Shown: positions 1-63,479, numbered from the whole stretch's first letter. The stretch is 63,479 nucleotides of DNA, filler included, from Folioceros fuciformis (GCA_049999805.1; 20 parts of 20 records of this genome joined end to end with filler, not necessarily neighbours in it), one strand, 5' to 3'. The notes: generated from the letters alone by a model not told the origin. Translations and numbers: made by a program.

Positions 1-380
1 AGGATCCCAAGCAGTGGCCCACTGACCTAGTTGCAGGATCCCAAGCAGTGGCCCGGCTGCTGAAGGTAGGCAAGCGTCCCAGCAGCGCGGACAATCGGCA
101 GGCGGCCGGGGCGGATCAAAGCTGGTCGGGACCAGGGCTGGATCCGAAGGTTGGCAAGTGGTCCAGCAGCAACCGGATCCAGGCCAGGCGGGTGGCAACA
201 TGATCTGGGCAAGCATGCAGGCTCGCTGACCGACTGGCGGATTGCGCAGGACGTTGGGGAGGATCCAGCCAGGTGGTCGGCAGGGGGCAGGTTGGATCGT
301 GGTGGCTGGCTCCAGTGGAGGCCCAGTCAGGGGCAAGGCGTTGCGCTACAGGTAGGGGACCCAGGCGGTTTCACCTTTCC
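1..380 (+). repeat. GC-rich degenerate GGC/CAG/GGATC repeat tract, homologous to 52651-54906
   Basis: ggcggatcaaagctggtcgggaccagggctggatccgaaggttggcaag (~110-158) matches ggcggatccaagctgattgggaccagggctggaactgaaggctggcaag (~54024-54072). Confidence 0.8.
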
Positions 381-1336
381 CCCTGAACAGTGGGTTGGTT
401 GCCTGATGCTGTTCAATATGTTTGATCCGAGAGTGTGGCCAGTGGGGAAGCTGGTGAAGAAGTTCCGGGCCTTCTAGCCTCACCCCGGGATTCACGAGCT
501 AGAAGCAGGGGAGGATTGAGAGGCGGTAGACAGTTGCGATGGTGACCCAGTTGGAGGTAGTGCTATGTGCATGAGAGGGTAGTGCACGGGAGGGTGTATT
601 TTCGATAGGGGCGATTTCTAGGTACTAGATATAGGCTGAACATGGCAACTGATTTGGTGACCTTCCTGCGGAAGACGGGGGATGCTTATGAGTTGCCAGG
701 TTTGAAGGGGGAAACGTAACACGGATGGTCGAGTGTCAGGGAAGCAAATGGCGGAATCCTCCCCAGAGCACACATCCCGACCCCCCACTGGCACACGGAG
801 CTGGCTCTATACGATCCAACCCCCTGGTGCTCTCGATTCCACCCTAACTCACCTGCTTGCGAGAGGAGGTTGAAGGTCAGGGGCCGGGCGCTTCGGGCTG
901 AAGGGGTGGACCGATGGAAACATGGATCATTTCCGTGGAGATTGCGGAGCAAAGGTCTAGAAGCTAAGTGCTGCAAATGTGGAAGCCGCAGCAGTAAGAA
1001 AGGAGAGCAGTTGCATGCACAAATTAGAGAGCAGGGACAGGAGGCTAATGAGTTGTGTCCAGCAGTTCAGTTAGCATTACAGCTACATGCCAGACCTTCT
1101 TGGCCAATATGGCTAGCAGGGGGGGGGCTTGAGGATTGGAAGAAGGTGAAGGCCCTGAGGGAGTTAGGGGAGGATTTGAGGGAGTAGAGGAGAGTGTTGA
1201 GGAGCACCCCGGATTCTTGCTAGTTGTGAGAGGCGGACAATGTTGGATAGAGGGCAACCAGCGGTGTCCAAGGGGGGTAATGGGCAATTAGGTGCAAGGG
1301 TAGGTTAGAGTTAGGCTTTGGTTAGGCTGCGATCAG

Positions 1337-1461
1337 GATTAGGGTTAGGTCAGACTAAGGTTAGGTCTAGGTCAGGCTTAGATTAGCGTTAGGTCAGATT
1401 GAGGTTAGGTCTAGGTCCGGCTTAGATTAGGGTTAGGTCAGACTGAGGTTAGGTTTAGGTC
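1337..1461 (+). repeat. 44-bp minisatellite, ~2.8 copies, built from TTAGGG/TTAGGT words
   Basis: Unit GATTAGGGTTAGGTCAGACTAAGGTTAGGTCTAGGTCAGGCTTA starts at 1337, 1381 and 1425. Confidence 0.9.
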
Positions 1462-1554
1462 ACAACCGGATGTAGGATGGTTTAAGTCAGAGAGAGAGAT
1501 GAGGGTGAGGGTACAAGAGGAGAGGCCTGCCATTGAAGGGGGGGCGGTCTATGG

Positions 1555-2255
1555 TGTGAGGTCCCCGGATTTTGTGGGTAGAACTCCTGGCTTAGGGCGC
1601 TGAGCCGGTTGAGGTCAACCCAAAGTCTTGATTCCCCTTGCCACTAGGGGAACGTGGGGATCCCGGGGCTGTCAAGATCCGTGTGGCCGGATCCGCAAGG
1701 GCTACATGAATCGCAGGTTGGCTGAAGTGAAGGAACAGGACCGTGAGCTGAAGGGCTATCTAGTCCTAGATCCACACTGCTTGAAGGCTGCAAGAAGTGA
1801 AGCCATTATGCTCTAATTTCCAGGGGGGAAGAGCTGAAGAAAAGAGAGGAAGAGTTGGAGTGGAATGCATAGAAGTGAAGAGTGAGCTCTTGAAGAGTAG
1901 GAGTGTGTGTTGAAGTGGAAATCTTGGAGGACTGAAGTAGGGAGAAAGTGACTGAAGTAGAAATCTTGGAGGACTGAAGTAAGGAGGAAGTGGCTGAGGT
2001 GGGAATCAAGAAGAGCTGAAGGATTGAAGAACAGGAGTGTGAGTTGGGTGAGCTGACTTAGGGGGTAGGCTAGGCTTCTAGCCTTTTTGTTGTGAGTGTA
2101 TGGACAGACCTATAGACCGGCTGATAGGTAGAAGTTGATAGGTAGTGTTCCTTGGCACTAATTCACTCCCTTGGGAGCGAACCATAGGACTGCAACGACA
2201 ATAGGGGGATGTGTGGCCCCTTGGGTGGTTCTTGGGTGCAAGAAATCACTTCACA
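1555..2255 (+). mobile_element. Putative 3' LTR (family B) preceded by a polypurine tract
   Basis: TGTGAG...TTCACA termini; GAAGGGGGGG purine tract from 1535; the last ~190 bp match 52463-52650 and 32628-32779. Confidence 0.65.
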
Positions 2256-2415
2256 GAAGACGTCATAGAGGTGGAAGGGGTCATCGGCGTGAAGTTTACC
2301 TCTACGATCAAGGATCTTCAGACTCTAGTCAAAGTCCATCCTCGGTCACACCACCTGCACCACACCGGACCAGAAAAGGAAGGATCAATGAAGGAGAAAC
2401 CACTGCTGGACCTAG

Positions 2416-3361
2416 TGTGGGGTGAAATATTGCACCTGGGGGTGCTGTGAGGTCCACACAAACCCTCTTTGTTGTTGTAGCACTGGGATTTGATCCCAAG
2501 GGAATGATTTGTGTCCAACTACATAGGTTTCCTCTCAAAATCAGTTACTACCTTAAGGGTACCTAACTCCTCAGCACCCTCACTTTTCATGCCCCAACTA
2601 CCCAAGTCACACCTAGATGCTCCTACTCTCCCTGACTCCCTGACGACCCCAGCTCTGGCCACTCCTTCAACCACCTCAACCACTCCGTCACCCTTACGAC
2701 TACTTCTGCTCAAGACTACCTCCGTTTCCCTCAGGACAACCCCCGTTCCCCTCCCTGTAGCGGTCGCCCATCCGACTACCTCAATGGGTCCCACTTTCTC
2801 TCTCCTTCTCTTTCTCTCTCTCATTCACTCCCTCTCTCCTCTAACCTGGGTTTACCCTCTAATACTTACTTTACCAGTCCTTGCCTTCCAAACCCCCAGC
2901 AACTTCCCTCCAGTCGCGCTCACCCACGAACTCACCGACCTCCGCCCTTACTCGCCAACCCTCCAGCGCCTCGACTGAAACGCACCAGCGTTCGTCATGC
3001 ACACATTTGCACTCAGAGAGTCGCGAAGGAACCTCTGGCAGTACAGTCCCCAATCTATTCACGTAACCCAAGCCCGAACCCAGGCCGTTTTGCTCTTAAT
3101 TGTCTTTCAGTTACACACGTGCCAGGGTCTTATCGGCGCTCGATCTCTCCGACTCAGCGACTCTTCTTTCATGGTTCCTCTTTCCCTCACACTCCAGGTA
3201 CTCGCCCTTGGATCGCAGCGCCCTCTTCGCGACGCCTCCAACATTCCCCTTTTTAATTATAGTCTCCAGTCCACTCCTCCCTCACATGGGTCTCGGCGGC
3301 TTCCACCATGCAGCCATCTCGTATTTCTGCCACCACTCTTCACCTCTCACATACACACCCC
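2416..3361 (-). mobile_element. B-related LTR end in reverse orientation, with adjacent element sequence
   Basis: TGTGGGGTGAAATATTGCACC...GTCCACAC...TCCCAAGGGAATGA aligns to the reverse complement of the family B LTR end. Confidence 0.55.
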
Positions 3362-3999
3362 NNNNNNNNNNNNNNNNNNNNNNNNNNNNNNNNNNNNNNN
3401 NNNNNTTAATTAATTAANNNNNNNNNNNNNNNNNNNNNNNNNNNNNNNNNNNNNNNNNNNNACTTATGAGAGTGTATGCACAGTAGCAATTTGCAAAGGA
3501 GAGTGTATGCGGATAGTGGCCATTGCACAAGCCTCTTGCCACCCACCTTGGAGGGTTGAGAATTACACGTTTTCATACGACATCCAGAATTGGATTAATC
3601 ACAAACATATTTGAAACAAAACTTGATTAGAAACACATTTGCAACAGAACCTGGTCCCTCATATATCTAATGCTCTTGATAAGCCTGTGTTATGAGATAT
3701 TGGAGCAATCATATAATTATTTTGTTGATTAGCATATTTTGTGAGGATAAAATTTATAGGATATGCTCTTGAAATGGGGTGTATGTCAACCATCTCGATG
3801 TTTATTAGTTCAATGCTTTGATTCCAATAAAATCAGGAAAAAAATTAAGATATAAATACAAGATTTAAAAGTTAAAGAAACTATAAGGACCCCCTTAAGT
3901 ATGTTATTTTATTGCGTTTTTCACTCTTTCAGTTTTTTGCTTATGGTTGTACACATCAATGTTTCTAGCCCCAGTGAATTAGTGGTGCCAACTAGCTTC

Positions 4000-4800
4000 C
4001 ATGTGAAAATAATGAAGTAAATGTTGCAAGCCTTGAAATGATTTTTATGTCTACAATGCTAACTTTATAATTTTTGCTACCTTTGAAAGGGCCAGACAAA
4101 CTATGTTAAATGACAACCGAGCACTAAAGCAACTGTAAATCCACTTCTTCAATAGAGCCAAGGCCTTCTGGTGAAGTAGAGTTGCCTGTACTAGTTTGCT
4201 ATTGAAAGGTGATGCTTCTAGTGAATTCTCCATCCATCGAGAGCTTGTGTTGAAGAAACAACATGACATCCAACAAGTTCCAAGGATGAGCTCCATCACC
4301 TAACTATCAAAAATCACAAAACTACTTGAACACCACATACCTTCACTAGTTTCAACTAAAAAATAAAAGCAGCAGGCATGAATCTACTATAGTGGTAAGA
4401 AACTTAAGCATAAGAAACTTGAGCATCTAAGCCAATCACCTGGCCATATCATAAAAGTGCAAAAGGATACTCAATTGGTCAACATGCGGTCAAAAATCTA
4501 TAAGCTAAGGAATCTATGAATGTATTTGACTGGATACAAAAAAGCTAACCCGAAGGAAACGTTCCAAGATTTGGTAGCCACGTAAGAAAATTAATCATGT
4601 TCTCACAAATCACTTTGTTTAGCTGCAAAGTGCACATTGCGGCTGGCATACTCTATCACAATGTGACCTTCACCCCCCACTATGTCCTCTAAGTTTTTGG
4701 CTTCTTCAAGAATGATATCGCCTATTTTTTGCCTCCAAAGAAGACACTTTACTAGTAAGATAATTCTACCCTAATCATAGAATGCCCCACAACTACCCCC
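4000..4800 (-). pseudogene. Highly degraded non-LTR (CRE-like) reverse transcriptase remnant
   Basis: Faint traces of the RPIxVGE, DxxNAFN and QGDPLxxxLF motifs in the expected order on the minus strand; many stops and frameshifts. Confidence 0.3.
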
Positions 4801-6611
4801 CGGTATAGGAACTATCCAAGATGAAAGAGTAGAACATAAAAATGATGAAACAAACAACTCTACAAAAAACTAACGGAGTGCTTAGATCTCTGATAAGATG
4901 CTTCACTTTGTAAAGGCTCCAACTCTAGGACTCAAGAAAAGCAAGGACATATAACTATAACTAACATGTATGACCCTATCACAGTGAAGTAGCAACATGG
5001 TGACCCACAAAATTTCACGGTCCTATGATCCAAAGAAGAAGCTATTGTGTGTTGCTGCATGAATACCAACCATGGCTATTGTGTGTTGCTGCATGAATAC
5101 CAACCATGACGCGACACAAGTTCTTACTGTGCCTCAATCCAAACTTAGAGACCCATGTGTATGACATACCATAGAGAACAAAGGAGAGGTGTCAAAATTC
5201 TTTCTTAACACACCACTCATGGCGACTGTGGCGCATAAGATGAATAGATTGTTGTTCAAAGGAAAATCCTACAATAGACATCCTCCATTGTCCAAGAAAA
5301 AAAAACGCTCTCAAACCTTGACGCCTCCCTTTCACCCGACTGTTCCTTTCACATCATTCGTGATTCCACTTTTTCACGGGCCTCTCTCAGTTCAGGGGTG
5401 ATCTCTGCAGGTGACATGAAATGCATGATACAACAAACCTAAACCCCCCCATCCAACCATCCCATGCACCCTTGCCTATCCCTTTCCGTTCTCGTGCTGT
5501 CACGTCTACGTCTTGTCCCATCTTGTGCCCCTCCTGTCTTCTCCCATACCTTCACAAATAACAATTAGCCGAAGGTTCAAAGCCTTTCTTTAGGGTTTGT
5601 TCTCCAGATATTTTACATTTTAGTAACATGTCCAACATACTCTTTTAGTCCCAACCTTGAGGCCTCATCATATTTGTTCTTAGGGTACACATACAAACAG
5701 GGAATAAATAACAATTCAAATTCATAAATAGAAGAATTTTATATTAAGTAAAATATGAAAATAATTTCATGAATTTTGTATTAACGAAAATATGGAAGAC
5801 TTTCACAATGCCCAAACCAACTTGCACTACTACCGAAGGTCACATAAGTATCTTTTTATATTGCTTCTTGTTAATATTAGGGTAGCCAGCATTATTTTTT
5901 ATTTAAATTATATTAGGCCAAACCCTAATGGCGCCTGATAGAATCACTAGATTCGTATCGGTGCCACTAATAGTCGCGTCCTAAAACCTAAGCGACGTCG
6001 TTCTCGGGACACCACCCCAACGGCCGTCCTCACGGCCTTTTAAGCGGCCCATGGCCTAATGCAATTCATTCCTTTGTCTAATCTCTCTCACGATCCTAAT
6101 TAACCTTTATGGTATAAGAGCTAGATGGACCCTGCAGCGCCTCCTAGTACCTGCGAAATTTGCAAGAGTATCTGCTACAGCAAGAACCTCCCTCATGAGC
6201 TTTTCAGGGCGGTAATTGCTGCACTGAAGAACTCTCTCAGCAGGTTTGGGAGCATGGCAGAAGTCTTTCTTGCATGCACAATTAACCATTACTATTCTTG
6301 AGTCCTGCGCGATGCCGAGACAAAGAGGAAGGCGCAACGCCCCATCTTGTGACCCCTTCACAGGCAGGCCTGGACAAAGTGTGGCTGATCAGCATCATAA
6401 CTTGCAGCATTTCTTCTCAACTTGCTGTCAACCTGTGGGCAAGCGGGCATGGTATCCCTACCAGGCACCCGCTCACATGTATCGTGGCCACATCAATCCC
6501 ACGGTCGTTGTAGGTTTCCCCAGAATCGCTCCCCTCTAAGCCTGGCCAGCTTCGTGTATCGCTCCCCTACACTAGTCAACTCTCCCAACCACGTACCTAC
6601 CAATCTGGCCA

Positions 6612-6788
6612 CACGTCCCATCAATAGGTAGGCACCATTCCTTCACTTGGAAGGGCCCCAGTACATCCCCTACCGATTTCTACCTTCCAATCACGTTCCT
6701 ACCAATCGTGCAACACGTCCCGTCAGTAGGTGGGCACCATCCCTTCACTTGGAAGGGCCCCAGTACCTCCCCTACCGATTTCTACCTC
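6612..6788 (+). repeat. Direct repeat, two copies, ~103-bp period
   Basis: acacgtccc.tca.taggt.ggcaccat.ccttcacttggaagggccccagtac is present twice. Confidence 0.85.
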
Positions 6789-7091
6789 CCTACACTTGAT
6801 ACCTTTTCCTCACAAGGCTCCCTACAACACCTTCCTCTACCCACAATCTAGCTGCTCGTCTCCCTACACCCAGCAACCAACAAGTTTCCTCCGAGCCTAC
6901 TCCGCTCCCTCCAACTCTGTTTATCGTTTGCCTACGACATTCAACCTTTCCCAGCGCGTACCTTCAACACGTCCAGTCGGTAGGAAGGCACNNNNNNNNN
7001 NNNNNNNNNNNNNNNNNNNNNNNNNNNNNNNNNNNTTAATTAATTAANNNNNNNNNNNNNNNNNNNNNNNNNNNNNNNNNNNNNNNNNNNN

Positions 7092-7813
7092 TAGCACGAT
7101 TGACATCGAACAAGGTCTGCAAAAACATTTCTTGCTCTATCCTGCACATGTTTAAAAATTGGTACCTCAAATCCCGAAAGCCTGGTTTACCTAAGGATCT
7201 AAGACACTGCTTTGCACAACATATCCTGCGGTAATCTGTAGAAATACGGATCTCAGAGCACTTTGCCTCAAGTACAATCGAATTTTTTTTCTTCCGATTG
7301 CGTCGATGATCAATAAGAGCTTCAATCAAAGATTCGGAGGATGGTTTTCAGATTGTATGATCTTCGCACCATTGTGCCAATCGTCCTGCCAGCTTCTTCG
7401 GACAACACATCCGCTCCTTCACCTTCGGCAAGGAAGCGCTCACCGCTTGATGTTCCTGGTACCCAGCTTCCACTCGCATGTACTTCCACATCCACATTAA
7501 CAACGTTAGTGTGCAAGATTGTGCCCTCCGCATTCCGCTTGATAGGTGTTTTCAGGATCGCTTGCCTGAAAGGAGATTGTAAGTGCAATGGGCTTGTTGA
7601 AGTATGGATGTCGTCGAGAAGACTAAGGTGTACAGGCGAAGCTCGAAAGTCGATGTCGTTACCTTCTGAGTCATCGACTTCAAAGCATCATGATGCGAAC
7701 AGAAAACTCAAACATAGACTTCCAACTAGAACACACGAATGCCCTTCGCGAACTGAATTCCTCACCTACCTTGAGAGTTGAACTCCGCTTTTGTCATCGC
7801 CACCATCTCGCAT
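7092..7813 (-). pseudogene. Mutator-like (MuDR/FAR1) transposase N-terminal remnant
   Basis: Minus-strand fragments LKVGEEFSSRRAF, CGSTCEWKL and ISTDYRRICCAKQCL resemble the MuDR motifs LxVGxxFxS, CxWxL and ISYxxAxRAK; frameshifted. Confidence 0.5.
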
Positions 7814-8327
7814 GAGGAAGAAGCCTGCCAATCCATGCCAATGTCTCAAGGATTGCTTGCAAATGACCTTCCTTACAAGATGCAAGCTAACGTCACTTGG
7901 AGTTTGATTGAAGACAGGGTTACACTGGCATAATTAAGCCACCACTTGAATATGAACGTTTGATCACGATAACAAATAGCTGTTGTTGGTCTTAAACAAC
8001 GCCTACAATTGTTGTTGTGGCATAAATGCTGGGGACGTAGTTCGAACTCTTTTTCTATTTCAGGAAACAGAAATTAAACTTCACATTTGACTTCAAATCT
8101 CATCGTTCAATACTTAAGACATCATTCTCTCCTTCTGGATCAGACTAGTTGTTTTTGAGTTCCATCATTCACAAGCTCTCAAGCGCAATCGAAGATGGCA
8201 GCTAGCCGGGCGGAGCAACAAGCAACTGAATGCGGCAATTGACATGCAAGCATTGAAGGCACCACCAAGGTTGAAGAAACCATGACAGGGTGCGAAAGCT
8301 TCAGCTCGCACTTCGTCTGGCCCATTC

Positions 8328-9290
8328 GTGGAAAGAGATAGCCATCGACGACCAGCGATCACAATAGGGGATGTTACACCACAGCCACCAGCTATTACAA
8401 TGAGGAAAGACAATTCCGCTGGGAGCGTTCGTGCATCGAACAACAAAGCTAGCGAAGTCCATATTAACCATGTTCCTATGAATGTGACTAAGGGTGGCAG
8501 CATGGGTGGTAGCCAGAACCACAACATTCCAAATGTGTACAACTTTGCTGAGCGTTTAAAGCTGAAAAAGCTTGAAGGCACGCTTGCCAAAAGATTCAAC
8601 ATAGAGAAAGAGTAGTTTTTAGTAATAGAAGAGGAGCCATAAGACTGCAATTCGCCCTGGGTGCCGCTGGTGGCTCTATGGGTTAACGATTTCCAAGGCT
8701 TGCAGGGCAATGAGGCAGGGAGGCCTGGATGGATTCTGTGTGCATTTGTCAACGGCGTGGAAGAGGAAACCCATGTCAATTTTATCTGCACGCGGCACCC
8801 ACCAAGCCATATCATCGATGACTACGATAGCCACAGCCTCGTTGTAGTCAATGTCGCGAAAGCTGTGCCACTGCGTTGCGAACCGATGTGGCTTAAAACC
8901 GCTTCAAAAGATTGCTTGAATGTGGAAGATGTTAGTATTTATTTATTTTAATGTCGGTTTATGTTTATAAACCGAGCATTAGGTAACCCTAAATTTTCCA
9001 TTACGTGTTTCCTGCAGGGAGGCAAACAGTTCTGTCGGATTGTCTTGCGCTATGTTGCTGATTGCGTTCTGAAGAATCATGCGTTAGCATCAAGAATTGC
9101 AGGAGAGCGCCAAAGGGTTTCAATTCAAGCAGAGTTCGGCCCCATCTCATCAAGGCAAACGGAGAGGGTTGAGAGACAAGTGGAAATGCCGTGCATGCAG
9201 CTAGAGCTTTTAGAAGACGACGTCCCTGACCAAGAATAGCTGAGCGATGAGGAGGAGAAAGAGATGGGAGAGTATTCCTGTGAATGAAAA
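8328..9290 (+). pseudogene. Spliced ORF of unknown function, divergent from the Mutator-like remnant; intron 8931-9017
   Basis: ORFs 8328, 8661 and 8961 share one frame; the phase-0 GTTAGT...CTGCAG intron removes one stop; others remain (8613, ~8640, 9237). Confidence 0.45.
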
Positions 9291-9528
9291 AACTTTCAGA
9301 ACCCCCATTTTGAGCGACGGAATGAGCGGGTTGTGATTTTTTTTGTGAAGGGACAGGCGAATCAGTTTAGTAGGTAAATAAGACCAGGGTGTTTATGCCC
9401 AAAGTCCCTCTTGGGCTTCGGGGTTTGGNNNNNNNNNNNNNNNNNNNNNNNNNNNNNNNNNNNNNNNNNNNNTTAATTAATTAANNNNNNNNNNNNNNNN
9501 NNNNNNNNNNNNNNNNNNNNNNNNNNNN

Positions 9529-9712
9529 CCAATGGTCTTGCCACAAAGTGGTCATGATTCTTAATTTAGTGATGCCAATGGTCTTGCCACAAAGTGGTCA
9601 TGATTCTTAATTTAGTGATGCCAATGGTCTTGCCACAAAGTGGTCATGATTCTTAATTTAGTGATGCCAATGGTCTTGCCACAAAGTGGTCATGATTCTT
9701 AATTTAGTGATG
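9529..9712 (+). repeat. 46-bp perfect tandem repeat, 4 copies (cut off by contig edge)
   Basis: Unit CCAATGGTCTTGCCACAAAGTGGTCATGATTCTTAATTTAGTGATG; no spacers between copies. Confidence 0.97.
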
Positions 9713-10320
9713 CGCACAAGGCTAGGGGATCCACTAGGGGGTGCTCTCTTTGCCAGGGCACACGTTTGAGAGTAGTCTTTTAATGCCTCAGCACCTCGGG
9801 AAAAGCCTTTCTCCTTCTATGGCCAAAGACACTCATATCCTTGGCACGAAAGCAACCTTTGATCTCTTCTCCTTAGAGCTTGCCGATGTGAGACTAAGGG
9901 TCAAGTTGCCTGAGTGTAGAGTCTAGTCCCCCTCAAGCAATATGCCCTCTTCAATATTCAAGGGCACATGGGGGAAAGGGGCATGGCTTCCTCAAAGGAT
10001 TTGCAGGCTTGGGGGTTCCAGTTGGACCTCGTGCTTTTGTGAAAGATTTGGTGGATGTGGCATTGGAAGAAGACTTGGCTCACATTAGGCTCAAGTTGCA
10101 TTTGGTGTCCTTTCTTTCTGCTTTGCACGGTGGCCAAGTTACCTCACTAGGATTGTTGCTCCTTCTCCGACTTCCTTAACAAGTCTGAACAATTTTGACA
10201 ATTGAGTCATGTAGGCACTTGGGAACATCATACATCCCTACACCTTTGAATGTGCCATTGTTGTTTTTCTATTAGGGTTGGGTAAAGAGTGTGGTGTACT
10301 CTACTATTGGGCATGTGCCA
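9713..10320 (+). pseudogene. Degraded CRE-like non-LTR reverse transcriptase fragment
   Basis: RTRLGDPLGGALFARAH (QGDPL motif), AKDTHILG (decayed ADD motif), LRVKLPECRV (GLxVxxxKC motif). Confidence 0.65.
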
Positions 10321-10949
10321 TGGTTAAGTGCTTACTGTGTGGTGCGCTGTTGTGGCTTTCTTATGTTGAAATTGAGGTATTGAAGGTGCACATGCATATA
10401 AGATATTAAAGTTTATGTGGTCTGCACGGAGTGATGGTTGTTGGGTTGCTCTAAAACTAGAGTTGATAATACATTGAGAATAGGCTAAGATAGTTGTAGT
10501 GGACTCACTAAGACTTTGATGAGATGAGGTTTGTTGGTTGTGTGTAAAGAATTTTGGCAAGGATGATAAGATTTGATTTTGGGTTATTTTTGTGCAGCGG
10601 CTAGGGTGCGTGGTGTTGAGAAGGTCACATTTATTTCATAATGTGAAGTTTTTTGAGGTTATGCCTCCTATTGTCATTAAGCTTAATACAATTATTTATG
10701 TAGACAGTACGATATCAACATTGGACACTAAATCAACTATTATTAAGGATAAATATGAAGAAAATTTGCTACATTTTCATGGAGACTAGAGTGTATAATA
10801 AAATATATGTAGAACTAGGGCATCTATAATTTAAAATCTATAATTTATTAAAAAAAGATTGGATTTCCCATCTACCTGAAAAATGAGGAGGAACAACCCA
10901 ATGAGGGCCAAAAGCCAAAAGGAGAACTAGTCGTCTGAGATATCAATCC

Positions 10950-11930
10950 CGCAATTGCCTACTGCTCTTATGATGTGAAATGAAAAGGACCTACTACCAT
11001 CAATATTAATAAAGCTGTTATACTTGCTGTTGTTGTTTTGAAGATTGCATCAACCAACACCCTTTGCATAGCAATGGATATGCCTTGCTAAAAGAAGACT
11101 ACTACCGCGGGAAGGGAACAGCCTCATTCTTGTAACTATAATACACGTTTGCACACTCCTTTATAAACCTTGTAAAGTGAAGGCTCATGGCCTTATGGAC
11201 CTCTAGAGTAAGGGGGATGAAAACATGTCATCTTGTAGGGGAAAGTACTTATGGACCTAAGCTATCACAACAACACTATGCTGCTCAACCTAGAAATTGA
11301 TGATGTGCTTGCTGATGGAGTCCCCAGTGAGATCCATAACCACCATTAGCAACACAACATGTGTTCCCCTTAATAAATAAAAAGATTTCTACATTGAATG
11401 ACACTTGCCAACACCTCGTTGTGCAATGTATAATGACACTCTTTATATGGAAGAAACCCACTCCTTGGCCATTGAAAACATGACATCCCGAATAACATTA
11501 TGTATGCCAATCCACTACCCCCTATGGAACAACTTACAAGATGGTACTCAAAGTTGTCAATGGCAGCCCCGTAGCTGCAAGTAGAGAAGGACAAGGCCAA
11601 AGGCCATCGTGGACCAAGCCCAAGCAGAATTGAAAGTCATAAAAGGCGCGATGCAAAACGTTTGAATGCTTATGGGGCATGGCCTCCTAAGCCTCCAAAG
11701 GTTACGAGTCCCTTGCTTGTCCTAGAGGCACATGTGAAGGCAAGGCCCCCTCCTCAACAACCAAGAATCCTAAACCCTAGAATTGGGGTAGCGAGGGGCA
11801 AGCTGCCAAAGGAGGCTGTTAGAGCCAAGGCCTTCATGGTCAAGAGACCAGTGCCTCCAAAGACATTTGAAATATCAAGGAAACCTACTTATGAGCTTGA
11901 TTCTCCTCTAGGCATGTTAGAACATCTATA
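10950..11930 (-). pseudogene. Degraded C-terminus of a CRE-like non-LTR element (zinc finger plus restriction-like endonuclease)
   Basis: TCSYGAAIDNFEYHLVSCSIGG (CxCG...HLxxC); DNA at ~11450-11515 is similar to ~48650-48712. Confidence 0.55.
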
Positions 11931-13679
11931 AATAAAGGCATTTATAGTGACTCTTTTATGTGCAAGTTGTTAAGTCATTTTAGATATTATACTTCATAAT
12001 ATTTATAGATAGTTTTTTTAATATCTTTTGAACCTACCATTGGATGCAGCGCATAAGTCTTCTATGTTGGTGAACTTTTTTCCTTTTTCTTTAACATCAG
12101 CATTGGCATTTGTAGCTATCTATATTCAAACAAAATGTCATGTAAGTTTTCAAAACTATTGAATTCAATAATAAAAAATAGGAAAAAAGTCCTCATATAC
12201 TATGCATCTTATGGAGTTATATAAAGAATAGGAATATAATATAAGAAAAAACCTTACGTATTAATAAATAGACCCTAGGGTTTTGAGTTTTTTTAATATT
12301 GATCTAAGCTTTGACAAGCATTATGGCTTCCTCTTTATTCCAATTATAGTTTCTCGGGTTTTAATTCAAGGTTGCCCCCCTCCAAACCCTTCATCTTTTG
12401 GGTTGAAGAGGATGCCCCCTTGCAAATCTCTCTTAGGGGCTTGAGGGGCTGTATCCAAGGGGCACTTTTGGCCCTCTCCCATCTCCTTTGAACAAAATGT
12501 TGTCTTCCATTTATCAAACATAGACTACAATCTAATTGGAATGATTATCTTGCTCTTCTAATTGAAGTCTTCGAACCATTTTTTTTTTCTTCTAATTGAA
12601 GTCTATATATTAGAGTTTAGGGAATTCAACTCTAGTTCATTTTCTTTCCCTATTCTGAGCACCAAAGTAGCGTCAAGTCATTGTCAACTCATAATGCATT
12701 CACTAGTCAAGTCATTGTCAACTCATAATGCATTCACTAGTCAATGTCTGTCAAAGAAGGGGGTCAATGTTGACATCGAGTCTAGCTTGTGATTACACTT
12801 TGTGAAGTATTGTACATAGAATGAAACATAGTAAATAACACTTGTCCTTTTTCTACTCCTAACCACTCGTTCTTTTGCTGCCCCTAGCAACATCATACTT
12901 TTCTAAGGGGAGATGTACTTGGTGGGGGTTTTGTGCAATTTATTTACTAAAAATGGTATGTGATCAGTCATAGGCAAACCTCTTTTTTGGCAACTACTAA
13001 ATTCTTTCATAAATTTATGTTGCATGAATTAGTCTACTATTTTCACTATTGGAAGTAGGGTGTCGATGTTACAAGCTTTTATAATAATTTAGGGCTAACT
13101 TATAGTGTTGTAAGGAAAATTTGTCATGAGTTGCAATTTAGGTCTAAAGCCTAGAGAATAGTGCACAATTATGTTTTTATTTTATCACTCTCACTCACTA
13201 TGAACTAGGATGAGGTGATAAAGTCTTTCTCTAGCTTCCAAATGATATATGGTTATCCTAAAATGATAACATGGTTCTTAATTTACAAGGCATTTAGGTA
13301 TAATAAAATTTAATAATAAAATTTAATCTAACTAATTATTTTTCAGAATAGAAAACCAAAAAAATAATAACTTAAACAAGTGGGGGTAATACTATTGCCT
13401 CCATTCATCTCCTTCACTTGCTTTGAGTTTGAGCCACCGACCACTTAAGTTGGTGGGAGCTCATGCANNNNNNNNNNNNNNNNNNNNNNNNNNNNNNNNN
13501 NNNNNNNNNNNTTAATTAATTAANNNNNNNNNNNNNNNNNNNNNNNNNNNNNNNNNNNNNNNNNNNNACCATGTAGTGTAGCCAGGGAATGGGAGATGAA
13601 CAACATCTGCAGCAAAAGTGTGGGAGAAATGGGGGACATGAGGAGGACCTGTGCGAGACATGAGTTGAAAGGCCAAGCA

Positions 13680-14620
13680 GTTGCTGACCAGCCACGCCAC
13701 TGCATGAAGATCCATAGCACGGCCCAAGGCTGAGCACCGCTGCTGAACTGTGACTTGTTGTGCTGCTGTAGAATGAGTGTAAAAACCCATCACTCGCTCC
13801 CATTCCTCCACATTGGGTTCCTCCCACTGCTGTGTGTCAGTGTTCAACAGCATGCCAGCTCCCTGCCCTCTATATGCATGAGAGCTGGGATAGCTCACCA
13901 ATGTAGGAAGGGTACTGCGTGGTTGTCCTGGGACGTTGGTGCTGTACCAGGGCTTCCTCTCAGCAGCACGAACAGGTCGGGGCTGGTGATTGCTGTCTAG
14001 GACTGTGACCAAGCTCAAGGATGGGTCCCGAGTGGTACCAGCCAACACCAATTCTAGCAAGGGTTGGGGTGCAAGGTTGGTCCAAAAATTACGCAAATGA
14101 TGTGTGTAACTGCCCACCTGTACAACATCAAGTAACAAAGGAACTCCCACATGCTGCTGGATCACAGCCATGTCCTATCGAACCTGTAGTCGAGAATCCA
14201 GCTGGGTTGGAGTGTTCTCCAAAACGTAAGCATAAGTAGGGTTGCAGGCCTGAATCCACACCAAGATGCGTTGTAGATCCCAAAAAAGAGAAGAGCGCGT
14301 ATCTTGCAAACCTGCTCCAATGCTAGCTGAGGAAAACCCTTGGCATTCCCAACTAGCCACAACAATGTCTATGGGTGGTAGGCGCTGAATGTGTCCAACC
14401 TGGATGTACTGGACATCCTTGTGGAAGGGCTGTAAACATGGCAGCCATGGCAGGTGTGCTGGAAATCGGGATTGAAGTCCCTGAATTCGAAAAGCAGCTA
14501 GCGTCCTGGCTATGGGACACTTGTCACAATAAATGTATTGGGCCACAACCAGCCCATTCTGCAGCATGGCTTCCAATCCAGTGCATAGGCCCCCAAACAG
14601 TTCCAGAACTGTCAAGCCAA
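13680..14620 (-). pseudogene. C5-cytosine DNA methyltransferase domain (DNMT3-like), one internal TAG at 14175
   Basis: Motifs in canonical order: I VLELFGGL, IV IDIVVASWECQGFS, RSSLFW, VI YVLENT, VIII HHLRNFWTNL, IX EEWERVMGF, X QRCSALGRAM. ORFs 14175..14723 and 13512..14171 are in frame. Confidence 0.92.
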
Positions 14621-14879
14621 GTGCAGAGGGTGTCCATGCTATGATGGATTGATTGACATCGCCAAGTGTTGGTTGCTCATCTGGTGCGGGAGGTGGCTGC
14701 ATCCTTTGAAGGGCCAATTGCACATGTCAGGTGACCACATGCAAGACGTCTACAGATGGGTCACCCGTGTCATTTTCCAACAATACATCCCTCAAGCACG
14801 AGGTTGCTGCTAATGACTGTCTTGGCTGGTCCATCATTCCATCCTCATCATCAAGATTGGTATCCAGCCAAGTGTCCAC

Positions 14880-15362
14880 CTACCTGGTGTCAAGAATCAA
14901 GGTGCATATAAGCACTAGTGGAGCAATCAAGGTGGCAGTGTCCACCTCACTGGCTCCATGGAGATCAAGAGGCAAGTAGGCCACCTGCTGACCTCTGTTC
15001 CTCCAATCAGGCCTATAGTAGGCGAGCTCCGACCAGTCGTCCACACCTATGCCTGGAGGGAAGAGGAACGCTTGCCCAAGAAGCACATCATAATTTGTGG
15101 CCGTGGTCACTAGACAATGCAAGGCAAGCGTCATGGAGGAGGCTGTGCCCGGCTTGAACGTAATGGTAACTGGCTGTACAGTCTCTCCACATACAGGCTC
15201 AATTGACCCAGATGTTGTCCTGATGTTCCAAGGTGATGCTTTGAGAGCATCTCCACCCAGTCGCAGCCTTGCAGCAAGGGTCTTGCTGATGATGACGGGC
15301 TGCGCGCTAGTATCCAACAGGACCATCTTTGGTGCATATCCGTTGACAGTGACATGTCCCTC
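14880..15362 (-). pseudogene. Retroviral-type aspartic protease
   Basis: VTVNG...VLLDTSAQPVIIS (DTG decayed to DTS) and YDVLLGQAFL. Confidence 0.85.
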
Positions 15363-15808
15363 TCAGTTATCCACCATGGTATTGCCAACACGCACCTTCA
15401 TGCGGTTGGTGGGCTGCACACGAGGGCAACCTGGCATGGACGTGGCACGTTGAGAGGTGTATACCCCTAGCATAGATCCCACATCCCACTGTGGAGCCAT
15501 GTCCACTGCTGAAAATGACATGTCTGTGGCTGAGGTTGTTGGCAAACCTGCAGCTCATTCAGTATCAGTTGTTCCGGCAGTCATTGTGACAAATGTTGTT
15601 GATTCTCCACTCCTCAAGGCCTGGCTCAACTGCCTAGGACTAATGCCCATGTCTTGAACTGAAAACAACGGTGCATTTGCCAAGCGTTGGGCCAATCGCT
15701 TAGTGCTCATCACCTGTGGCAAGAGATGACATCGACCCCCACCCTGAATAGGTCGGACACCCACTGTATGCGCAGGTGACTTGTCCTGTAATCCTGGACC
15801 AGCCATAT

Positions 15809-16855
15809 TTAGTGTCCATCGTCCAAGTGATCCTGTCCCCGCACCGGGATGGATGCTCTAGGAGGAAGGGGAGTGAAAGACTGAGGCATGGCAGCCCTTG
15901 CCCCACGCTGTTGTGTGACTGGTCTAGTAGATCCAGCTGCTGCAGCCATGGTCAACCATCGAAGATCTTGTCCTACCCATGTAGAAGGCAAGGGGGAACT
16001 TGGCTGTGACGCTGATGCTACCACATCTACTGTACAGGCCTCATGTGGTAGCCCATAGTCCTCATCATCCTCTATTGGTGATGCCACCAATGTGGCTGTC
16101 CCATTTGGCTTGGAAGTAGCTACGCTGCTAGAGATGCTAGCTGAAAGTGCCCCCACCTGTGTGGCAAGAGCAACCACGGTTGCTTCCAGTGAAGTGAGCT
16201 TGTCTACATTAGTAGCCACCTTGGCCTTGGCCTTCTCTTGTTGCTGTTTGTTGCGTGAGACTCCTGTATTGCCTGTAGCCGAGAGGCTTGAATCAGTGGA
16301 AGTGGGAACTGTCCCTGCAACATTTGTGGTGCCCCCTCGCTGTTGCCTTCGCTCTGGATGCTTGTGGAAGCATACAGTCACAAGATGTCCAAGCTTGTGG
16401 CAATGAGAACAAAGCAATCCTTCAAGAGGGCACTTGCAGGCCGGAGCCATGTGCTCCGGACTGCCACAGCGATTGCACAAAGCCTCCAAGGTTGCTGCAG
16501 CTCCTGCTTTGGCCGGCTTGGCTTGAGTAGACTTTGATGCCCCAGCACCTACGGTCCTAGCAGCTATGCTCTTACTAGAGAACATGCTTTGATAATGCGT
16601 GAAGGCCTTAGAATGCCTTGAGGCATATGCTGAGAATGCAATCTCCTTCTTTTCAGCCTCCTCATGCACCTGCTCCAAAGTATAACTATCTCCATACTTA
16701 TCCACAAGGGATGTGACGAGCTGAAAGTGGAAAAGTGGATCACCTTCCAACGCTGTGAGGAATTTCTGTGTTGCCTCCTGGTCTGTTAGCATTCCTGTAC
16801 CCTCTCGCAATTTCTGTAGTCGACGAAAGGTCATCTGAACAGTTTCACCTTTCAC
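15809..16855 (-). CDS. Gag-like protein with tandem CCHC zinc knuckles
   Basis: KGETVQMTFRRL (gag major-homology-like), CNRCGSPEHMAPAC, CSHCHKLGHLVTVCFHKHP. Confidence 0.85.
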   Translation of the reverse strand: MKGETVQMTFRRLQKLREGTGMLTDQEATQKFLTALEGDPLFHFQLVTSLVDKYGDSYTLEQVHEEAEKKEIAFSAYASRHSKAFTHYQSMFSSKSIAARTVGAGASKSTQAKPAKAGAAATLEALCNRCGSPEHMAPACKCPLEGLLCSHCHKLGHLVTVCFHKHPERRQQRGGTTNVAGTVPTSTDSSLSATGNTGVSRNKQQQEKAKAKVATNVDKLTSLEATVVALATQVGALSASISSSVATSKPNGTATLVASPIEDDEDYGLPHEACTVDVVASASQPSSPLPSTWVGQDLRWLTMAAAAGSTRPVTQQRGARAAMPQSFTPLPPRASIPVRGQDHLDDGH

Positions 16856-16870
16856 CTTTCACCTTTCACC
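16843..16870 (+). repeat. (TTTCACC)4 microsatellite at the 5' end of the gag ORF
   Basis: Four perfect 7-mers. Confidence 0.9.
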
Positions 16871-17159
16871 AAACCAGTTCACAACTGTGAAATGCAAAAG
16901 TCACAGCTGCAAAAAAGGACTTGTAGGGAGCTGGTCTAAAAGCTAAGCTACATGTAATGAAAGACCTAAAATATCACTGTCCACAAGAGCCCTAGCCCCT
17001 ATGCTGCAACAAGAGGAGTGTTGGCTGCAAATAGCCAACATGCCCCAACTGAAACCCTAGGTGACCAACTCCTCCAAGGCATTCAGTCCCTGGATTTCAC
17101 TTTAAATTGAACAAAAATTATACCAATGGCTTTGTCTCAGTGAGGCAAACAATCTAGTA

Positions 17160-17747
17160 TGTAACCTCTGAAACCGACACTACGAACTCTGGAAGGTTGG
17201 GAAAGCTTGCTGCAGTTGAACAGCTATTGTTGCTGCTAGCACGATTGGGGCGTGTGGGTGATGCTGCCTTGCTGTAGTTGCGTGGCCGCCTCCACCTAGC
17301 TCATTCGCTCCCACATCTTGCTTCCCTGTCCAGATTGAGATAGTTGTTGAAGTGAAGAGATTGTAGCAAAACCTTGCAGCAATCTGGGTTTGAAAGGAGT
17401 TGCGTGACACACGCAGCTTGGTGAGTCAGTAAGTTACGCCATGAACTACAACATTGGAATCAAAGGCACTGAAAACGTTCTTCATCCTAGCTCCCAATTC
17501 AAGGGGACACAAAAACATGGTTTGAGCTGCCTTCCCCCAGTTACAGCGCTGCGCGGCACAACTTCAACAACTATCGACTTCTGCCTTGGTTGCCCCTTTT
17601 GCCTAATGCCAGCCATCTTCATGATCCAACGTCCAGCTAAGTTGGCTTCACGCCCTTGCATTAGCACTGCTCCTTCCATGATGCCTTGCTAGCGTACCCT
17701 AAGTTCTGTTGTTTCCTCACGTTGCCACGTTGGGCAGTAGGGTTACA
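17160..17747 (-). mobile_element. Candidate 5' LTR (588 bp) of the DNMT-carrying element
   Basis: 7-bp terminal inverted repeat TGTAACC...GGTTACA upstream of gag; no second copy in the window to confirm it. Confidence 0.55.
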
Positions 17748-17879
17748 CCAACAACAAGTTGGGAAATACCCAACATGTGTTCAGACTCAACTTGCCTAGA
17801 AACATCTAGCTATTTCTAAGCTAGTTTGTCAAACATCTACCTTATCTAAGTTCATTTATCCTAGCATTTAAAACATATA

Positions 17880-20170
17880 TTTGCTATCCTATTCTAAACA
17901 ACATTGGCTGAGGGTTTCTTACCTAATTGGCGGTCACGTTCATGACATACAATACCTCACACACCCCAACAGAATCCGTTTGCAGAAAGACTCAACAGGT
18001 CCATACTCGAGATCTCTAGATCCCTCCTTAAACTCTCAAGCCTATCTCGTGGCTACTAGGCGAAAGCAGTATCCACCACCATTTACCTGAAAAATTGTTT
18101 GCCCACTAAGGAACTGCCAAACACTACACCCTTTGAACGTTGGACAGGCCACAGGCCCCGGATCTCCCATCTTCGGATCTTCGGCAGCCCAGCCTTTGCT
18201 CACATAGCAGATGACACCAGAAGAAAATGGGACAATAAGGGCAAAAAGATTCTCTTCATAGGCTACTCAGATCAGGTCAAAGCCTACAAGCTCTTCGACC
18301 CATCAACCCGCGAGGTAACCCTCTCTTGTAGTGTTCACTTCAAAGAACCTCACATTCTTCATACTTTCCTTCACAACATCACAATCTCTTCCCCACTTCC
18401 CACTGTTGGTATGACTGATTATTCCCCTCTTGCTTGAGGGGGGCACATTTGACCACACCCCCTCATCCTTTCTCCACGATCAAGAGGCCCCTCCACCAGC
18501 TCCTGAACCCGAACAACATGAACACATCCAAACAAACCCTCAATTAGCATCGTAGCAGCAACCACAAGTAAGTCATCCAGAACCATAGGTAAACCCCCAC
18601 CAACCTGTAGCCCATCCAATTCCATTTTAGCCTCTCCTCCAAGACGTACCGACTTTCAGGTGATCATCAAGGGATAAAAAACCCTAAAACCCTAAACCCT
18701 AAACCACCAAGAGAAGAATGGAAGAATCCACCCTACACACATGGAGACACACTAACTGGCAGAACTCCTCCTTCCGCAAAACCCATACCTACAGACACGC
18801 AGACACAAGTGGATCAGTTGCATCGCATTATGCACAAGGCGTATATACTCAGCCATTAGATGCAAGGAGTTCCCCCAACAATCGAGGAATCCCTCCGCAT
18901 ACCTGAATGGAAGGTAGTAGTTCAATCAGAGTACGATTCACTCATCTCAAACAAAACTTGGATTCTTACTGATCTACGACATAGCAGAAAGCCCATTTCT
19001 TCCAAATGGACCTTCCGAAGGAAACGTCTCACGACACAAAGCAAGACTCGTAGCCTGTGGATTTACACAAATCCCAAGCTTCAACTGTGAAGAGAGCAAG
19101 CTCTTTAGCCCAGTGGTAAAGGCAACATCTATCAAGATTCTCTTGGCTTTTGCTGCACAGCACAAACTCGACATCCATTAGGTCGACATCAAAACATCTT
19201 TCCTGTATGGAACCCTACACGAGGAGATATACATGCTGCAGCCACCCGGATTCATCAAGGACCATCAAAAGGTCTGCAAGCTGCTAAAATCACTCTACGA
19301 TCTCAAACAATCAGCACAAGTCTGGAATGAGATAGTCGACTTGTACATCAAGAAATGTGGCTTCAAGCCCCTCTCAGCTGACTGAAGCGTATACATGCTA
19401 AGGACTGATAAAGATAAGTACGTCATCATGACCTTGTACGTGGATGATAATTTCATCTTCGGTAATGACCCACAGCTGATCCAACATGTTAAGAATTTGC
19501 TCACCAAAGAATATGAGGTGGCGAACATAGGCACCCTAAGGTATGCCCTAGGAGTCTAGTTCGAGAGGAGCACAGATGATCACTCCTTTTTCATACACCA
19601 GGAGCACTGCATCGAGCAACTCCTCACCAAGTTCAACCTGAAAGATGCGAAACCTATATCCACTCCCATGGCCACAGGACAGAAGGTATCAGCCTTAGAC
19701 AACCCAACAACACCCGAGCAGACAATAGAGATGGCAAATGTGCTCTATAGTGAGGCTATAGGAAGTTTACTCAACCTGTCCATCTGGACAAGACCAGACA
19801 TCGCCCAAGCTGTGAACGTGGCATTGAGGTACCTGTCGGACCCCGGCATGGCCCACTAGACCTGCATGAAGAGAATCCTATATTACCTAAAGGGAACAAA
19901 CTCACTCGGCATAGCATATAGAGGTGATTACAGTACCCAAAAGTGCCTACTGATCTCCTTCTCAAATGCCGACTGGGCATGCGACCCTGACACCCGCAAG
20001 TCTACCTCCGCATACTGCATGATGATAAACACAAGGGCTATCTCCTGGGCATGCAAGAAAATGTAGATAGTATGCCTGTCATCAACAGAGGTGGAGTACG
20101 CAGCCACATCCCTAACCACAAAAGAAATACTCTTGATCCGCCAGTTCCTGCACGATGTCGTGCTCCCGGT
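17880..20170 (+). mobile_element. Degenerate Ty1/copia pol (integrase-RT-RNase H)
   Basis: TPFERWTGHRPRISHLRIFGSPAFAHI, H*VDIKTSFL, LYVDD, FSNADWACDPDTRKSTS; integrase lies before RT. Confidence 0.93.
18678..18705 (-). repeat. Short interstitial telomere-like tract (TTTTAGGG/TTTAGGG)
   Basis: AAAACCCTAAAACCCTAAACCCTAAACC inside the copia integrase-RT spacer. Confidence 0.75.
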
Positions 20171-20315
20171 ATCAGCTGTTGTGAGCACTTCAATTCAGTC
20201 CATCAGCTGCAAGGCTAATGTCTTGTGCACTCAGAAAAAGAGAACAAAAAGATTGTCCATGCCTTCCCCCCCCAGCTGATGGACGGGCTGAAAGCATGAA
20301 AGAGCACGACAAGAG

Positions 20316-20768
20316 CTACACTCCTAGGCTGGTCACACCTGCTGTGTCCGGTTGGCACTTGGGACAATACCAAAGTTGCTCCGGTACATGGGTAAGTGGT
20401 GGCTGTAAGCAGAAAAGGTGGAAACCCCCATTGCAGCCATCACAAAGTAACATGAGGTCAGCATCATCTGTGCGTTGACAAACCTGACAAGGATAGTCCG
20501 TTGGTGGAATCCAATCTGCTGTGACAATAGAAGGATCAAGATTGGGCAAGTGGCAAGGTGCGCAATTCTTGGTGTGGTCAGTGGTGATCCGACCATCTGA
20601 GCCTTGCAATACCAGGATGCCATTAGGCTTGACCTCCTGAATCCGCAACACATGCCGACTGCTGGAAGTGTCCAGGGTATCTGAGGTCTGCCTCTGCAGG
20701 TAAACAAAGTCTCCTACCTGGAACTTCCTGAGCTTGGGCCTAAAACTGCCTCCCCTAGTGTGTGCATA
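20316..20768 (-). CDS. Ty3/gypsy-type integrase C-terminal region fused to a PHD finger (PHD 20355-20489); 5' partial
   Basis: Open from the contig edge: YAHTRGGSFRPKLRKFQVGDFVYL (FxxGDxV integrase C-terminal motif), then CQVC-x11-CDGC-x4-H-x2-C-x14-CPKC (C4HC3); purine tract GGGGGGGGAAGG follows the stop. Confidence 0.88.
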   Translation of the reverse strand, partial: YAHTRGGSFRPKLRKFQVGDFVYLQRQTSDTLDTSSSRHVLRIQEVKPNGILVLQGSDGRITTDHTKNCAPCHLPNLDPSIVTADWIPPTDYPCQVCQRTDDADLMLLCDGCNGGFHLFCLQPPLTHVPEQLWYCPKCQPDTAGVTSLGV

Positions 20769-20869
20769 ANNNNNNNNNNNNNNNNNNNNNNNNNNNNNNN
20801 NNNNNNNNNNNNNTTAATTAATTAANNNNNNNNNNNNNNNNNNNNNNNNNNNNNNNNNNNNNNNNNNNN

Positions 20870-22734
20870 AGGCTGGGTGTCCGAGTCATTCGGCGACCCC
20901 GGTAGCAGAAGGGGCTGCCGGTAGCCGAACCAGGAGAATGGTAGTCGAGGGGACTACCGGTAGTTCGGTAGTCCACGGGACTACCAGTAGTCGGGTAGCC
21001 GACGGGGCTACCGGCGGCCTAGCAAGGCCCAGGATAGCTGAAGGACCAACCCCGGAAACGATGGAGGAAGCAGTAGGGGCGCCTGCCCCTAGGCGCTCCA
21101 GGAGGGTGACCCGTACCAGGAGGATAGAGCTGGAGGAGGCAACAGCTGGGCAGGCAGAGAAACTTCAGGTACCCCAGCAGGAGGGGGAGCAGGCAACCCG
21201 AGGTAGCCCAAAGAAGGACGGGGTAAGCACCTCTGTTATGACAGAAGGTTGGATTGTGCTGCAGTATGAGGAGGAGGCCTCCTATGTGCCACGCCTGTAT
21301 GTAGAAGGGGCCAGAGTTCTGAAGCTGTTTCTATATGTACATATGGGCACAGGAGGGACGCGGGGCTACGTTCTACAGTTGAGGACGCGTCTGGGACTCT
21401 ACCACTACAGCTGGTGGGTGACAGGACTGCCCCACTGCTATGCGGAGGCAGTTCTGGAGGAACTGACGGAAGTGAAGGAGGAACCTCTCAACAACCAGAG
21501 AAGGAGGAAGAGTGGTGGACCAGAGCGGCGGGACCCACCCGCTCCGCCAACCAGGTCTAGCAGTAGCAACAGTGATGTGGAGATCCTCTGGGAGGATCTG
21601 CCGGAACAACGGAGGGGCAGAAGAGCGAGAGGAGGAGCAGCAAGAGGTGACACATGAAGGCCAGGAGGAAGCCGCCAGCGGCGTGGGAAAGAGTGATAGT
21701 AAATGCAGGCTAGAATAGGATTTTTTTAGAGTGCTTTATTTGGACCTAAGTCGCTCCGAATTTAAGAGCGCAGCTCCCCTGCTTGACAGACTTTATGGCG
21801 GAAAAAACCGCCATCACCGTGTACAAGAGGCCGGTTTGAAGGCCTAAGAAATCAGCAAGAACCAGCGATGGCTGTTGCTGGACAGGAGGTCCAGGCAAGC
21901 GAGCGCACGTAGCAACCTGGGGTGCGGGTGTAGGTGGTGGGCGCTCCGTGATCAAGCTCGGGGACGAATCGGGAGGAGGAGCCTCGCCGAGTGGGAGAGA
22001 AGCTCCCCAGCTATCCTCGAGGTGGTCACGTGGGGTGGTGCGGGTGTCGGAGCCGAATCCGCGAGTGCGGAGTGGAAGGGACTCCTCTTCCCTTAGCCCC
22101 AGTACCTCACCATTCCTCAACATTAATAGGAGCCCAGGAGGGGGCATCGCTGAGAAAGAAGACTGAAGAACTGGAGAAAGGAGAGCGCGGGAGTGCGTGT
22201 GTGCGAGAAGGAGAAGGAGTGAGTGGCCAAGTAGTGGGTGAGAGCGAACGCGAAAAGGAAACCAGAAGGAGTGGAAGCAGGAAGTGAAGCGGAGTGGAAG
22301 TGATTCGACGACTGTTAAGACGGGCAGAATGTATACAGAGAACCGGTGTGGGGTAAGAGAGAACCAAGCCGGGGAAACTCCGGAGGTAAGGGGGGTAATG
22401 TGTGTGGGGTGCAACGAGACGTGGTGTGTATGTGTGACTGGTCGCGATGAGACTGGAGAGGCTGTGAAGAAGCTGAATTGAGACTGCAGGGGCTGAATCT
22501 AAGGTGTGAGATCACGCGGGTGGAAGGTGTCCGACAGATTGCTGCTGTTCATGTGTGCGTGCGCTTGTTTCTGAGGTGAGTGAGGCGGTTTTGTGGTGAA
22601 CCAAGAAGGGAAGCGCAAAAGGGGATGCGTGGGCAGGAGGTAATCAGTCGAGTAGGAACGACCCGGTGGAATAGAAAATCCTAGAGAAAGGGAACTAAGA
22701 GAGAGAGAGTGTGTGGGACCCACGAGTTGTAGAC
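20870..22734 (+). mobile_element. Family C repeat, copy 1 (accessory ORF C-terminus plus convergent minus-strand ORF)
   Basis: High similarity to 59520-60836 and to 30727-31300 (reverse). Confidence 0.85.
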
Positions 22735-22834
22735 NNNNNNNNNNNNNNNNNNNNNNNNNNNNNNNNNNNNNNNNNNNNTTAATTAATTAANNNNNNNNNN
22801 NNNNNNNNNNNNNNNNNNNNNNNNNNNNNNNNNN

Positions 22835-24984
22835 ACCTGATTCATCAACCTTCCTTACAGAGACCAGGTTTTTGGTCAGTCTAGGTACGTAGAGTACATC
22901 TGGAATTGCGAGATGCTGTGAGGGCTTGAGGTCTAACTGTATAGTACCCTGCCCTTCAATTTTGTGCCAAGTATCATCCCCGAGGCACACAAACTCCACA
23001 GGGGAGCTCTCTCACATGTCAACAAAATAGGAAGGATCAGGTGTCATGTGTTGGGAAGCGCCACTGTCTATGTACAAGGTGTTCTCCTGTTGGTTAGCAT
23101 AGCAAGTAACCACATTGCATTGTGAGTCCTTAGATAAATGAGTAGGACTTGTGGTATCACCTGGGGCACAGCTTGTGAGAGGCTCTGCTGTACTTGTTCA
23201 TAGTTACAGCTAGGTGTCCAGAATGGCTGCTACGTTCGCCTGCAAGGCATTTCCTACATGTTTCCCAGGTGTGATTAGTCATTCCGCAATGACCACATGG
23301 CGGCCAACCTTTGGGGTTGTTGTACTGTTGAGGTCTCGCTCCTCCTCGACCACCACGGCCACCTCGACCTCCTCTCACGAAGGGACGGCCATGGCCCCTG
23401 CCTCTGAAAGGTTTGTTTGTGTACAAGGCCATATCTTAATTTACACTTACAGTTGCAATGCGTTTGTGAGATTCTTCCGTAAGCATTGCAGCGATCACTC
23501 TGTTGACTATAAGGTTTTGAACCTCTTGCAAGCTCTGGACAACTCCAGTCCATGTTTCAGGTAGTGTGGCTAGGAGTATGACTGCTACCAAATCTTCTTC
23601 TAGGGCAAAGCCAGCAGAAATGAGCTTGCCCCTCCAATTTCGAAACTCCAGGACGTGCTTGTCTACAGAGTCCGCTTCTATCATCTTTAGGCCAACAAAC
23701 TGTTTCAACACGTAGGTTTGTAACATAAAATCCCTTGAGTCGTAAACTTCCTTCGTTTGTTGCCAATACTCAGCAGCCGTGGTGGCGCCTTGAAAGACGC
23801 CAATGTGTGTGCTTTTCACACTCAGTTGCAGCAAGGTGCGTGCAGTCTGATCAGCCTCCTCCCAGATTGCAAGGTCGGCTAGGTTTGCTGGTTTTGGAAT
23901 TATGGCTGGAGGTGTTCCCAGACCTCCTACATATCCCCACAAGCGTCGGGATTTCAGGATTTCCACCATCTTGTCTCTCCAGATGTGCTAATTTGAGCCA
24001 TCGAATTTATCCTCCTTGGCGATTGTGAGAGCCAAGTTTTGAGAGGCTGATGGTGCATACCCATCCATCTCAAGCAAATATTTAAAGAATCAGGGGTTCG
24101 TAGGTCGCCTTGCAGGACAGGGTGCCAACTTCGTCATCAGCAATACACAAGGTAACCTTCAATCTTTCTTGCTTGTTTAGATCCTTCTCAGTGTGTAAAT
24201 ATTGTACAAACTGAGAGGTGTATTCATGGATTAACACCGATGATGGCTCTTGATGCACAGGTTCTCTGCCATAAAGCTCACAGAGATAGCAATGGAATGT
24301 TGCGTACAGCTTAGTCGTGGAAATGGGAAGTTGCATAGAAAAAGAGAAGATGCGTGGGAGTATCATCTTCCTTAGAGCAGGTCGTCAACTTTGAAGCTGC
24401 TCCAGTTGTACCCGTCTAGGGCTTCACATCCTTGGACCACGTTCTGTGCCATCAACCACAACATGATGCTGATTCTAATCCACACTTGCTCCCAACGGGT
24501 TGGGGCAAGTGAGCGATTGTAGTCGCCCTCCCTGGCGTCGATCCAGTCTTGTAAGTCCTGCCTCCTTCTCGCTCTCCTTGCTAGCCTCTCACGTTTCTTG
24601 AGAATCTTGATGCTGCTAATCCTCCTTGCTTGCATTCTTGCAGGTGTAACACTGAAGGCATCTGCACACAGAGTGGCTACAACATTTTAGAAGCACCCGT
24701 CCAGGATCCAAGAATACTAGGGCTAGTCTTGATGCGAAAAAGAAACATACAGTAGATCGACGTGCCAGAGTAGCACACGGCGTGGATCAAAACTAAAGGC
24801 TCTGATACCATGATAAGCAAAATGCTAGAATCAATAGAGAAAGCATCAATCGCGCGTAGTGCGCCGTGTGTCTTGCAATTGACACTTACACGTACATGTC
24901 CCGTGAAAGAGACATGACGGTTATAACGGTTAGGGTTAGCTAACCTAGACCTGAACCTAACTAAGGGTAATTAATACCCTATCA
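22835..24984 (-). mobile_element. Ty1/copia 5' half: LTR 24811-24984, PBS, long leader, gag (ATG 24068), zinc knuckle, protease
   Basis: TGATA...TATCA LTR ends; KFDGSN*HIWRDKMVEILKSRRLWGY; CGHCGMTNHTWETC; YIDSGASQHMTP; DVLYVPRLTKNLVSV. Confidence 0.92.
24798..24810 (-). promoter_or_regulatory. Primer binding site for initiator tRNA-Met
   Basis: TGGTATCAGAGCC directly after the LTR-terminal CA on the minus strand. Confidence 0.95.
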
Positions 24985-25766
24985 CAACTTATGCAATTTT
25001 GCCATGTGAGGGTGACCCAAACATGCATGCCACAACTTAGACTTTGCTACTTGTTGTGCAAAGGCTAAAGAAATAGCTAGTGACTAGTCAGTATCAGCTA
25101 TTCCTCGATGAAGATCAAGATGATAAAGGTCATGGTCAGAGAATCCAGATGCAAGTACTTTCCTAGGGTCAAATGCATCTACGATCTTGTAGTCTGTTCT
25201 AGTGAAAAAAATGTGACTATTGTTATCAGCATTTAATCTCTTGACTGAAACAAGGTTTCTAGTCATCTCATGCACATAGTAGACATCATTTAGCACTAAT
25301 GTGATGGTAGATGGGACTGAAAACTCAATTGTGCCTCGACCTCGTGCAACTAGAGATCAATCGTCTCCAAGGTAAAAGTACTGATCTGGAACTGACCTAT
25401 ATGTTTTGAAAGCATGCCTATCAAAACAAATGTGAGCAGTTGCACCTGTATCTCAATACCACTCTGATGTGGGTTTAACATTGGCTTTGGTAGAAAGACA
25501 AGTGGGAAGCAACAGTGGACTTGAAAACATTCTTGTCCCAACTATCAAAGTTGCTGGTGTGTTTTATTTCTTCACCACCACATGTGTCGCAGCACTGGAT
25601 CCTTCCTTGCAAGGGACTCCAACCTGCTTTTTGCGACATTCATGCTCCCAATGACCAGGTAACTTACACCAATTGCATGTACCTGTCTTTTTTATAGTTG
25701 AGGTTGCTCCTTGCGAATTGCCTGTTTTTGAAAAATTCCCACCACTTCCTTTTGGAGGAAATCTTC
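24985..25766 (-). mobile_element. Older Ty1/copia gag-protease-GAG-pre-integrase fragment, interrupted by the 22835-24984 element
   Basis: WY*DTGATAHIC, DVYYVHEMTRNLVSV, LWHACLGHP. Confidence 0.85.
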
Positions 25767-26254
25767 NNNNNNNNNNNNNNNNNNNNNNNNNNNNNNNNNN
25801 NNNNNNNNNNTTAATTAATTAANNNNNNNNNNNNNNNNNNNNNNNNNNNNNNNNNNNNNNNNNNNNACTATTTTAAGCATAATATATATATATCATTATA
25901 TATATATAATTAAAAATAACATTTATAGAATTAGACTATAGTGGTTGAGAATGTCTATTTTCATAAAACAAGTAACATATAACATTTGTAAAAAAATAAC
26001 ATTTAACCTTACTCCCCAACTAGGGAGTACCCAAACCTCTAACATTTATAGAAGTATAATATTTAGGAATGTCACATTTACATTGGGTGGACTCCTCTAA
26101 CATTTATAGAGGAATAATATTTAGGGATTTTACATTTACACTGGATGGACTATATCTCAACTCGAAGTGCATAAGACCTATCATACGTGAAGTAAAATTT
26201 TAAGAACAAGGGTAGAATTCTACCTTTACAAAGCATTAAGAAAAATTGTCTACT

Positions 26255-26421
26255 ATGAGTCATTGCACTCTACAGAACCTCTACAAAACATAGGAAATCT
26301 GTCAACGATGAGTCATTGCACTCCAGCCTTTATAAAACATAAGAAAAATTGTCTACAATGAGTCATTGCACTCTAGCCTTTTCACTCCCACCTTTGCAAC
26401 TAGAACGAGTCATTACACTCC
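26255..26421 (+). repeat. Degenerate ~50-bp tandem repeat with GAGTCATTGCACTC core, 4 copies
   Basis: Core at ~26257, 26310, 26360 and 26407. Confidence 0.8.
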
Positions 26422-28648
26422 AATAGTATGGCTTTGTGAACTTTAAACAAGAAAAATTCTAGTAGAGTTCACTAAGATAGAAGAATTGTATTAGAAGATA
26501 GATTTCATTGCACTTGGAGCAAGACATCATTCAGGATGCTAAGGATGCTAGCTACTTCAACCTTTGTCTCGCCTTGGATTCTACGTGCATTGAAGAAGAA
26601 AAAAACCATAGTAGAGCAGCTTGGCATGGGGAGCTGTTGAGTTTTACCTTGTACAAATTTGGCTCACTTCTCCATCAGCCCTAGAGGAGCCAGCTAGTTG
26701 TTGGGGGAGGAATCTCGGGGTCGCTGCAGCTGCTGATGGAAGATAATACGTCATAGTGGAAAAGTGCTGATCATCCACTCCACGCCACCGGAACACTCAA
26801 CATTGTCTTCAAGTGCCTCATCCCCACAACGAAGGAAATCCAAATTGCACTACGAGTACCGTTGAAAGTCGTACTTCTTCAGATCCACTGAGATAGGCAT
26901 CAAGACCGGAAGAAAAGTTGCAGTTGCGCGGGATCCGCTTGTTCGCCAGGTCAAGTTCAAATCCGGCAGGAATAGATATATTCTTAGCGGAGGATTACCG
27001 CACATTGGGGGTTTGTTCTAGAAACACACATCTCGGCTCCGTAGGCGTAGCGAGGGAGTACGAGAGGCAGGAAAGGCGTAGAAGAAGCGGGAAAAGAGCA
27101 GGGAGAGTGAAGTTCCAGGGGAGAAAGATTTTAGGAGATAAACCGCCGGAAGGCATGGCCAGAGGTGAAGAGAAGGGAGGAGAAGGGAAGTAAGAGTGGA
27201 AGTCCACAAAGGAGGTCTATCCTACATCCACAGTCAGGAGGAGTCCAAAGTGCAAGATAAGCGAGTGCGACTGGGATGTGTATCTAGCCCTCCGTAGCTT
27301 GGGGCGAAAGTTTCGCCAGCACAAATATCTGGCGCACGATGCACAGAGTGCGGGGCGAAACAGGGCTTGCAAGTGGGCTCTGCTACACTGAGTGCGCTAC
27401 CTTCCCCGCTCTGGTCCGCGCGGCTGGGCTCAGTTTCCGGTCCCGTCCTCCGACCACCCATGGGAAAAGGGGATGGACCTGGCTTGAGCTGGGCCTCCTG
27501 CTCCTACTGCTGCTGCTGCAGGAGCTGCTGCTTGCCTGCCCGTCCTCCTGTCCGCTCTTACGCTCTCTCTTGCTCCCGCCTCTCAATCTGTTCTTCCATT
27601 ATAATATCCTACAGCCGTCTCTGACGCTACGTTTTACCGCATCTTTTGAGGATCGCTCCTCTCTTCCGCTCCCCTTTAGCGGAGGTCAGGAGAGAGGTTG
27701 GATTTTGGCAGATCGTAGACGGGGGCGGCGGGCCGTGGTATGGTGCCTGGGCTCCGCACGGAGAGCAATCGAGCCGCCTGCTTGGTTGCATCAGGATCTA
27801 GAGCTGCGTGAGGATTCCATTCTCCCTCGAGGCGCTCGGCCTCGCAGCTGCGGTTGTTGTGGCTAAGCACGGCGTCAGGGAGGAAGGGTGGGAGGAAGCT
27901 GCGGCATGTATTGTAGTGGGTAGGTGGGGATAAAAGATGCAGGAGGAGGAAACATAAAAAGNNNNNNNNNNNNNNNNNNNNNNNNNNNNNNNNNNNNNNN
28001 NNNNNTTAATTAATTAANNNNNNNNNNNNNNNNNNNNNNNNNNNNNNNNNNNNNNNNNNNNCGGGTGTGCAACATTAAGACTTTGAATTAGTCTAATACG
28101 ATATCTTGATTTGTTACAAGTTCATGCAACAACAATCCAAAAAGAGGCTTGATTGCAAGGGTCATTGAAGCCACCACCATGTAGAGTCGAAGAAGAGATG
28201 AAGAGGAACTTTAGATTACTAGGCCGGAACAATATCCTACACTTGTTCATGTAATAACACTTTGTGTGCATATTTCGAAACGATTCGTGCTTTGCCCTTG
28301 CTTTCTGCCATGTGCGTAGACTTGGTTCCCCGTCTCCAACGTCGAGCAACCCATAGTTGTACATGCTGGTAGGAGGCACACAAATGTCATGTTGTCTAAG
28401 CAGATGTGGTGATGGGCCACATTGTTGCATTGAGCTGCAGCAGCATATGGTGATGCCCCACATTGCCACTATATATGGAGGCATCTGTTTTCCTCACACC
28501 AACAGAAATATAGAGTCATTGCACAGGGATATTCCATATGCACAAGTCATTCAATGGGAGAATCAAGAACCAGTGGTAAACATGAAATGAACTCCATCAC
28601 AAATGTCCCCTCTTACACCAAGAATATGGACAATTGAGGACGAATAGA

Positions 28649-28919
28649 AGATTGGGAATGAAAGAAATGCAGCTCTCGTTATCGATGTTGGAAGGCTACA
28701 ATCACACCCTATCCAAGGATTGGAAATGAAAGAATGCAGCTCTCGCCATCGATGTTGGAAGGCATCACACCGTATCCAAGGATAGGGAATGAAAGAAATG
28801 CAGCTCTCGCTATCGATGTTGAAAGGCTACCATCACACCCTATCCAAGGATTGGAAATGAAAGAAATGCAGCTCTCATCATCGATGTTGTAAGGCTACGA
28901 TCACACCCTATCCAAGGAT
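28649..28919 (+). repeat. 62-68-bp minisatellite, 4 copies
   Basis: Unit GATTGG(G)AATGAAAGAAATGCAGCTCTC..ATCGATGTTGGAAGGCTAC.ATCACACCCTATCCAAG. Confidence 0.93.
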
Positions 28920-29825
28920 ATGGATGTCGTAGGAGGGGAAAGTTGATTCGTGTGCCAAGCCGATATTAATGCCAGAGGATGCGCGCAAGCTATGGAACGA
29001 AACACAAAAGGCCCGCGTAACAAATAGAATGAAATGTTGGTTAGTAGCATCCCGAGAACAATGAACAGGTTGAGGAAGGTTCCCCGCAGCCTGGGATTGT
29101 TCCCACGGTCCCGCCCGATGGAGAAATGTTTGCCCATGGACCCCGTGTTGTTGGGAACTTTGCCGTCCCTTGCATATTTATAAAGTGTTCACGTTCTCAA
29201 TTATTTGTTCAATTCACTATTATTGTTACTAAATCCTTGGCAACTGTGTGTCTAGTGTAGGGAAGGACATGAGGCGATCGGACAGGGGCCACGCCGGCAA
29301 CGACCAAGTAACGGCCGGATCCGGCTGCCGGCCTCATCACCCATGGTGAACGGGGAAGGACCGGTATGCTATGCTCCGGGCCCGCAGCCTGTTCCCTGGT
29401 GTTTGCTGAAATTGGCAGAGGGGACGACATGCATGAGCTGATTTGGCAGGACCCAATTGCAGATACCTGGCTCCGAGGAGGAGTGATCCGTTAGCTTGCA
29501 GGTATCCACTGTTGTGGTAGGCTGCTCAGGCATCCAGACGCCCAGGGATGCTGAATCCATCATGGCAGGCGGACCCGGGATCTCCAGCCAATATAACATG
29601 CTTGCAAACCCACAATATCTCGGAACCCAGGTCCGGACTCAATTGAGCCAGCAGCAGCTGCGCAGCGTAGGCGTGCTCCATCTTATTCAGTTCTGCAGAT
29701 TTTCTTGATCGACGGACAGCGGGATNNNNNNNNNNNNNNNNNNNNNNNNNNNNNNNNNNNNNNNNNNNNTTAATTAATTAANNNNNNNNNNNNNNNNNNN
29801 NNNNNNNNNNNNNNNNNNNNNNNNN

Positions 29826-30691
29826 GCAGCAAGCAGACATGAGAGGAAAAGGAAGGCAGCATGGGAACTATGCCTCCTCTAGTAATGCTGGAAATGACCA
29901 GGATAGGTTGTTTGCCATGCAACATCTCTCTGAACAGGATGGGCAAAATGATGAGAAATGGTACATTGATTTAGGAGCATCAAACCACATGACTCCGCAT
30001 GGCGAGTGGTTTAACAAGATGGATGCAGGTCCCCATGGTCATGTGTGTACATGAGATGACACACAACATGACATAAAGCACAGAGGAATTGTTCCTCTTA
30101 GGATGCCGAATGGTCAGCAGAAGAGTCTGCAAGATGTGTTGCATGTTCCAACCATTACAAAGAAACTGTTGTCTGTTGAACAGATGGCTGAACAAAATCT
30201 GTAGCTTCGATTCAATAAAGATGGATGCTTTATTAAAGAATATGATAGAGGGCACAAACTGATTGCTAAAGGTAGTAGGAATGGACGGATGTTCACTCTG
30301 GATGCATCCATTCCAGAGCTAAATGCAGCAATGTTTACAAATGATGCAGGTGCCATACGCGATGTTGAAATATGGCATAAGAGGATTGGGCATGTGAACA
30401 TAGAGAAGCTGAAATCTATGCAACAAAAAAGTGTGGTGGAAGGATTGCCCAAGTTCAAGTATGCTGATCTTGGTCATATGTGTTTTGCATGTCAATTTGG
30501 AAAACAGTCAAGGTTTCCATTTGTGGGACACGTGCAGAACAGCTCGAGACCTTTGCAATTGATACACTCTGCTGTATGGGGTCCTTCACAGAATGCATCA
30601 TTTGGAGGAGCCCACTATTGTGTCTCCTTCATTGATGATTTCAGCAGGTACACGTGGCTGTACATACTGAAGCATAAGGATGAAGTGTTCG
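29826..30691 (+). mobile_element. Ty1/copia protease, GAG-pre-integrase and integrase N-terminal fragment
   Basis: WYIDLGASNHMT, WHKRIGHVN, CFACQFGKQ, LIHSAVWGPS, FIDDFSRYTWLY. Confidence 0.93.
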
Positions 30692-30726
30692 AGACCCGTA
30701 GGGGCATCTACTACCCGCCAGCGGTA

Positions 30727-31781
30727 GTAGTAGATGCCCCTACGGGTCTTCAGTTGTAGGCTGTAGCCCCGCGTCCCTCTTGTGCCCATACGTACATACA
30801 AAAAAAGCTTCAGAACTCGAGCTCCCTCCACATAGAGTCCTAGCAAATAAGAGGCCCCCTCCTCATACTGTAGCATAACCTGACCCTCTGTCATAAGGGA
30901 GGTGCTTACCCCTTCCTCCCTTGAGCTACCTCGGGTTGCCTGACCCCTGCTATCCTAGGGTACCAGAGAGTCCTCCATCCCTCCAGCTGCTATTGCTTCC
31001 CCCAGCTTAGTCTGCCTAGTGTGAGTCGCCCTCCTGGAACGCCTGGGCACAAGCGCCTCTGCCCTTACTGCTTCGGCTACGGGGTCATGGCTTCAGCTAC
31101 CGGCGTCGTTCCTCCCCCACCGGTAGCCCCTTCAACTACCTCGAGCGTCGCGAGACTACCGGTAGCCCCTCTGGCTACCGGTTCTGGAACTCGACTACCA
31201 GTAGCCCCGTCGGCTACCGGTTCTGGAGTTGGACCACCGGTAGCCCTTTCGGCTACCGGGGTCATCGTTCGACCACTGCGCCCAGCCTTGCCCTTCCCTT
31301 TTACTCTCTCTCTGGCCTCGTCCCGCTCCTGTTTGTACCTATCCGCCAGCATCTGGGCTTGTTCCATTGCAGCCATCTCCTGCTCCTGAGCCTTAGCCAT
31401 CTGTTGTTGTATTTCCAAATTAGTCTCATGGGCTACCCTCACTTGAGCTAGGAGCGACTTCTGTTGCTCCATCAGCGCCTTGGCCTAGCGCGCCTCTTCT
31501 TCTGCTTGTGCCTTGCCCTCGCTCAGGACCCGCTGCTCTTCTTTCAGGAGCCGTCGTGCCGTTTCAGACTCCGCCAGCTGTCTCCAGGCTTTGGACTCCT
31601 TTCCTCTTGCCTCTGCCTCCCTACTTCGGGCCTCGGCCTCCTTCTCCGCCTGCCTGCTCAGCCAGGTCAATGCCCTAGCCACCTGGTCCAACATGTCCGC
31701 TTGTGCCTACACCATGGCTGAGGTTAGTCTTGGCAGATCCACCTCCTGCGACCCCACAGGAGTCATTCCCCTCTTGGTTAT
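30727..31781 (-). mobile_element. Family C repeat, copy 2 (coiled-coil region and conserved C-terminal domain)
   Basis: LDQVARALTWLSRQAE and MTEGQVMLQYEEGASY...GTRGYSLQLKTR match copies 1 and 3. Confidence 0.85.
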
Positions 31782-32272
31782 TGTGAACCTCCAAAGTTTG
31801 GGGTAGTAGTTTGTTTTGGTTGAAAAAGGGTTAATAGTGGTATGGTTTGGTTTTCTTTTTCAACTTATTTTCCCTAATTTTCCTTGATTTTCTGATCATT
31901 TTTCCTATTTTTCTTTGTGCTAATTAGGTTAATTGACCAGGAAATAATTAGCTTGGTTATAAGAGTGGGTATAGGTTTGGTCCCATACCTGGGAAGGTTT
32001 AGGTTCGGTACCAGGCCATAGGGTTGGGTGATTAGTTTAATATTAATTAAAGATATATAATTATTAAATGATAATATAAAATATATTATTAAATTATTAA
32101 ATAATAATATAATAGTATTAAATAATAAAAATAATATAATAATGGTTTGAGCATAGGAACGGGTATCTAGGTATGTCAGGGTCTGACGATAGGCTGGCTG
32201 ATTGCTTGGCTGGCATAAACGGCCATGGAGGCCATGCCCTAGCTAGAGCTAGAGGCAGGGGTTGCAGCCGCC
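31782..32272 (+). mobile_element. Family A LTR 5' end
   Basis: Starts TGTGAACCTCCAAAGTTTGGGG; ~245 bp nearly identical to the sequence starting at 56671. Confidence 0.8.
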
Positions 32273-32372
32273 NNNNNNNNNNNNNNNNNNNNNNNNNNNN
32301 NNNNNNNNNNNNNNNNTTAATTAATTAANNNNNNNNNNNNNNNNNNNNNNNNNNNNNNNNNNNNNNNNNNNN

Positions 32373-32779
32373 GAGTGAGTTTGTGGGCACCGAGAGAGGT
32401 GCAGCTGACCGCCGGACAGCGAGGCCTGTCCTACGCCTGATCGGAGCTGGAGGGGAGCCCTCGAATCCATCATCGAGTTCATCAAGTCCGACCCTCCATC
32501 CACAGCAGCAAGGAACCCCATCGCTCCTTCGTGGGAACGAAACCCAATGTCTCAACGACAGTGGGATAAGTGTGGCCACTAAAGGTGGAACCCGTCGGCA
32601 ATCAGTGCCCGGGGTTTTGCCTCCACAACTTGGTATATGCTGATAGATAGGGTGAGATTAGGGAGATGTAGGTAACCTTGACATTAGTTCACTCCCTTGG
32701 GAGCGAATCGTAAGACTGCAACGATAATAAGGGGAAGTGTGGCCCCTTGGTGGTTCTTGGGTGCAAGTTTCACTCCACA
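32373..32779 (+). mobile_element. Family A LTR 3' end (to 32627) followed by family B LTR 3' end (32628-32779)
   Basis: ...GGGGTTTTGCCTCCACA then ...GGTGCAAGTTTCACTCCACA; the B end interrupts a copia protease at DSGA. Confidence 0.85.
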
Positions 32780-33540
32780 ATGCTCCAGAGTCAATTATCC
32801 AATTAGAGAATAAGTGACTCTCCACGACTGTCAATTGTGCAGAATCGAAGGAAGAAGAGGTAAGAACATCTCCATCATCAACAGAGTTCACCTCGTCACG
32901 CTTGACACTCGGACTTGCCTTGTTGTCGCTTTGCTTCTTCTCCTTTCCTTTGGCCTTCTTGAACTTCTCGTAGTCCCTTTTGATGTGAACCTTCTTGTGA
33001 CACTGGTAACACTCAACATTGTTACGACTACGAGACTTACCACGGGAAAGACTTCGCTCCTTGTACTTCCCCTTTGAAGTGGACCTTCCTCTCACCATGA
33101 GGGCATTGGAATCTTTTGAAGGTTCCATGTTCTTCCTGTTCACCTCCTCTATTAACAAGCTACCTTCTACATTACAACGGTAAGACCACTGGCAGGAGCG
33201 GAATTACTCAGAGCTGTACGAAAGGTGTCCCAGGTCTCTGGTAATGTGACCAACAGAAACATAGCTCTCACAGAATCTGGGAACAAGATACCTTAAGATG
33301 AGAGCTGGTTGAAAATGGTATTGAACTTATTCAGATGATCGGACATCCTCGTCCCTTCCTTCATCTTCAAGTCCACTAGCTATTTCAACCAGTACACCTG
33401 AGAAGCCGCACTTTGCTTCTCATACAGGTCACACAACTTCTGCCATAGCTCGTAACTTGTGTTCTTGTCTTTCACGTTGAAGTAGACCGACTTCGACAAT
33501 GTTAGCATGATGGTAGACCTAGCAAGCTCATCTATAGCGA
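32780..33540 (-). mobile_element. Ty1/copia gag-protease fragment
   Basis: ALMVRGRS, CYQCHKKVHIKRDY, SNWIIDSGA. Confidence 0.88.
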
Positions 33541-34529
33541 GATAGGTTGCCCTTAACTAGCCTGTATCCCGGCGTCATGCATAGTTTAGGTCGTTAAGCG
33601 AATAGTTACACATATATATTTATTATATAAGTGCACGAACAGGTGCACAGTTGTAACGTTAACAGTCAACCGCCGTACCGGTTCACATGACACGGCCTCT
33701 TATGGCCTTACACCCACATTCACAAGTGGCTATTCTGATTTTCTAAGCTTTCTCTCTACGCCGTGTGCTACCGATCCTACGCTAATCTAGATCCTGCTAC
33801 TCATCCTCAGTCATGCTAACAGGTTTCACTCCCAGCAACTTTATCGGCTTGATCTGCTTCTTGTGCATTAGAACATTGTAGACTTGTTCTTTCTAGAACA
33901 AGAAATTAGTACCATCTAACTTCTCGATATTGAACATGACGTTTTTTGAGGACGCCATGTTTCAAAATCGATACAAATCAAGCAAAAAGGCTAGTTAGAG
34001 AACGATCAAAATGGAATGTAGATTTTGTTACCCTCAATTTCGTTCCGAATCGGCTGTCCACAAGTCGACTCGACGAACCTAAATTTTCTGATCGAAATCT
34101 GGTCGCCTCGCGGTTGGGATCTCGGCTGGCACACGCCCACGTCACTTGCACCTTAGTGCCCACGCCTCGACGACAGTTCTTGCGTCGACTGCATCTCGAC
34201 GGCCGTACGTACACCCTCATCGCCCGCACGTTGGCGTCCACGCTATGCGCTCCGGCACCCGGTGTCCCACATTTGCGGCGCCCGTCGCCCGTCGGCGCCC
34301 CGCGTCCCCGTCGGGCTGATGCCCACGTCAGGCGGGTGCCCGTGGCCGGAACGGCGCCCCGACCTAGCGCTCGCTACGCTTGGCGGCGGCCCTGACCACA
34401 GCCTAGCGCCCCTGGCCAGGGCCGGGGCCNNNNNNNNNNNNNNNNNNNNNNNNNNNNNNNNNNNNNNNNNNNNTTAATTAATTAANNNNNNNNNNNNNNN
34501 NNNNNNNNNNNNNNNNNNNNNNNNNNNNN

Positions 34530-37074
34530 ACTTGAGGGTGTTCGGCAGCATTGCATATGCACATATCCCAGGTCAACTGCGTCAGAAATTTGCATTCAAA
34601 TCCAAGAAGCACCTCTTTATCGGCTACACTCCAGGTATTCATGGCTATCGACTGTTTGAGCCTACTTTGCGTAGAGTTGTACATGCACGAACAGTTGCAT
34701 TTGATGAGCAGCCAGTATTAGGGCCAAGATCAGAAACATTACCTATGAGTGAGTCCGATGACCTTCCTGTTCTTGTTGATGCTGAAGTTGAAGTTGACAC
34801 AGTCTCTTTTCCTGATATAGTTTGATTTTCTTGATGTGGATCCTTCCTTTGATCCCCCTCTTGATGTTCAACCACAGCCAGCCGTGCTTGTTGCACTAGT
34901 CCCCAACCCTGCCATTCCTACACATGTACCTCTTCCACTATCTCCACCTGAGTCAGATGATGAGGTAGATTTATTTAACTTGCTTGATGAGCAGAATGAA
35001 CAGGATGAAGTAGATCCCTTACCAGAGCCTGTCAATATTGATGTTGATGACCTAGTAGAGTACGTCATGCCTCCAACCCAGCCTCATAGGTCAACTTGAG
35101 TCCATTGCCCTCCATCCCAATGGCTGGAACCCCCTTATAGGAGTGAAGATTTCCGGAAAGTCCTTCCTCCTGTTGGGTTAGAAGCCGATGAGATTATAGT
35201 TGATGTGGTAGACTATGCTATCGTGTTTGTTAACTCTGGACATGAGCCACAGTCTTACTATGAGGCCACACATGGACCTGATGCTCCACGCTGGAAAGAA
35301 GCCATCAAATCAGAATATTTCTCTCTTCTATCCAATACAACATGGGAGCTCTGCCCTCCGCCTCAGGGGAGGAAGATTGTTACCTCGAAGTGGATATTCA
35401 TGTTAAAATATAAGGCGGACGGCAGTATAGCTCGGTATAAGGCACGACTGGTAGCTCGGGGATTTTCACAAGTACCAGGCCTGGATTACAACGACACCTT
35501 CTCTCCAGTCGTCAAGGCTCGGTCTCTGAGGGTGCTATTTTTGATGTCAGCCTTCTTCTCTTTATTCATCTACGAGATGGATGTGAAAACTGCGTTTCTA
35601 CACGGCAAGTTAGAAGAAGACATCTATATGCAGCAGCCAGAAGGACAAGAACTGGAAGGGAAAGAAGATTGGGTGTGTAAGCTACTTAAAACCTTGTATG
35701 GGCTAGAGCAAAGCCCAAGGGGCCTGGTACCAAGTCATAAATGAATTTCTTCTTGGTCTGATGTTTGTCAAAAGTGTCGCTGACTCAAACGTGTACATGC
35801 TGCAAGAGAGTGGACGTTTTGTCATTCTAGCTTTATATGTAGATGACTGTATACTAATGGAAACTAACTTGGATAGAATCACAAAAGTAAAGAGCTTACT
35901 GTCAGGTAGGTTTGACATGGTAGATGTCGAAGAGTTGTCTTACTGCCTGGGCACACAACTTCAGAGAGATCCTATTAGTGGGTTACTGGTGATACATCAA
36001 GAAAAGTACATCCTTGATATGTTGTTCAAGTACAAACTAACAGATGCTAAGCCAACTTTGACACCCTTAGAAGCAGGATGTAAGCTAACAAAAGATCAAT
36101 CTCCTAAGACTGATGCTCAGAGAGAAGAGATGGTAAATGTACCTTATGCCCAGGCAATGGGCTCGCTAATATTCTGTGCAAACCACAGTAGACCAGATGT
36201 GTCTCTAGCTGTTAGTATGACCTCCCAATTTCTGAAAGAGCCAGGCAAAGTGCATTGGTCAGCAGCTAAAAGGATATTGAGGTATCTGAAAGGCACAATC
36301 AATCATGGACTGCATTATTTGAAGAGGAAACGAGATGAAGAACAATTTATCTTGGTTGGTTACTATGATGCTGACTGGGCATCAGACCCAGATACTCGAC
36401 GATCAATCTCCGCATATACATTCCTTTTGGCAGGAGGAGCTGTGACATGGTCGTCCAAGAAATAGTCAACAGTCTCGCTCTCATCAACAGAAGCAAAGTA
36501 TGCTGCTCTCACTTCAGCTGCCAAGGAAGCAATATGGCTTAGGAGATTGCTTGCAGATCTGGGCCAACAACAAAAGGAACCAATAATGATATATTGTGAC
36601 AATCAGTCAGCATTATCACTTGCTCAAAATCCAGTATTTCATGCCCGCACCAAGCACATTGAGGTGCATCATCACTTCATCAGGAATGCAGTAACTACTA
36701 GGCAAATCAAGTTGGAGTATATACCGACTGATATGAACACAGCAGACATATTAACAAAGGCACTTCCAAAATTTAAACACTACCACCTTAAGGAGTCTCT
36801 TGGGGTACATGTGTTCCCCAAATTGTCTGCTCAGAAAGATTAGTTGTGTAGTGATAGCAAAGTCTGAAGATGTCTAGCAGCCAGAGCTCTCAGAATCACT
36901 AGAGCTGCTGAGTTGGTTAAAGAACCTGGTCCTCTCATCCTTATCCCCTCTAAGGAGAGCAAGGAACCTTCTATTATTGTTAGGTTCAGAAACTTAACTG
37001 TCCTCTTCAGAGTTGTATACCACACCAGCTTCCTCGCACATAATCTCGCTGGATCTTGCACATTCAAGTGAGAG
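34530..37074 (+). mobile_element. Ty1/copia pol 3' half (integrase C-terminus, RT, RNase H) and polypurine tract
   Basis: [70 protein letters not shown] then TGTTAG at 37075. Confidence 0.96.
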
Positions 37075-38585
37075 TGTTAGTAATAAAGTCAGCAGTAGCA
37101 ACAACTCAAACCAAAGAAACAATGGGAGATAGATTAGAGTCTGGTTGCTCACTATAGAACGAAACATAAACCCTTGCGCTCCCTTCAGGCAGGTTGAAGT
37201 GTCTAGGCTTGTAATAAGAAGGGAAGAAAACAGTCAGTTCTCTGTTGAGCAAGGTATCAGCTCCCTTCATATCAGGTGAGCAGGTTCCACTCTTGGTCCT
37301 TCAATGTTTGAGGCTGCAGGTGTGGTGGCATGATTCTCCTGGCGAAGAGGACTCTTAGAATCTGAGGTCTTCTAAGCTTTAGTAGCTCGTTCTCCAGCTT
37401 CTTCATCAGCCCTCTTCACCACAAATGTAACAGTTGCTGATGAGCGTGGAAGGCTGATTAGTTGCCAGAACAGTAGCAGTACTGGGAGATTGTGAAATAG
37501 AAGCACTTGCAAGATTTGGAGCAGCTGAAGAAGACGGATTGTTTGCAGCTGTGGAGCAGATACGACTGAAGCGCCTGGGTCTTGTGGCAGTGCGTACATG
37601 GATCAGGTCTTCCCTTACTTCATCTTCATCCAAGTTCACAGGACTATCACGCAAAGACGTGTTGGAGCACATGGTGAGGTTCAGCTCAGCTGGCGGCGGT
37701 CAGCTTGGCTTAGCTGCAAAGACTGAGCACGGCACAGGGTTTCAGAAAGGAAGCCGTAATGGAAGTTAGGGTTTCACTGTTTAAATAACCCTTGGTTAAG
37801 CAAGGGTTAAGTTACATACATTGTGCAAAGTAAATGTTAGTAATGAGTGGGAGTGTTGAAAGTATTTTTTGACATTTAAATACTATACATTACCAACATT
37901 GTTATCTAGTTAGGTTACATAGTTTGTTTGGTTGTTTTAGCGATTATGGCGGTTGCATGCTTTATGAGCGTTTTTGTATCAATAACAATGCAATGAATGT
38001 GTGTGCTTTTGAGAATCATGTTTGTGTAAAAGCATTGAAGAATGTGAACAACCACATACCCGGCCACCTTGCTACCACTTGGCTACTCCGTCGCCCTGAC
38101 GGCTACAACTGTTCTCGACTACTTCCGTCGCCCCCTTGGCGACACTCGCCCAACCGGCTACCCCGGTGGGGTCCACACACCCTCTCTCTTCTTCCCCCGG
38201 ACCCACGCCTCTTTCTCTCTCCACCCCCTCTTCCTACTTATCCCACAACTTACTTTTCCGGCTTATGGCTCCTAACGATCGAGATCCGTCACAGACCTCT
38301 CTCTTCCCTCTTACTGGAGATCACCCTTTCCTCGCAACACGCACCCCTCCATCTGCTCACATCCACTCACTGTCCCTCTCAGAGATCTAAGGCGCCTAGC
38401 TCACGCCACGCACACACACACAGGGAGAAACGAACCTTCACCTACCTACCCAGTCCTTAATCAATCAGCACGCTCCCCTCCACTACCGCATTCGACTCGC
38501 ATCCTCCGGGCCCGACCTCTCGCATCCACTCGTACATCCCTGTACTTCAGTCACATAGACACCGGTGAACTTCTCTTCACCTCAC

Positions 38586-38732
38586 TGTTGAGTTATCGAG
38601 CTCTATATGAGCTAAACTCATGTGGTGTTAGTTATCCCAGTTGGGTTCATACTAGACTAGTTCTAGTTATTAGTGAACTTAGGATAGTGTAGATTATCCC
38701 ATATTGAACCTGGAAGTTGTGTAGCCCTAAAT
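38586..38732 (+). mobile_element. Copia LTR (family E), 5' part
   Basis: Nearly identical to the sequence starting at 38862. Confidence 0.85.
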
Positions 38733-38861
38733 NNNNNNNNNNNNNNNNNNNNNNNNNNNNNNNNNNNNNNNNNNNNTTAATTAATTAANNNNNNNNNNNN
38801 NNNNNNNNNNNNNNNNNNNNNNNNNNNNNNNNACAGATGCTATGTTGAGCTCGAGGGGGAG

Positions 38862-39154
38862 TGTTGAGTTATCGAGCTCTATATGAGCTAAACTCATGTG
38901 GTGTTAGTTATCCCAGTTGGGTTCATACTAGACTAGTTCTAGTTATTAGTGAACTTAGGATAGTGTAGATTATCCCATATTGAACCTAGAAGTTGTGTAA
39001 CCCTAAATGTACTACTTAAATGGAGACCTCGGACCTCCATAGTAAGACAGTGGTGATGTGTATTGTTTTCATGGTTGTGATCACCAATACCACCCTCTCT
39101 TCTCTCCTCTCCTCTCCTACACTTGCACGTAGACTGGAGTCGATCTTATTGACA
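38862..39154 (+). mobile_element. Copia 3' LTR (family E) after polypurine tract GAGGGGGAG
   Basis: TGTTGAG...TTGACA ends; homologous to 48206-48537. Confidence 0.9.
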
Positions 39155-39949
39155 GAAGGTTGGTGAGGGTGCAGTGATAGGAGATCTTTCCAGTTAGAAG
39201 GTCCAACAGGCTAAACTTAGAGAAGTTTTCATCTGAACCTGTGACTGCTAAGGTTGGTATAGAAGTAGTGTGTACAAGTAGGGAGGAATGCATGATAGCA
39301 TAAAGTGGTTTGAGTGGTGACTATATTTAAAGTAATCTTGCGGTGGGTTTGCAGCATAAAGACAGTCCAAGAATGAAGTGTGGTTAAAGTTTTACTTGTC
39401 TAAAAGTTGCTTTAGAATGTTAAGTTAAACTTGCCAATAGCTGTTGAAAAATGGTTAGCGAAATAGTGTAAGTGTAAGTGTGGTAGAAGCTGTGCAGGAG
39501 AGTTTCAGCGGGTTAGGGAGCGTAGACTAAAGAAGGATGACGTAGAAGCAAAAGAAAAGAAGGGAGAGACAATCAATCAAATTTCGAGAAAGGATCAAGA
39601 CCCTAGAAAGGAAGAAGAAGAAAAAGAGAAAAGGCAGCAAAGTTTACGACACCTTATAATACGGTGTTCCACGCCTAGTAGTTGGAGCCAGCTTTAAGTA
39701 TTTTGTGACGATCTGATAGTGCTTGGAAGACATTTCTCAGATGTAAAACATTTGGTCGTGTGTTTAGAAAGAAAAGATGGAGAAAAGAACTTAGTATGGA
39801 ATGCTATAAGACACCTGATTTTTGAGCTAGTATATTCTACACTGTTTTCGTGTTGGTTTGGATACAAACCAGTGTAAAAGTTGATTAGTTGCAAAAGTTA
39901 TCAAACTCTAGTGTGTTAATTTTGTTGAAAAGGTGCTAAACTTTTTAAC

Positions 39950-41582
39950 ATGAGGAGACCTATATCCCAGGGCATTAGAGCAACACGAGTGAGTGTAAGG
40001 CGAGCTTATGTGTTGCCAAGGTCAAGAAATAGGACTGAGAATGGAGACGTTGGAAGAGTTGAGAAAAGGGTGATGGAAGATAGAAATTCAGACAAAAGAT
40101 TTAAGAGAAAGGTGGGACGACCAAGAATGAATGATTAAGGAGAAAATGTCAAGGATCTAGAGGGGAGTCACTCCTCAAGCAACATATTGGAAGATGAAGA
40201 AAGAATTCTACATAAGGTGAGTGTTTTGGGTGGAGAAAGAGAGGGAGAAGTTGAGTGCAGACCTTGATGGGGATACAAGTAAGAGGCATAAAGTATTTGA
40301 AGGGGTAGAAGCAAGAGAAGAGAGACTGCAACTATCAAATGAAGAATGGAGATATTTATGCAAAGAAAGAGGGTTTGTGATCAAAGATAAAGAACTTGTT
40401 ATGGGCATACAAAATCGAACTAAAGAGCCTGTGAAAGTGTAAGGGCAGTCAAGGGAAGTAGATGGCGTGGGGAAGCTGGTGGGAAGACTAGATAGTCAAA
40501 TGTTGAGTTTGTCAGCCGAGAAAGCTTTCGAACTGGAGAGGAAGGGCAAGAGTGGAGTGGTGTTGCCTGCAAAAAGTTAGAAGTATTCAGGGCACCCCAA
40601 GTCGTCAGTGTCCATCAATTAGTTAATGTGCATGTTTTATATGATCAAGTTACAAGAGTGTGGAGGTGAGGATATTGAATTGGATCCTAGATATGAATTC
40701 ACTTTGTCAGGAAACTTGCTGTGTGGTGATGCTTACAATTTTTATTTAAGATGTTTTATGGATTTGATAGTAAATAGCAAGCATGTTGAGCCTGTAAAAG
40801 AATTTTTCACTTGGTTGGAAATGAGATTTCCTTCGGTTAATGCTATGAAGATAGAGGAGTTAGCAAACTTGAGGAGAAGATCTGATTAAACAGCACTCAT
40901 GTTTTATAATCAAACTAGTCAATTGGTGACAGATACGGGGATGTATAATGAGATGGAAGTGTGCTTTAAGTACATTTGTAATTTAGATGAGGACATTAAG
41001 GAGGATGTCTTTAGAGAGTTAACGTCGTAGTATCGTAAGACATATACATTGGATCAAGAGTTTCCAATTGTAGAGAAGCATGAGCAGGCTAGAGCGTTGC
41101 TAAAGGCTATCGGAAGAAAAGTTGGAACAGATAGAAGGGGAGGTTCATTTTCTGCAGCAACTTCTCGACCTAATTTTTTGCCGAGCTAGAGACCAAATTG
41201 GCAGCAGCAAATGAATGCGCCAAGAGTGGACAACAAGTGCATGAAGCCTGTCATGAATGTGGAAGCGGAAAAGGGAATACAATATTTCCGATGTAGAAGT
41301 GGTGTGCATATGATGATGGAATGTTTGATTAAGGAGGATGTAGCTTGTAAATATTGTATGAAAAAGGATCATCTGGAAAATGTCTGCTGGCAAAAGTATC
41401 CATCTCTCAAGCCTACAAAGTTTGGTCTTAGGGGGCAAAATGTTAAGAATGTTAGGGAAGTGCAAAGAGTAGGAGGAAATCAATTAAGGGGATCCGATAG
41501 AGATAACTTGGATGGTCACAGTCGGGTGAAGAAGTTGATGAAAATCATGCTAAGCTCTAGCATAAAAGATGCTTGCATTACA
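39950..41582 (+). mobile_element. Degenerate Ty3/gypsy-type gag (family F), copy 1
   Basis: GNLLCGDAYNFY...EFFTWLEMRFP, double knuckle ending CKYCMKKDHLENVCWQKYP; homologous to 42820-44000. Confidence 0.75.
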
Positions 41583-41682
41583 NNNNNNNNNNNNNNNNNN
41601 NNNNNNNNNNNNNNNNNNNNNNNNNNTTAATTAATTAANNNNNNNNNNNNNNNNNNNNNNNNNNNNNNNNNNNNNNNNNNNN

Positions 41683-42490
41683 CTGTCAGTTCAATGGATG
41701 AAGCATCATGGTTACAAATCCAATCGTGAACTTGGTTAGCAGCAACTGGGTTAGGAGCAAAGTCACGCTTTAACATAAGGCCACAACAGCGAAACAAAAC
41801 AAGGCATGACAACGTTCTTCCGTGGCTACAGGGACACACACACACAGGAACAGTGCCGGGATTGACAGCAGCATTGAGAGATACCTCGCTTCTTGCTCGT
41901 CTTTCTTCTATTTCCTTGATTATGTCTCGAATTTCTCCACAAGTGAGCGGCCTAGGGTGGGTGCTGGTGGTTGGTGCTGCACTGTCTATGAGAAGGCCAA
42001 CGAGTTCTTCTGCCACAATTTGAGTTTGGAGCAGCAATCTTGAGAGCTCTAGGTTTCTTTTGTTTCAAAGATGTCTTGCATATGCAACAGGTGCCGGGAG
42101 TCAGCGGTCGTCGGCCAATTGGGCATCGAACTCTCTCCTCCTGTTGGCGTTGCAGGTTGCGGCTTCTTCTTTTCTCAATTCCGCTGGCCGGCACTCCTGG
42201 CCAGGTGGCTGTCATGTTCAAGGCTTATGGGCACGCTGCCCACAACACACGACGTCTCCATGCTTGCTTGCTCCCTCTCCTGTCTCCGATTGGAGATGGT
42301 GCCAGGAGTGAGTGATCGGACCATTCTCCTCTGCTGGGTTGTCAATTTGAGTCCAGATTGTGGCGCGGGGGTGCTGCGGCTGATCATGTCGGTAGTGGTG
42401 ATGGTGGGTGCTGTTGGCGCGCCGTGCTTGTGCTTTTAAACTCTGAAGATCGCACGCTTGTGCTCGTCCTGCTGCCATCGCGAGGGCCAT
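41683..42490 (-). pseudogene. Decayed long ORF of unknown identity, probably TE-derived
   Basis: ORFs 42218..42490 and 41627..42037 share one frame with a few intervening stops. Confidence 0.3.
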
Positions 42491-42769
42491 GTGTGTGTTT
42501 GGCTTGTGTGCGAGGAGTTATTGTGCCACGTGTGCCCGTGGTTGGTGGTTTTCGCGTGTATACGGGCGTGTACGATGTTGTGTGCGTATCTATGGCTTAT
42601 ACCTCTTTTAACCTCGTTAGGTTAAGTGGGGGTGTTAAGGTGGAATTGTTTTAACCTAACTCGATAGGTTAGTCTAATTTTTATTTAGGGTTAGACTTGA
42701 CCTAGTATATAAACACATACACAAATGTTTTATTATTATTCAATATATAAGCTTCCGCTATTACAAACA

Positions 42770-44487
42770 AGCCCAAGAGATCCACACATAGGAAGGTACG
42801 GTGGAAGCTTGTGGATCCAAAAGAAGACGAATGAAGAGTGGAGGCATGTGTGCAAAGAAAGAGGGTTTGTGATTAGAGATAAAGAACTTGTCATGGACGT
42901 ACAAAATCGGACTGTGGAGCCTATGAAGGTGCAAGGACAGCTAGAAGGAGTGAGTGATGTGGGAAAGTTGGTGAGAAGAACAGACAATCAAATGTTAAGC
43001 TTGTCGACTGAAAAAGCTTTTGGGTTGGAAAGAAAAGGTAGAGGGGGAGTGGCGCTACCCGCAAAGAGTGAGAAGTATTCCAGGCATCCCAAGTCATCAG
43101 TGTCCATTAGCCAATTGATGTGTACGTTTTATATGATTAAGTTACAGGAGTGTGGAGGTGAGGACGTTGAGTTAGATCCCATATATGAGTTTACTTTTCT
43201 AGGGAACTTGTTGTGTGGAGATGCTTACAAGTTTTACCTGAAGAGTTTCATGGATTTTGTAGTGACCAGTAAACATGCCGAGTCGGTGAAGGAATTCTTC
43301 ATTCGATTGGAGATGAGGTTTCCAACTGTTAATGCCATGAAGATAGAAGAGTTGGCAAATTTGAAGAGGAAGCCGAATGAGACAGCACTTATGTTTTACA
43401 ATTGCACTAGTCAGCCGGTGATACATACAGGGATGCACAATGAGATGGCAGTTTGTTTTAAGTATATTTGCAATTTGGATGAAGATATTAATGAAGATGT
43501 GTTTAGAGAATTGACAGCATTGTATGGTAAAACATACACACCGGACTAGGTATTCCCAATTGCTGAAAAGCATGAGCAGGCAAGAGCATTGCTAAAGGCC
43601 ATGGGAAGAAAGGTTGGGACAGATAGAAAGGGAGGTGTATGTTCAGCGATAGTTCCTCGACATAATTTTCTGCCTAAATGGAGACCAACTTGGCAGCAGC
43701 ATCTGAACATGTCAAGAATGGACAACAGGTACATGAAACTTGTCGTGAATGTAGAGACAGAAAAAGGGATAAAGTGCTTGCGTGTGGGAGTGGTTCTCAT
43801 GTGATGATGGAGTGTTCAATTAAGAGGGATGTAGGTTGTAATCATTGTGGAAAGAAAGGACATTTGGAGAAATTTTGGTTGCATAAGTATCCATCTCTCA
43901 AGCCCACAAAGTTTGGTTTTAAGGGGCATAATGTTAAGAATGTGAGACAGGTGCAGAGAGCTGAAGGAAATAGATTTGGAGGAGCCAGTGTAGATAATTT
44001 GGGCCAGATGAGCAAATCTTACAAATTGTTAGAGTTGCACATAGCAGACTCAATGAAGGCTGAGAATGATAGGTTGAAGGTAGTTGGTGTTCAGAATGGC
44101 GGAGTTAAAATCAAGAAAGTTAGGACAATGGAAAAAAGGAAGGATTTGGGTGAGAAGGAGAAAGCTTACAAGGAGTTTCAGCTGGATGCATTTGTTTGTG
44201 AAGTGTACAGGGGAGATGCATTGGAAGTGGAGGTTGCTCAGAAAAGATACAACACAAGGCTGGAAGGTCAGCATAAAGACCATGGAAGATCGGCGGTGTC
44301 AGGCTGGAAATATGTGCAATCATTTGAAGTATTAGATGTGGATATGAAAGATTTTGGTGAGAAGATGCATGGCAGAGCAGTGAAGGTGTTGGAACAGCAA
44401 GTGAGCAAGAGAACGTAGGTGTCTTAGAGTGATGTGATTGGTTGTATTCGAAGTGTGTTAGAATTGGGCGTCAAAGTGGGGGTGAGC
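42770..44487 (+). mobile_element. Degenerate Ty3/gypsy-type gag (family F), copy 2
   Basis: LKRKPNETALMFY, CNHCGKKGHLEKFWLHKYP. Confidence 0.75.
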
Positions 44488-44587
44488 NNNNNNNNNNNNN
44501 NNNNNNNNNNNNNNNNNNNNNNNNNNNNNNNTTAATTAATTAANNNNNNNNNNNNNNNNNNNNNNNNNNNNNNNNNNNNNNNNNNNN

Positions 44588-46446
44588 ACGCTGTTCAGCA
44601 TGGTTTCCTAGTGCATCAAATGGACGTCAAAACGGCTTTCCTAAATGGACCTTTAGAGGACACTATCTACATGCAGCAACAAGGGGGGTATGTGGAGGAC
44701 CCTAACCTGGTTTGTGAGCTGCTTGAGTCGATTTACAGGCTCAAGCAATCAGCTCGGATTTGGAGTGGTAGAGCTGATACAAAGCTGCGAACACTTGGTT
44801 TCGAACCTCTCGCAGCAAATTGCAGTGTTTATGTCTTGCGTAAAGACAACCAATTGTGCATCATCGCACTGTATGTAGACGACAACTTCTTATTTGCTAG
44901 CAACATAAATATCCTTACCTATATCAAGGAACAGCTCTCTTCAGAATGGGACATGACGGATGTGGGCCCCCTGCGGTTTGCACTTGGAATACAATTCTTC
45001 TTCGACGCCACAGCTGGCTCTGTTACATTACACCAAGAACACTTTGTTCGCCAGCTCCTAACCGCTTATAATTTGTAGGATTTGAAGCCTGTGTCAACTC
45101 CAGTGGCAGCAGGTGAGAAGCTAACCTTGGCAAATTGTCCAATAAGTGAATCCGACAAGGCTGAGATGGCCACTGTACCTTACCGAGAGGTTGTTGGCAG
45201 CCTCCTATACCTGGCAGGCTGGACAAGGCCAGACATCTCAAAGGCAATAGGAGTAGTTTCATGTTTGCTTTCTAACCCAGGCCAGAAGCATTGGATGGCC
45301 GTTAAGCAAATACTACGCTATTTACAAGGCACTCGACACTTATGCCTCAAATATACCAGAACCTCAGTTTTTGATCTAACATGTTATTCAGATGCTGATT
45401 GGGCTGGTGATGTCGACAGCCAGAAGTCAATCGCCGCTATTGCACCCTCTTATGCGGGTCTGCGATCAGCTGGCAAAGTAAGAAGCTATCAACCATTAGT
45501 CTCTCATCAACAGAGGCCAAGTACAGTGCCCTTTCCCTAGTTGCACATGAGATCACATGGATCAGACAATTTTTAGCTAGCATAGGTCTGGAGCAAGTTC
45601 ATCCAACCCTCCTCCAATGTGACAATTAGTCAGCCATTGCACTTTCAGCGATCCCAGGGTTCCATGCCCGATCTAAACATATTGAAATTCAATTTCATTA
45701 CATACGGCAGGCAGTGCAACAGAAGGTAATTCGACTTGCCTATGTGCCAACAGCCCTGAACGTCGTAGATTTGCTTACCAAGGGCTTGTCGAAGGCATCA
45801 CATCAGCAGCACCACCTATCCTTGGGTTTAGATGACGGGGCATTGCCTGCTGCCGCCACCACATATCCCTAGGACTCGACAGAGCGCAACTACACTTGGA
45901 TGAAGCTTCAGTGTTACATTCAATCAGGTCAGCAGTGCTGCAGTTTCTTCACAGACATACCTCTTGGAGTGGGAGGGCATCTTCAGCACTTGTGGCGCTT
46001 GTAATGGGCGTTCCCTTTGCCTAAAGACCTGGTCATCCTACTAGCTCTCAGCTTCAACTCCTGGTCTGTCTGTGTCGTGCACCTCGCTAAGCGCCATCAG
46101 ACCCCTTGCATGTCAGTTGAAGCACGTCTTATGTTTGTGGACGAGGGTTTCTTCCTTTTATGCATCACTGGCAAATCGCACGTTATCACCTTATCACAGA
46201 TGGAGGCAATAGACTGGTGGAAGTACTTATCGATTTTCAACAGCATATTATCCCATTCGGCCTGAGAGGGGGTATTGAGATATTATCAATATCACTAGTT
46301 CAGTCCAAATGTGAAATATTCGGCAAGTTTATTCTACCAGGATTAGCGAGTAGTTTAAATTAATTCCTAATTACGAAACGGTTACAACTTCGTTGTATAT
46401 GTATTTTCTTTTCTTGATTCAAAACGTTGTCTTCTCACGCACATCA
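44588..46446 (+). mobile_element. Ty1/copia RT-RNase H, polypurine tract (~46264-46271) and probable short 3' LTR from 46272
   Basis: [47 protein letters not shown] then TATTGAG. The LTR right end is uncertain. Confidence 0.9.
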
Positions 46447-47046
46447 GCCTCTGGGGCAAGACTACTTGTTCTACATGTCGCGATGTGCGCTTCCAATCGT
46501 TTAGGCATGACCAAATTAGGTAGTGAGGAGGGGGCTAAAGACGTGCTGGAAGAAGAGCTAGAGGCAAAGGAGGAGAGCTCTGCCTTGGTGATGTGATGCA
46601 TAGCAGCAAACATAACAGAAGTGACACAAATGCTTGTAGGGAAGCATATTGGGGACGTGCTAGGAGTTTTGCAAAGGCTTCATGGGCGAGGAGGACTTGC
46701 ACTTGTAATGGCATGGTTTGCTGATGGTGCTAGTAGCTTTGGTAGCGAGGAAGATGGAGAATGTGCAAGTGGGCTGCGGTCTTTGGTGCAAAAGGCATGT
46801 CATATGAGAGTGAAGGAGCTCGTGGACAAGAGGATGAGGTTAATGACCCCATGGTAGGCACACCCTAAATAGGTGTAAGAGGGGCTTGTGGAATTGTGGC
46901 AGTAGAGTTTCCAGAGCTAAAGGACATAGAGGTAATTCGGAATAGGTTTTCTTGGTGCTCGCGATCTCACAATCATTGGTTTGGGAAGAGAGAAAAGCAG
47001 TAGCAGAACTAGAGAAGGTGAGGCGGGAGAAGGAACGATGGCTGGG

Positions 47047-47371
47047 TGTTAAATATGTTGCTTGGACCTAAGTAGACATTGCTACAACTTAGGGTTAGTG
47101 ACGGTTATATATACCATTTCGGTTTCTTAGATTATATACTTTAGTTGTTTTCATGTTTTTCCTTCAATGCAAGTTTATATGTTTGTGGTCAAATGCGCTT
47201 AAGATTGTGTGTGAGTTGATCACAAATATCAACATGGTATTAGAGCCCAGGCTCTAGTCCATCCTGGAAAGGTTTGATGTAGAAAGAAAATTTGATAATA
47301 AGAAATCAAAATGGTTTTCTTTATTGAGTGCTCAATGTGAGCTTTAATGAGTAGGAGGCACAATGCCTCGT
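47047..47371 (+). mobile_element. Probable copia 5' LTR (47047-47234) with tRNA-Met PBS (47235-47247), interrupted by a family A LTR
   Basis: TGTTAAATAT...ATATCAACA then TGGTATTAGAGCC (one mismatch to the Met PBS). Confidence 0.7.
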
Positions 47372-47833
47372 TGTGGAGGTAAAACCCCAGGCACTGATTG
47401 CCAACGGGTTCCACCTTTAGTGGCCACACTTATCCCATTGTCATTGAGACATTGGGTTTCGTTCCCACGAAGGAGCGATGGGGTTCCTTGCTGCTGTGGA
47501 TGGAGGGTCGGACTTGATCGACTCGATGATGGATTCGAGGGCTCCCCTCCAGCTCCGATCAGGCGTAGAACAGGCCTCACTGTCCGGCGGTCAGCTGCAC
47601 CTCTCTCGATGCCCACAAACTCACTGCAGTCACTACAACGACCCTAACCTCTTAGATCTCCGACTTCCCTCACACACTTCACTCTCTCTCTTACTCCAGC
47701 ACCAACACCAGCAACTACCAGTAACCAGCAACGACACGACTACCTTCTACACTTCCCTACTGACTCCTCCTACTTGGCAAGAGTCGCTAGACTAACCCCA
47801 AAGAAAAGAAAGAAGGGAACACACTCCCCTCTT
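47372..47833 (-). mobile_element. Family A LTR 3' end
   Basis: Reverse complement of 52015-52462. Confidence 0.88.
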
Positions 47834-47933
47834 NNNNNNNNNNNNNNNNNNNNNNNNNNNNNNNNNNNNNNNNNNNNTTAATTAATTAANNNNNNNNNNN
47901 NNNNNNNNNNNNNNNNNNNNNNNNNNNNNNNNN

Positions 47934-48537
47934 ATTATAGGTCTACCACAAGGTTGTTATCTACTGTGACAATCTTAGCAGCATACAGTTGGCACGAAAC
48001 CCAATGTTTCATGCTAGGATGAAACACATTGAGGTACATTATCATTTTCTTCAAGAAAGGATTTTATTTGGAGCTATTGATCTTGTGTATGTCAACACAA
48101 ACGAGCAGATAGCCAATATATTTACTAAGCCAATGGGAGCATAGAAGCTGAAGAAATTCCGAGCTATGTTAGGCATACAGATGCTATGTTGAGCTCGAGG
48201 GGGACTATTGAGTTATCTAGCTCTATATGAGCTAAACTCATGTAGTGTTAGTTATCCCGATTGGATTCACACTGGATTAGTTCTTGTTATTAATGAACCA
48301 GTTAAGTTGTGGATTTGATAGTATATAAAGGGGCACTTAGGATAGTGTAGATTATCCCATATTGAACCTTGAAGTTGTGTACCCCTAAATGTACTACTTA
48401 AATGGAGACCTTAGACCTCCATAGTAAGACAATGGTGATGTCTATTGTTTTTGGTTGTGACTACCAATACCACCCTCTCCTCTTCTCTCCTCTCCTCTCC
48501 TACACTTGCACATAGACTGGAGTCGATCCTATTCACA
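47934..48537 (+). mobile_element. Copia RNase H end, polypurine tract and family E 3' LTR (48206-48537)
   Basis: YCDNLSSIQLARNPMFHARMKHIEVHYHF; GAGGGGGAC; LTR contains TATATAAA. Confidence 0.92.
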
Positions 48538-49240
48538 TTTTCTTATAGTTGTGGGGTCCCCCTTGACGACCCGGGAAGCCACTTGTGGGGTCCCCCTCGA
48601 CGACCCGGGAAGCCACTTGGATCGTTGCTCTATCGGCAGGTAGTGCATCACTACCCATAATGCAGTGAGGGAGGTTATGTTTTTTTGGGCCAAGAAGGGT
48701 GGCTTCTTCTCCTATAAAGAGCGCCCATATACCTTGCTAAACGACGTCTCCATCATTGTAGACCTTTTCCTGACCAAGGGGAACCAGGTTTTTATAGCGG
48801 ACGTGGTGGTCATAGACCCCACTCAAACAACCATCAGCGAGCACGTTGTTATCAACCTCCTGAGTTGGGCAGCAAAAGGAAGCACGACAAGGAAGACTTG
48901 CAAGTACAAGCCCATGTAGCAGGGTCACTTGTTCATCCCGCTTGCTATTGAAACGCATGGGGCCATGGGTAAGGATTTTTCCAGGTTTTTGACAACCTAC
49001 GCGAAGGCCCATCATGTCAGCAGGAGCGGTGTAGGGCTTCCCCTATCCGGCGTGGTTGCATTTTTCCAACAATAGGTTTCGATTGCGCTACGAAAGGCTT
49101 TGGCAATTGCAATTTTTCGGACAACATCAAGCGCGGTGGATGCATTTTCAGCGGCCCCAGTGGAAAGTAGGCCATACCTTATACATGAATTAAACATCTT
49201 AGGGGCGATAGGGAGTTACAGGCTAGGTAGACGAGGGTGT
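48538..49240 (+). pseudogene. CRE/R2-superfamily non-LTR element C-terminus: zinc finger plus restriction-like endonuclease
   Basis: SCGVPLDDPGSHLLDRC...THNAVR, VD...IADVVV, RKTCKY, FIPLAIETHGAMG. Confidence 0.78.
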
Positions 49241-50479
49241 TATATCCCCATTTTTGGTTTTTCCTCATTGTGGGTTGTTCCCCTTGTCATGGGATAGATG
49301 ATGGAACTTCTATCTCGTTTTTTGTATATAGTCTTTAGATTTTGTAAATTAGGCCATTTAACAGTAAAAAGGGGAAAAATAAAAAGAAAATAACACAAAA
49401 AAAAACCTCACTAAGTTGCATTTGACCCCTTTTTTTACTAAACCAAACCTCTGCCCCAAAATTTAGTGTTTCATAGAAATCCAAAATTTTCTCGTTTCAC
49501 CAAAGGCCAAGGAACATCGTTTGATGAAGAGAGTCTTCCGTAGTCGCAAACACACATTCACGAGAACATTCGAGATATGAACTTTGCCCCTCGTCCTACG
49601 CTTTTGAGTCGGGAGGTGTTGCTTCAGCATTAAGTGACCTTGCTCTTACTTCCCAAATAGTTCTACCCTACTGTCGTGTTGCATTTGAGGACGTTACATT
49701 CAAGAACTTTTGACAACTCGTTTGCTAACTAAATTTGCTCGTGACCTAACCAAGCCCTACAGACCTATGAGATGGGAAATTGAGGTAGCAATGCCATATC
49801 GGGCGGGTAGATTTGCACTACAATGCACCCTATAATTGTCGTAGGGTGGCTACCCAGTGTTGGTGGCTTCCTAAGGAAGACCTACCACCTGCTCGAACCC
49901 AAAACCTGATAGGATTTCAGCCCACTTATTACTAAACATGTCCCCACTTTACAGACAATGAACATGCATCCTTTGACCTCCACCCTACAACACCTACCAA
50001 ACAAGACAGCGGATCACTACACGTCTTAGGTAGCCTCTTCTGTGTTGGGGACAAGCAAAAAATGAAACCAAAAATTGACTCTCGCATCACATAGCAGAAG
50101 TAGGAGTCCAACCCCTCCAAACCTATGGGTTAGGGTTGTAGAGATGAATTACTACCGCCCATGTAGGTATCCACACAGACCCAAAAAAAAAGACTAAGAA
50201 AAATGCACTTGTGGGCAAAACTTCATTTTCACAAGGTGCCCAATCCATACCTAGAAAGTTCTTGGTTCTACTGTAATGGATGCCCTTGCCAAAACTATGG
50301 CTAGAGAGGATGGAGGGACATGCTACTTGGTATGTATGTACTATAGGTATGTAGATCAAACATTATAAAGCTCTTTATTGCACCCTTTATTGTACTTGTA
50401 TTGGTTTGCAATTTAAAACTGGAAACTTATTTATCATCACTCCAAAGCTTAATTTTGTTGTGTTAAAACTTAAATAGGC

Positions 50480-51532
50480 TTAACTAGAAGTACTTTGTGT
50501 ACGACATTGTAAATCATTTTGACAAATATGTGAGTAAAGGTAGCTAGATTCTACCCAATTAGCTCTAAAGGATAACCAATCAAGCTCATTTTGAGGGAAA
50601 TAAAAGCCATAAGCATGTTCTTTCTGAAATATTGCTTCCCTTTCTTCATCACTTTTGTGCCTATTGCAATTAAAAACCCAATTCAGCCTCTTCATTTCAT
50701 CTGCATTTCCATTTGATTCTATATTTTCAAAATATTTTTCTATGTCAAGAGCAGCAAAGTTTACTTGAATCCATGCTATGTGCTCTCCTACTTCTCTAGG
50801 ATTGTTGTTAATGAAATTATTCTCAGTATATTTGTCTTCTATTTGAGGTGCTTCTTGTAAGATTTTCTTACAACTAGGGCATGTGTGAACCCTTGGAATA
50901 ACATTAACAAGAACCTTTGATTTTTCATCATCTCTTTCTTGGATTCTATGCTGCTCTTCTCCCTTTAAATCACCTTCTTTTTTGTTAATTATATCATTAA
51001 ATAGATTTTTTTCATTTCCAAGATCCTCATGTATGGGGTCTTCTTGTAAACTTCCATTATCAGTTCCAAGATTCTCTAAATTTTCTTCATCATGCTTTTG
51101 AACCTGTTCAAAATTTGGTTTTAAAAGATTTTGCTCCTGATCAATAGGAAATAGTATATCTGGTGTTCGTCTCTCAAGTAAAATATATTGTACAAAACAT
51201 CTTATATGGAAGGGGTGTTCACATTGATGAAGCCTTATCCAAAGCCACTTACGAAGTGTGCAATTACATAAATTACATTTATCTTGATACTCAATGATAC
51301 ACCCTCGAGGAAAGAGGTGAGTTGGTTTTTTGGCACAAGATGGTAAATGAGGCTTTTCCATATGAAAGCCTAATTGTGCCATAGGTTTTGCTTCATGTTT
51401 CTTACTTTCATTTACTCTATTATCATATTGTTTATCTACAAGTATGGCATGATTCACATAATCATTCTCAACAAATATTTTGCTATCTCTCTTATTAGAG
51501 GGAGTCATTGCAAAAGCCATGTACATTGCCAA
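50480..51532 (-). CDS. 350-aa ORF with a split RING-H2-like zinc finger; possibly one exon of a larger gene
   Basis: Uninterrupted ORF in AT-rich DNA; CNLC...CEHPFHIRC-x105-CPSC; donor-like AG/GTGAGT on the minus strand at ~51611. Confidence 0.7.
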   Translation of the reverse strand: MAMYMAFAMTPSNKRDSKIFVENDYVNHAILVDKQYDNRVNESKKHEAKPMAQLGFHMEKPHLPSCAKKPTHLFPRGCIIEYQDKCNLCNCTLRKWLWIRLHQCEHPFHIRCFVQYILLERRTPDILFPIDQEQNLLKPNFEQVQKHDEENLENLGTDNGSLQEDPIHEDLGNEKNLFNDIINKKEGDLKGEEQHRIQERDDEKSKVLVNVIPRVHTCPSCKKILQEAPQIEDKYTENNFINNNPREVGEHIAWIQVNFAALDIEKYFENIESNGNADEMKRLNWVFNCNRHKSDEEREAIFQKEHAYGFYFPQNELDWLSFRANWVESSYLYSHICQNDLQCRTQSTSS

Positions 51533-52014
51533 ACAAAAAGAAAACTATTTCAATTAAGATGATGTTATCATAAATTAGGTTTTTATTTAAAATATAATTA
51601 GACTTACTCACCTTAAGGTTTGACAAGGTAAATCAGTATTTATCTCAAAAGCAACATGTAACTACAATTTGGGGCAAGTGCTTGAAGTTAGTAGGACTCA
51701 AATATAGAGTTAACACAGAGTTTGCTTGGTTTTCTTTCTATTCCTTATAACATGGTCTACACTAAACTAAACAGTTATATTCCACAAAGCCTATTTCGGA
51801 AACAATGGTATCTCAATCAATACTCCATTTTTAATCATGTTTCTCAAAAACTAAGTTCTCTTGATACAGTCCACCCTCCCTAAATGTTACCTGTTGGCAG
51901 TAGGGCATTGGATANNNNNNNNNNNNNNNNNNNNNNNNNNNNNNNNNNNNNNNNNNNNTTAATTAATTAANNNNNNNNNNNNNNNNNNNNNNNNNNNNNN
52001 NNNNNNNNNNNNNN

Positions 52015-52650
52015 CGAGAGGGGAGTGTGTTCCCTTCTTTCTTTTCTTTGGGGTTAGTCTAGTTACTCTTGCCGGGTAGGAGGAGTTAGTAGGGAAGTGT
52101 AGAAGGTAGTGGTGTCGTTGTTGGTTGCTGGTGTTGATGTTGGAGCGAGAGAGTGAGTGAGTGAGGGAAGTCGCAGATCTAAGAGGTTAGGGTCGTTGTA
52201 GTGACTGGAGTGAGTTTGTGGGCACTAAGAGAGGTGCAGCTGACCGCTGGACAGCGAGGCCTATCCTACGCCTGATCAGAGATGGAGGGGAGCCCTCGAA
52301 TCCATCATCGAGTCGATTGAGTCCGACCCTCCATCCACAGCAGCAAGGAACCTCATTGCTCCTTCGTAGGAACGGAACCCAATGTCTCAACGACAGTGGG
52401 ATAAGTGTGGCCACTAAAGGTGGAACCCGTCGGCAATCAGTGCCCGGGGTTTTGCCTCCACAGCTAGGCTTCTGGCCTCTTTGTTGTGTGTGTTTGTTCA
52501 GGTCCATAGACCAGCTGATAGGTAGAAGTGTGAGTAGATAGCTGTAGGTGTTCTTTGTTCACTCCCTTGGGAGCGAATCATAAGACTGCAATGACAATAA
52601 GGGAAAGTGTGGCCCTTTGGTGGTTCTTGGGTGCAAGAAATCACTCCACA
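52015..52650 (+). mobile_element. Family A LTR 3' end (to 52462) followed by family B LTR 3' end (52463-52650)
   Basis: Same two termini as 32373-32779; the B part matches 2069-2255. Confidence 0.87.
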
Positions 52651-54906
52651 TAGCGGCAGCGGGGACAGGGTGGTATGTGGTCTAGCCAAGGCAGATCCGA
52701 CCAAGCAACTAGCTGATCGGCTGGGTAGGGGCCTGGTCATGGCGACTAGTCGCGGTGGGGCCAAACAGGCGCTGGCTGGATCGCCAGCCAGCCAGCGGGC
52801 AGGCCAGAAGCAGGCGGTTCCGGCCAGGCATCCAGGCAGCCACCGGGTAGCTCGGTGGCAGGCTAGTGGGCAAGCGACCGGCAGGTGAACCTGTCTGGCT
52901 AGATTTGGAGGAAGCTAGCGGCCTCTGGCAAATCGGCCTGGGCAAGCAGGCGACGGCTAGGGGAGTCGGGCAAGCGGGCAGGCTGCCTGGCCAGATCCAG
53001 GCTGGGCTGGCCAGCGGGCAAGTCTAGGCACGCGAGCCGGTTGGTAGGGGGCCTACTAGATTCGGCTGGCTTCCCAGCCAGATCTAGCCAGCCAGCAGGC
53101 TGGCCAGGCCACGGGCAGTAGCGGCCGTGGATGGCGTGCGATCGGATGGCGAGGAGGATCGATCGGCAGGCCTGGCGGGTTGAGCTAGGCTTGGCCAGGG
53201 TCTGGCTAGCAGGACACTCCGAGCATGGCAGGCCGAGGCCGAAGTCGGAAGTCGGGCGGTGGCCTGGTTGTAGGATCCCAGTAGGAGGCAGGCAGCCGGG
53301 ATGGACCCAAGTCAGCCAAGCCGGGGGGAAACAAACTGGTCGTGGCTAGAGGTGGCTGCTGGCTAGAAAGGTAGCCAACAGTGCCTGGCCGGGGGGGGGA
53401 GGAGTGTATGCGGCTGGCCAAGGTGGATTCAGGCCGACTGGCTGGGCTTGGCCAGTCAGCGGGCTGGGCTGATTGGGGCCGGCTAGCAGGTAAGGCCCAG
53501 GAGGAGCAGGTCAGGGGAATAGAACAGGCGGCTGGTCGGGCGGATCCTGGTAGGTGGGCCTGGCTGGCTGCAGTAGCAGATCGATCTGCAAGCTGGCAAG
53601 TTGGATTTAGCCAGCCAGGGGACCGGCTTGGCTGCAGCCAAAGGCGGCCAGGCACATAGCCCAAGGGCTTGCAGGGACTAGGCCCTGGCCGGCCAAGCAG
53701 GCAGCCAGAGGTGGCACTGGATCCAGGCCAGATGGGCCTTGGGCTAATCCTAGCGGTAATGGCTGGCAGTTGAGTTTGAGGTGGATCAAGGTGGCCGGTG
53801 GGCCAGGGAGATCCTGGCCGAGGGGGAGTCCGGGCCAAGAGGGATCCTGGCGGGTGGTGGGCTATTGAAGAGCTTAGTCAGCAGCCCAGCCCGGCTGCTG
53901 GGAAGCAGGCATGCCGGCTTGCAGGCTCCTAGACTAGTCAGCAGCAGGTCGGCAAAGCCAGGTCGAAGCCAGGAGCACGCCAGGCAAGCTGGATGGATCA
54001 CGGCCAAGCAGCAGGCGGGGCCGGGCGGATCCAAGCTGATTGGGACCAGGGCTGGAACTGAAGGCTGGCAAGCGTCCCAACAGTAGGATCCCACACAACG
54101 GCTGGCTGGGTGGGATCATGGCAAGTAGCCGGGTAGGCCAGGCGGGGGGCTGCCAAGGTCGAAGATAAGACACTCTAGGGTTGTGGCAGACGGCGGTGGA
54201 GTCCAGGCAAGTAGGTGGAGCCAGGACGTGCAAAATCGGGCTCAGCGGGATTGAAGCCGGCAGGAGGCCCAGCGGCAGTCGGATCCAAGCCAGGCGGCTG
54301 TGGGCTTCGGGGTGATTCGGGCTCTGGCCGATCGGCCAGAGCCAGTAGCGACAGTGGATGGCGTGCGGCTAGGTGGCGGGCAGAGTCGATCAGGCAGCAA
54401 ATCGGCTGGGGAAGGACCCAAGAGCCGGGCAGTGTATGGCTGCAGGAACCCAAGCAGCCAGGCAGGCTGGCTTCCGGCCTCCAAGTAGACGAAACCAGCA
54501 GGTAGGCTGGCTGCCTGGCTGGATTCGGAAGGCAGGAGGCCAGTGTGTGGCCTCGGTGCAGGCGGCTTGGTCGGCGCTGAAGGCTGGCTGCGTGGGAGGA
54601 AGGGGCTCTAGACGGCTGGGGCTAGATTCAGTCGGCTAGGCGGATTAGAGGGGAGCGCTGGCTTCCAAGTGACCGACGCTCCGAGCAGGCGGGTGCCAAG
54701 ATCAGTCTAGCAGGCTAGCTGGTTGGTGGAGAATCTAAGCCTGGCCGGATTGCTGGGGCTGAGCGGGGCCGGGGTGGCAGGATCCAGGCAACAATGGTAG
54801 GTGGGCCTGGATCGTGTTGTGCAGGCTGGTCTGGGTCGTATTAAGCAGGCGGCAAGATCCGGACTTGTTGACCAGACGGGCTGGGTCGCCGCTGCCTGGC
54901 GAGGAG
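52651..54906 (+). repeat. 2.2-kb GC-rich, strand-skewed degenerate repeat tract (GGC/CAG/GGATC words)
   Basis: Low-complexity word repetition, no coherent protein, homology to 1-380. Confidence 0.75.
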
Positions 54907-55219
54907 TGTGGAGGCAAAACCCCGGGCACTGATTGCCGACAGGTTCCACCTTTAGTGGCCACACTTATCCCACTGTCGTTGAGACATTGGGTTTCGTTCC
55001 CACGAAGGAGCGATGGGGTTCCTTGCTGCTGTGGATGGAGGGTCGGACTTGATCGACTCGATGACGGATTCGAGGGCTCCCCTCCAGCTCCGATCAGGCG
55101 TAGGACAGGCCTCGCTGTCCGGCGGTCAGCTGCACGTCTTTCGGTGCCCACAAACTCACTCCAGTCACTACAACGACTCTAACCTCTCAGATCTGCGTCT
55201 TCCCTCACACACCTCACTC
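54907..55219 (-). mobile_element. Family A LTR 3' end
   Basis: Begins TGTGGAGGCAAAACCCCGGG on the plus strand. Confidence 0.88.
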
Positions 55220-55319
55220 NNNNNNNNNNNNNNNNNNNNNNNNNNNNNNNNNNNNNNNNNNNNTTAATTAATTAANNNNNNNNNNNNNNNNNNNNNNNNN
55301 NNNNNNNNNNNNNNNNNNN

Positions 55320-56670
55320 ATGATGCTGGATTTCAATGTGTTTGGTTCTAGCATGAAAACGTGGACGCTCTACAAGTGCTAAGGCGTACTGGTTGTCACA
55401 GAACAAGGTAGTGGGTGATTTCTGCTCTGCATGTACTGATGCAAGAAAATTACGCTCTATCTCCTTGACAGCCTCTGTCAATCCCTTGTATTCTGCCTTA
55501 GTGCTACTAAGTGCAATGCTTGTCTGCTTTTTGCAGCTCTAATTCACTGCTGCTGAAGCAAGAAGAAAGGTGTATGTGGAGAGGCTTTTCTGGAATCACC
55601 ATCCGAAGCCTAGTCTACATCAACGAAGCCGTGCAAGGTAGGCACTTCACCACTTCTCTTGTAGTGTAGCCCTAGGTAGCAGGTTCCTTTCAAGTATCTA
55701 AACACACGCTTGACTGCTATCCAATGATTCCTTCTAGGACGCTCCAGAAACTGGGAAGCACTGTTAACTGGATACGTTATGTCAGGTCTGGTCTGGTCCA
55801 GTTACTCACAAAAACCAAGCTACCAATTGCGTGGCGATAAGGCACATCTTTCATATCAACAATGTCAGTAGCTGAAGTGGGAGAGTCCATAAGGGAAAGC
55901 TTTACTATAGAAGCTCTAGGTGTGCTGGCTGAATGTGCTTTATCCATATTGAATCTACGCAGTATCTCTGTGATGTACTTGAGTTGGTGCATGATGATGA
56001 GGCCTTGCTCACAAACACGCAGAACTTGAATGCCAAGGCAAAACTTCAATTCACCAACGTCTGTCATTTTGAATTCACTGCGAAGCATGGCCTTTACCCT
56101 TCCTAATAGCAGTTTGTCACTTGCTGCAAAGATGGCATCGTCTACATAGACTGCAAGGAGTACATAGGAGGCACCATCGTCATAAATGTAAACAGAAGGG
56201 TCGGCAGGGCTCTGTCGGAAACCAAGTGACTTCAGACAGGTATCTAGTCGTGCATTCCAGCGTTCTGCACTCTGCCGTAGACCATACAGCATTTTATAAG
56301 TTGACACACCCAGTCTAGATGTGCAGGGTCTTCATAGCCCTCGGGCTGCTCCGTGTACAACTCTTCCTCAAGAACACCATGGAGAAACGCGGTCTTAACG
56401 TCCATCTGCTGAAGCTCAAGATCGTGTTCAGTAGCGAGGGCAAGCATCAGGCGAATGGATTGTGAATGTACCACTGGCGAGAAAGTCTCCTGAAAATCGA
56501 GACCAGGTACTTGGGTGAAGCCCCGGGCACAAAGTCGTGCCTTGTATCTTGCAATTTCTCCCTCTGCATTCAACTTATGCTTAAATACCCATTTGCAGGT
56601 AATTGGACGTCGACCTTGGGGATGAGGTACGAGCTTCCAGGTGCCATTGTCCATGAGGCTTTTATATTCA
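55320..56670 (-). mobile_element. Ty1/copia RT-RNase H
   Basis: [46 protein letters not shown]. Confidence 0.95.
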
Positions 56671-57472
56671 TGTGAACCTCCAAAGTTTGGGGTAGTGGTT
56701 TGTTTTGGTTGAAAAAGGGTTGATAGCGGTATGGTCTGGTTTTCTTTTTCTACTTATTTTCCCTAATTTTCCTTGATTTTCTGGTCATTTTTCCTATTTT
56801 TCTTTGTGCTAATTAGGTTAATTGACCAGGAAATAGTTGGTTTGGTTAGAAGAGTGGGTATAGGTTTGGTTCCAGACCTGGGAAAGTTTAGGTCCGGTAC
56901 CGGGCCATAGGGTTATTAAAGCCCAATGTGCTTAGGCTAATGTGATTAGTTTAATTAGGCTAATGTGATTAGTCTAATTGGGCTAATGTAATTAGTCTAA
57001 GATTAGTGTTTAATTAAGTATCATTAGTTTAGATTAGCTTAAGCTAATTTTTAGGAAGCTTCCTGCATAGCTTCCTGTGATCTTCTTGTGAAGCTTCCTT
57101 GGGAGCTTTTCTAGAGGGTATAAATACCCTCTTGAGCTCCCTTTTCAAGAGAGATGAGAGAGATGGGAGAGACATTGTGACCTCTCTTTCTCCTCTTCTC
57201 CTCTCTTCCTCTCTTCTCCTCTCCTCTTCTCCTTCATCATGTGGCTCCCTTTCTGATCCTTCAAGGATCACAAGGTGTAATGACCAGGGTGAAGGGGTTT
57301 GCCCCTAGCTCTTGATTGTAAAGGATGTGTCTTTCTCTCGACCTGTCCACTCTTGTTCCCTATTTGGACAAGTGCTATAGGCCGGTCATGTTTCATGGCG
57401 TCTGATAAGGTTGTGGGGAGGAGACATCCGAGGGGGTGTGGGGGGAGAGTGTGTTCCCTTCTTTTTCTTCTT
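56671..57472 (+). mobile_element. Family A LTR 5' and central part with TATA box (57119-57126)
   Basis: TGTGAACC start; its right end GAGTGTGTTCCCTTCTTT overlaps the start of the 52015 segment; short tandem repeats at ~56931-57000. Confidence 0.82.
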
Positions 57473-57572
57473 NNNNNNNNNNNNNNNNNNNNNNNNNNNN
57501 NNNNNNNNNNNNNNNNTTAATTAATTAANNNNNNNNNNNNNNNNNNNNNNNNNNNNNNNNNNNNNNNNNNNN

Positions 57573-60500
57573 GCTTTGTCCTGTATCCAGAAGCGGGGGG
57601 AGTGGGAGTAACTTGAAGCATGAAGCGGCTGAGGAAGGAGAAAGCGCCAAGACGACGGGACAGACGGCGCAGGGCGTAAGGGTTGAGCAGGCACAGAGGA
57701 GTGGAAGACCTCCAAGGCGCGAGCGGTGGAGAGAGCTGGGCGAACAGAGGAAGAGCCAGAGCGCGACTAGGACAAAAGAGTTCCGAGCCCGAGCGTGAGG
57801 GGAGGGGGACAGGCAGGATGAGGTCGCGGCCTGAACTGATTCCTGGAGCAGCAGCCTCTGGACAGAAGGGGGGACCTCCTTTCCCCCAAATCGACCTGCT
57901 TCTGTGGCCCAATATGGAGCACTAGAGGGTCAGGGCAGGAAAATTGGTGGCAGAGTTGGGTTTGACTTTTATGACCCAGAAGTGGAACCATGCAGCACCC
58001 CAGCTGGTCAGGGAGTGCGCCCTGAGGCTGATAGAGCCTGTACGCGAGGAGGGGATCAGAGGCAGACCCTAGGAATGGAACTTGGAGTTGATCAGGAGGG
58101 TCTACGAGCGCGACCAACAGGAGGAAGGGGGACTGGTGCTGGAGTCCCTGAAAAGGCGTGGCGGAACGGGAGCGGCGGAAACACTGCTCAAGGCAGGCAC
58201 GAGAAAGGAAGCGAACGGGTGGCTGGTGCGCGACATGGCAAGTCCCCAGCTGTTGGGATTGGCCAGGTGGTTCCTGAGCTTCTTCCAGGTACGCAAATAG
58301 GATTATCTGTCCGATCAGATGCTCCTATTTGTGCATGAAGTAGTGAAGGGCATCAGGATTGACTGGGGAAGGATTTTATACACCCGAATGGATGAGGAGA
58401 GGCAGAACCTGATCCGACCCACCCCTGAACCTTGTATGATTTCCCCGTTTCTAATCCACGTGTACAGTTACGCTAACCTGGTCACTGAGCTAGAAAGGCT
58501 GGCCTCGCTGCACTTGTGGAAGCCAATTCGTGATGTGAAGTGGAAGCCCGCTGAGCCAGCAAGGGTTGCCTCTAGCAGTTGGAAAGCTGACGGTGGGAAT
58601 AGCTCGCAGGAGGAAACCCCAGTCAAGCCAGGAAAAGGGTGGCCCCACAAAAGAAGGCTCCTGCCAGGAGGAAAAGGATCAGAGGACAAAGTGTGAGCAT
58701 GGGGGCTGATGAGGAGGAAGGGGGGACAGCCCTGGAGCAGACAGGTCAGCAGGAGGCAAAACGAGAACCAGCTGTACAGGGAATGAAGAACTGAAGGTTG
58801 GAGGAGCAAGGTTAGGGTGGGACAAGACCCGAGGAGCCACCGGATCAGGTGATGGCAGCCAAAACAGTTTCCTCCAGACAGGAGGATAAGTTAGGGCACG
58901 TTTCAGCACAGGAGGGTTCCTCAAGGTGGAAGGACATTTTCAGGTGCAGGCCTCAGAGAGACAGGTTGCAGGTGGGGGACCTGAACAAGTTGCGAGAATT
59001 CCTGGGCAGACAAATCACGGCGAGAGGAATGGGCATCGGAGGGGTGTAGGAGGTGGACCTACCCGGGCTGAATGCTGCGATGGTGCAGGCCCAAGCAGAC
59101 CTCCTGGATCAGGCTGCTAGGGCCCTGACCTAGTTAAGTGTAGAAGCGGAGCGAGAGGCTGAGGCTTGGGGAAAGGAGGAGAAGGCTCGTGAGCGAGAGG
59201 CTGAAGCAAGGAAGCAATTGGCGGAGTCGGAGATGGCGCGGCAACTGCTGGAGGAGAAGCAGCAGGTCCTGGACAGGGAGAAGGCTCAAGCCGAGGAAGA
59301 GGCGCGCGAGGCGAGGGCTGAAGTGCAGGCGCTGAAAGAGAACAGGGGACCCTGCTAGCTCAGGTGAGGGAGGCTCACGAGACTAACCTGGAGATGCAAC
59401 AGGAAATGGCTAGGGCACAGGAGATGGAGATAGCCGCTGTGGAGCAGGCTCAGAAGTTGGCTGACAGATACAAGAGGGAGTGGGATGAGGCTAGAGAGAG
59501 AGTGAAGGGGAAAAGCAAGGCTGGGCGCCCGAGTCAGTCGGTGCCCCCGGTAGCAGAAGGGGCTACCGGTAGCCAAACCAGGGGAACGTTAGTTGAGGGG
59601 ACTACCGGTAGTTCGGTAGTCCACGGGACTACCAGTAGTCGGGTAGCCGACGGGGCTACCGGTGGCCCAGCAAGGCCCAGGATAGCGGAAGAACCAACCC
59701 TGGAAACGAAGGAGGAAGCAGTAGGGGCGCCTGCCCCTAGGCGCTCCAGGAGGGTGACCCTTACCAAGAGGATAGAGCCGGAGGAGGCAACAGCTGGGCA
59801 GGCAGAGAGCCTTCAGGTACCCTAGCAAGAGGGGGAGCAGGCAACCCGAGGTAGCCCAAGGGAGGACGGGGTAAGCACCTCTGTTATGACAGAAGGTCGG
59901 ATTGTGCTACAGTATGAGGAGGAGGCCTCCTATGTGCCAGGCTTGTATGTAGAAGGGGCCACAGTTCTGAAGCTGTTTCTGTATGTACGTATGGGCACAG
60001 GAGGGACGCGGGGCTACGTCCTACAGCTGAGGACGCGCCTGGGACTCTACCACTACAGATGGTGGGTGACAGGACTGCCCCACTGCTATGCGAAGGCAGT
60101 TCTGGAGGAATTGATGGAAGAGGAGGCCCAGCGCTGGGAAGAACGGGGGCCTATGGCTGTCCTCAGCAACCAGAGTAGGAGGAGGGGTGGTGGACCATAG
60201 CGGCGGGACCCACCTGCGACGCCAGCCAGGTCCAGCTGCAGCAGCAGTGATGTGGAGATCCTCTGGGAGGATCTGCCGGACCAACGGAGGGGCAGAAGAG
60301 CGAGAGAAGGAACAGCAAGGAGTGACACGCGAAGGCCAGGAGGAAGCCGCTAGCAGCGTGGAAAACGGCGATAGTAAATGCAGGCTAGAATAGGATTTTT
60401 TTTTGCGTGCTTTATTTGGACCTAAGTCGCTCAGAATTTAAGAGCGCAGCTTCCCTACCTGACAGACTTTATGGCGGAAAAACCGCCATCACCGTGTACA

Positions 60501-60836
60501 AGAGGCCGGTTTAGAGGCCTAAGGAACTAGCAAGCACCAGCCAAACAGTCGACCTTGCAGGGACCTAGCGATGGCCGTTGCTGGACAAGAGGTCCAGGCA
60601 AGGGAGCGCACGTAGCAACCAGGGGTGCGGGTGTAGGTGGTAGGCGCTCCGTGATCAGGTCCGGGGATGAATCGGGAGGAGGAGCCTCGCCGAGTGGGAG
60701 AGAAGCTCCCCACCTATCCTCGAGGTGGTCACGTGGGGTGGTGTGGGTGTCGGAGCCGAATCCGCGAGTGTGGAGCGGAAGGGACTCCCCTTCCCTTAGC
60801 TCCGGTGCCTCACCATTCCTCAACGTTAATTGGAGC
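57573..60836 (+). mobile_element. Family C repeat, copy 3: long decayed accessory ORF plus convergent ORF
   Basis: ORFs 57683, 58082 and 58319 are in frame (IDWGRILY...ISPFLIHVY), followed by a coiled coil, GATGS peptide repeats and a conserved C-terminal domain. Confidence 0.85.
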
Positions 60837-60981
60837 NNNNNNNNNNNNNNNNNNNNNNNNNNNNNNNNNNNNNNNNNNNNTTAATTAATTAANNNNNNNN
60901 NNNNNNNNNNNNNNNNNNNNNNNNNNNNNNNNNNNNGTGAATGGGGTCGTGAGGGGAAAGGCCTGCGGCGCGGGGAGGACC

Positions 60982-62429
60982 ATGGACGGGCCGCCGATGC
61001 AGTCCAGCATGGCCCCCGAGACGCAGGAGGCTATGGTTGGCGCGCTGATGGCAACGGCGGCCGCCATTAATGTGGCGACGCAGTTTTTGGCGGGGAATTC
61101 CACCACTAATCCGGTGGCGTTGGCCAAGCTGATTGAGGAGCAGGAGGAGAGCAGCACGGACCTGATCGCCACCGTGGTGAATGGGTATGTGAATGACCCG
61201 CTGCTGGTGCACATGACGGACATGCTTCCGAGCACGCAGCTTTTCGGGACGCGGCGGATGTCGTCGCAGTGGTACATCAAGCCGCGGTCGAAGATGGAGA
61301 TTGCGGTGCAGAACGAGGACATGGCGCTGTGGAAGCAGTTTTTCAGGGTTTCCAAGAGTTGCTTTGAGTACATATGCTCGCTGGTGGCGCCGGATTTGCA
61401 GTCCAGGACTCCTGACTCGTTCAAGTTCATCGGTGGCAGGGTTATCACTGTCGATAAGCAGGTGAGGGGTTGGGTGTTGTGTGAGCTGCTTTCGGGGGTG
61501 GGGCTGTGAGGCAGCGCTCATGACTTTGTGGTGTGCTGGATTAGGTTGCAATTGCCTTAAGGCGGTTGTCGCACGGGGAGGGGACTAATACCATTGGCGA
61601 CATGTTCGGTGTTGCCAAGAATACTGTGAGTAAGATCACCTGGCGGTTCGTGAAAGCCATAACGAGGGCGGGGGGGCACCACCTGCAATGGCCTCATGGA
61701 GGCGACATGGATATGGTGAAGGAAGGCATCAGAAGCATGCATGGTTTCCCCAACTGCTGTGGTGTACTGGACGTGACGCACATACAGATCGAGCTTCCTG
61801 CTGGGAATGCCGCTGCTGATTGGGAGGACAGGGAGCACAATTACAGCATGATTTTGCAAGCTATCGTGGATGCCAATTTTAGGTTTTTGGACGTCTTCGC
61901 TGGCTGCCCTGGGAGTGTGTATGATTCCCGGGTCTTGCGAATATCTGGGTTTTACAGGGATTGCGAGAACGGGGTTCGTTTGAACGGCCCTCAGGAGGTG
62001 GTGCACGGCTTCCCCCTGAATGAGTATGTCATCGGGGACGCTGCGTTTCCTCTTCTACCGTGGCTCATCACGCCCTACACGACGGCAGAAGTGTGCTTCT
62101 CTCAGTTCAGGCATGAATTTAACTTGAAGCATGCCGCCACGCGAGTTGTTGTGGATGATGCTTTTGCAAGGTTGAAAGGCGCTTGGCGGATTCTACATGG
62201 CCTATTGCGCCACCCTGATATTCAGAAGTTGTCGCACATCATTTATGTGTGCTGTTTGCTTCATAACATCATGATTGATACAGGGGAGGAGTTTGACGAG
62301 AATACTTGTCCACTGGTCGGCCACCATGACGAAGGCTACTTTCAGCAAATTTCATTGACAGCTGAGGATCGGGGCAAGCACAACAGGGCTGTCCTCACCG
62401 AGTACCTTGCTGCAGCAGATTTTGCTTGA
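60982..62429 (+). CDS. ALP1-like/HARBI1-like domesticated PIF/Harbinger nuclease; exons 60982-61461 and 61545-62429 (start uncertain, frame open to contig edge)
   Basis: 83-bp phase-0 GTGAGG...TTAG intron joins VDKQ to VAIALRRLSHGE; GFPNCCGVLDVTHI, NYSMILQAIVD, YVIGDAAFPLLPWLITPY, CCLLHNIMID, GHHDEGY match plant ALP1/At3g55350-type proteins as I recall them. Confidence 0.93.
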
Positions 62430-63479
62430 CTTGTGGCCGCTCTTTTTTCTGGGTGGAAGAGAGGGCCGCCTAGCATCCGAGATTCTTGAACTAACACTAT
62501 CAGTACTGACATCCGCAGCAACATGGAAGTCCAAGACAATGTACATATTGCTCGTTCTATCAAACACTGTGGCGCTACTTTTCCTTCATCCGGTGACTAT
62601 GACTATCTAGGAGAGTCTTTGAGAGTTATGTCACATCTTGCCCATCTGACTCGACAAGAGGGTGAATTCTCGTTTTTTGAAGCGTAGACGGAGACGGAGG
62701 AGGGTATTGATTTTCCTAACGACGAAGGTTTAATGTTCCCCTGATCTTGTTCCTTCTTCTGAACATTTATTCGACACTGCTCATGAGATGTTCACAAATC
62801 CTGAAACTGTCGATATGGTGTAAGAGGCAAGTCTACCAGGTCAGCTTGGAGTGAAAGGGAAGGCGGTCACTAATGCGTATTCGAGCCTAGAAGGCGCAGT
62901 CCTGCTGCCGTCCGTCATTTCTGATACGCCCTCGAAACAGGGGACAGGCCATCATCAGGTGTGGATCCGGTCTCTCATTTGGTCTTGCCAATGGAAACCC
63001 TCGAAAGCGAAACCTGGTATTTGCAGTCTGCATATGTGATCACGTCTTTGTAAGCTATGCTATCAGCACGATCTGAGTCCGGCCATGAATCAACCCTTCA
63101 CCTTGTCTCGGGAATGATGAAAAGCGAAAAGATTAATGTGAAGGAAAGATTCATTTTATCCCTCCGTAAACCTCAGGGAGTAGGATGGGATGCCCGTGTC
63201 CCCCACTTTAGAGAAAATGAATTCCAAAGGTACTGTTCCAAATTTAACACGTTTCCAGGTACGATGTACCAGAGTGATAAATGGCAGCCCGGTTTGTGCT
63301 CTTGGCTTGAAACGGGTCATGGAAAGTGTGTGCCACATTCACCAGCCCAAGACGACCGCACGAGGCAGGACTATGGCATACCAAAGGGGACACGCCCCCT
63401 CTCTAGGATTTTTTACAAACACATCGGTTATGCGACTTTGAAGGCCAAAACCAAACCGGACATGCGACTTTGAAGGCCA

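Follow-up and report, generated by a model that had tools for sequence, protein, structure and literature searches.

The window, i.e. the whole stretch of DNA that was analysed (63,479 nucleotides), is made up of 20 contigs of 1.7-7.2 kb joined by 19 N spacers. On its minus strand, at 13568-17900, we recognise with high confidence the 5' half of a dead Ty3/gypsy-type copy, belonging to a polyprotein in which gag and protease (PR) are followed by a Dnmt3-like DNA methyltransferase (DNMT) and then by reverse transcriptase (RT), RNase H (RH), integrase (INT) and a PHD finger. The part from RT onwards is lost at the contig end, and its last piece is present at 20316-20769, where it comes from another copy. 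The features are listed below.

13568..15857, minus strand: pol frame, present portion, with five in-frame stops (15555, 15363, 14880, 14727, 14175)
13695..14615, minus strand: predicted Dnmt3-like C5-cytosine methyltransferase, motifs I to X (PF00145 match; DNMT3A is the best solved relative)
15063..15353, minus strand: retropepsin, active site DTS (PF13975 over aa 169-265, score 30.7 bits, cut-off 28.2)
15806..15860, minus strand: gag/pol junction, with a frame change in the window copy (gag frame stops at 15809; pol open from 15857)
15809..16858, minus strand: gag remnant, 349 aa (ORF; tblastn with P0004 aa 172-519: E 8e-33, 29% identity)
16370..16477, minus strand: two CCHC zinc knuckles (16436-16477 and 16370-16411; C-x2-C-x4-H-x4-C found by eye in the translation)
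16859..17900, minus strand: 5' non-coding region, outer limit approximate (other-copy depth high to ~17905, falling from bin 17906)
20156..20315, minus strand: 3' non-coding stub of the second copy, broken at 20156 (loose ends at 20156: 8 in X1, 5 in X2, 1 in X4)
20316..20769, minus strand: pol 3' end of the second copy, integrase C-terminus and PHD finger, stop codon at 20316 (tblastn with P0033 aa 2159-2297: 47% identity, E 3e-37)
20355-20489, minus strand: PHD finger of the second copy (PF00628, E 2.9e-13 on 20319-20768)

The window copy and its neighbour

What ends the pol frame at 13568 is an artificial spacer, N(44)-TTAATTAATTAA-N(44), which the preliminary description had taken for a contig edge. 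The same description had reported a single frame broken by just five stops, and the minus-strand ORFs sharing this frame (15555..15857, 15363..15554, 14880..15362, 14727..14879, 14175..14726 and 13512..14174) place them at identical positions; over 763 codons these five (3 TGA, 2 TAG) compare with ~36 stops expected in a random frame (3/64 per codon). The claim that a retropepsin and then a DNMT occupy one frame also held, both profiles (PF13975 and PF00145) scoring above their cut-offs, and the translation, the Pfam matches and the ORFs of the relatives agree that the DNMT reading frame lies inside Pol without introns. In the window copy DTS stands at the active site of the protease, where relatives have DTG in the aligned position.

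The gag remnant is homologous to P0004 (a related protein, see below) and, by comparison with it, lacks ~170 N-terminal residues. Its two knuckles, noted beforehand, were found again as a pattern occurring twice in the translation, and the Pfam zf-CCHC match (aa 128-142, E 0.068) is weak and under the cut-off. In P0004 and P0033 gag and pol share a single ORF, and only the window copy has them in separate frames; at the junction, the majority of the other-copy depth shows a length difference of 1 base. Upstream, 16859..17900 holds no ORF with homology, and this copy has probably lost ~1.7 kb of its 5' non-coding region, since 537 letters of it are found in the window vs 2272 in a 9251-nt contig of run X4. 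As for the designation 'LTR retrotransposon', the gypsy-type gag and protease sustain it, and the repeats do not: no LTR pair was found within the contig (two short, poor matches only), which carries one end of the element. RT, RH and INT are not attached either, as the contig ends after the DNMT. The window copy cannot work, because of its five stops, the gag/pol frame change, the missing gag N-terminus, the DTS and the lack of RT, RH and INT.

The second copy lies in the same contig, and its 20156-20769 stretch is identical to part of the 9251-nt X4 contig, in which PR-like and gag-like parts are placed ~4.8 and ~6.1 kb from the PHD end, i.e. at the expected distances. The C4HC3 ligands of its PHD finger are readable in the alignment (C-x2-C-x11-C-x2-C-x4-H-x2-C-x14-C-x2-C), and the best solved relatives are KDM5/Lid (PHD1), CHD4, WSTF, UHRF1, BAZ2, ORC1b, ATXR5, KAT6A, PHF21A and AIRE. 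PHD fingers of these types are mostly readers of unmethylated H3K4.

Relatives, domain order and copy number

Sixteen relative proteins were recovered at E<=1e-3, with best identities of 44-49%. The most complete, P0033, is an intact ORF of 2300 aa reading gag-PR-DNMT-RT-RNaseH-integrase-PHD, and P0004 holds gag, PR and DNMT within one ORF. The PR-DNMT order occurs in P0004, P0006 (a liverwort relative from a chromosome-scale record) and P0007, and DNMT-RT-RH(-INT) in P0005 and P0016; the integrase of the relatives is of the DDE type with an H2C2 zinc domain, and their RT/RNase H is of the gypsy type. Of the 353 metagenome stretches that matched, 339 code for relatives, and all loci longer than 15 kb (20/20) are colinear with P0033. 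The preliminary description had proposed a search for intact copies joining the DNMT to RT, RNase H and integrase; P0033 is an intact relative of this kind, and the 20 long loci share its order. A sister lineage has the order RT-RH-DNMT-INT-PHD, and the two orders are referred to as types A and B.

Instead of a plain LTR pair, relatives carry split direct repeats arranged as A-coding-B-A-B in three of the six loci tested (L004, L012 and L028); within the same six, L033 has repeat A only, and direct repeats of the A/B kind were not found in L069 and L010. The source organism has many copies of the element, with 585 (X1) and 601 (X2) contig pieces matching at 90-100% identity.

A Dnmt3-like domain and its catalytic motif

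PF00145 (DNA_methylase) recognises the methyltransferase at aa 481-552 with 29.5 bits (cut-off 22), but the match is confined to positions 49-114 of the 324 in the profile; the NCBIfam model dcm (TIGR00675) gives 32 bits, well under its cut-off of 100.65. Compared with solved structures, the family profile finds DNMT3A (E 1e-19), DNMT3C (2e-17), DNMT3B (5e-16), DRM (1e-9) and M.HhaI (3e-7), and the window domain alone finds DNMT3A (E 5.2e-7) and M.HhaI (7e-3), its own similarity to DNMT3 being distant (~25-30 bits). The alignment to the catalytic domain of DNMT3A (query 38-234 and 308-344) is colinear from motif I to VIII and in the IX/X region, which bears out the earlier reading of motifs I, IV, VI, VIII, IX and X in order; judged from these alignments, the domain is Dnmt3-like, without the DRM-type rearrangement. 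Both the AdoMet-binding motif I ('LFGGLCTG') and motif VI ('LENT') are present in the window, and DNMT3A aligns at both. With DNMT3A/3B, its best solved relatives, the domain shares the motif order and a short target-recognition region, but it comes without PWWP or ADD, has Glu for Pro before the catalytic Cys and sits inside a retrotransposon polyprotein.

This catalytic Cys lies in 'WECQ' (~14343-14351, minus strand), where the Pro-Cys dipeptide of motif IV is absent and Glu takes the place of an otherwise near-invariant Pro, a substitution that may have changed or abolished catalysis. Among the 128 rows examined, 55 have E-C-Q and 37 have P-C-Q, the Glu occurring in 17/29 type-A and 38/99 type-B rows.

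Constraint was estimated from the 57 (out of 80) metagenome loci in which both regions were available (1596 pairs, dS bins 0.05 to 0.6). The median dN/dS was 0.32-0.43 for the DNMT vs 0.37-0.51 for RT-RH in these metagenome relatives (the pairs being non-independent and the copies mostly decayed), and the DNMT of the relatives is as constrained as their RT-RNaseH. The text describing the Klebsormidium Gypsy DNMT reports purifying selection with a figure of <0.2 (PMC5890265), and our values are higher, as would be expected with mostly decayed copies in the comparison.

We consider it unlikely that the methyltransferase-like domain was kept without DNA methylation, as a non-catalytic module (e.g., a DNMT3L-like partner that would recruit host DNMTs or block them, or a component of the particle that binds DNA or RNA). 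Such a role would suit the Glu in the window and in so many rows, the restriction of the Pfam match to a quarter of the PF00145 profile, and a published yeast assay in which methylation by the Klebsormidium Gypsy domain was not detected, a result that its authors call inconclusive (PMC5890265). It sits poorly with the invariance of the catalytic Cys, the adjoining Gln and the E-N pair in motif VI across 10 aligned sequences (in which W126, C128, Q129, E170 and N171 do not vary), with the colinearity of motifs I to X with DNMT3A, and with a constraint on the DNMT equal to that on RT-RH; moreover, P-C-Q and E-C-Q alternate in both lineages, which fits a tolerated substitution.

Affinities, inheritance and a possible role

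The proposal of the preliminary description, a decayed copy from a Ty3/gypsy family that bears a DNMT, is borne out by P0033, P0004, the 20/20 long loci, the matching trees and the Dnmt3 affinity. By likeness to the published description, we have little doubt that the element is of the 'Gypsy-DNMT3' kind known from streptophytes, whose first description came from Klebsormidium nitens (KnitGypsy-Dnmt3; de Mendoza et al. 2018, Nat Commun 9:1341, PMC5890265), and the concept is, as had been acknowledged beforehand, not new. As far as the text of that paper goes, the two have in common an intronless, non-rearranged Dnmt3-type domain in a Gypsy Pol ORF, purifying selection on the domain (here in metagenome relatives) and split repeats (A-coding-B-A-B in relatives of the window copy, DIRS-like in the Fig. 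4c legend of the paper), as well as a streptophyte host group. They differ in that 'PHD finger' and 'protease' each have 0 occurrences in the paper's text (its figures or supplements may show them), in that few copies are reported in Klebsormidium vs hundreds of contig pieces in one organism here, and in that the window copy is dead. To the known kind we add here the C-terminal PHD, the sister RT-RH-DNMT-INT-PHD order, the Glu for Pro, the repeats, the liverwort relative and the many copies.

That the Dnmt3 domain was instead acquired independently of KnitGypsy-Dnmt3, as a parallel invention in another family, seems rather improbable. The name Klebsormidium stands on none of the 26 relative matches, the two domain orders imply that the module moved or was captured more than once, and recurrent capture is shown in the published text (PMC5890265). 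The DIRS-like repeats that its Fig. 4c legend places around the Klebsormidium Gypsy domains nevertheless match those of L004, L012 and L028, both domains are Dnmt3-like, non-rearranged, intronless and within Pol, and the named hosts of the relatives (a liverwort and Closterium) are streptophytes, as is Klebsormidium.

Other systems resemble the element in part. SymbioDIRS-Dnmt3 of Symbiodinium likewise has a Dnmt3-type domain in Pol, two coexisting domain orders and split direct repeats (PMC5890265), but it has a tyrosine recombinase, a DIRS-type RT and a dinoflagellate host, whereas here a DDE integrase with H2C2 and gypsy RT/RNase H are found. The 'EpiLTRs' of Cymbomonas and Euglena (bioRxiv 10.64898/2026.05.21.726589) are also LTR elements with a cytosine DNMT and a chromatin reader; their DNMT is, in contrast, sister to DNMT4, lies at the 3' end of pol and is accompanied by a Dam-type adenine methylase as well as a chromodomain, and the preprint separates them from 'streptophyte Gypsy-DNMT3'.

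On the DNMT tree, built from 128 rows, a single change accounts for the two domain orders (SH-aLRT 89) and the window falls in a 5-row type-A set (SH-aLRT 96); the RT+RH+INT tree (46 rows) likewise needs one change (99). Since the two trees share this split, the DNMT has been inherited together with the rest of the element and is neither a nested insertion nor a mis-join. An artefactual protease-DNMT join (a chimera assembled from short reads, or one element copy into which a piece of a host DNMT3 had inserted), for which the short contigs of the window, the low-input assembly and the lack of any single X1 or X2 piece spanning the full stretch might speak, deserves next to no credence, as this concordance comes with the same in-frame junction in P0004, P0006, P0007 and P0033, from independent sources, and in 20/20 long metagenome loci.

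Chromoviruses are Ty3/gypsy elements bearing a chromodomain at the integrase C-terminus. The present element resembles them in its gypsy-type RT-RH-INT backbone and in the chromatin reader at the integrase end, and differs in having a PHD finger (PF00628) instead of the chromodomain and in carrying a DNA methyltransferase too. For its live members we tentatively put forward self-methylation plus targeting, as a real possibility rather than an expectation; its cleavage step and the methylation of cDNA or host DNA had been proposed in the preliminary description. One gag-pol polyprotein would be made and then cut by its own protease; in both the particle and the pre-integration complex the methyltransferase would accompany RT and integrase, and it might act on the new cDNA or on the DNA where insertion takes place. 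The PHD on the integrase tail would, chromodomain-like as in chromoviruses, tether integration to nucleosomes with unmethylated H3K4.

Across the element, CpG is depleted (o/e 0.34) and TpG/CpA is in excess (o/e 1.5), a methylation signature that we count in favour of the preferred explanation; the TpG/CpA excess of the element's contig is the highest among the window's 20 contigs.

The gag-protease-methyltransferase copy and its contig

The 20 contigs of the window (1.7-7.2 kb; GC 0.385-0.618) are linked by 19 copies of an N(44)-TTAATTAATTAA-N(44) spacer (at 3406, 7036, 9473, 13512, 20814 and 14 more places), and as these are short joined contigs, neighbourhood across the spacers is meaningless. 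The longest of them, 13568-20769, holds the gypsy-DNMT copy; the 'contig edge' placed at 13568 by the preliminary description is a true end of assembled sequence, though it adjoins an artificial spacer and the window is not one piece of chromosome. The following features were recovered in this contig.

Features of contig 13568-20769
15809-16858, minus strand: gag ORF with two C-x2-C-x4-H-x4-C knuckles
aa 169-265 of the read-through, minus strand: retropepsin (PF13975, Pfam 30.7 bits, cut-off 28.2)
aa 481-552 of the read-through, minus strand: DNA_methylase (PF00145, Pfam 29.5 bits, cut-off 22)
about 18060-20280, plus strand: truncated and frameshifted Ty1/copia fragment (integrase C-terminus, RT, RNase H)
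20316-20769, minus strand: 3' end of a second gypsy-DNMT copy (integrase C-terminus and PHD finger, then stop)

Between 15857 and the spacer, six stop-to-stop ORFs abut in one minus-strand frame, and the five single stops claimed for it (15555, 15363, 14880, 14727 and 14175) recur at identical positions in the ORF listing. Read through, this pol frame has 763 codons and five stops (three TGA, two TAG), where about 36 would be expected in a random frame of that length. The proposed succession of a retropepsin and a DNMT domain in one frame is borne out by two Pfam matches above their curated cut-offs, of which that to PF00145 spans profile positions 49-114 of 324 only. The gag with two CCHC knuckles described upstream was likewise found: its ORF matches the gag part of the relative P0004 (aa 172-519, E 8e-33), is about 170 residues shorter at the N-terminus than that protein, and is preceded by 537 letters in the window versus 2272 in a related 9251-nt contig. 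While gag and pol lie in different frames in the window copy, relatives carry both in one ORF, and at the junction other copies (runs X1 and X2, whose contig pieces were compared with the window contig) differ, for most of their depth, by one base in length; thus, the frame change is private to the window copy and is no programmed frameshift site.

Other marks of decay are a DTS at the protease active site (DTG in relatives) and the stops themselves, the first and fourth of which are replaced by a non-stop codon in other copies, among the matches listed. Copy-to-copy differences are mostly transitions (262 versus 70 transversions in X1). Over 13568-17900 the observed/expected ratio is 0.34 for CpG and 1.5 for TpG/CpA, the contig's TpG/CpA excess being the largest among the window's 20 contigs; low CpG with TpG/CpA excess is what deamination at CpG sites methylated over long periods typically leaves. 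LTR, PBS and TSD were sought for this copy, of which only one element end is present, and no terminal repeat pair was found in the window contig. The window copy is a dead, truncated member of a kind already published.

A methyltransferase inherited with the element

The search with the DNMT part returned 16 proteins at E<=1e-3 (best 44-49% identity), and the methyltransferase is found in relatives amid the usual retrotransposon domains. In P0033 (2300 aa), a cluster mate, all of the domains are encoded in a single ORF.

Domain order in relatives (Pfam)
P0004: gag-PR-DNMT in one ORF
P0006, P0007: PR-DNMT
P0005: DNMT-RT-RNase H
P0016: DNMT-RT-RH-INT

Domains of P0033 (residues)
635-730: PR
954-1085: DNMT
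1395-1548: RT
1612-1741: RNase H
1877-1929: integrase H2C2
1948-2042: integrase core
2252-2296: PHD finger

Scanning metagenome contigs yielded 353 matched stretches, 339 of them encoding relatives, and 80 loci were kept. The 20 loci longer than 15 kb are without exception colinear with P0033, PR through PHD. These copies are mostly decayed, as the ORF around motif IV is shorter than 420 aa in 79 of the 80 loci. Selection was assessed pairwise on codons mapped to P0005, both regions being present in 57 of the 80 loci (1596 pairs; 14, 83, 998 and 491 in the four dS bins). In the dS bins from 0.05 to 0.6 the median dN/dS was 0.32-0.43 for the DNMT and, over those very pairs, 0.37-0.51 for RT-RNase H; the pairs are non-independent, and post-insertion decay inflates both figures. 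In the relatives, the methyltransferase domain has nevertheless been as constrained as the replication enzymes. The one-ORF P0033, the colinearity of all long loci and concordant trees (see below) make the DNMT a component of the element rather than a separate insertion, and the window copy was correctly read as a decayed member of the DNMT-bearing Ty3/gypsy kind, a concept published in 2018. Both a host DNMT3 gene adjoining a transposable element and a domesticated gene were rejected, since many copies are colinear in frame and most are decayed.

The DNMT domain that had been described from its motifs is present, with PF00145 above cut-off and motifs colinear with DNMT3A (over residues 38-234 and 308-344); the NCBIfam dcm model reached 32 bits on the pol frame, far below its cut-off of 100.65. 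Against solved structures, the window piece scored best with DNMT3A catalytic domains (E 5.2e-7; M.HhaI, 7e-3), and a family profile built from ten members gave the following ranking.

Family profile against solved structures
DNMT3A: E 1e-19 (three stretches)
DNMT3C: E 2e-17
DNMT3B: E 5e-16
plant DRM: E 1e-9
M.HhaI: E 3e-7

On the strength of this ranking we class the domain as Dnmt3-like. Its motif order in the window is not permuted, unlike that of DRM, and the catalytic Cys, the next Gln and the E-N of motif VI are among the positions invariant in ten aligned sequences. A PF00145 cluster of streptophytes came up in an atlas search as a weak pointer to the host (score 0.80). In C5-methyltransferases the residue preceding the catalytic Cys is generally Pro; in the window it is Glu ('WECQ'). 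Among alignment rows with the order PR-DNMT-RT-RH-INT-PHD (type A) and RT-RH-DNMT-INT-PHD (type B), Glu occupies this place in 17/29 and 38/99, respectively, and Pro in 6/29 and 31/99, the catalytic-loop pattern being unmatched in 3 type-A and 22 type-B rows.

PHD finger, domain orders and repeats

The second copy's 3' end (20316-20769) shares 47% identity with P0033 aa 2159-2297 and carries a PHD finger (PF00628, E 2.9e-13). It is separated from the first gypsy-DNMT piece by the copia fragment, which runs in the opposite orientation to both and has an X1/X2 depth much below that of the gypsy parts. The break at 20156 shows loose ends in three runs. In run X4, a 9251-nt contig (treated as an element copy, not as a transcript) is identical to window 20156-20769 and also has a PR-like part after about 4.3 kb, a gag-like part after about 5.6 kb and 5' parts after about 8.1 kb, distances that fit PR-DNMT-RT-RH-INT-PHD.

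The best solved relatives of the PHD finger are the Lid/KDM5 PHD (5e-16), then CHD4, JARID1D, WSTF and UHRF1, with KDM5A/B, BAZ2A/B, ORC1b, ATXR5, KAT6A, PHF21A and AIRE as further ones. As we take most of these to be readers of the unmodified H3 tail (H3K4me0), the element's PHD finger is predicted to be such a reader, a lead that stems from likeness to these solved relatives. After the PHD finger of P0015, a type-B relative, aa 894-948 weakly resemble a Tudor domain (PTM_DIR17_Tudor, E 8e-4, below cut-off), which may be a second reader module.

The type-B order was recognised by Pfam in the longer relatives P0048, P0051, P0054 and P0055 (in the last with the DNMT below threshold). Together with P0059 they represent a sister lineage, in which the DNMT lies between RNase H and integrase and intact polyproteins reach 3282 aa. 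Slices of P0033 served as queries to establish the layouts of 203 family proteins (P0003-P0205); the counts are not frequencies, since the profile that gathered most of these proteins favoured the type-B order.

Commonest layouts among the 203 proteins
RT-RH-DNMT-INT-PHD: 49
DNMT-INT-PHD: 35
PR-DNMT: 22
DNMT-RT-RH-INT(-PHD): 9

Likewise, the 5756 hits at E<=1e-30 of a representative search, whose 971-position profile included integrase columns, also count common gypsy integrases and do not show how large the family is. A DNMT-domain tree was built from 128 rows, the window among them, that covered 270 or more of the 355 domain positions, spanned no more than 520 residues and had an assignable order. 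In it, one branch separates the two orders (SH-aLRT 89), and the window falls in a five-row type-A set (96), nearest to P0024 and P0004. The identical single split (99) was recovered from joined RT, RH and INT sequences (the full set of 11 type-A rows with a random sample of 35 of the 59 type-B rows), which indicates that the methyltransferase descended with the backbone in both lineages. The trees, built without an outgroup, fit a single capture with a later move as well as two separate captures.

The repeat layout was obtained by self-comparison of six relatives. In the metagenome locus L004, repeat A (5657-5948 = 14505-14796, 92% identity) and repeat B (14328-14512 = 14797-14981, 94% identity) give the layout A-coding-B-A-B, the whole unit measuring about 9.3 kb. 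The layout recurs in L012 and L028 (3/6 relatives, DIRS-like), with A of about 290 bp, B of about 180 bp and 91-94% identity across the three loci, which combine DIRS-like split direct repeats with a DDE integrase and gypsy-type coding. L033 has repeat A only, and in L069 and L010 the self-comparison found neither direct repeat. The layout matches the legend of Fig. 4c of de Mendoza et al. (PMC5890265). In the window, depth within the element's 5' region peaks over 17424-17905 (summed, about 220-395). This stretch diverges from the full-length X4 copy beyond 17286 and may be the 'A' repeat or an unrelated high-copy repeat.

Hosts, possible function and other elements in the window

Named hosts of relatives are the liverwort Calypogeia fissa (P0006, in a 66.5-Mb record) and Closterium sp. 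NIES-53/54 (Zygnematophyceae). As P0006 and P0004 are 69% identical over 490 residues, the window's nearest clade includes a land-plant element. In the source organism, 585 (X1) and 601 (X2) pieces aligned to the window contig at 90-100% identity, and the gypsy parts reached a summed depth far above that of the copia fragment, hence the family is multi-copy there. KnitGypsy-Dnmt3 of Klebsormidium nitens differs in having few copies; the 2018 text gives for it an intronless Dnmt3-type domain within the Gypsy Pol ORF and Ka/Ks under 0.2 (PMC5890265). The words 'PHD' and 'protease' have no occurrence in that text, whose Fig. 4c and supplements may show both, as well as the domain order in Klebsormidium. 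A passage of a Mol Biol Evol 2025 article refers to a retrotransposon-embedded DNMT3 'as previously reported' (PMC12344493), and one of a 2026 preprint to 'streptophytes (Gypsy-DNMT3)' (10.64898/2026.05.21.726589); the concept is therefore already known. Our literature searches, which covered few subscription journals, found nothing on Gypsy-DNMT3 in land plants, on its PHD finger, on the second domain order or on the E-C-Q variant, and yielded only the 2018 paper and later ones citing it.

Retrotransposons are normally targets of cytosine methylation, and a family with its own de novo methyltransferase and an apparent histone reader bears on how mobile elements come to terms with host silencing. 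We tentatively propose, at somewhat less than even confidence, that live members would make a single gag-pol polyprotein, whose methyltransferase would travel with RT in type A or with integrase in type B and methylate new cDNA or the insertion site, while the PHD finger would direct integration to H3K4-unmethylated chromatin. The main rival, that the DNMT domain is kept for a non-catalytic role, we consider rather unlikely; it draws on the Glu-for-Pro change before the catalytic Cys and on the yeast assay of the KnitGypsy-Dnmt3 domain, in which methylation went undetected and which the authors' text calls inconclusive (PMC5890265). For an activity test of the proposed methylation, P0033, P0071 and P0098 are ready material, being intact natural members.

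On its own the window copy adds little to a published concept, and its value is that it points to a family which the liverwort, Closterium and the plant-like source organism with its many copies suggest to be wider than one alga, and which the PHD finger, the two domain orders and the E-C-Q variant suggest to be more elaborate. We hold it an evenly balanced proposition that Gypsy-DNMT3 is an old streptophyte-wide lineage rather than a Klebsormidium curiosity, high-copy in land plants, joining a writer (Dnmt3-like, often with a Glu-Cys loop) to a reader (an H3K4me0-type PHD on the integrase), in two sister architectures between which the DNMT moved within pol under selection.

Elsewhere in the window, in which Rfam gave no matches (no rRNA, no tRNA), we noted the following.

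Other elements in the window
35707-36462, plus strand: copia-type reverse transcriptase fragment on another contig (RVT_2, E 1.9e-17)
40767-41411 and 43265-44019, plus strand: weak gag-like matches with CCHC region, to P0004 and P0002 (E 1e-14 to 3e-4)
61545-62426, plus strand: open Harbinger/PIF-type DDE_Tnp_4 ORF, 294 aa, ALP1/HARBI1-like (PF13359, E 1e-33)

Near the two gag-like stretches no PR, DNMT or RT of the gypsy-DNMT family was found, and they probably belong to other LTR elements. The named relatives of the Harbinger/ALP1-like ORF are all land plants (46-51% identity; one unnamed relative reaches 81%). This agrees with a streptophyte host, but the identity varies too little between groups to tell land plants from charophytes.

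Follow-up and report, generated by a model that had tools for sequence, protein, structure and literature searches.

The last 150 residues of a Ty3/gypsy-type pol polyprotein, as identified from its sequence relatives, are encoded at the edge of a contig of Folioceros fuciformis (GCA_049999805.1) and close with a complete C4HC3 PHD finger. The explanation that we favour for the whole, at a probability of about 0.6, is that this tail comes from the Gypsy-DNMT3 lineage of retrotransposons, that its finger is a cage-less integrase PHD of the type that would read histone H3 unmodified at lysine 4 (H3K4me0), and that it may serve to target integration. Judging from the sequences of its relatives, one and the same mobile element likely carries both a chromatin reader and a DNA-methylation writer.

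Integrase tail and contig layout

The window, i.e., the whole stretch of 63,479 nucleotides that was analysed, is made up of 20 short contigs with spacers (N44-TTAATTAATTAA-N44) between them and represents no single genomic stretch. The integrase-PHD tail (copy A) occupies the right-hand end of contig 13568-20769 and is followed on the minus strand, 3.4 kb downstream, by the gag, aspartic protease (PR) and DNMT3-like methyltransferase (DNMT) of a second copy (copy B, 16858-13568); the tail and a DNMT element do share contig and strand, as the first-pass annotation had stated. The closest solved structures to the copy B DNMT are DNMT3A, DNMT3C and DNMT3B (E 5e-7), and this copy is decayed, with in-frame stops past PR and within the DNMT (TAG at 14175-14177). 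A Ty1/copia fragment, on the opposite strand, separates the two gypsy copies and lies outside their family; it is truncated at both ends, and its domains can be read only through stops, entered as X (Table 1). The tail has a greater read depth than the copia fragment, depth not being equal to copy number. No second copy of the tail or of the DNMT was found by tblastn elsewhere in the window, and no terminal repeats were found within the window's contig 13568-20769.

Table 1. Features of contig 13568-20769, numbered from the first letter of the window
Feature	Position	Strand	Basis or remark
DNMT3-like cytosine methyltransferase of copy B, runs off the contig	13569..14726	-	PF00145, E 7.8e-8
Aspartic protease of copy B	14883..15362	-	PF13975, E 4e-8
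gag of copy B, two CCHC-like knuckles	15812..16858	-	Frame; 26-36% identity with the gag region of locus L031
Decayed Ty1/copia fragment: integrase C-part, RT, part of RNase H	17900..20155 (approximate bounds)	+	SH3_retrovirus, E 3.9e-24; RVT_2, E 4.8e-53
3' non-coding part of copy A, which breaks off at 20156	20156..20315	-	Public contigs diverge there
Polypurine tract GGGGGGGGAAGG (G8 then AAGG), about 43 nt past the stop	20262..20273	-	Matching runs in related loci
TAG stop ending pol of copy A	20316..20318	-	Directly after the 150-codon frame
Integrase C-terminal tail of copy A, 150 codons, uninterrupted	20319..20768	-	N-terminal side cut by the contig edge
PHD finger C4HC3, residues 94-138	20355..20489	-	PF00628, PDB phmmer, Foldseek
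C-A-P-C-H motif, residues 69-73, between barrel and PHD	20550..20564	-	Column conservation 0.8-0.9 in 90 tails
SH3-like beta-barrel, integrase C-terminal domain, residues 16-71	20556..20723	-	AF2 model; conserved in 90 aligned tails

The frame that had been described as open from the contig edge and carrying FQVGDFVYL is present as such: it runs without interruption to its TAG, and the motif occupies residues 16-24 of the tail. A search for longer homologues returned 77 among 269 candidates, with a best E of 1.6e-70, and the tail shares 72-73% identity with the C-termini of P0001-P0005. The best relatives include sequences from a liverwort, Calypogeia fissa, and a moss, Sphagnum magellanicum; the nearest named relatives are bryophytes. 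One protein of 929 residues (P0005, tail 72% identical) reads RVT_1, RT_RNaseH, Integrase_H2C2, rve and PHD, in that order, and the pol order typical of Ty3/gypsy, PR-RT-RNaseH-integrase with H2C2 and DDE/rve parts, is seen both in this protein and in the metagenome locus L031. Since the relatives continue upstream into RT, RNase H and integrase, the tail is the C-terminus of a Ty3/gypsy-type integrase; together with the Pfam match to the finger, this bears out the original description of a gypsy-type integrase tail fused to an intact PHD. The same colinearity of pol is suggested for copy A by a public contig (of run X1) that contains an identical tail. We also considered whether the PHD could be a host exon joined to the tail by misassembly, and ruled this out, integrase and PHD being found in one frame in dozens of independent proteins.

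The AF2 model of the tail, built on a 33-row alignment, has a mean pLDDT of 81.8 and a pTM of 0.51, and places a five-stranded barrel (residues 21-71) ahead of the finger. The predicted strands cover residues 21-24, 40-46, 51-55, 61-65 and 69-71, with pLDDT values of 70-96 there. In the short motif between barrel and finger, P71 and H73 are invariant and C72 is nearly so (alignment A1). Neither the tail nor any of 41 scanned relatives gave a match to a chromodomain family; the PHD finger takes that place, and the element is therefore not a chromovirus.

The G-rich purine tract that had been noticed after the PHD frame corresponds to the G8 tract of Table 1. All 12 related loci that were compared have a run of seven to nine G residues (interrupted in L066) at the same distance past their stop, and as the run in L031 stands directly ahead of a terminal repeat, the repeat named B below, the tract is the polypurine tract. 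Contigs of X1, X2 (5) and X3 (8) part from the window at 20156; the 3' end of copy A is therefore broken at this position, where it abuts the copia fragment. An apparent RNase H motif had placed the copia/gypsy junction at about 20262. This candidate was rejected: many copies share 20262-20156, so the junction falls at 20156 and the motif match is due to chance.

Methyltransferase and finger in related elements

The first-pass annotation had proposed that, if tail and DNMT are of one family, the transposon would encode both a histone reader and a DNA-methylation writer; it had named full-length copies with both domains in one pol as one way to check this, and full-length PHD-bearing elements lacking the DNMT as something that would refute it. 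Copies of the former kind exist among the relatives. Longer homologues of the window DNMT sit inside pol polyproteins, in 10/17 of which PF00628 is also matched. Two arrangements were encountered. In type A the order is gag-PR-DNMT-RT-RH-IN(-PHD), and copy B shows this order; in type B it is RT-RH-DNMT-IN-PHD, with the DNMT between RNase H and integrase. The PHD finger stands at the C-terminus of the integrase in both. Two proteins, one with DNMT-RT-RH (P0080) and the other with RT-RH-IN-PHD (P0005), share 357 residues at 89% identity.

When metagenomes were scanned with P0080 as the query, 621 stretches were confirmed, from which 80 loci were kept. One of them, L031, contains a whole element, with gag at 7083-8638, PR at 9236-9634, DNMT at 9902-10984 and RT-RH-IN-PHD at 11393-14173. 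Its repeats come in two kinds, A (5558-5849 and 14406-14697, 92% identical) and B (14229-14413 and 14698-14882, 94%), which gives split direct repeats in the DIRS-like layout A-coding-B-A-B and not two simple identical LTRs. A DNMT match is present in 71/80 loci, 41 of them with at least 4.6 kb downstream, and in 39 of these 41 the tail follows about 3.84 kb past the DNMT, in the order gag-PR-DNMT-RT-RH-IN-PHD, a count that is biased towards DNMT-bearing copies as the query itself includes the DNMT. The two exceptions are L010, truncated within the integrase, and L049, with an inverted piece of the tail. Most of these copies are dead: in-frame stops occur in 27/33 locus tails, and no frame of at least 1000 aa is found in the 80 loci.

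Searches seeded with the tail are less biased and give much the same picture. Among the proteins found in this way, 27 span the junction of RNase H and integrase; an insert longer than 400 aa is present in 18 and matches the DNMT profile in 18/18, the rest consisting of two proteins with the DNMT before RT (P0022 and P0073), one without DNMT (P0045) and six that are too short. This amounts to a DNMT in 20/21 evaluable proteins; in P0045, RT is preceded by 668 residues with no DNMT among them. An exhaustive search of 1.84 billion representatives retrieved 8368 proteins at a threshold of E <= 0.001, of which 117 remain at E <= 1e-30. Within the best 150 of the 8368, the full tail is present in 140, at least 1000 residues lie upstream in 21, and a DNMT is found in 19 of these 21, P0175 and P0303 being the two without it. 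Going by these sequence matches, tail and DNMT are nearly always in one pol, and DNMT-less relatives exist. What had been put forward as refuting the pairing, PHD elements that lack the DNMT, thus holds for P0045, P0175 and P0303 and fails for every other long relative that could be evaluated.

One may ask what the finger does in such elements. As the PHD is fixed to the integrase C-terminus and the DNMT is found in two places, integration targeting is the simplest and most likely purpose of the finger, ahead of guidance of the methylase; arguing by analogy with the integrase chromodomain of chromoviruses, we give this purpose an even chance. The finger would then tether the complex of integrase and cDNA to nucleosomes devoid of H3K4 methylation, and new copies would land in silent, often already methylated chromatin, as with the chromovirus chromodomain, while the DNMT3 domain of the same polyprotein may act separately, as a methylation writer.

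The same architecture could also be read the other way round, the PHD serving the DNMT: the finger would replace an absent ADD reader and steer de novo methylation to H3K4me0 chromatin, acting within the uncleaved polyprotein or within a type-B DNMT-IN-PHD product. The ADD domain of cellular DNMT3 reads H3K4me0, and the DNMT of the element is DNMT3-like with neither ADD nor PWWP by Pfam. The frequent company of the two domains (20/21 and 19/21 evaluable relatives) agrees with such a partnership, as does type B, in which DNMT, integrase and PHD are contiguous with neither RT nor RH between them. However, in type A, the type of the window, the DNMT and the PHD lie about 900 residues apart, with RT, RH and integrase in between; the place of the PHD is constant relative to the integrase whereas that of the DNMT varies; and the same kind of tail is borne by the DNMT-less elements P0045, P0175 and P0303. 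We regard service to the DNMT as an unlikely purpose of the finger. A combination of both purposes seems to us more doubtful still: throughout green plants and algae the Gypsy-DNMT3 lineage would be marked by a built-in pair, in which the PHD reads H3K4me0 for integration and also brings a DNMT3 that has lost its own ADD to the landing site, so that the element sets the methylation there. The DNMT, a module placed at two positions around a constant IN-PHD core, would then act before cleavage or as the type-B DNMT-IN-PHD product.

Relationship of the two window copies

In a tree of tails (100 rows from a short alignment of 145 columns), the sister group of the window tail is a clade of 32 rows, which comprises all 14 type-A loci used, out of 21 loci with both domains, along with fragments from Calypogeia and Sphagnum; the SH-aLRT support of 87 is below the level that was starred. 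A tree of 52 DNMT rows places the window DNMT, at a support of 97, as sister to a group made up of these 14 loci, P0079 and P0080. The two window pieces hence occupy matching positions in the two trees. The best protein match to the window DNMT is only 51% identical, and no closer relative was found among proteins.

The public X1 contig (9251 nt) brings the pieces closer together. It shows 0 differences from window 20156-20769, and it is colinear with, and 81-83% alike to, copy B, differing at 9/53 positions over PR (15181-15233) and at 29/153 over gag (16571-16723). Since an identical tail is thereby joined to a PR and a gag of its own that are 17-19% different from those of copy B, the tail and gag-PR-DNMT are indeed different copies, as had been supposed from their order on the contig. 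The interval from tail to PR is 4305 nt in X1 against 4338 nt in the DNMT-bearing L031; an element without the DNMT of about 1.1 kb would be shorter, so the spacing in X1 is DNMT-sized. From this spacing copy A itself very probably holds a DNMT, with the reservation that the X1 contig was assembled from short reads and may combine more than one copy in a chimera.

The tail might nevertheless derive from a DNMT-less PHD gypsy family and merely adjoin an unrelated DNMT element. DNMT-less pols with such a tail exist (P0045, P0175, P0303), tail and DNMT are never in one frame within the window, and no non-coding similarity is seen between the two window pieces; a blastn search against the 80 loci gave matches only in the coding tail and PR. 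Against this origin stand the congruent positions in the two trees and the X1 contig, with its identical tail, copy-B-like PR and gag and DNMT-sized spacing. Moreover, the tail of the DNMT-less P0045 is placed elsewhere in the tail tree, and a DNMT is present in every long-enough member of the sister clade of the window tail. Such a chance neighbourhood appears improbable to us. By their sequences, i.e., the trees, the shared G8 tract and the X1 contig, copies A and B are members of the same family. Both copies in the window are partial and decayed, and the window element is a partial, decayed further member of the published streptophyte Gypsy-DNMT3 lineage.

That lineage was described by de Mendoza et al. 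(2018) as KnitGypsy-Dnmt3 of Klebsormidium nitens, in which, according to the available text, a DNMT3 lies inside a gypsy pol and the repeats follow the layout A-coding-B-A-B (PMC5890265, legend of Fig. 4c). An intron-less DNMT3-like domain within a gypsy-type pol is shared by copy B and its relatives, the repeat layout by L031, and the hosts of both belong to the green lineage; the two placements of the DNMT reported here, before RT or between RNase H and integrase, go beyond that description. The term PHD is absent from the text of that paper and from one supplement, and its figures and PDF supplements may show the finger. Our literature search found no paper in which an integrase PHD finger is ascribed to Gypsy-DNMT3 elements.

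Predicted reader class of the finger and its relation to known systems

The finger had been called complete, and so it is: all eight ligands of the C4HC3 pattern, by which PHD fingers bind two zinc ions in a cross-brace, are present (C94, C97, C109, C112, H117, C120, C135 and C138), and the PF00628 match spans 1-47 of 47 positions (E 2.9e-13; the score is 50.1 bits, the cut-off 24). In the predicted structure it adopts the PHD fold with pLDDT values of 91-95. A PDB phmmer search with the finger matched 89 distinct sequences at E <= 0.01, headed by PHD1 of Lid/KDM5 (5.2e-16) and including CHD4, PHD1 of KDM5D, WSTF, UHRF1, PHD1 of KDM5A/B, BAZ2A/B, plant ORC1b, KMT2C/D, KAT6A, ATXR5, PHF21A and AIRE; Spp1, of an H3K4me3 reader family, comes far down the list (E 1.7e-6). 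By Foldseek the modelled finger superposes on those of ATXR5, UHRF1 and BAZ2A/B with an rmsd of 0.9-1.6 A over 47-48 columns, the values being 0.9 A for H3-bound ATXR5 (48 columns), 1.1 for KDM5D, 1.2 for UHRF1 and 1.2-1.3 for BAZ2A with an unmodified H3K4 peptide; H3-bound UHRF1 is also among the structural matches. The closest solved relatives are thus readers of the unmodified H3 tail, AIRE and BHC80/PHF21A included, in keeping with the likeness to these two that the first-pass annotation had drawn.

Three features on which that likeness had been based, namely an acidic residue before the first cysteine, LLC and no tryptophan before the histidine, are confirmed in the sequence. Residues 114-117 read G-G-F-H, so that a glycine and no cage tryptophan stands two before the zinc-binding histidine; D91 precedes the first cysteine, and the acidic cluster D101-D102-A103-D104 lies ahead of the M-L-L-C strand. 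In sequence alignments D101-D104 falls on the acidic clusters of KDM5D, Lid and WSTF, and the majority of the family is acidic there. Relatives show little or no variation at the ligands, M106-L108, D110 and W133, and the dN/dS of the finger is 0.32-0.34, an estimate from 15 pairs among the 6 stop-free tails of 33 loci, dS between window and loci being saturated. According to the available part of PMC5415848, an acidic, Trp-less subclass of PHD fingers that includes BAZ2A/B, UHRF1, MOZ, DPF3 and KDM5 PHD1 reads unmodified H3K4, its binding is weakened by K4 methylation, and the acidic-wall residue and the cage tryptophan are nearly mutually exclusive. With the cage-less acidic PHDs (KDM5 PHD1, BAZ2A/B, UHRF1, the KAT6 DPF, ATXR5, PHF21A/BHC80 and AIRE) the present finger shares 40-55% identity, an rmsd of about 1 A, the missing cage tryptophan and, as far as the alignments with KDM5D, Lid and WSTF show, an acidic cluster ahead of the first beta strand. 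By resemblance in sequence and in the model, an H3K4me0-type reader is the best-supported reading of the finger, and we consider binding to H3K4me0 itself somewhat more probable than its opposite.

Fingers of this same subclass also bind N-termini other than that of a histone, the Foldseek list including UHRF1 with PAF15 and Stella peptides. Taken with the conserved extra C-x2-C-H motif ahead of the finger, these close structural relatives allow one to imagine that the finger would bind an H3-like N-terminus of a host or element protein, or that it would be a zinc module with a purely structural role in the C-terminal domain of the integrase. The closest matches in sequence and structure are overwhelmingly readers of the H3 N-terminus, and the acidic cluster and the beta-strand M106-L107-L108 are nearly invariant, which leaves either role quite improbable. 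That the finger would read H3K4me3, as many PHD fingers do, and send insertions to active promoters is very improbable, given a glycine in place of the tryptophan two before the zinc-binding histidine, the near exclusion of acidic wall and cage tryptophan (PMC5415848, available part) and top PDB and Foldseek matches that read unmodified H3.

An H3K4me0-type finger would set the present elements beside, and apart from, several known systems. The cage-less PHDs named above belong to cellular chromatin regulators; here the finger is attached to the integrase of a transposon, where it follows an SH3-like barrel and the extra C-x2-C-H motif. Like chromoviruses, the elements have a (here predicted) histone-tail reader at the C-terminus of a gypsy integrase, where it likely picks the chromatin for integration (available parts of PMC6673714 and 10.64898/2026.05.21.726589); unlike in chromoviruses, the reader is a PHD and not a chromodomain, and the predicted mark is unmodified H3K4 and not H3K9 methylation. 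Accessory PHD fingers as such are no novelty in mobile DNA. Many retrotransposons encode them according to the accessible text of PMC6673714, and they are common in Chlamydomonas transposons, among which Gypsy-7a_cRei and REM1 are likewise green-lineage gypsy elements with a PHD in pol; in the accessible parts of these sources the legend for Gypsy-7a_cRei places the PHD before INT and no DNMT is mentioned for the Chlamydomonas elements (PMC9940879, PMC8557442). The EpiLTRs of a 2026 preprint (10.64898/2026.05.21.726589), as far as its available text goes, also unite a DNA methyltransferase and a histone reader domain in single LTR retrotransposons. They combine an adenine methylase, a DNMT4-related cytosine methylase and a chromodomain, in Cymbomonas and Euglena, in contrast to the DNMT3-like domain and PHD found here, with no adenine methylase. 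The same text refers to streptophyte Gypsy-DNMT3 elements, presents retrotransposons with methylase and chromodomain as new and leaves the PHD unmentioned.

Both the Gypsy-DNMT3 family and the occurrence of PHD fingers in green-algal gypsy elements were already known. What is added here is the near-constant pairing, across the green lineage, of a DNMT3 with a cage-less integrase PHD, and the two placements of the DNMT. Should the finger read H3K4me0, these elements could be regarded as the PHD-based equivalent of chromoviruses, and as a natural example of a DNA-methylation writer that travels with a histone reader. Transposons equipped with chromatin machinery show how mobile DNA may choose or shape its epigenetic surroundings.

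Composition of the window and order of the copies

The window (1-63479) is made up of 20 short contigs, the spacers between them being the identical string N44-TTAATTAATTAA-N44. Outside the contig that carries the integrase tail (13568-20769) we counted 28 long open frames, 21 of which had no Pfam match, and those that Pfam could name were pieces of transposons (table below). Within that contig, copy A, which owns the integrase tail with its PHD finger and whose 3' end is broken, is separated from the 5' end of copy B, a decayed gag-protease-DNMT element, by a piece of copia that is truncated on either side; position 20156 is where many contigs from the public runs X2 and X3 part from the window sequence. 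This order of copy A, copia fragment and copy B may have arisen from nested insertions accompanied by a deletion, or it may come from an assembly join. The 9251-nt contig from a third public run, X1, carries a tail identical to that of copy A together with protease and gag like those of copy B, and a gag piece there stands 2272 letters away from a match of 26 nt to the 5' region, versus 537 letters in copy B. This would mean a difference of about 1.7 kb between the copies at this place, unless the 26-nt match is due to chance.

Features of the window, with strand and source where given
Feature	Position	Strand	Source
DNMT motif IV	14300-14330	-	
Gag piece to 26-nt match, copy B	16723-17261		
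Copia fragment	17900-20155	+	
C-A-P-C-H motif	20550-20564	-	
Copia gag	23439-23987		Pfam
GAG-pre-integrase	30205-30756		Pfam
Copia RT	35100-36462		Pfam
Copia RT	55780-56753		Pfam
PIF/Harbinger-type DDE transposase	61545-62426		Pfam

Repeats and decay in related copies

The related copies found at metagenome loci (L001-L080) are heavily decayed: none of the 80 loci holds a frame of at least 1000 aa on the element strand, and in-frame stops interrupt 27 of the 33 tail matches. The full-length related element at L031:5558-14882 is bounded not by plain LTRs but by split direct repeats in the order A ... B-A-B. According to a figure legend in de Mendoza et al. (2018; PMC5890265), KnitGypsy-Dnmt3 of Klebsormidium nitens has this DIRS-like repeat layout too; the L031 element shows it despite encoding a DDE integrase.

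Integrase tail and the element-borne DNMT

In the integrase tail, a C-A-P-C-H motif placed after the SH3-like barrel and before the PHD finger equals the zinc ligands in conservation across 90 tails; neither Pfam nor structure matches explained it, and it may form an extra metal site. In the catalytic motif IV of the window DNMT, E-C-Q stands where P-C is usual, and E-C-Q is the majority form among type-A (21) and type-B (30) relatives alike, with a conservation of about 0.9. It is worth adding that some type-B relatives (P0020, P0031, P0055, P0092) carry additional small modules: a G-patch (PF01585, E 2e-5 to 1e-4) lies between DNMT and integrase in some, and one protein, P0092, has, C-terminal to its PHD finger, a weak PTM/DIR17-like Tudor match (E 8e-4, under the curated cut-off). 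In otherwise similar pols the DNMT occupies one of two positions, between RNase H and integrase in type B (P0021, P0032, P0059 and others) or between protease and RT in type A (L031, P0022, P0073), and the DNMT tree keeps type A and type B cleanly apart. These placements may reflect one gain followed by a move, or two gains.
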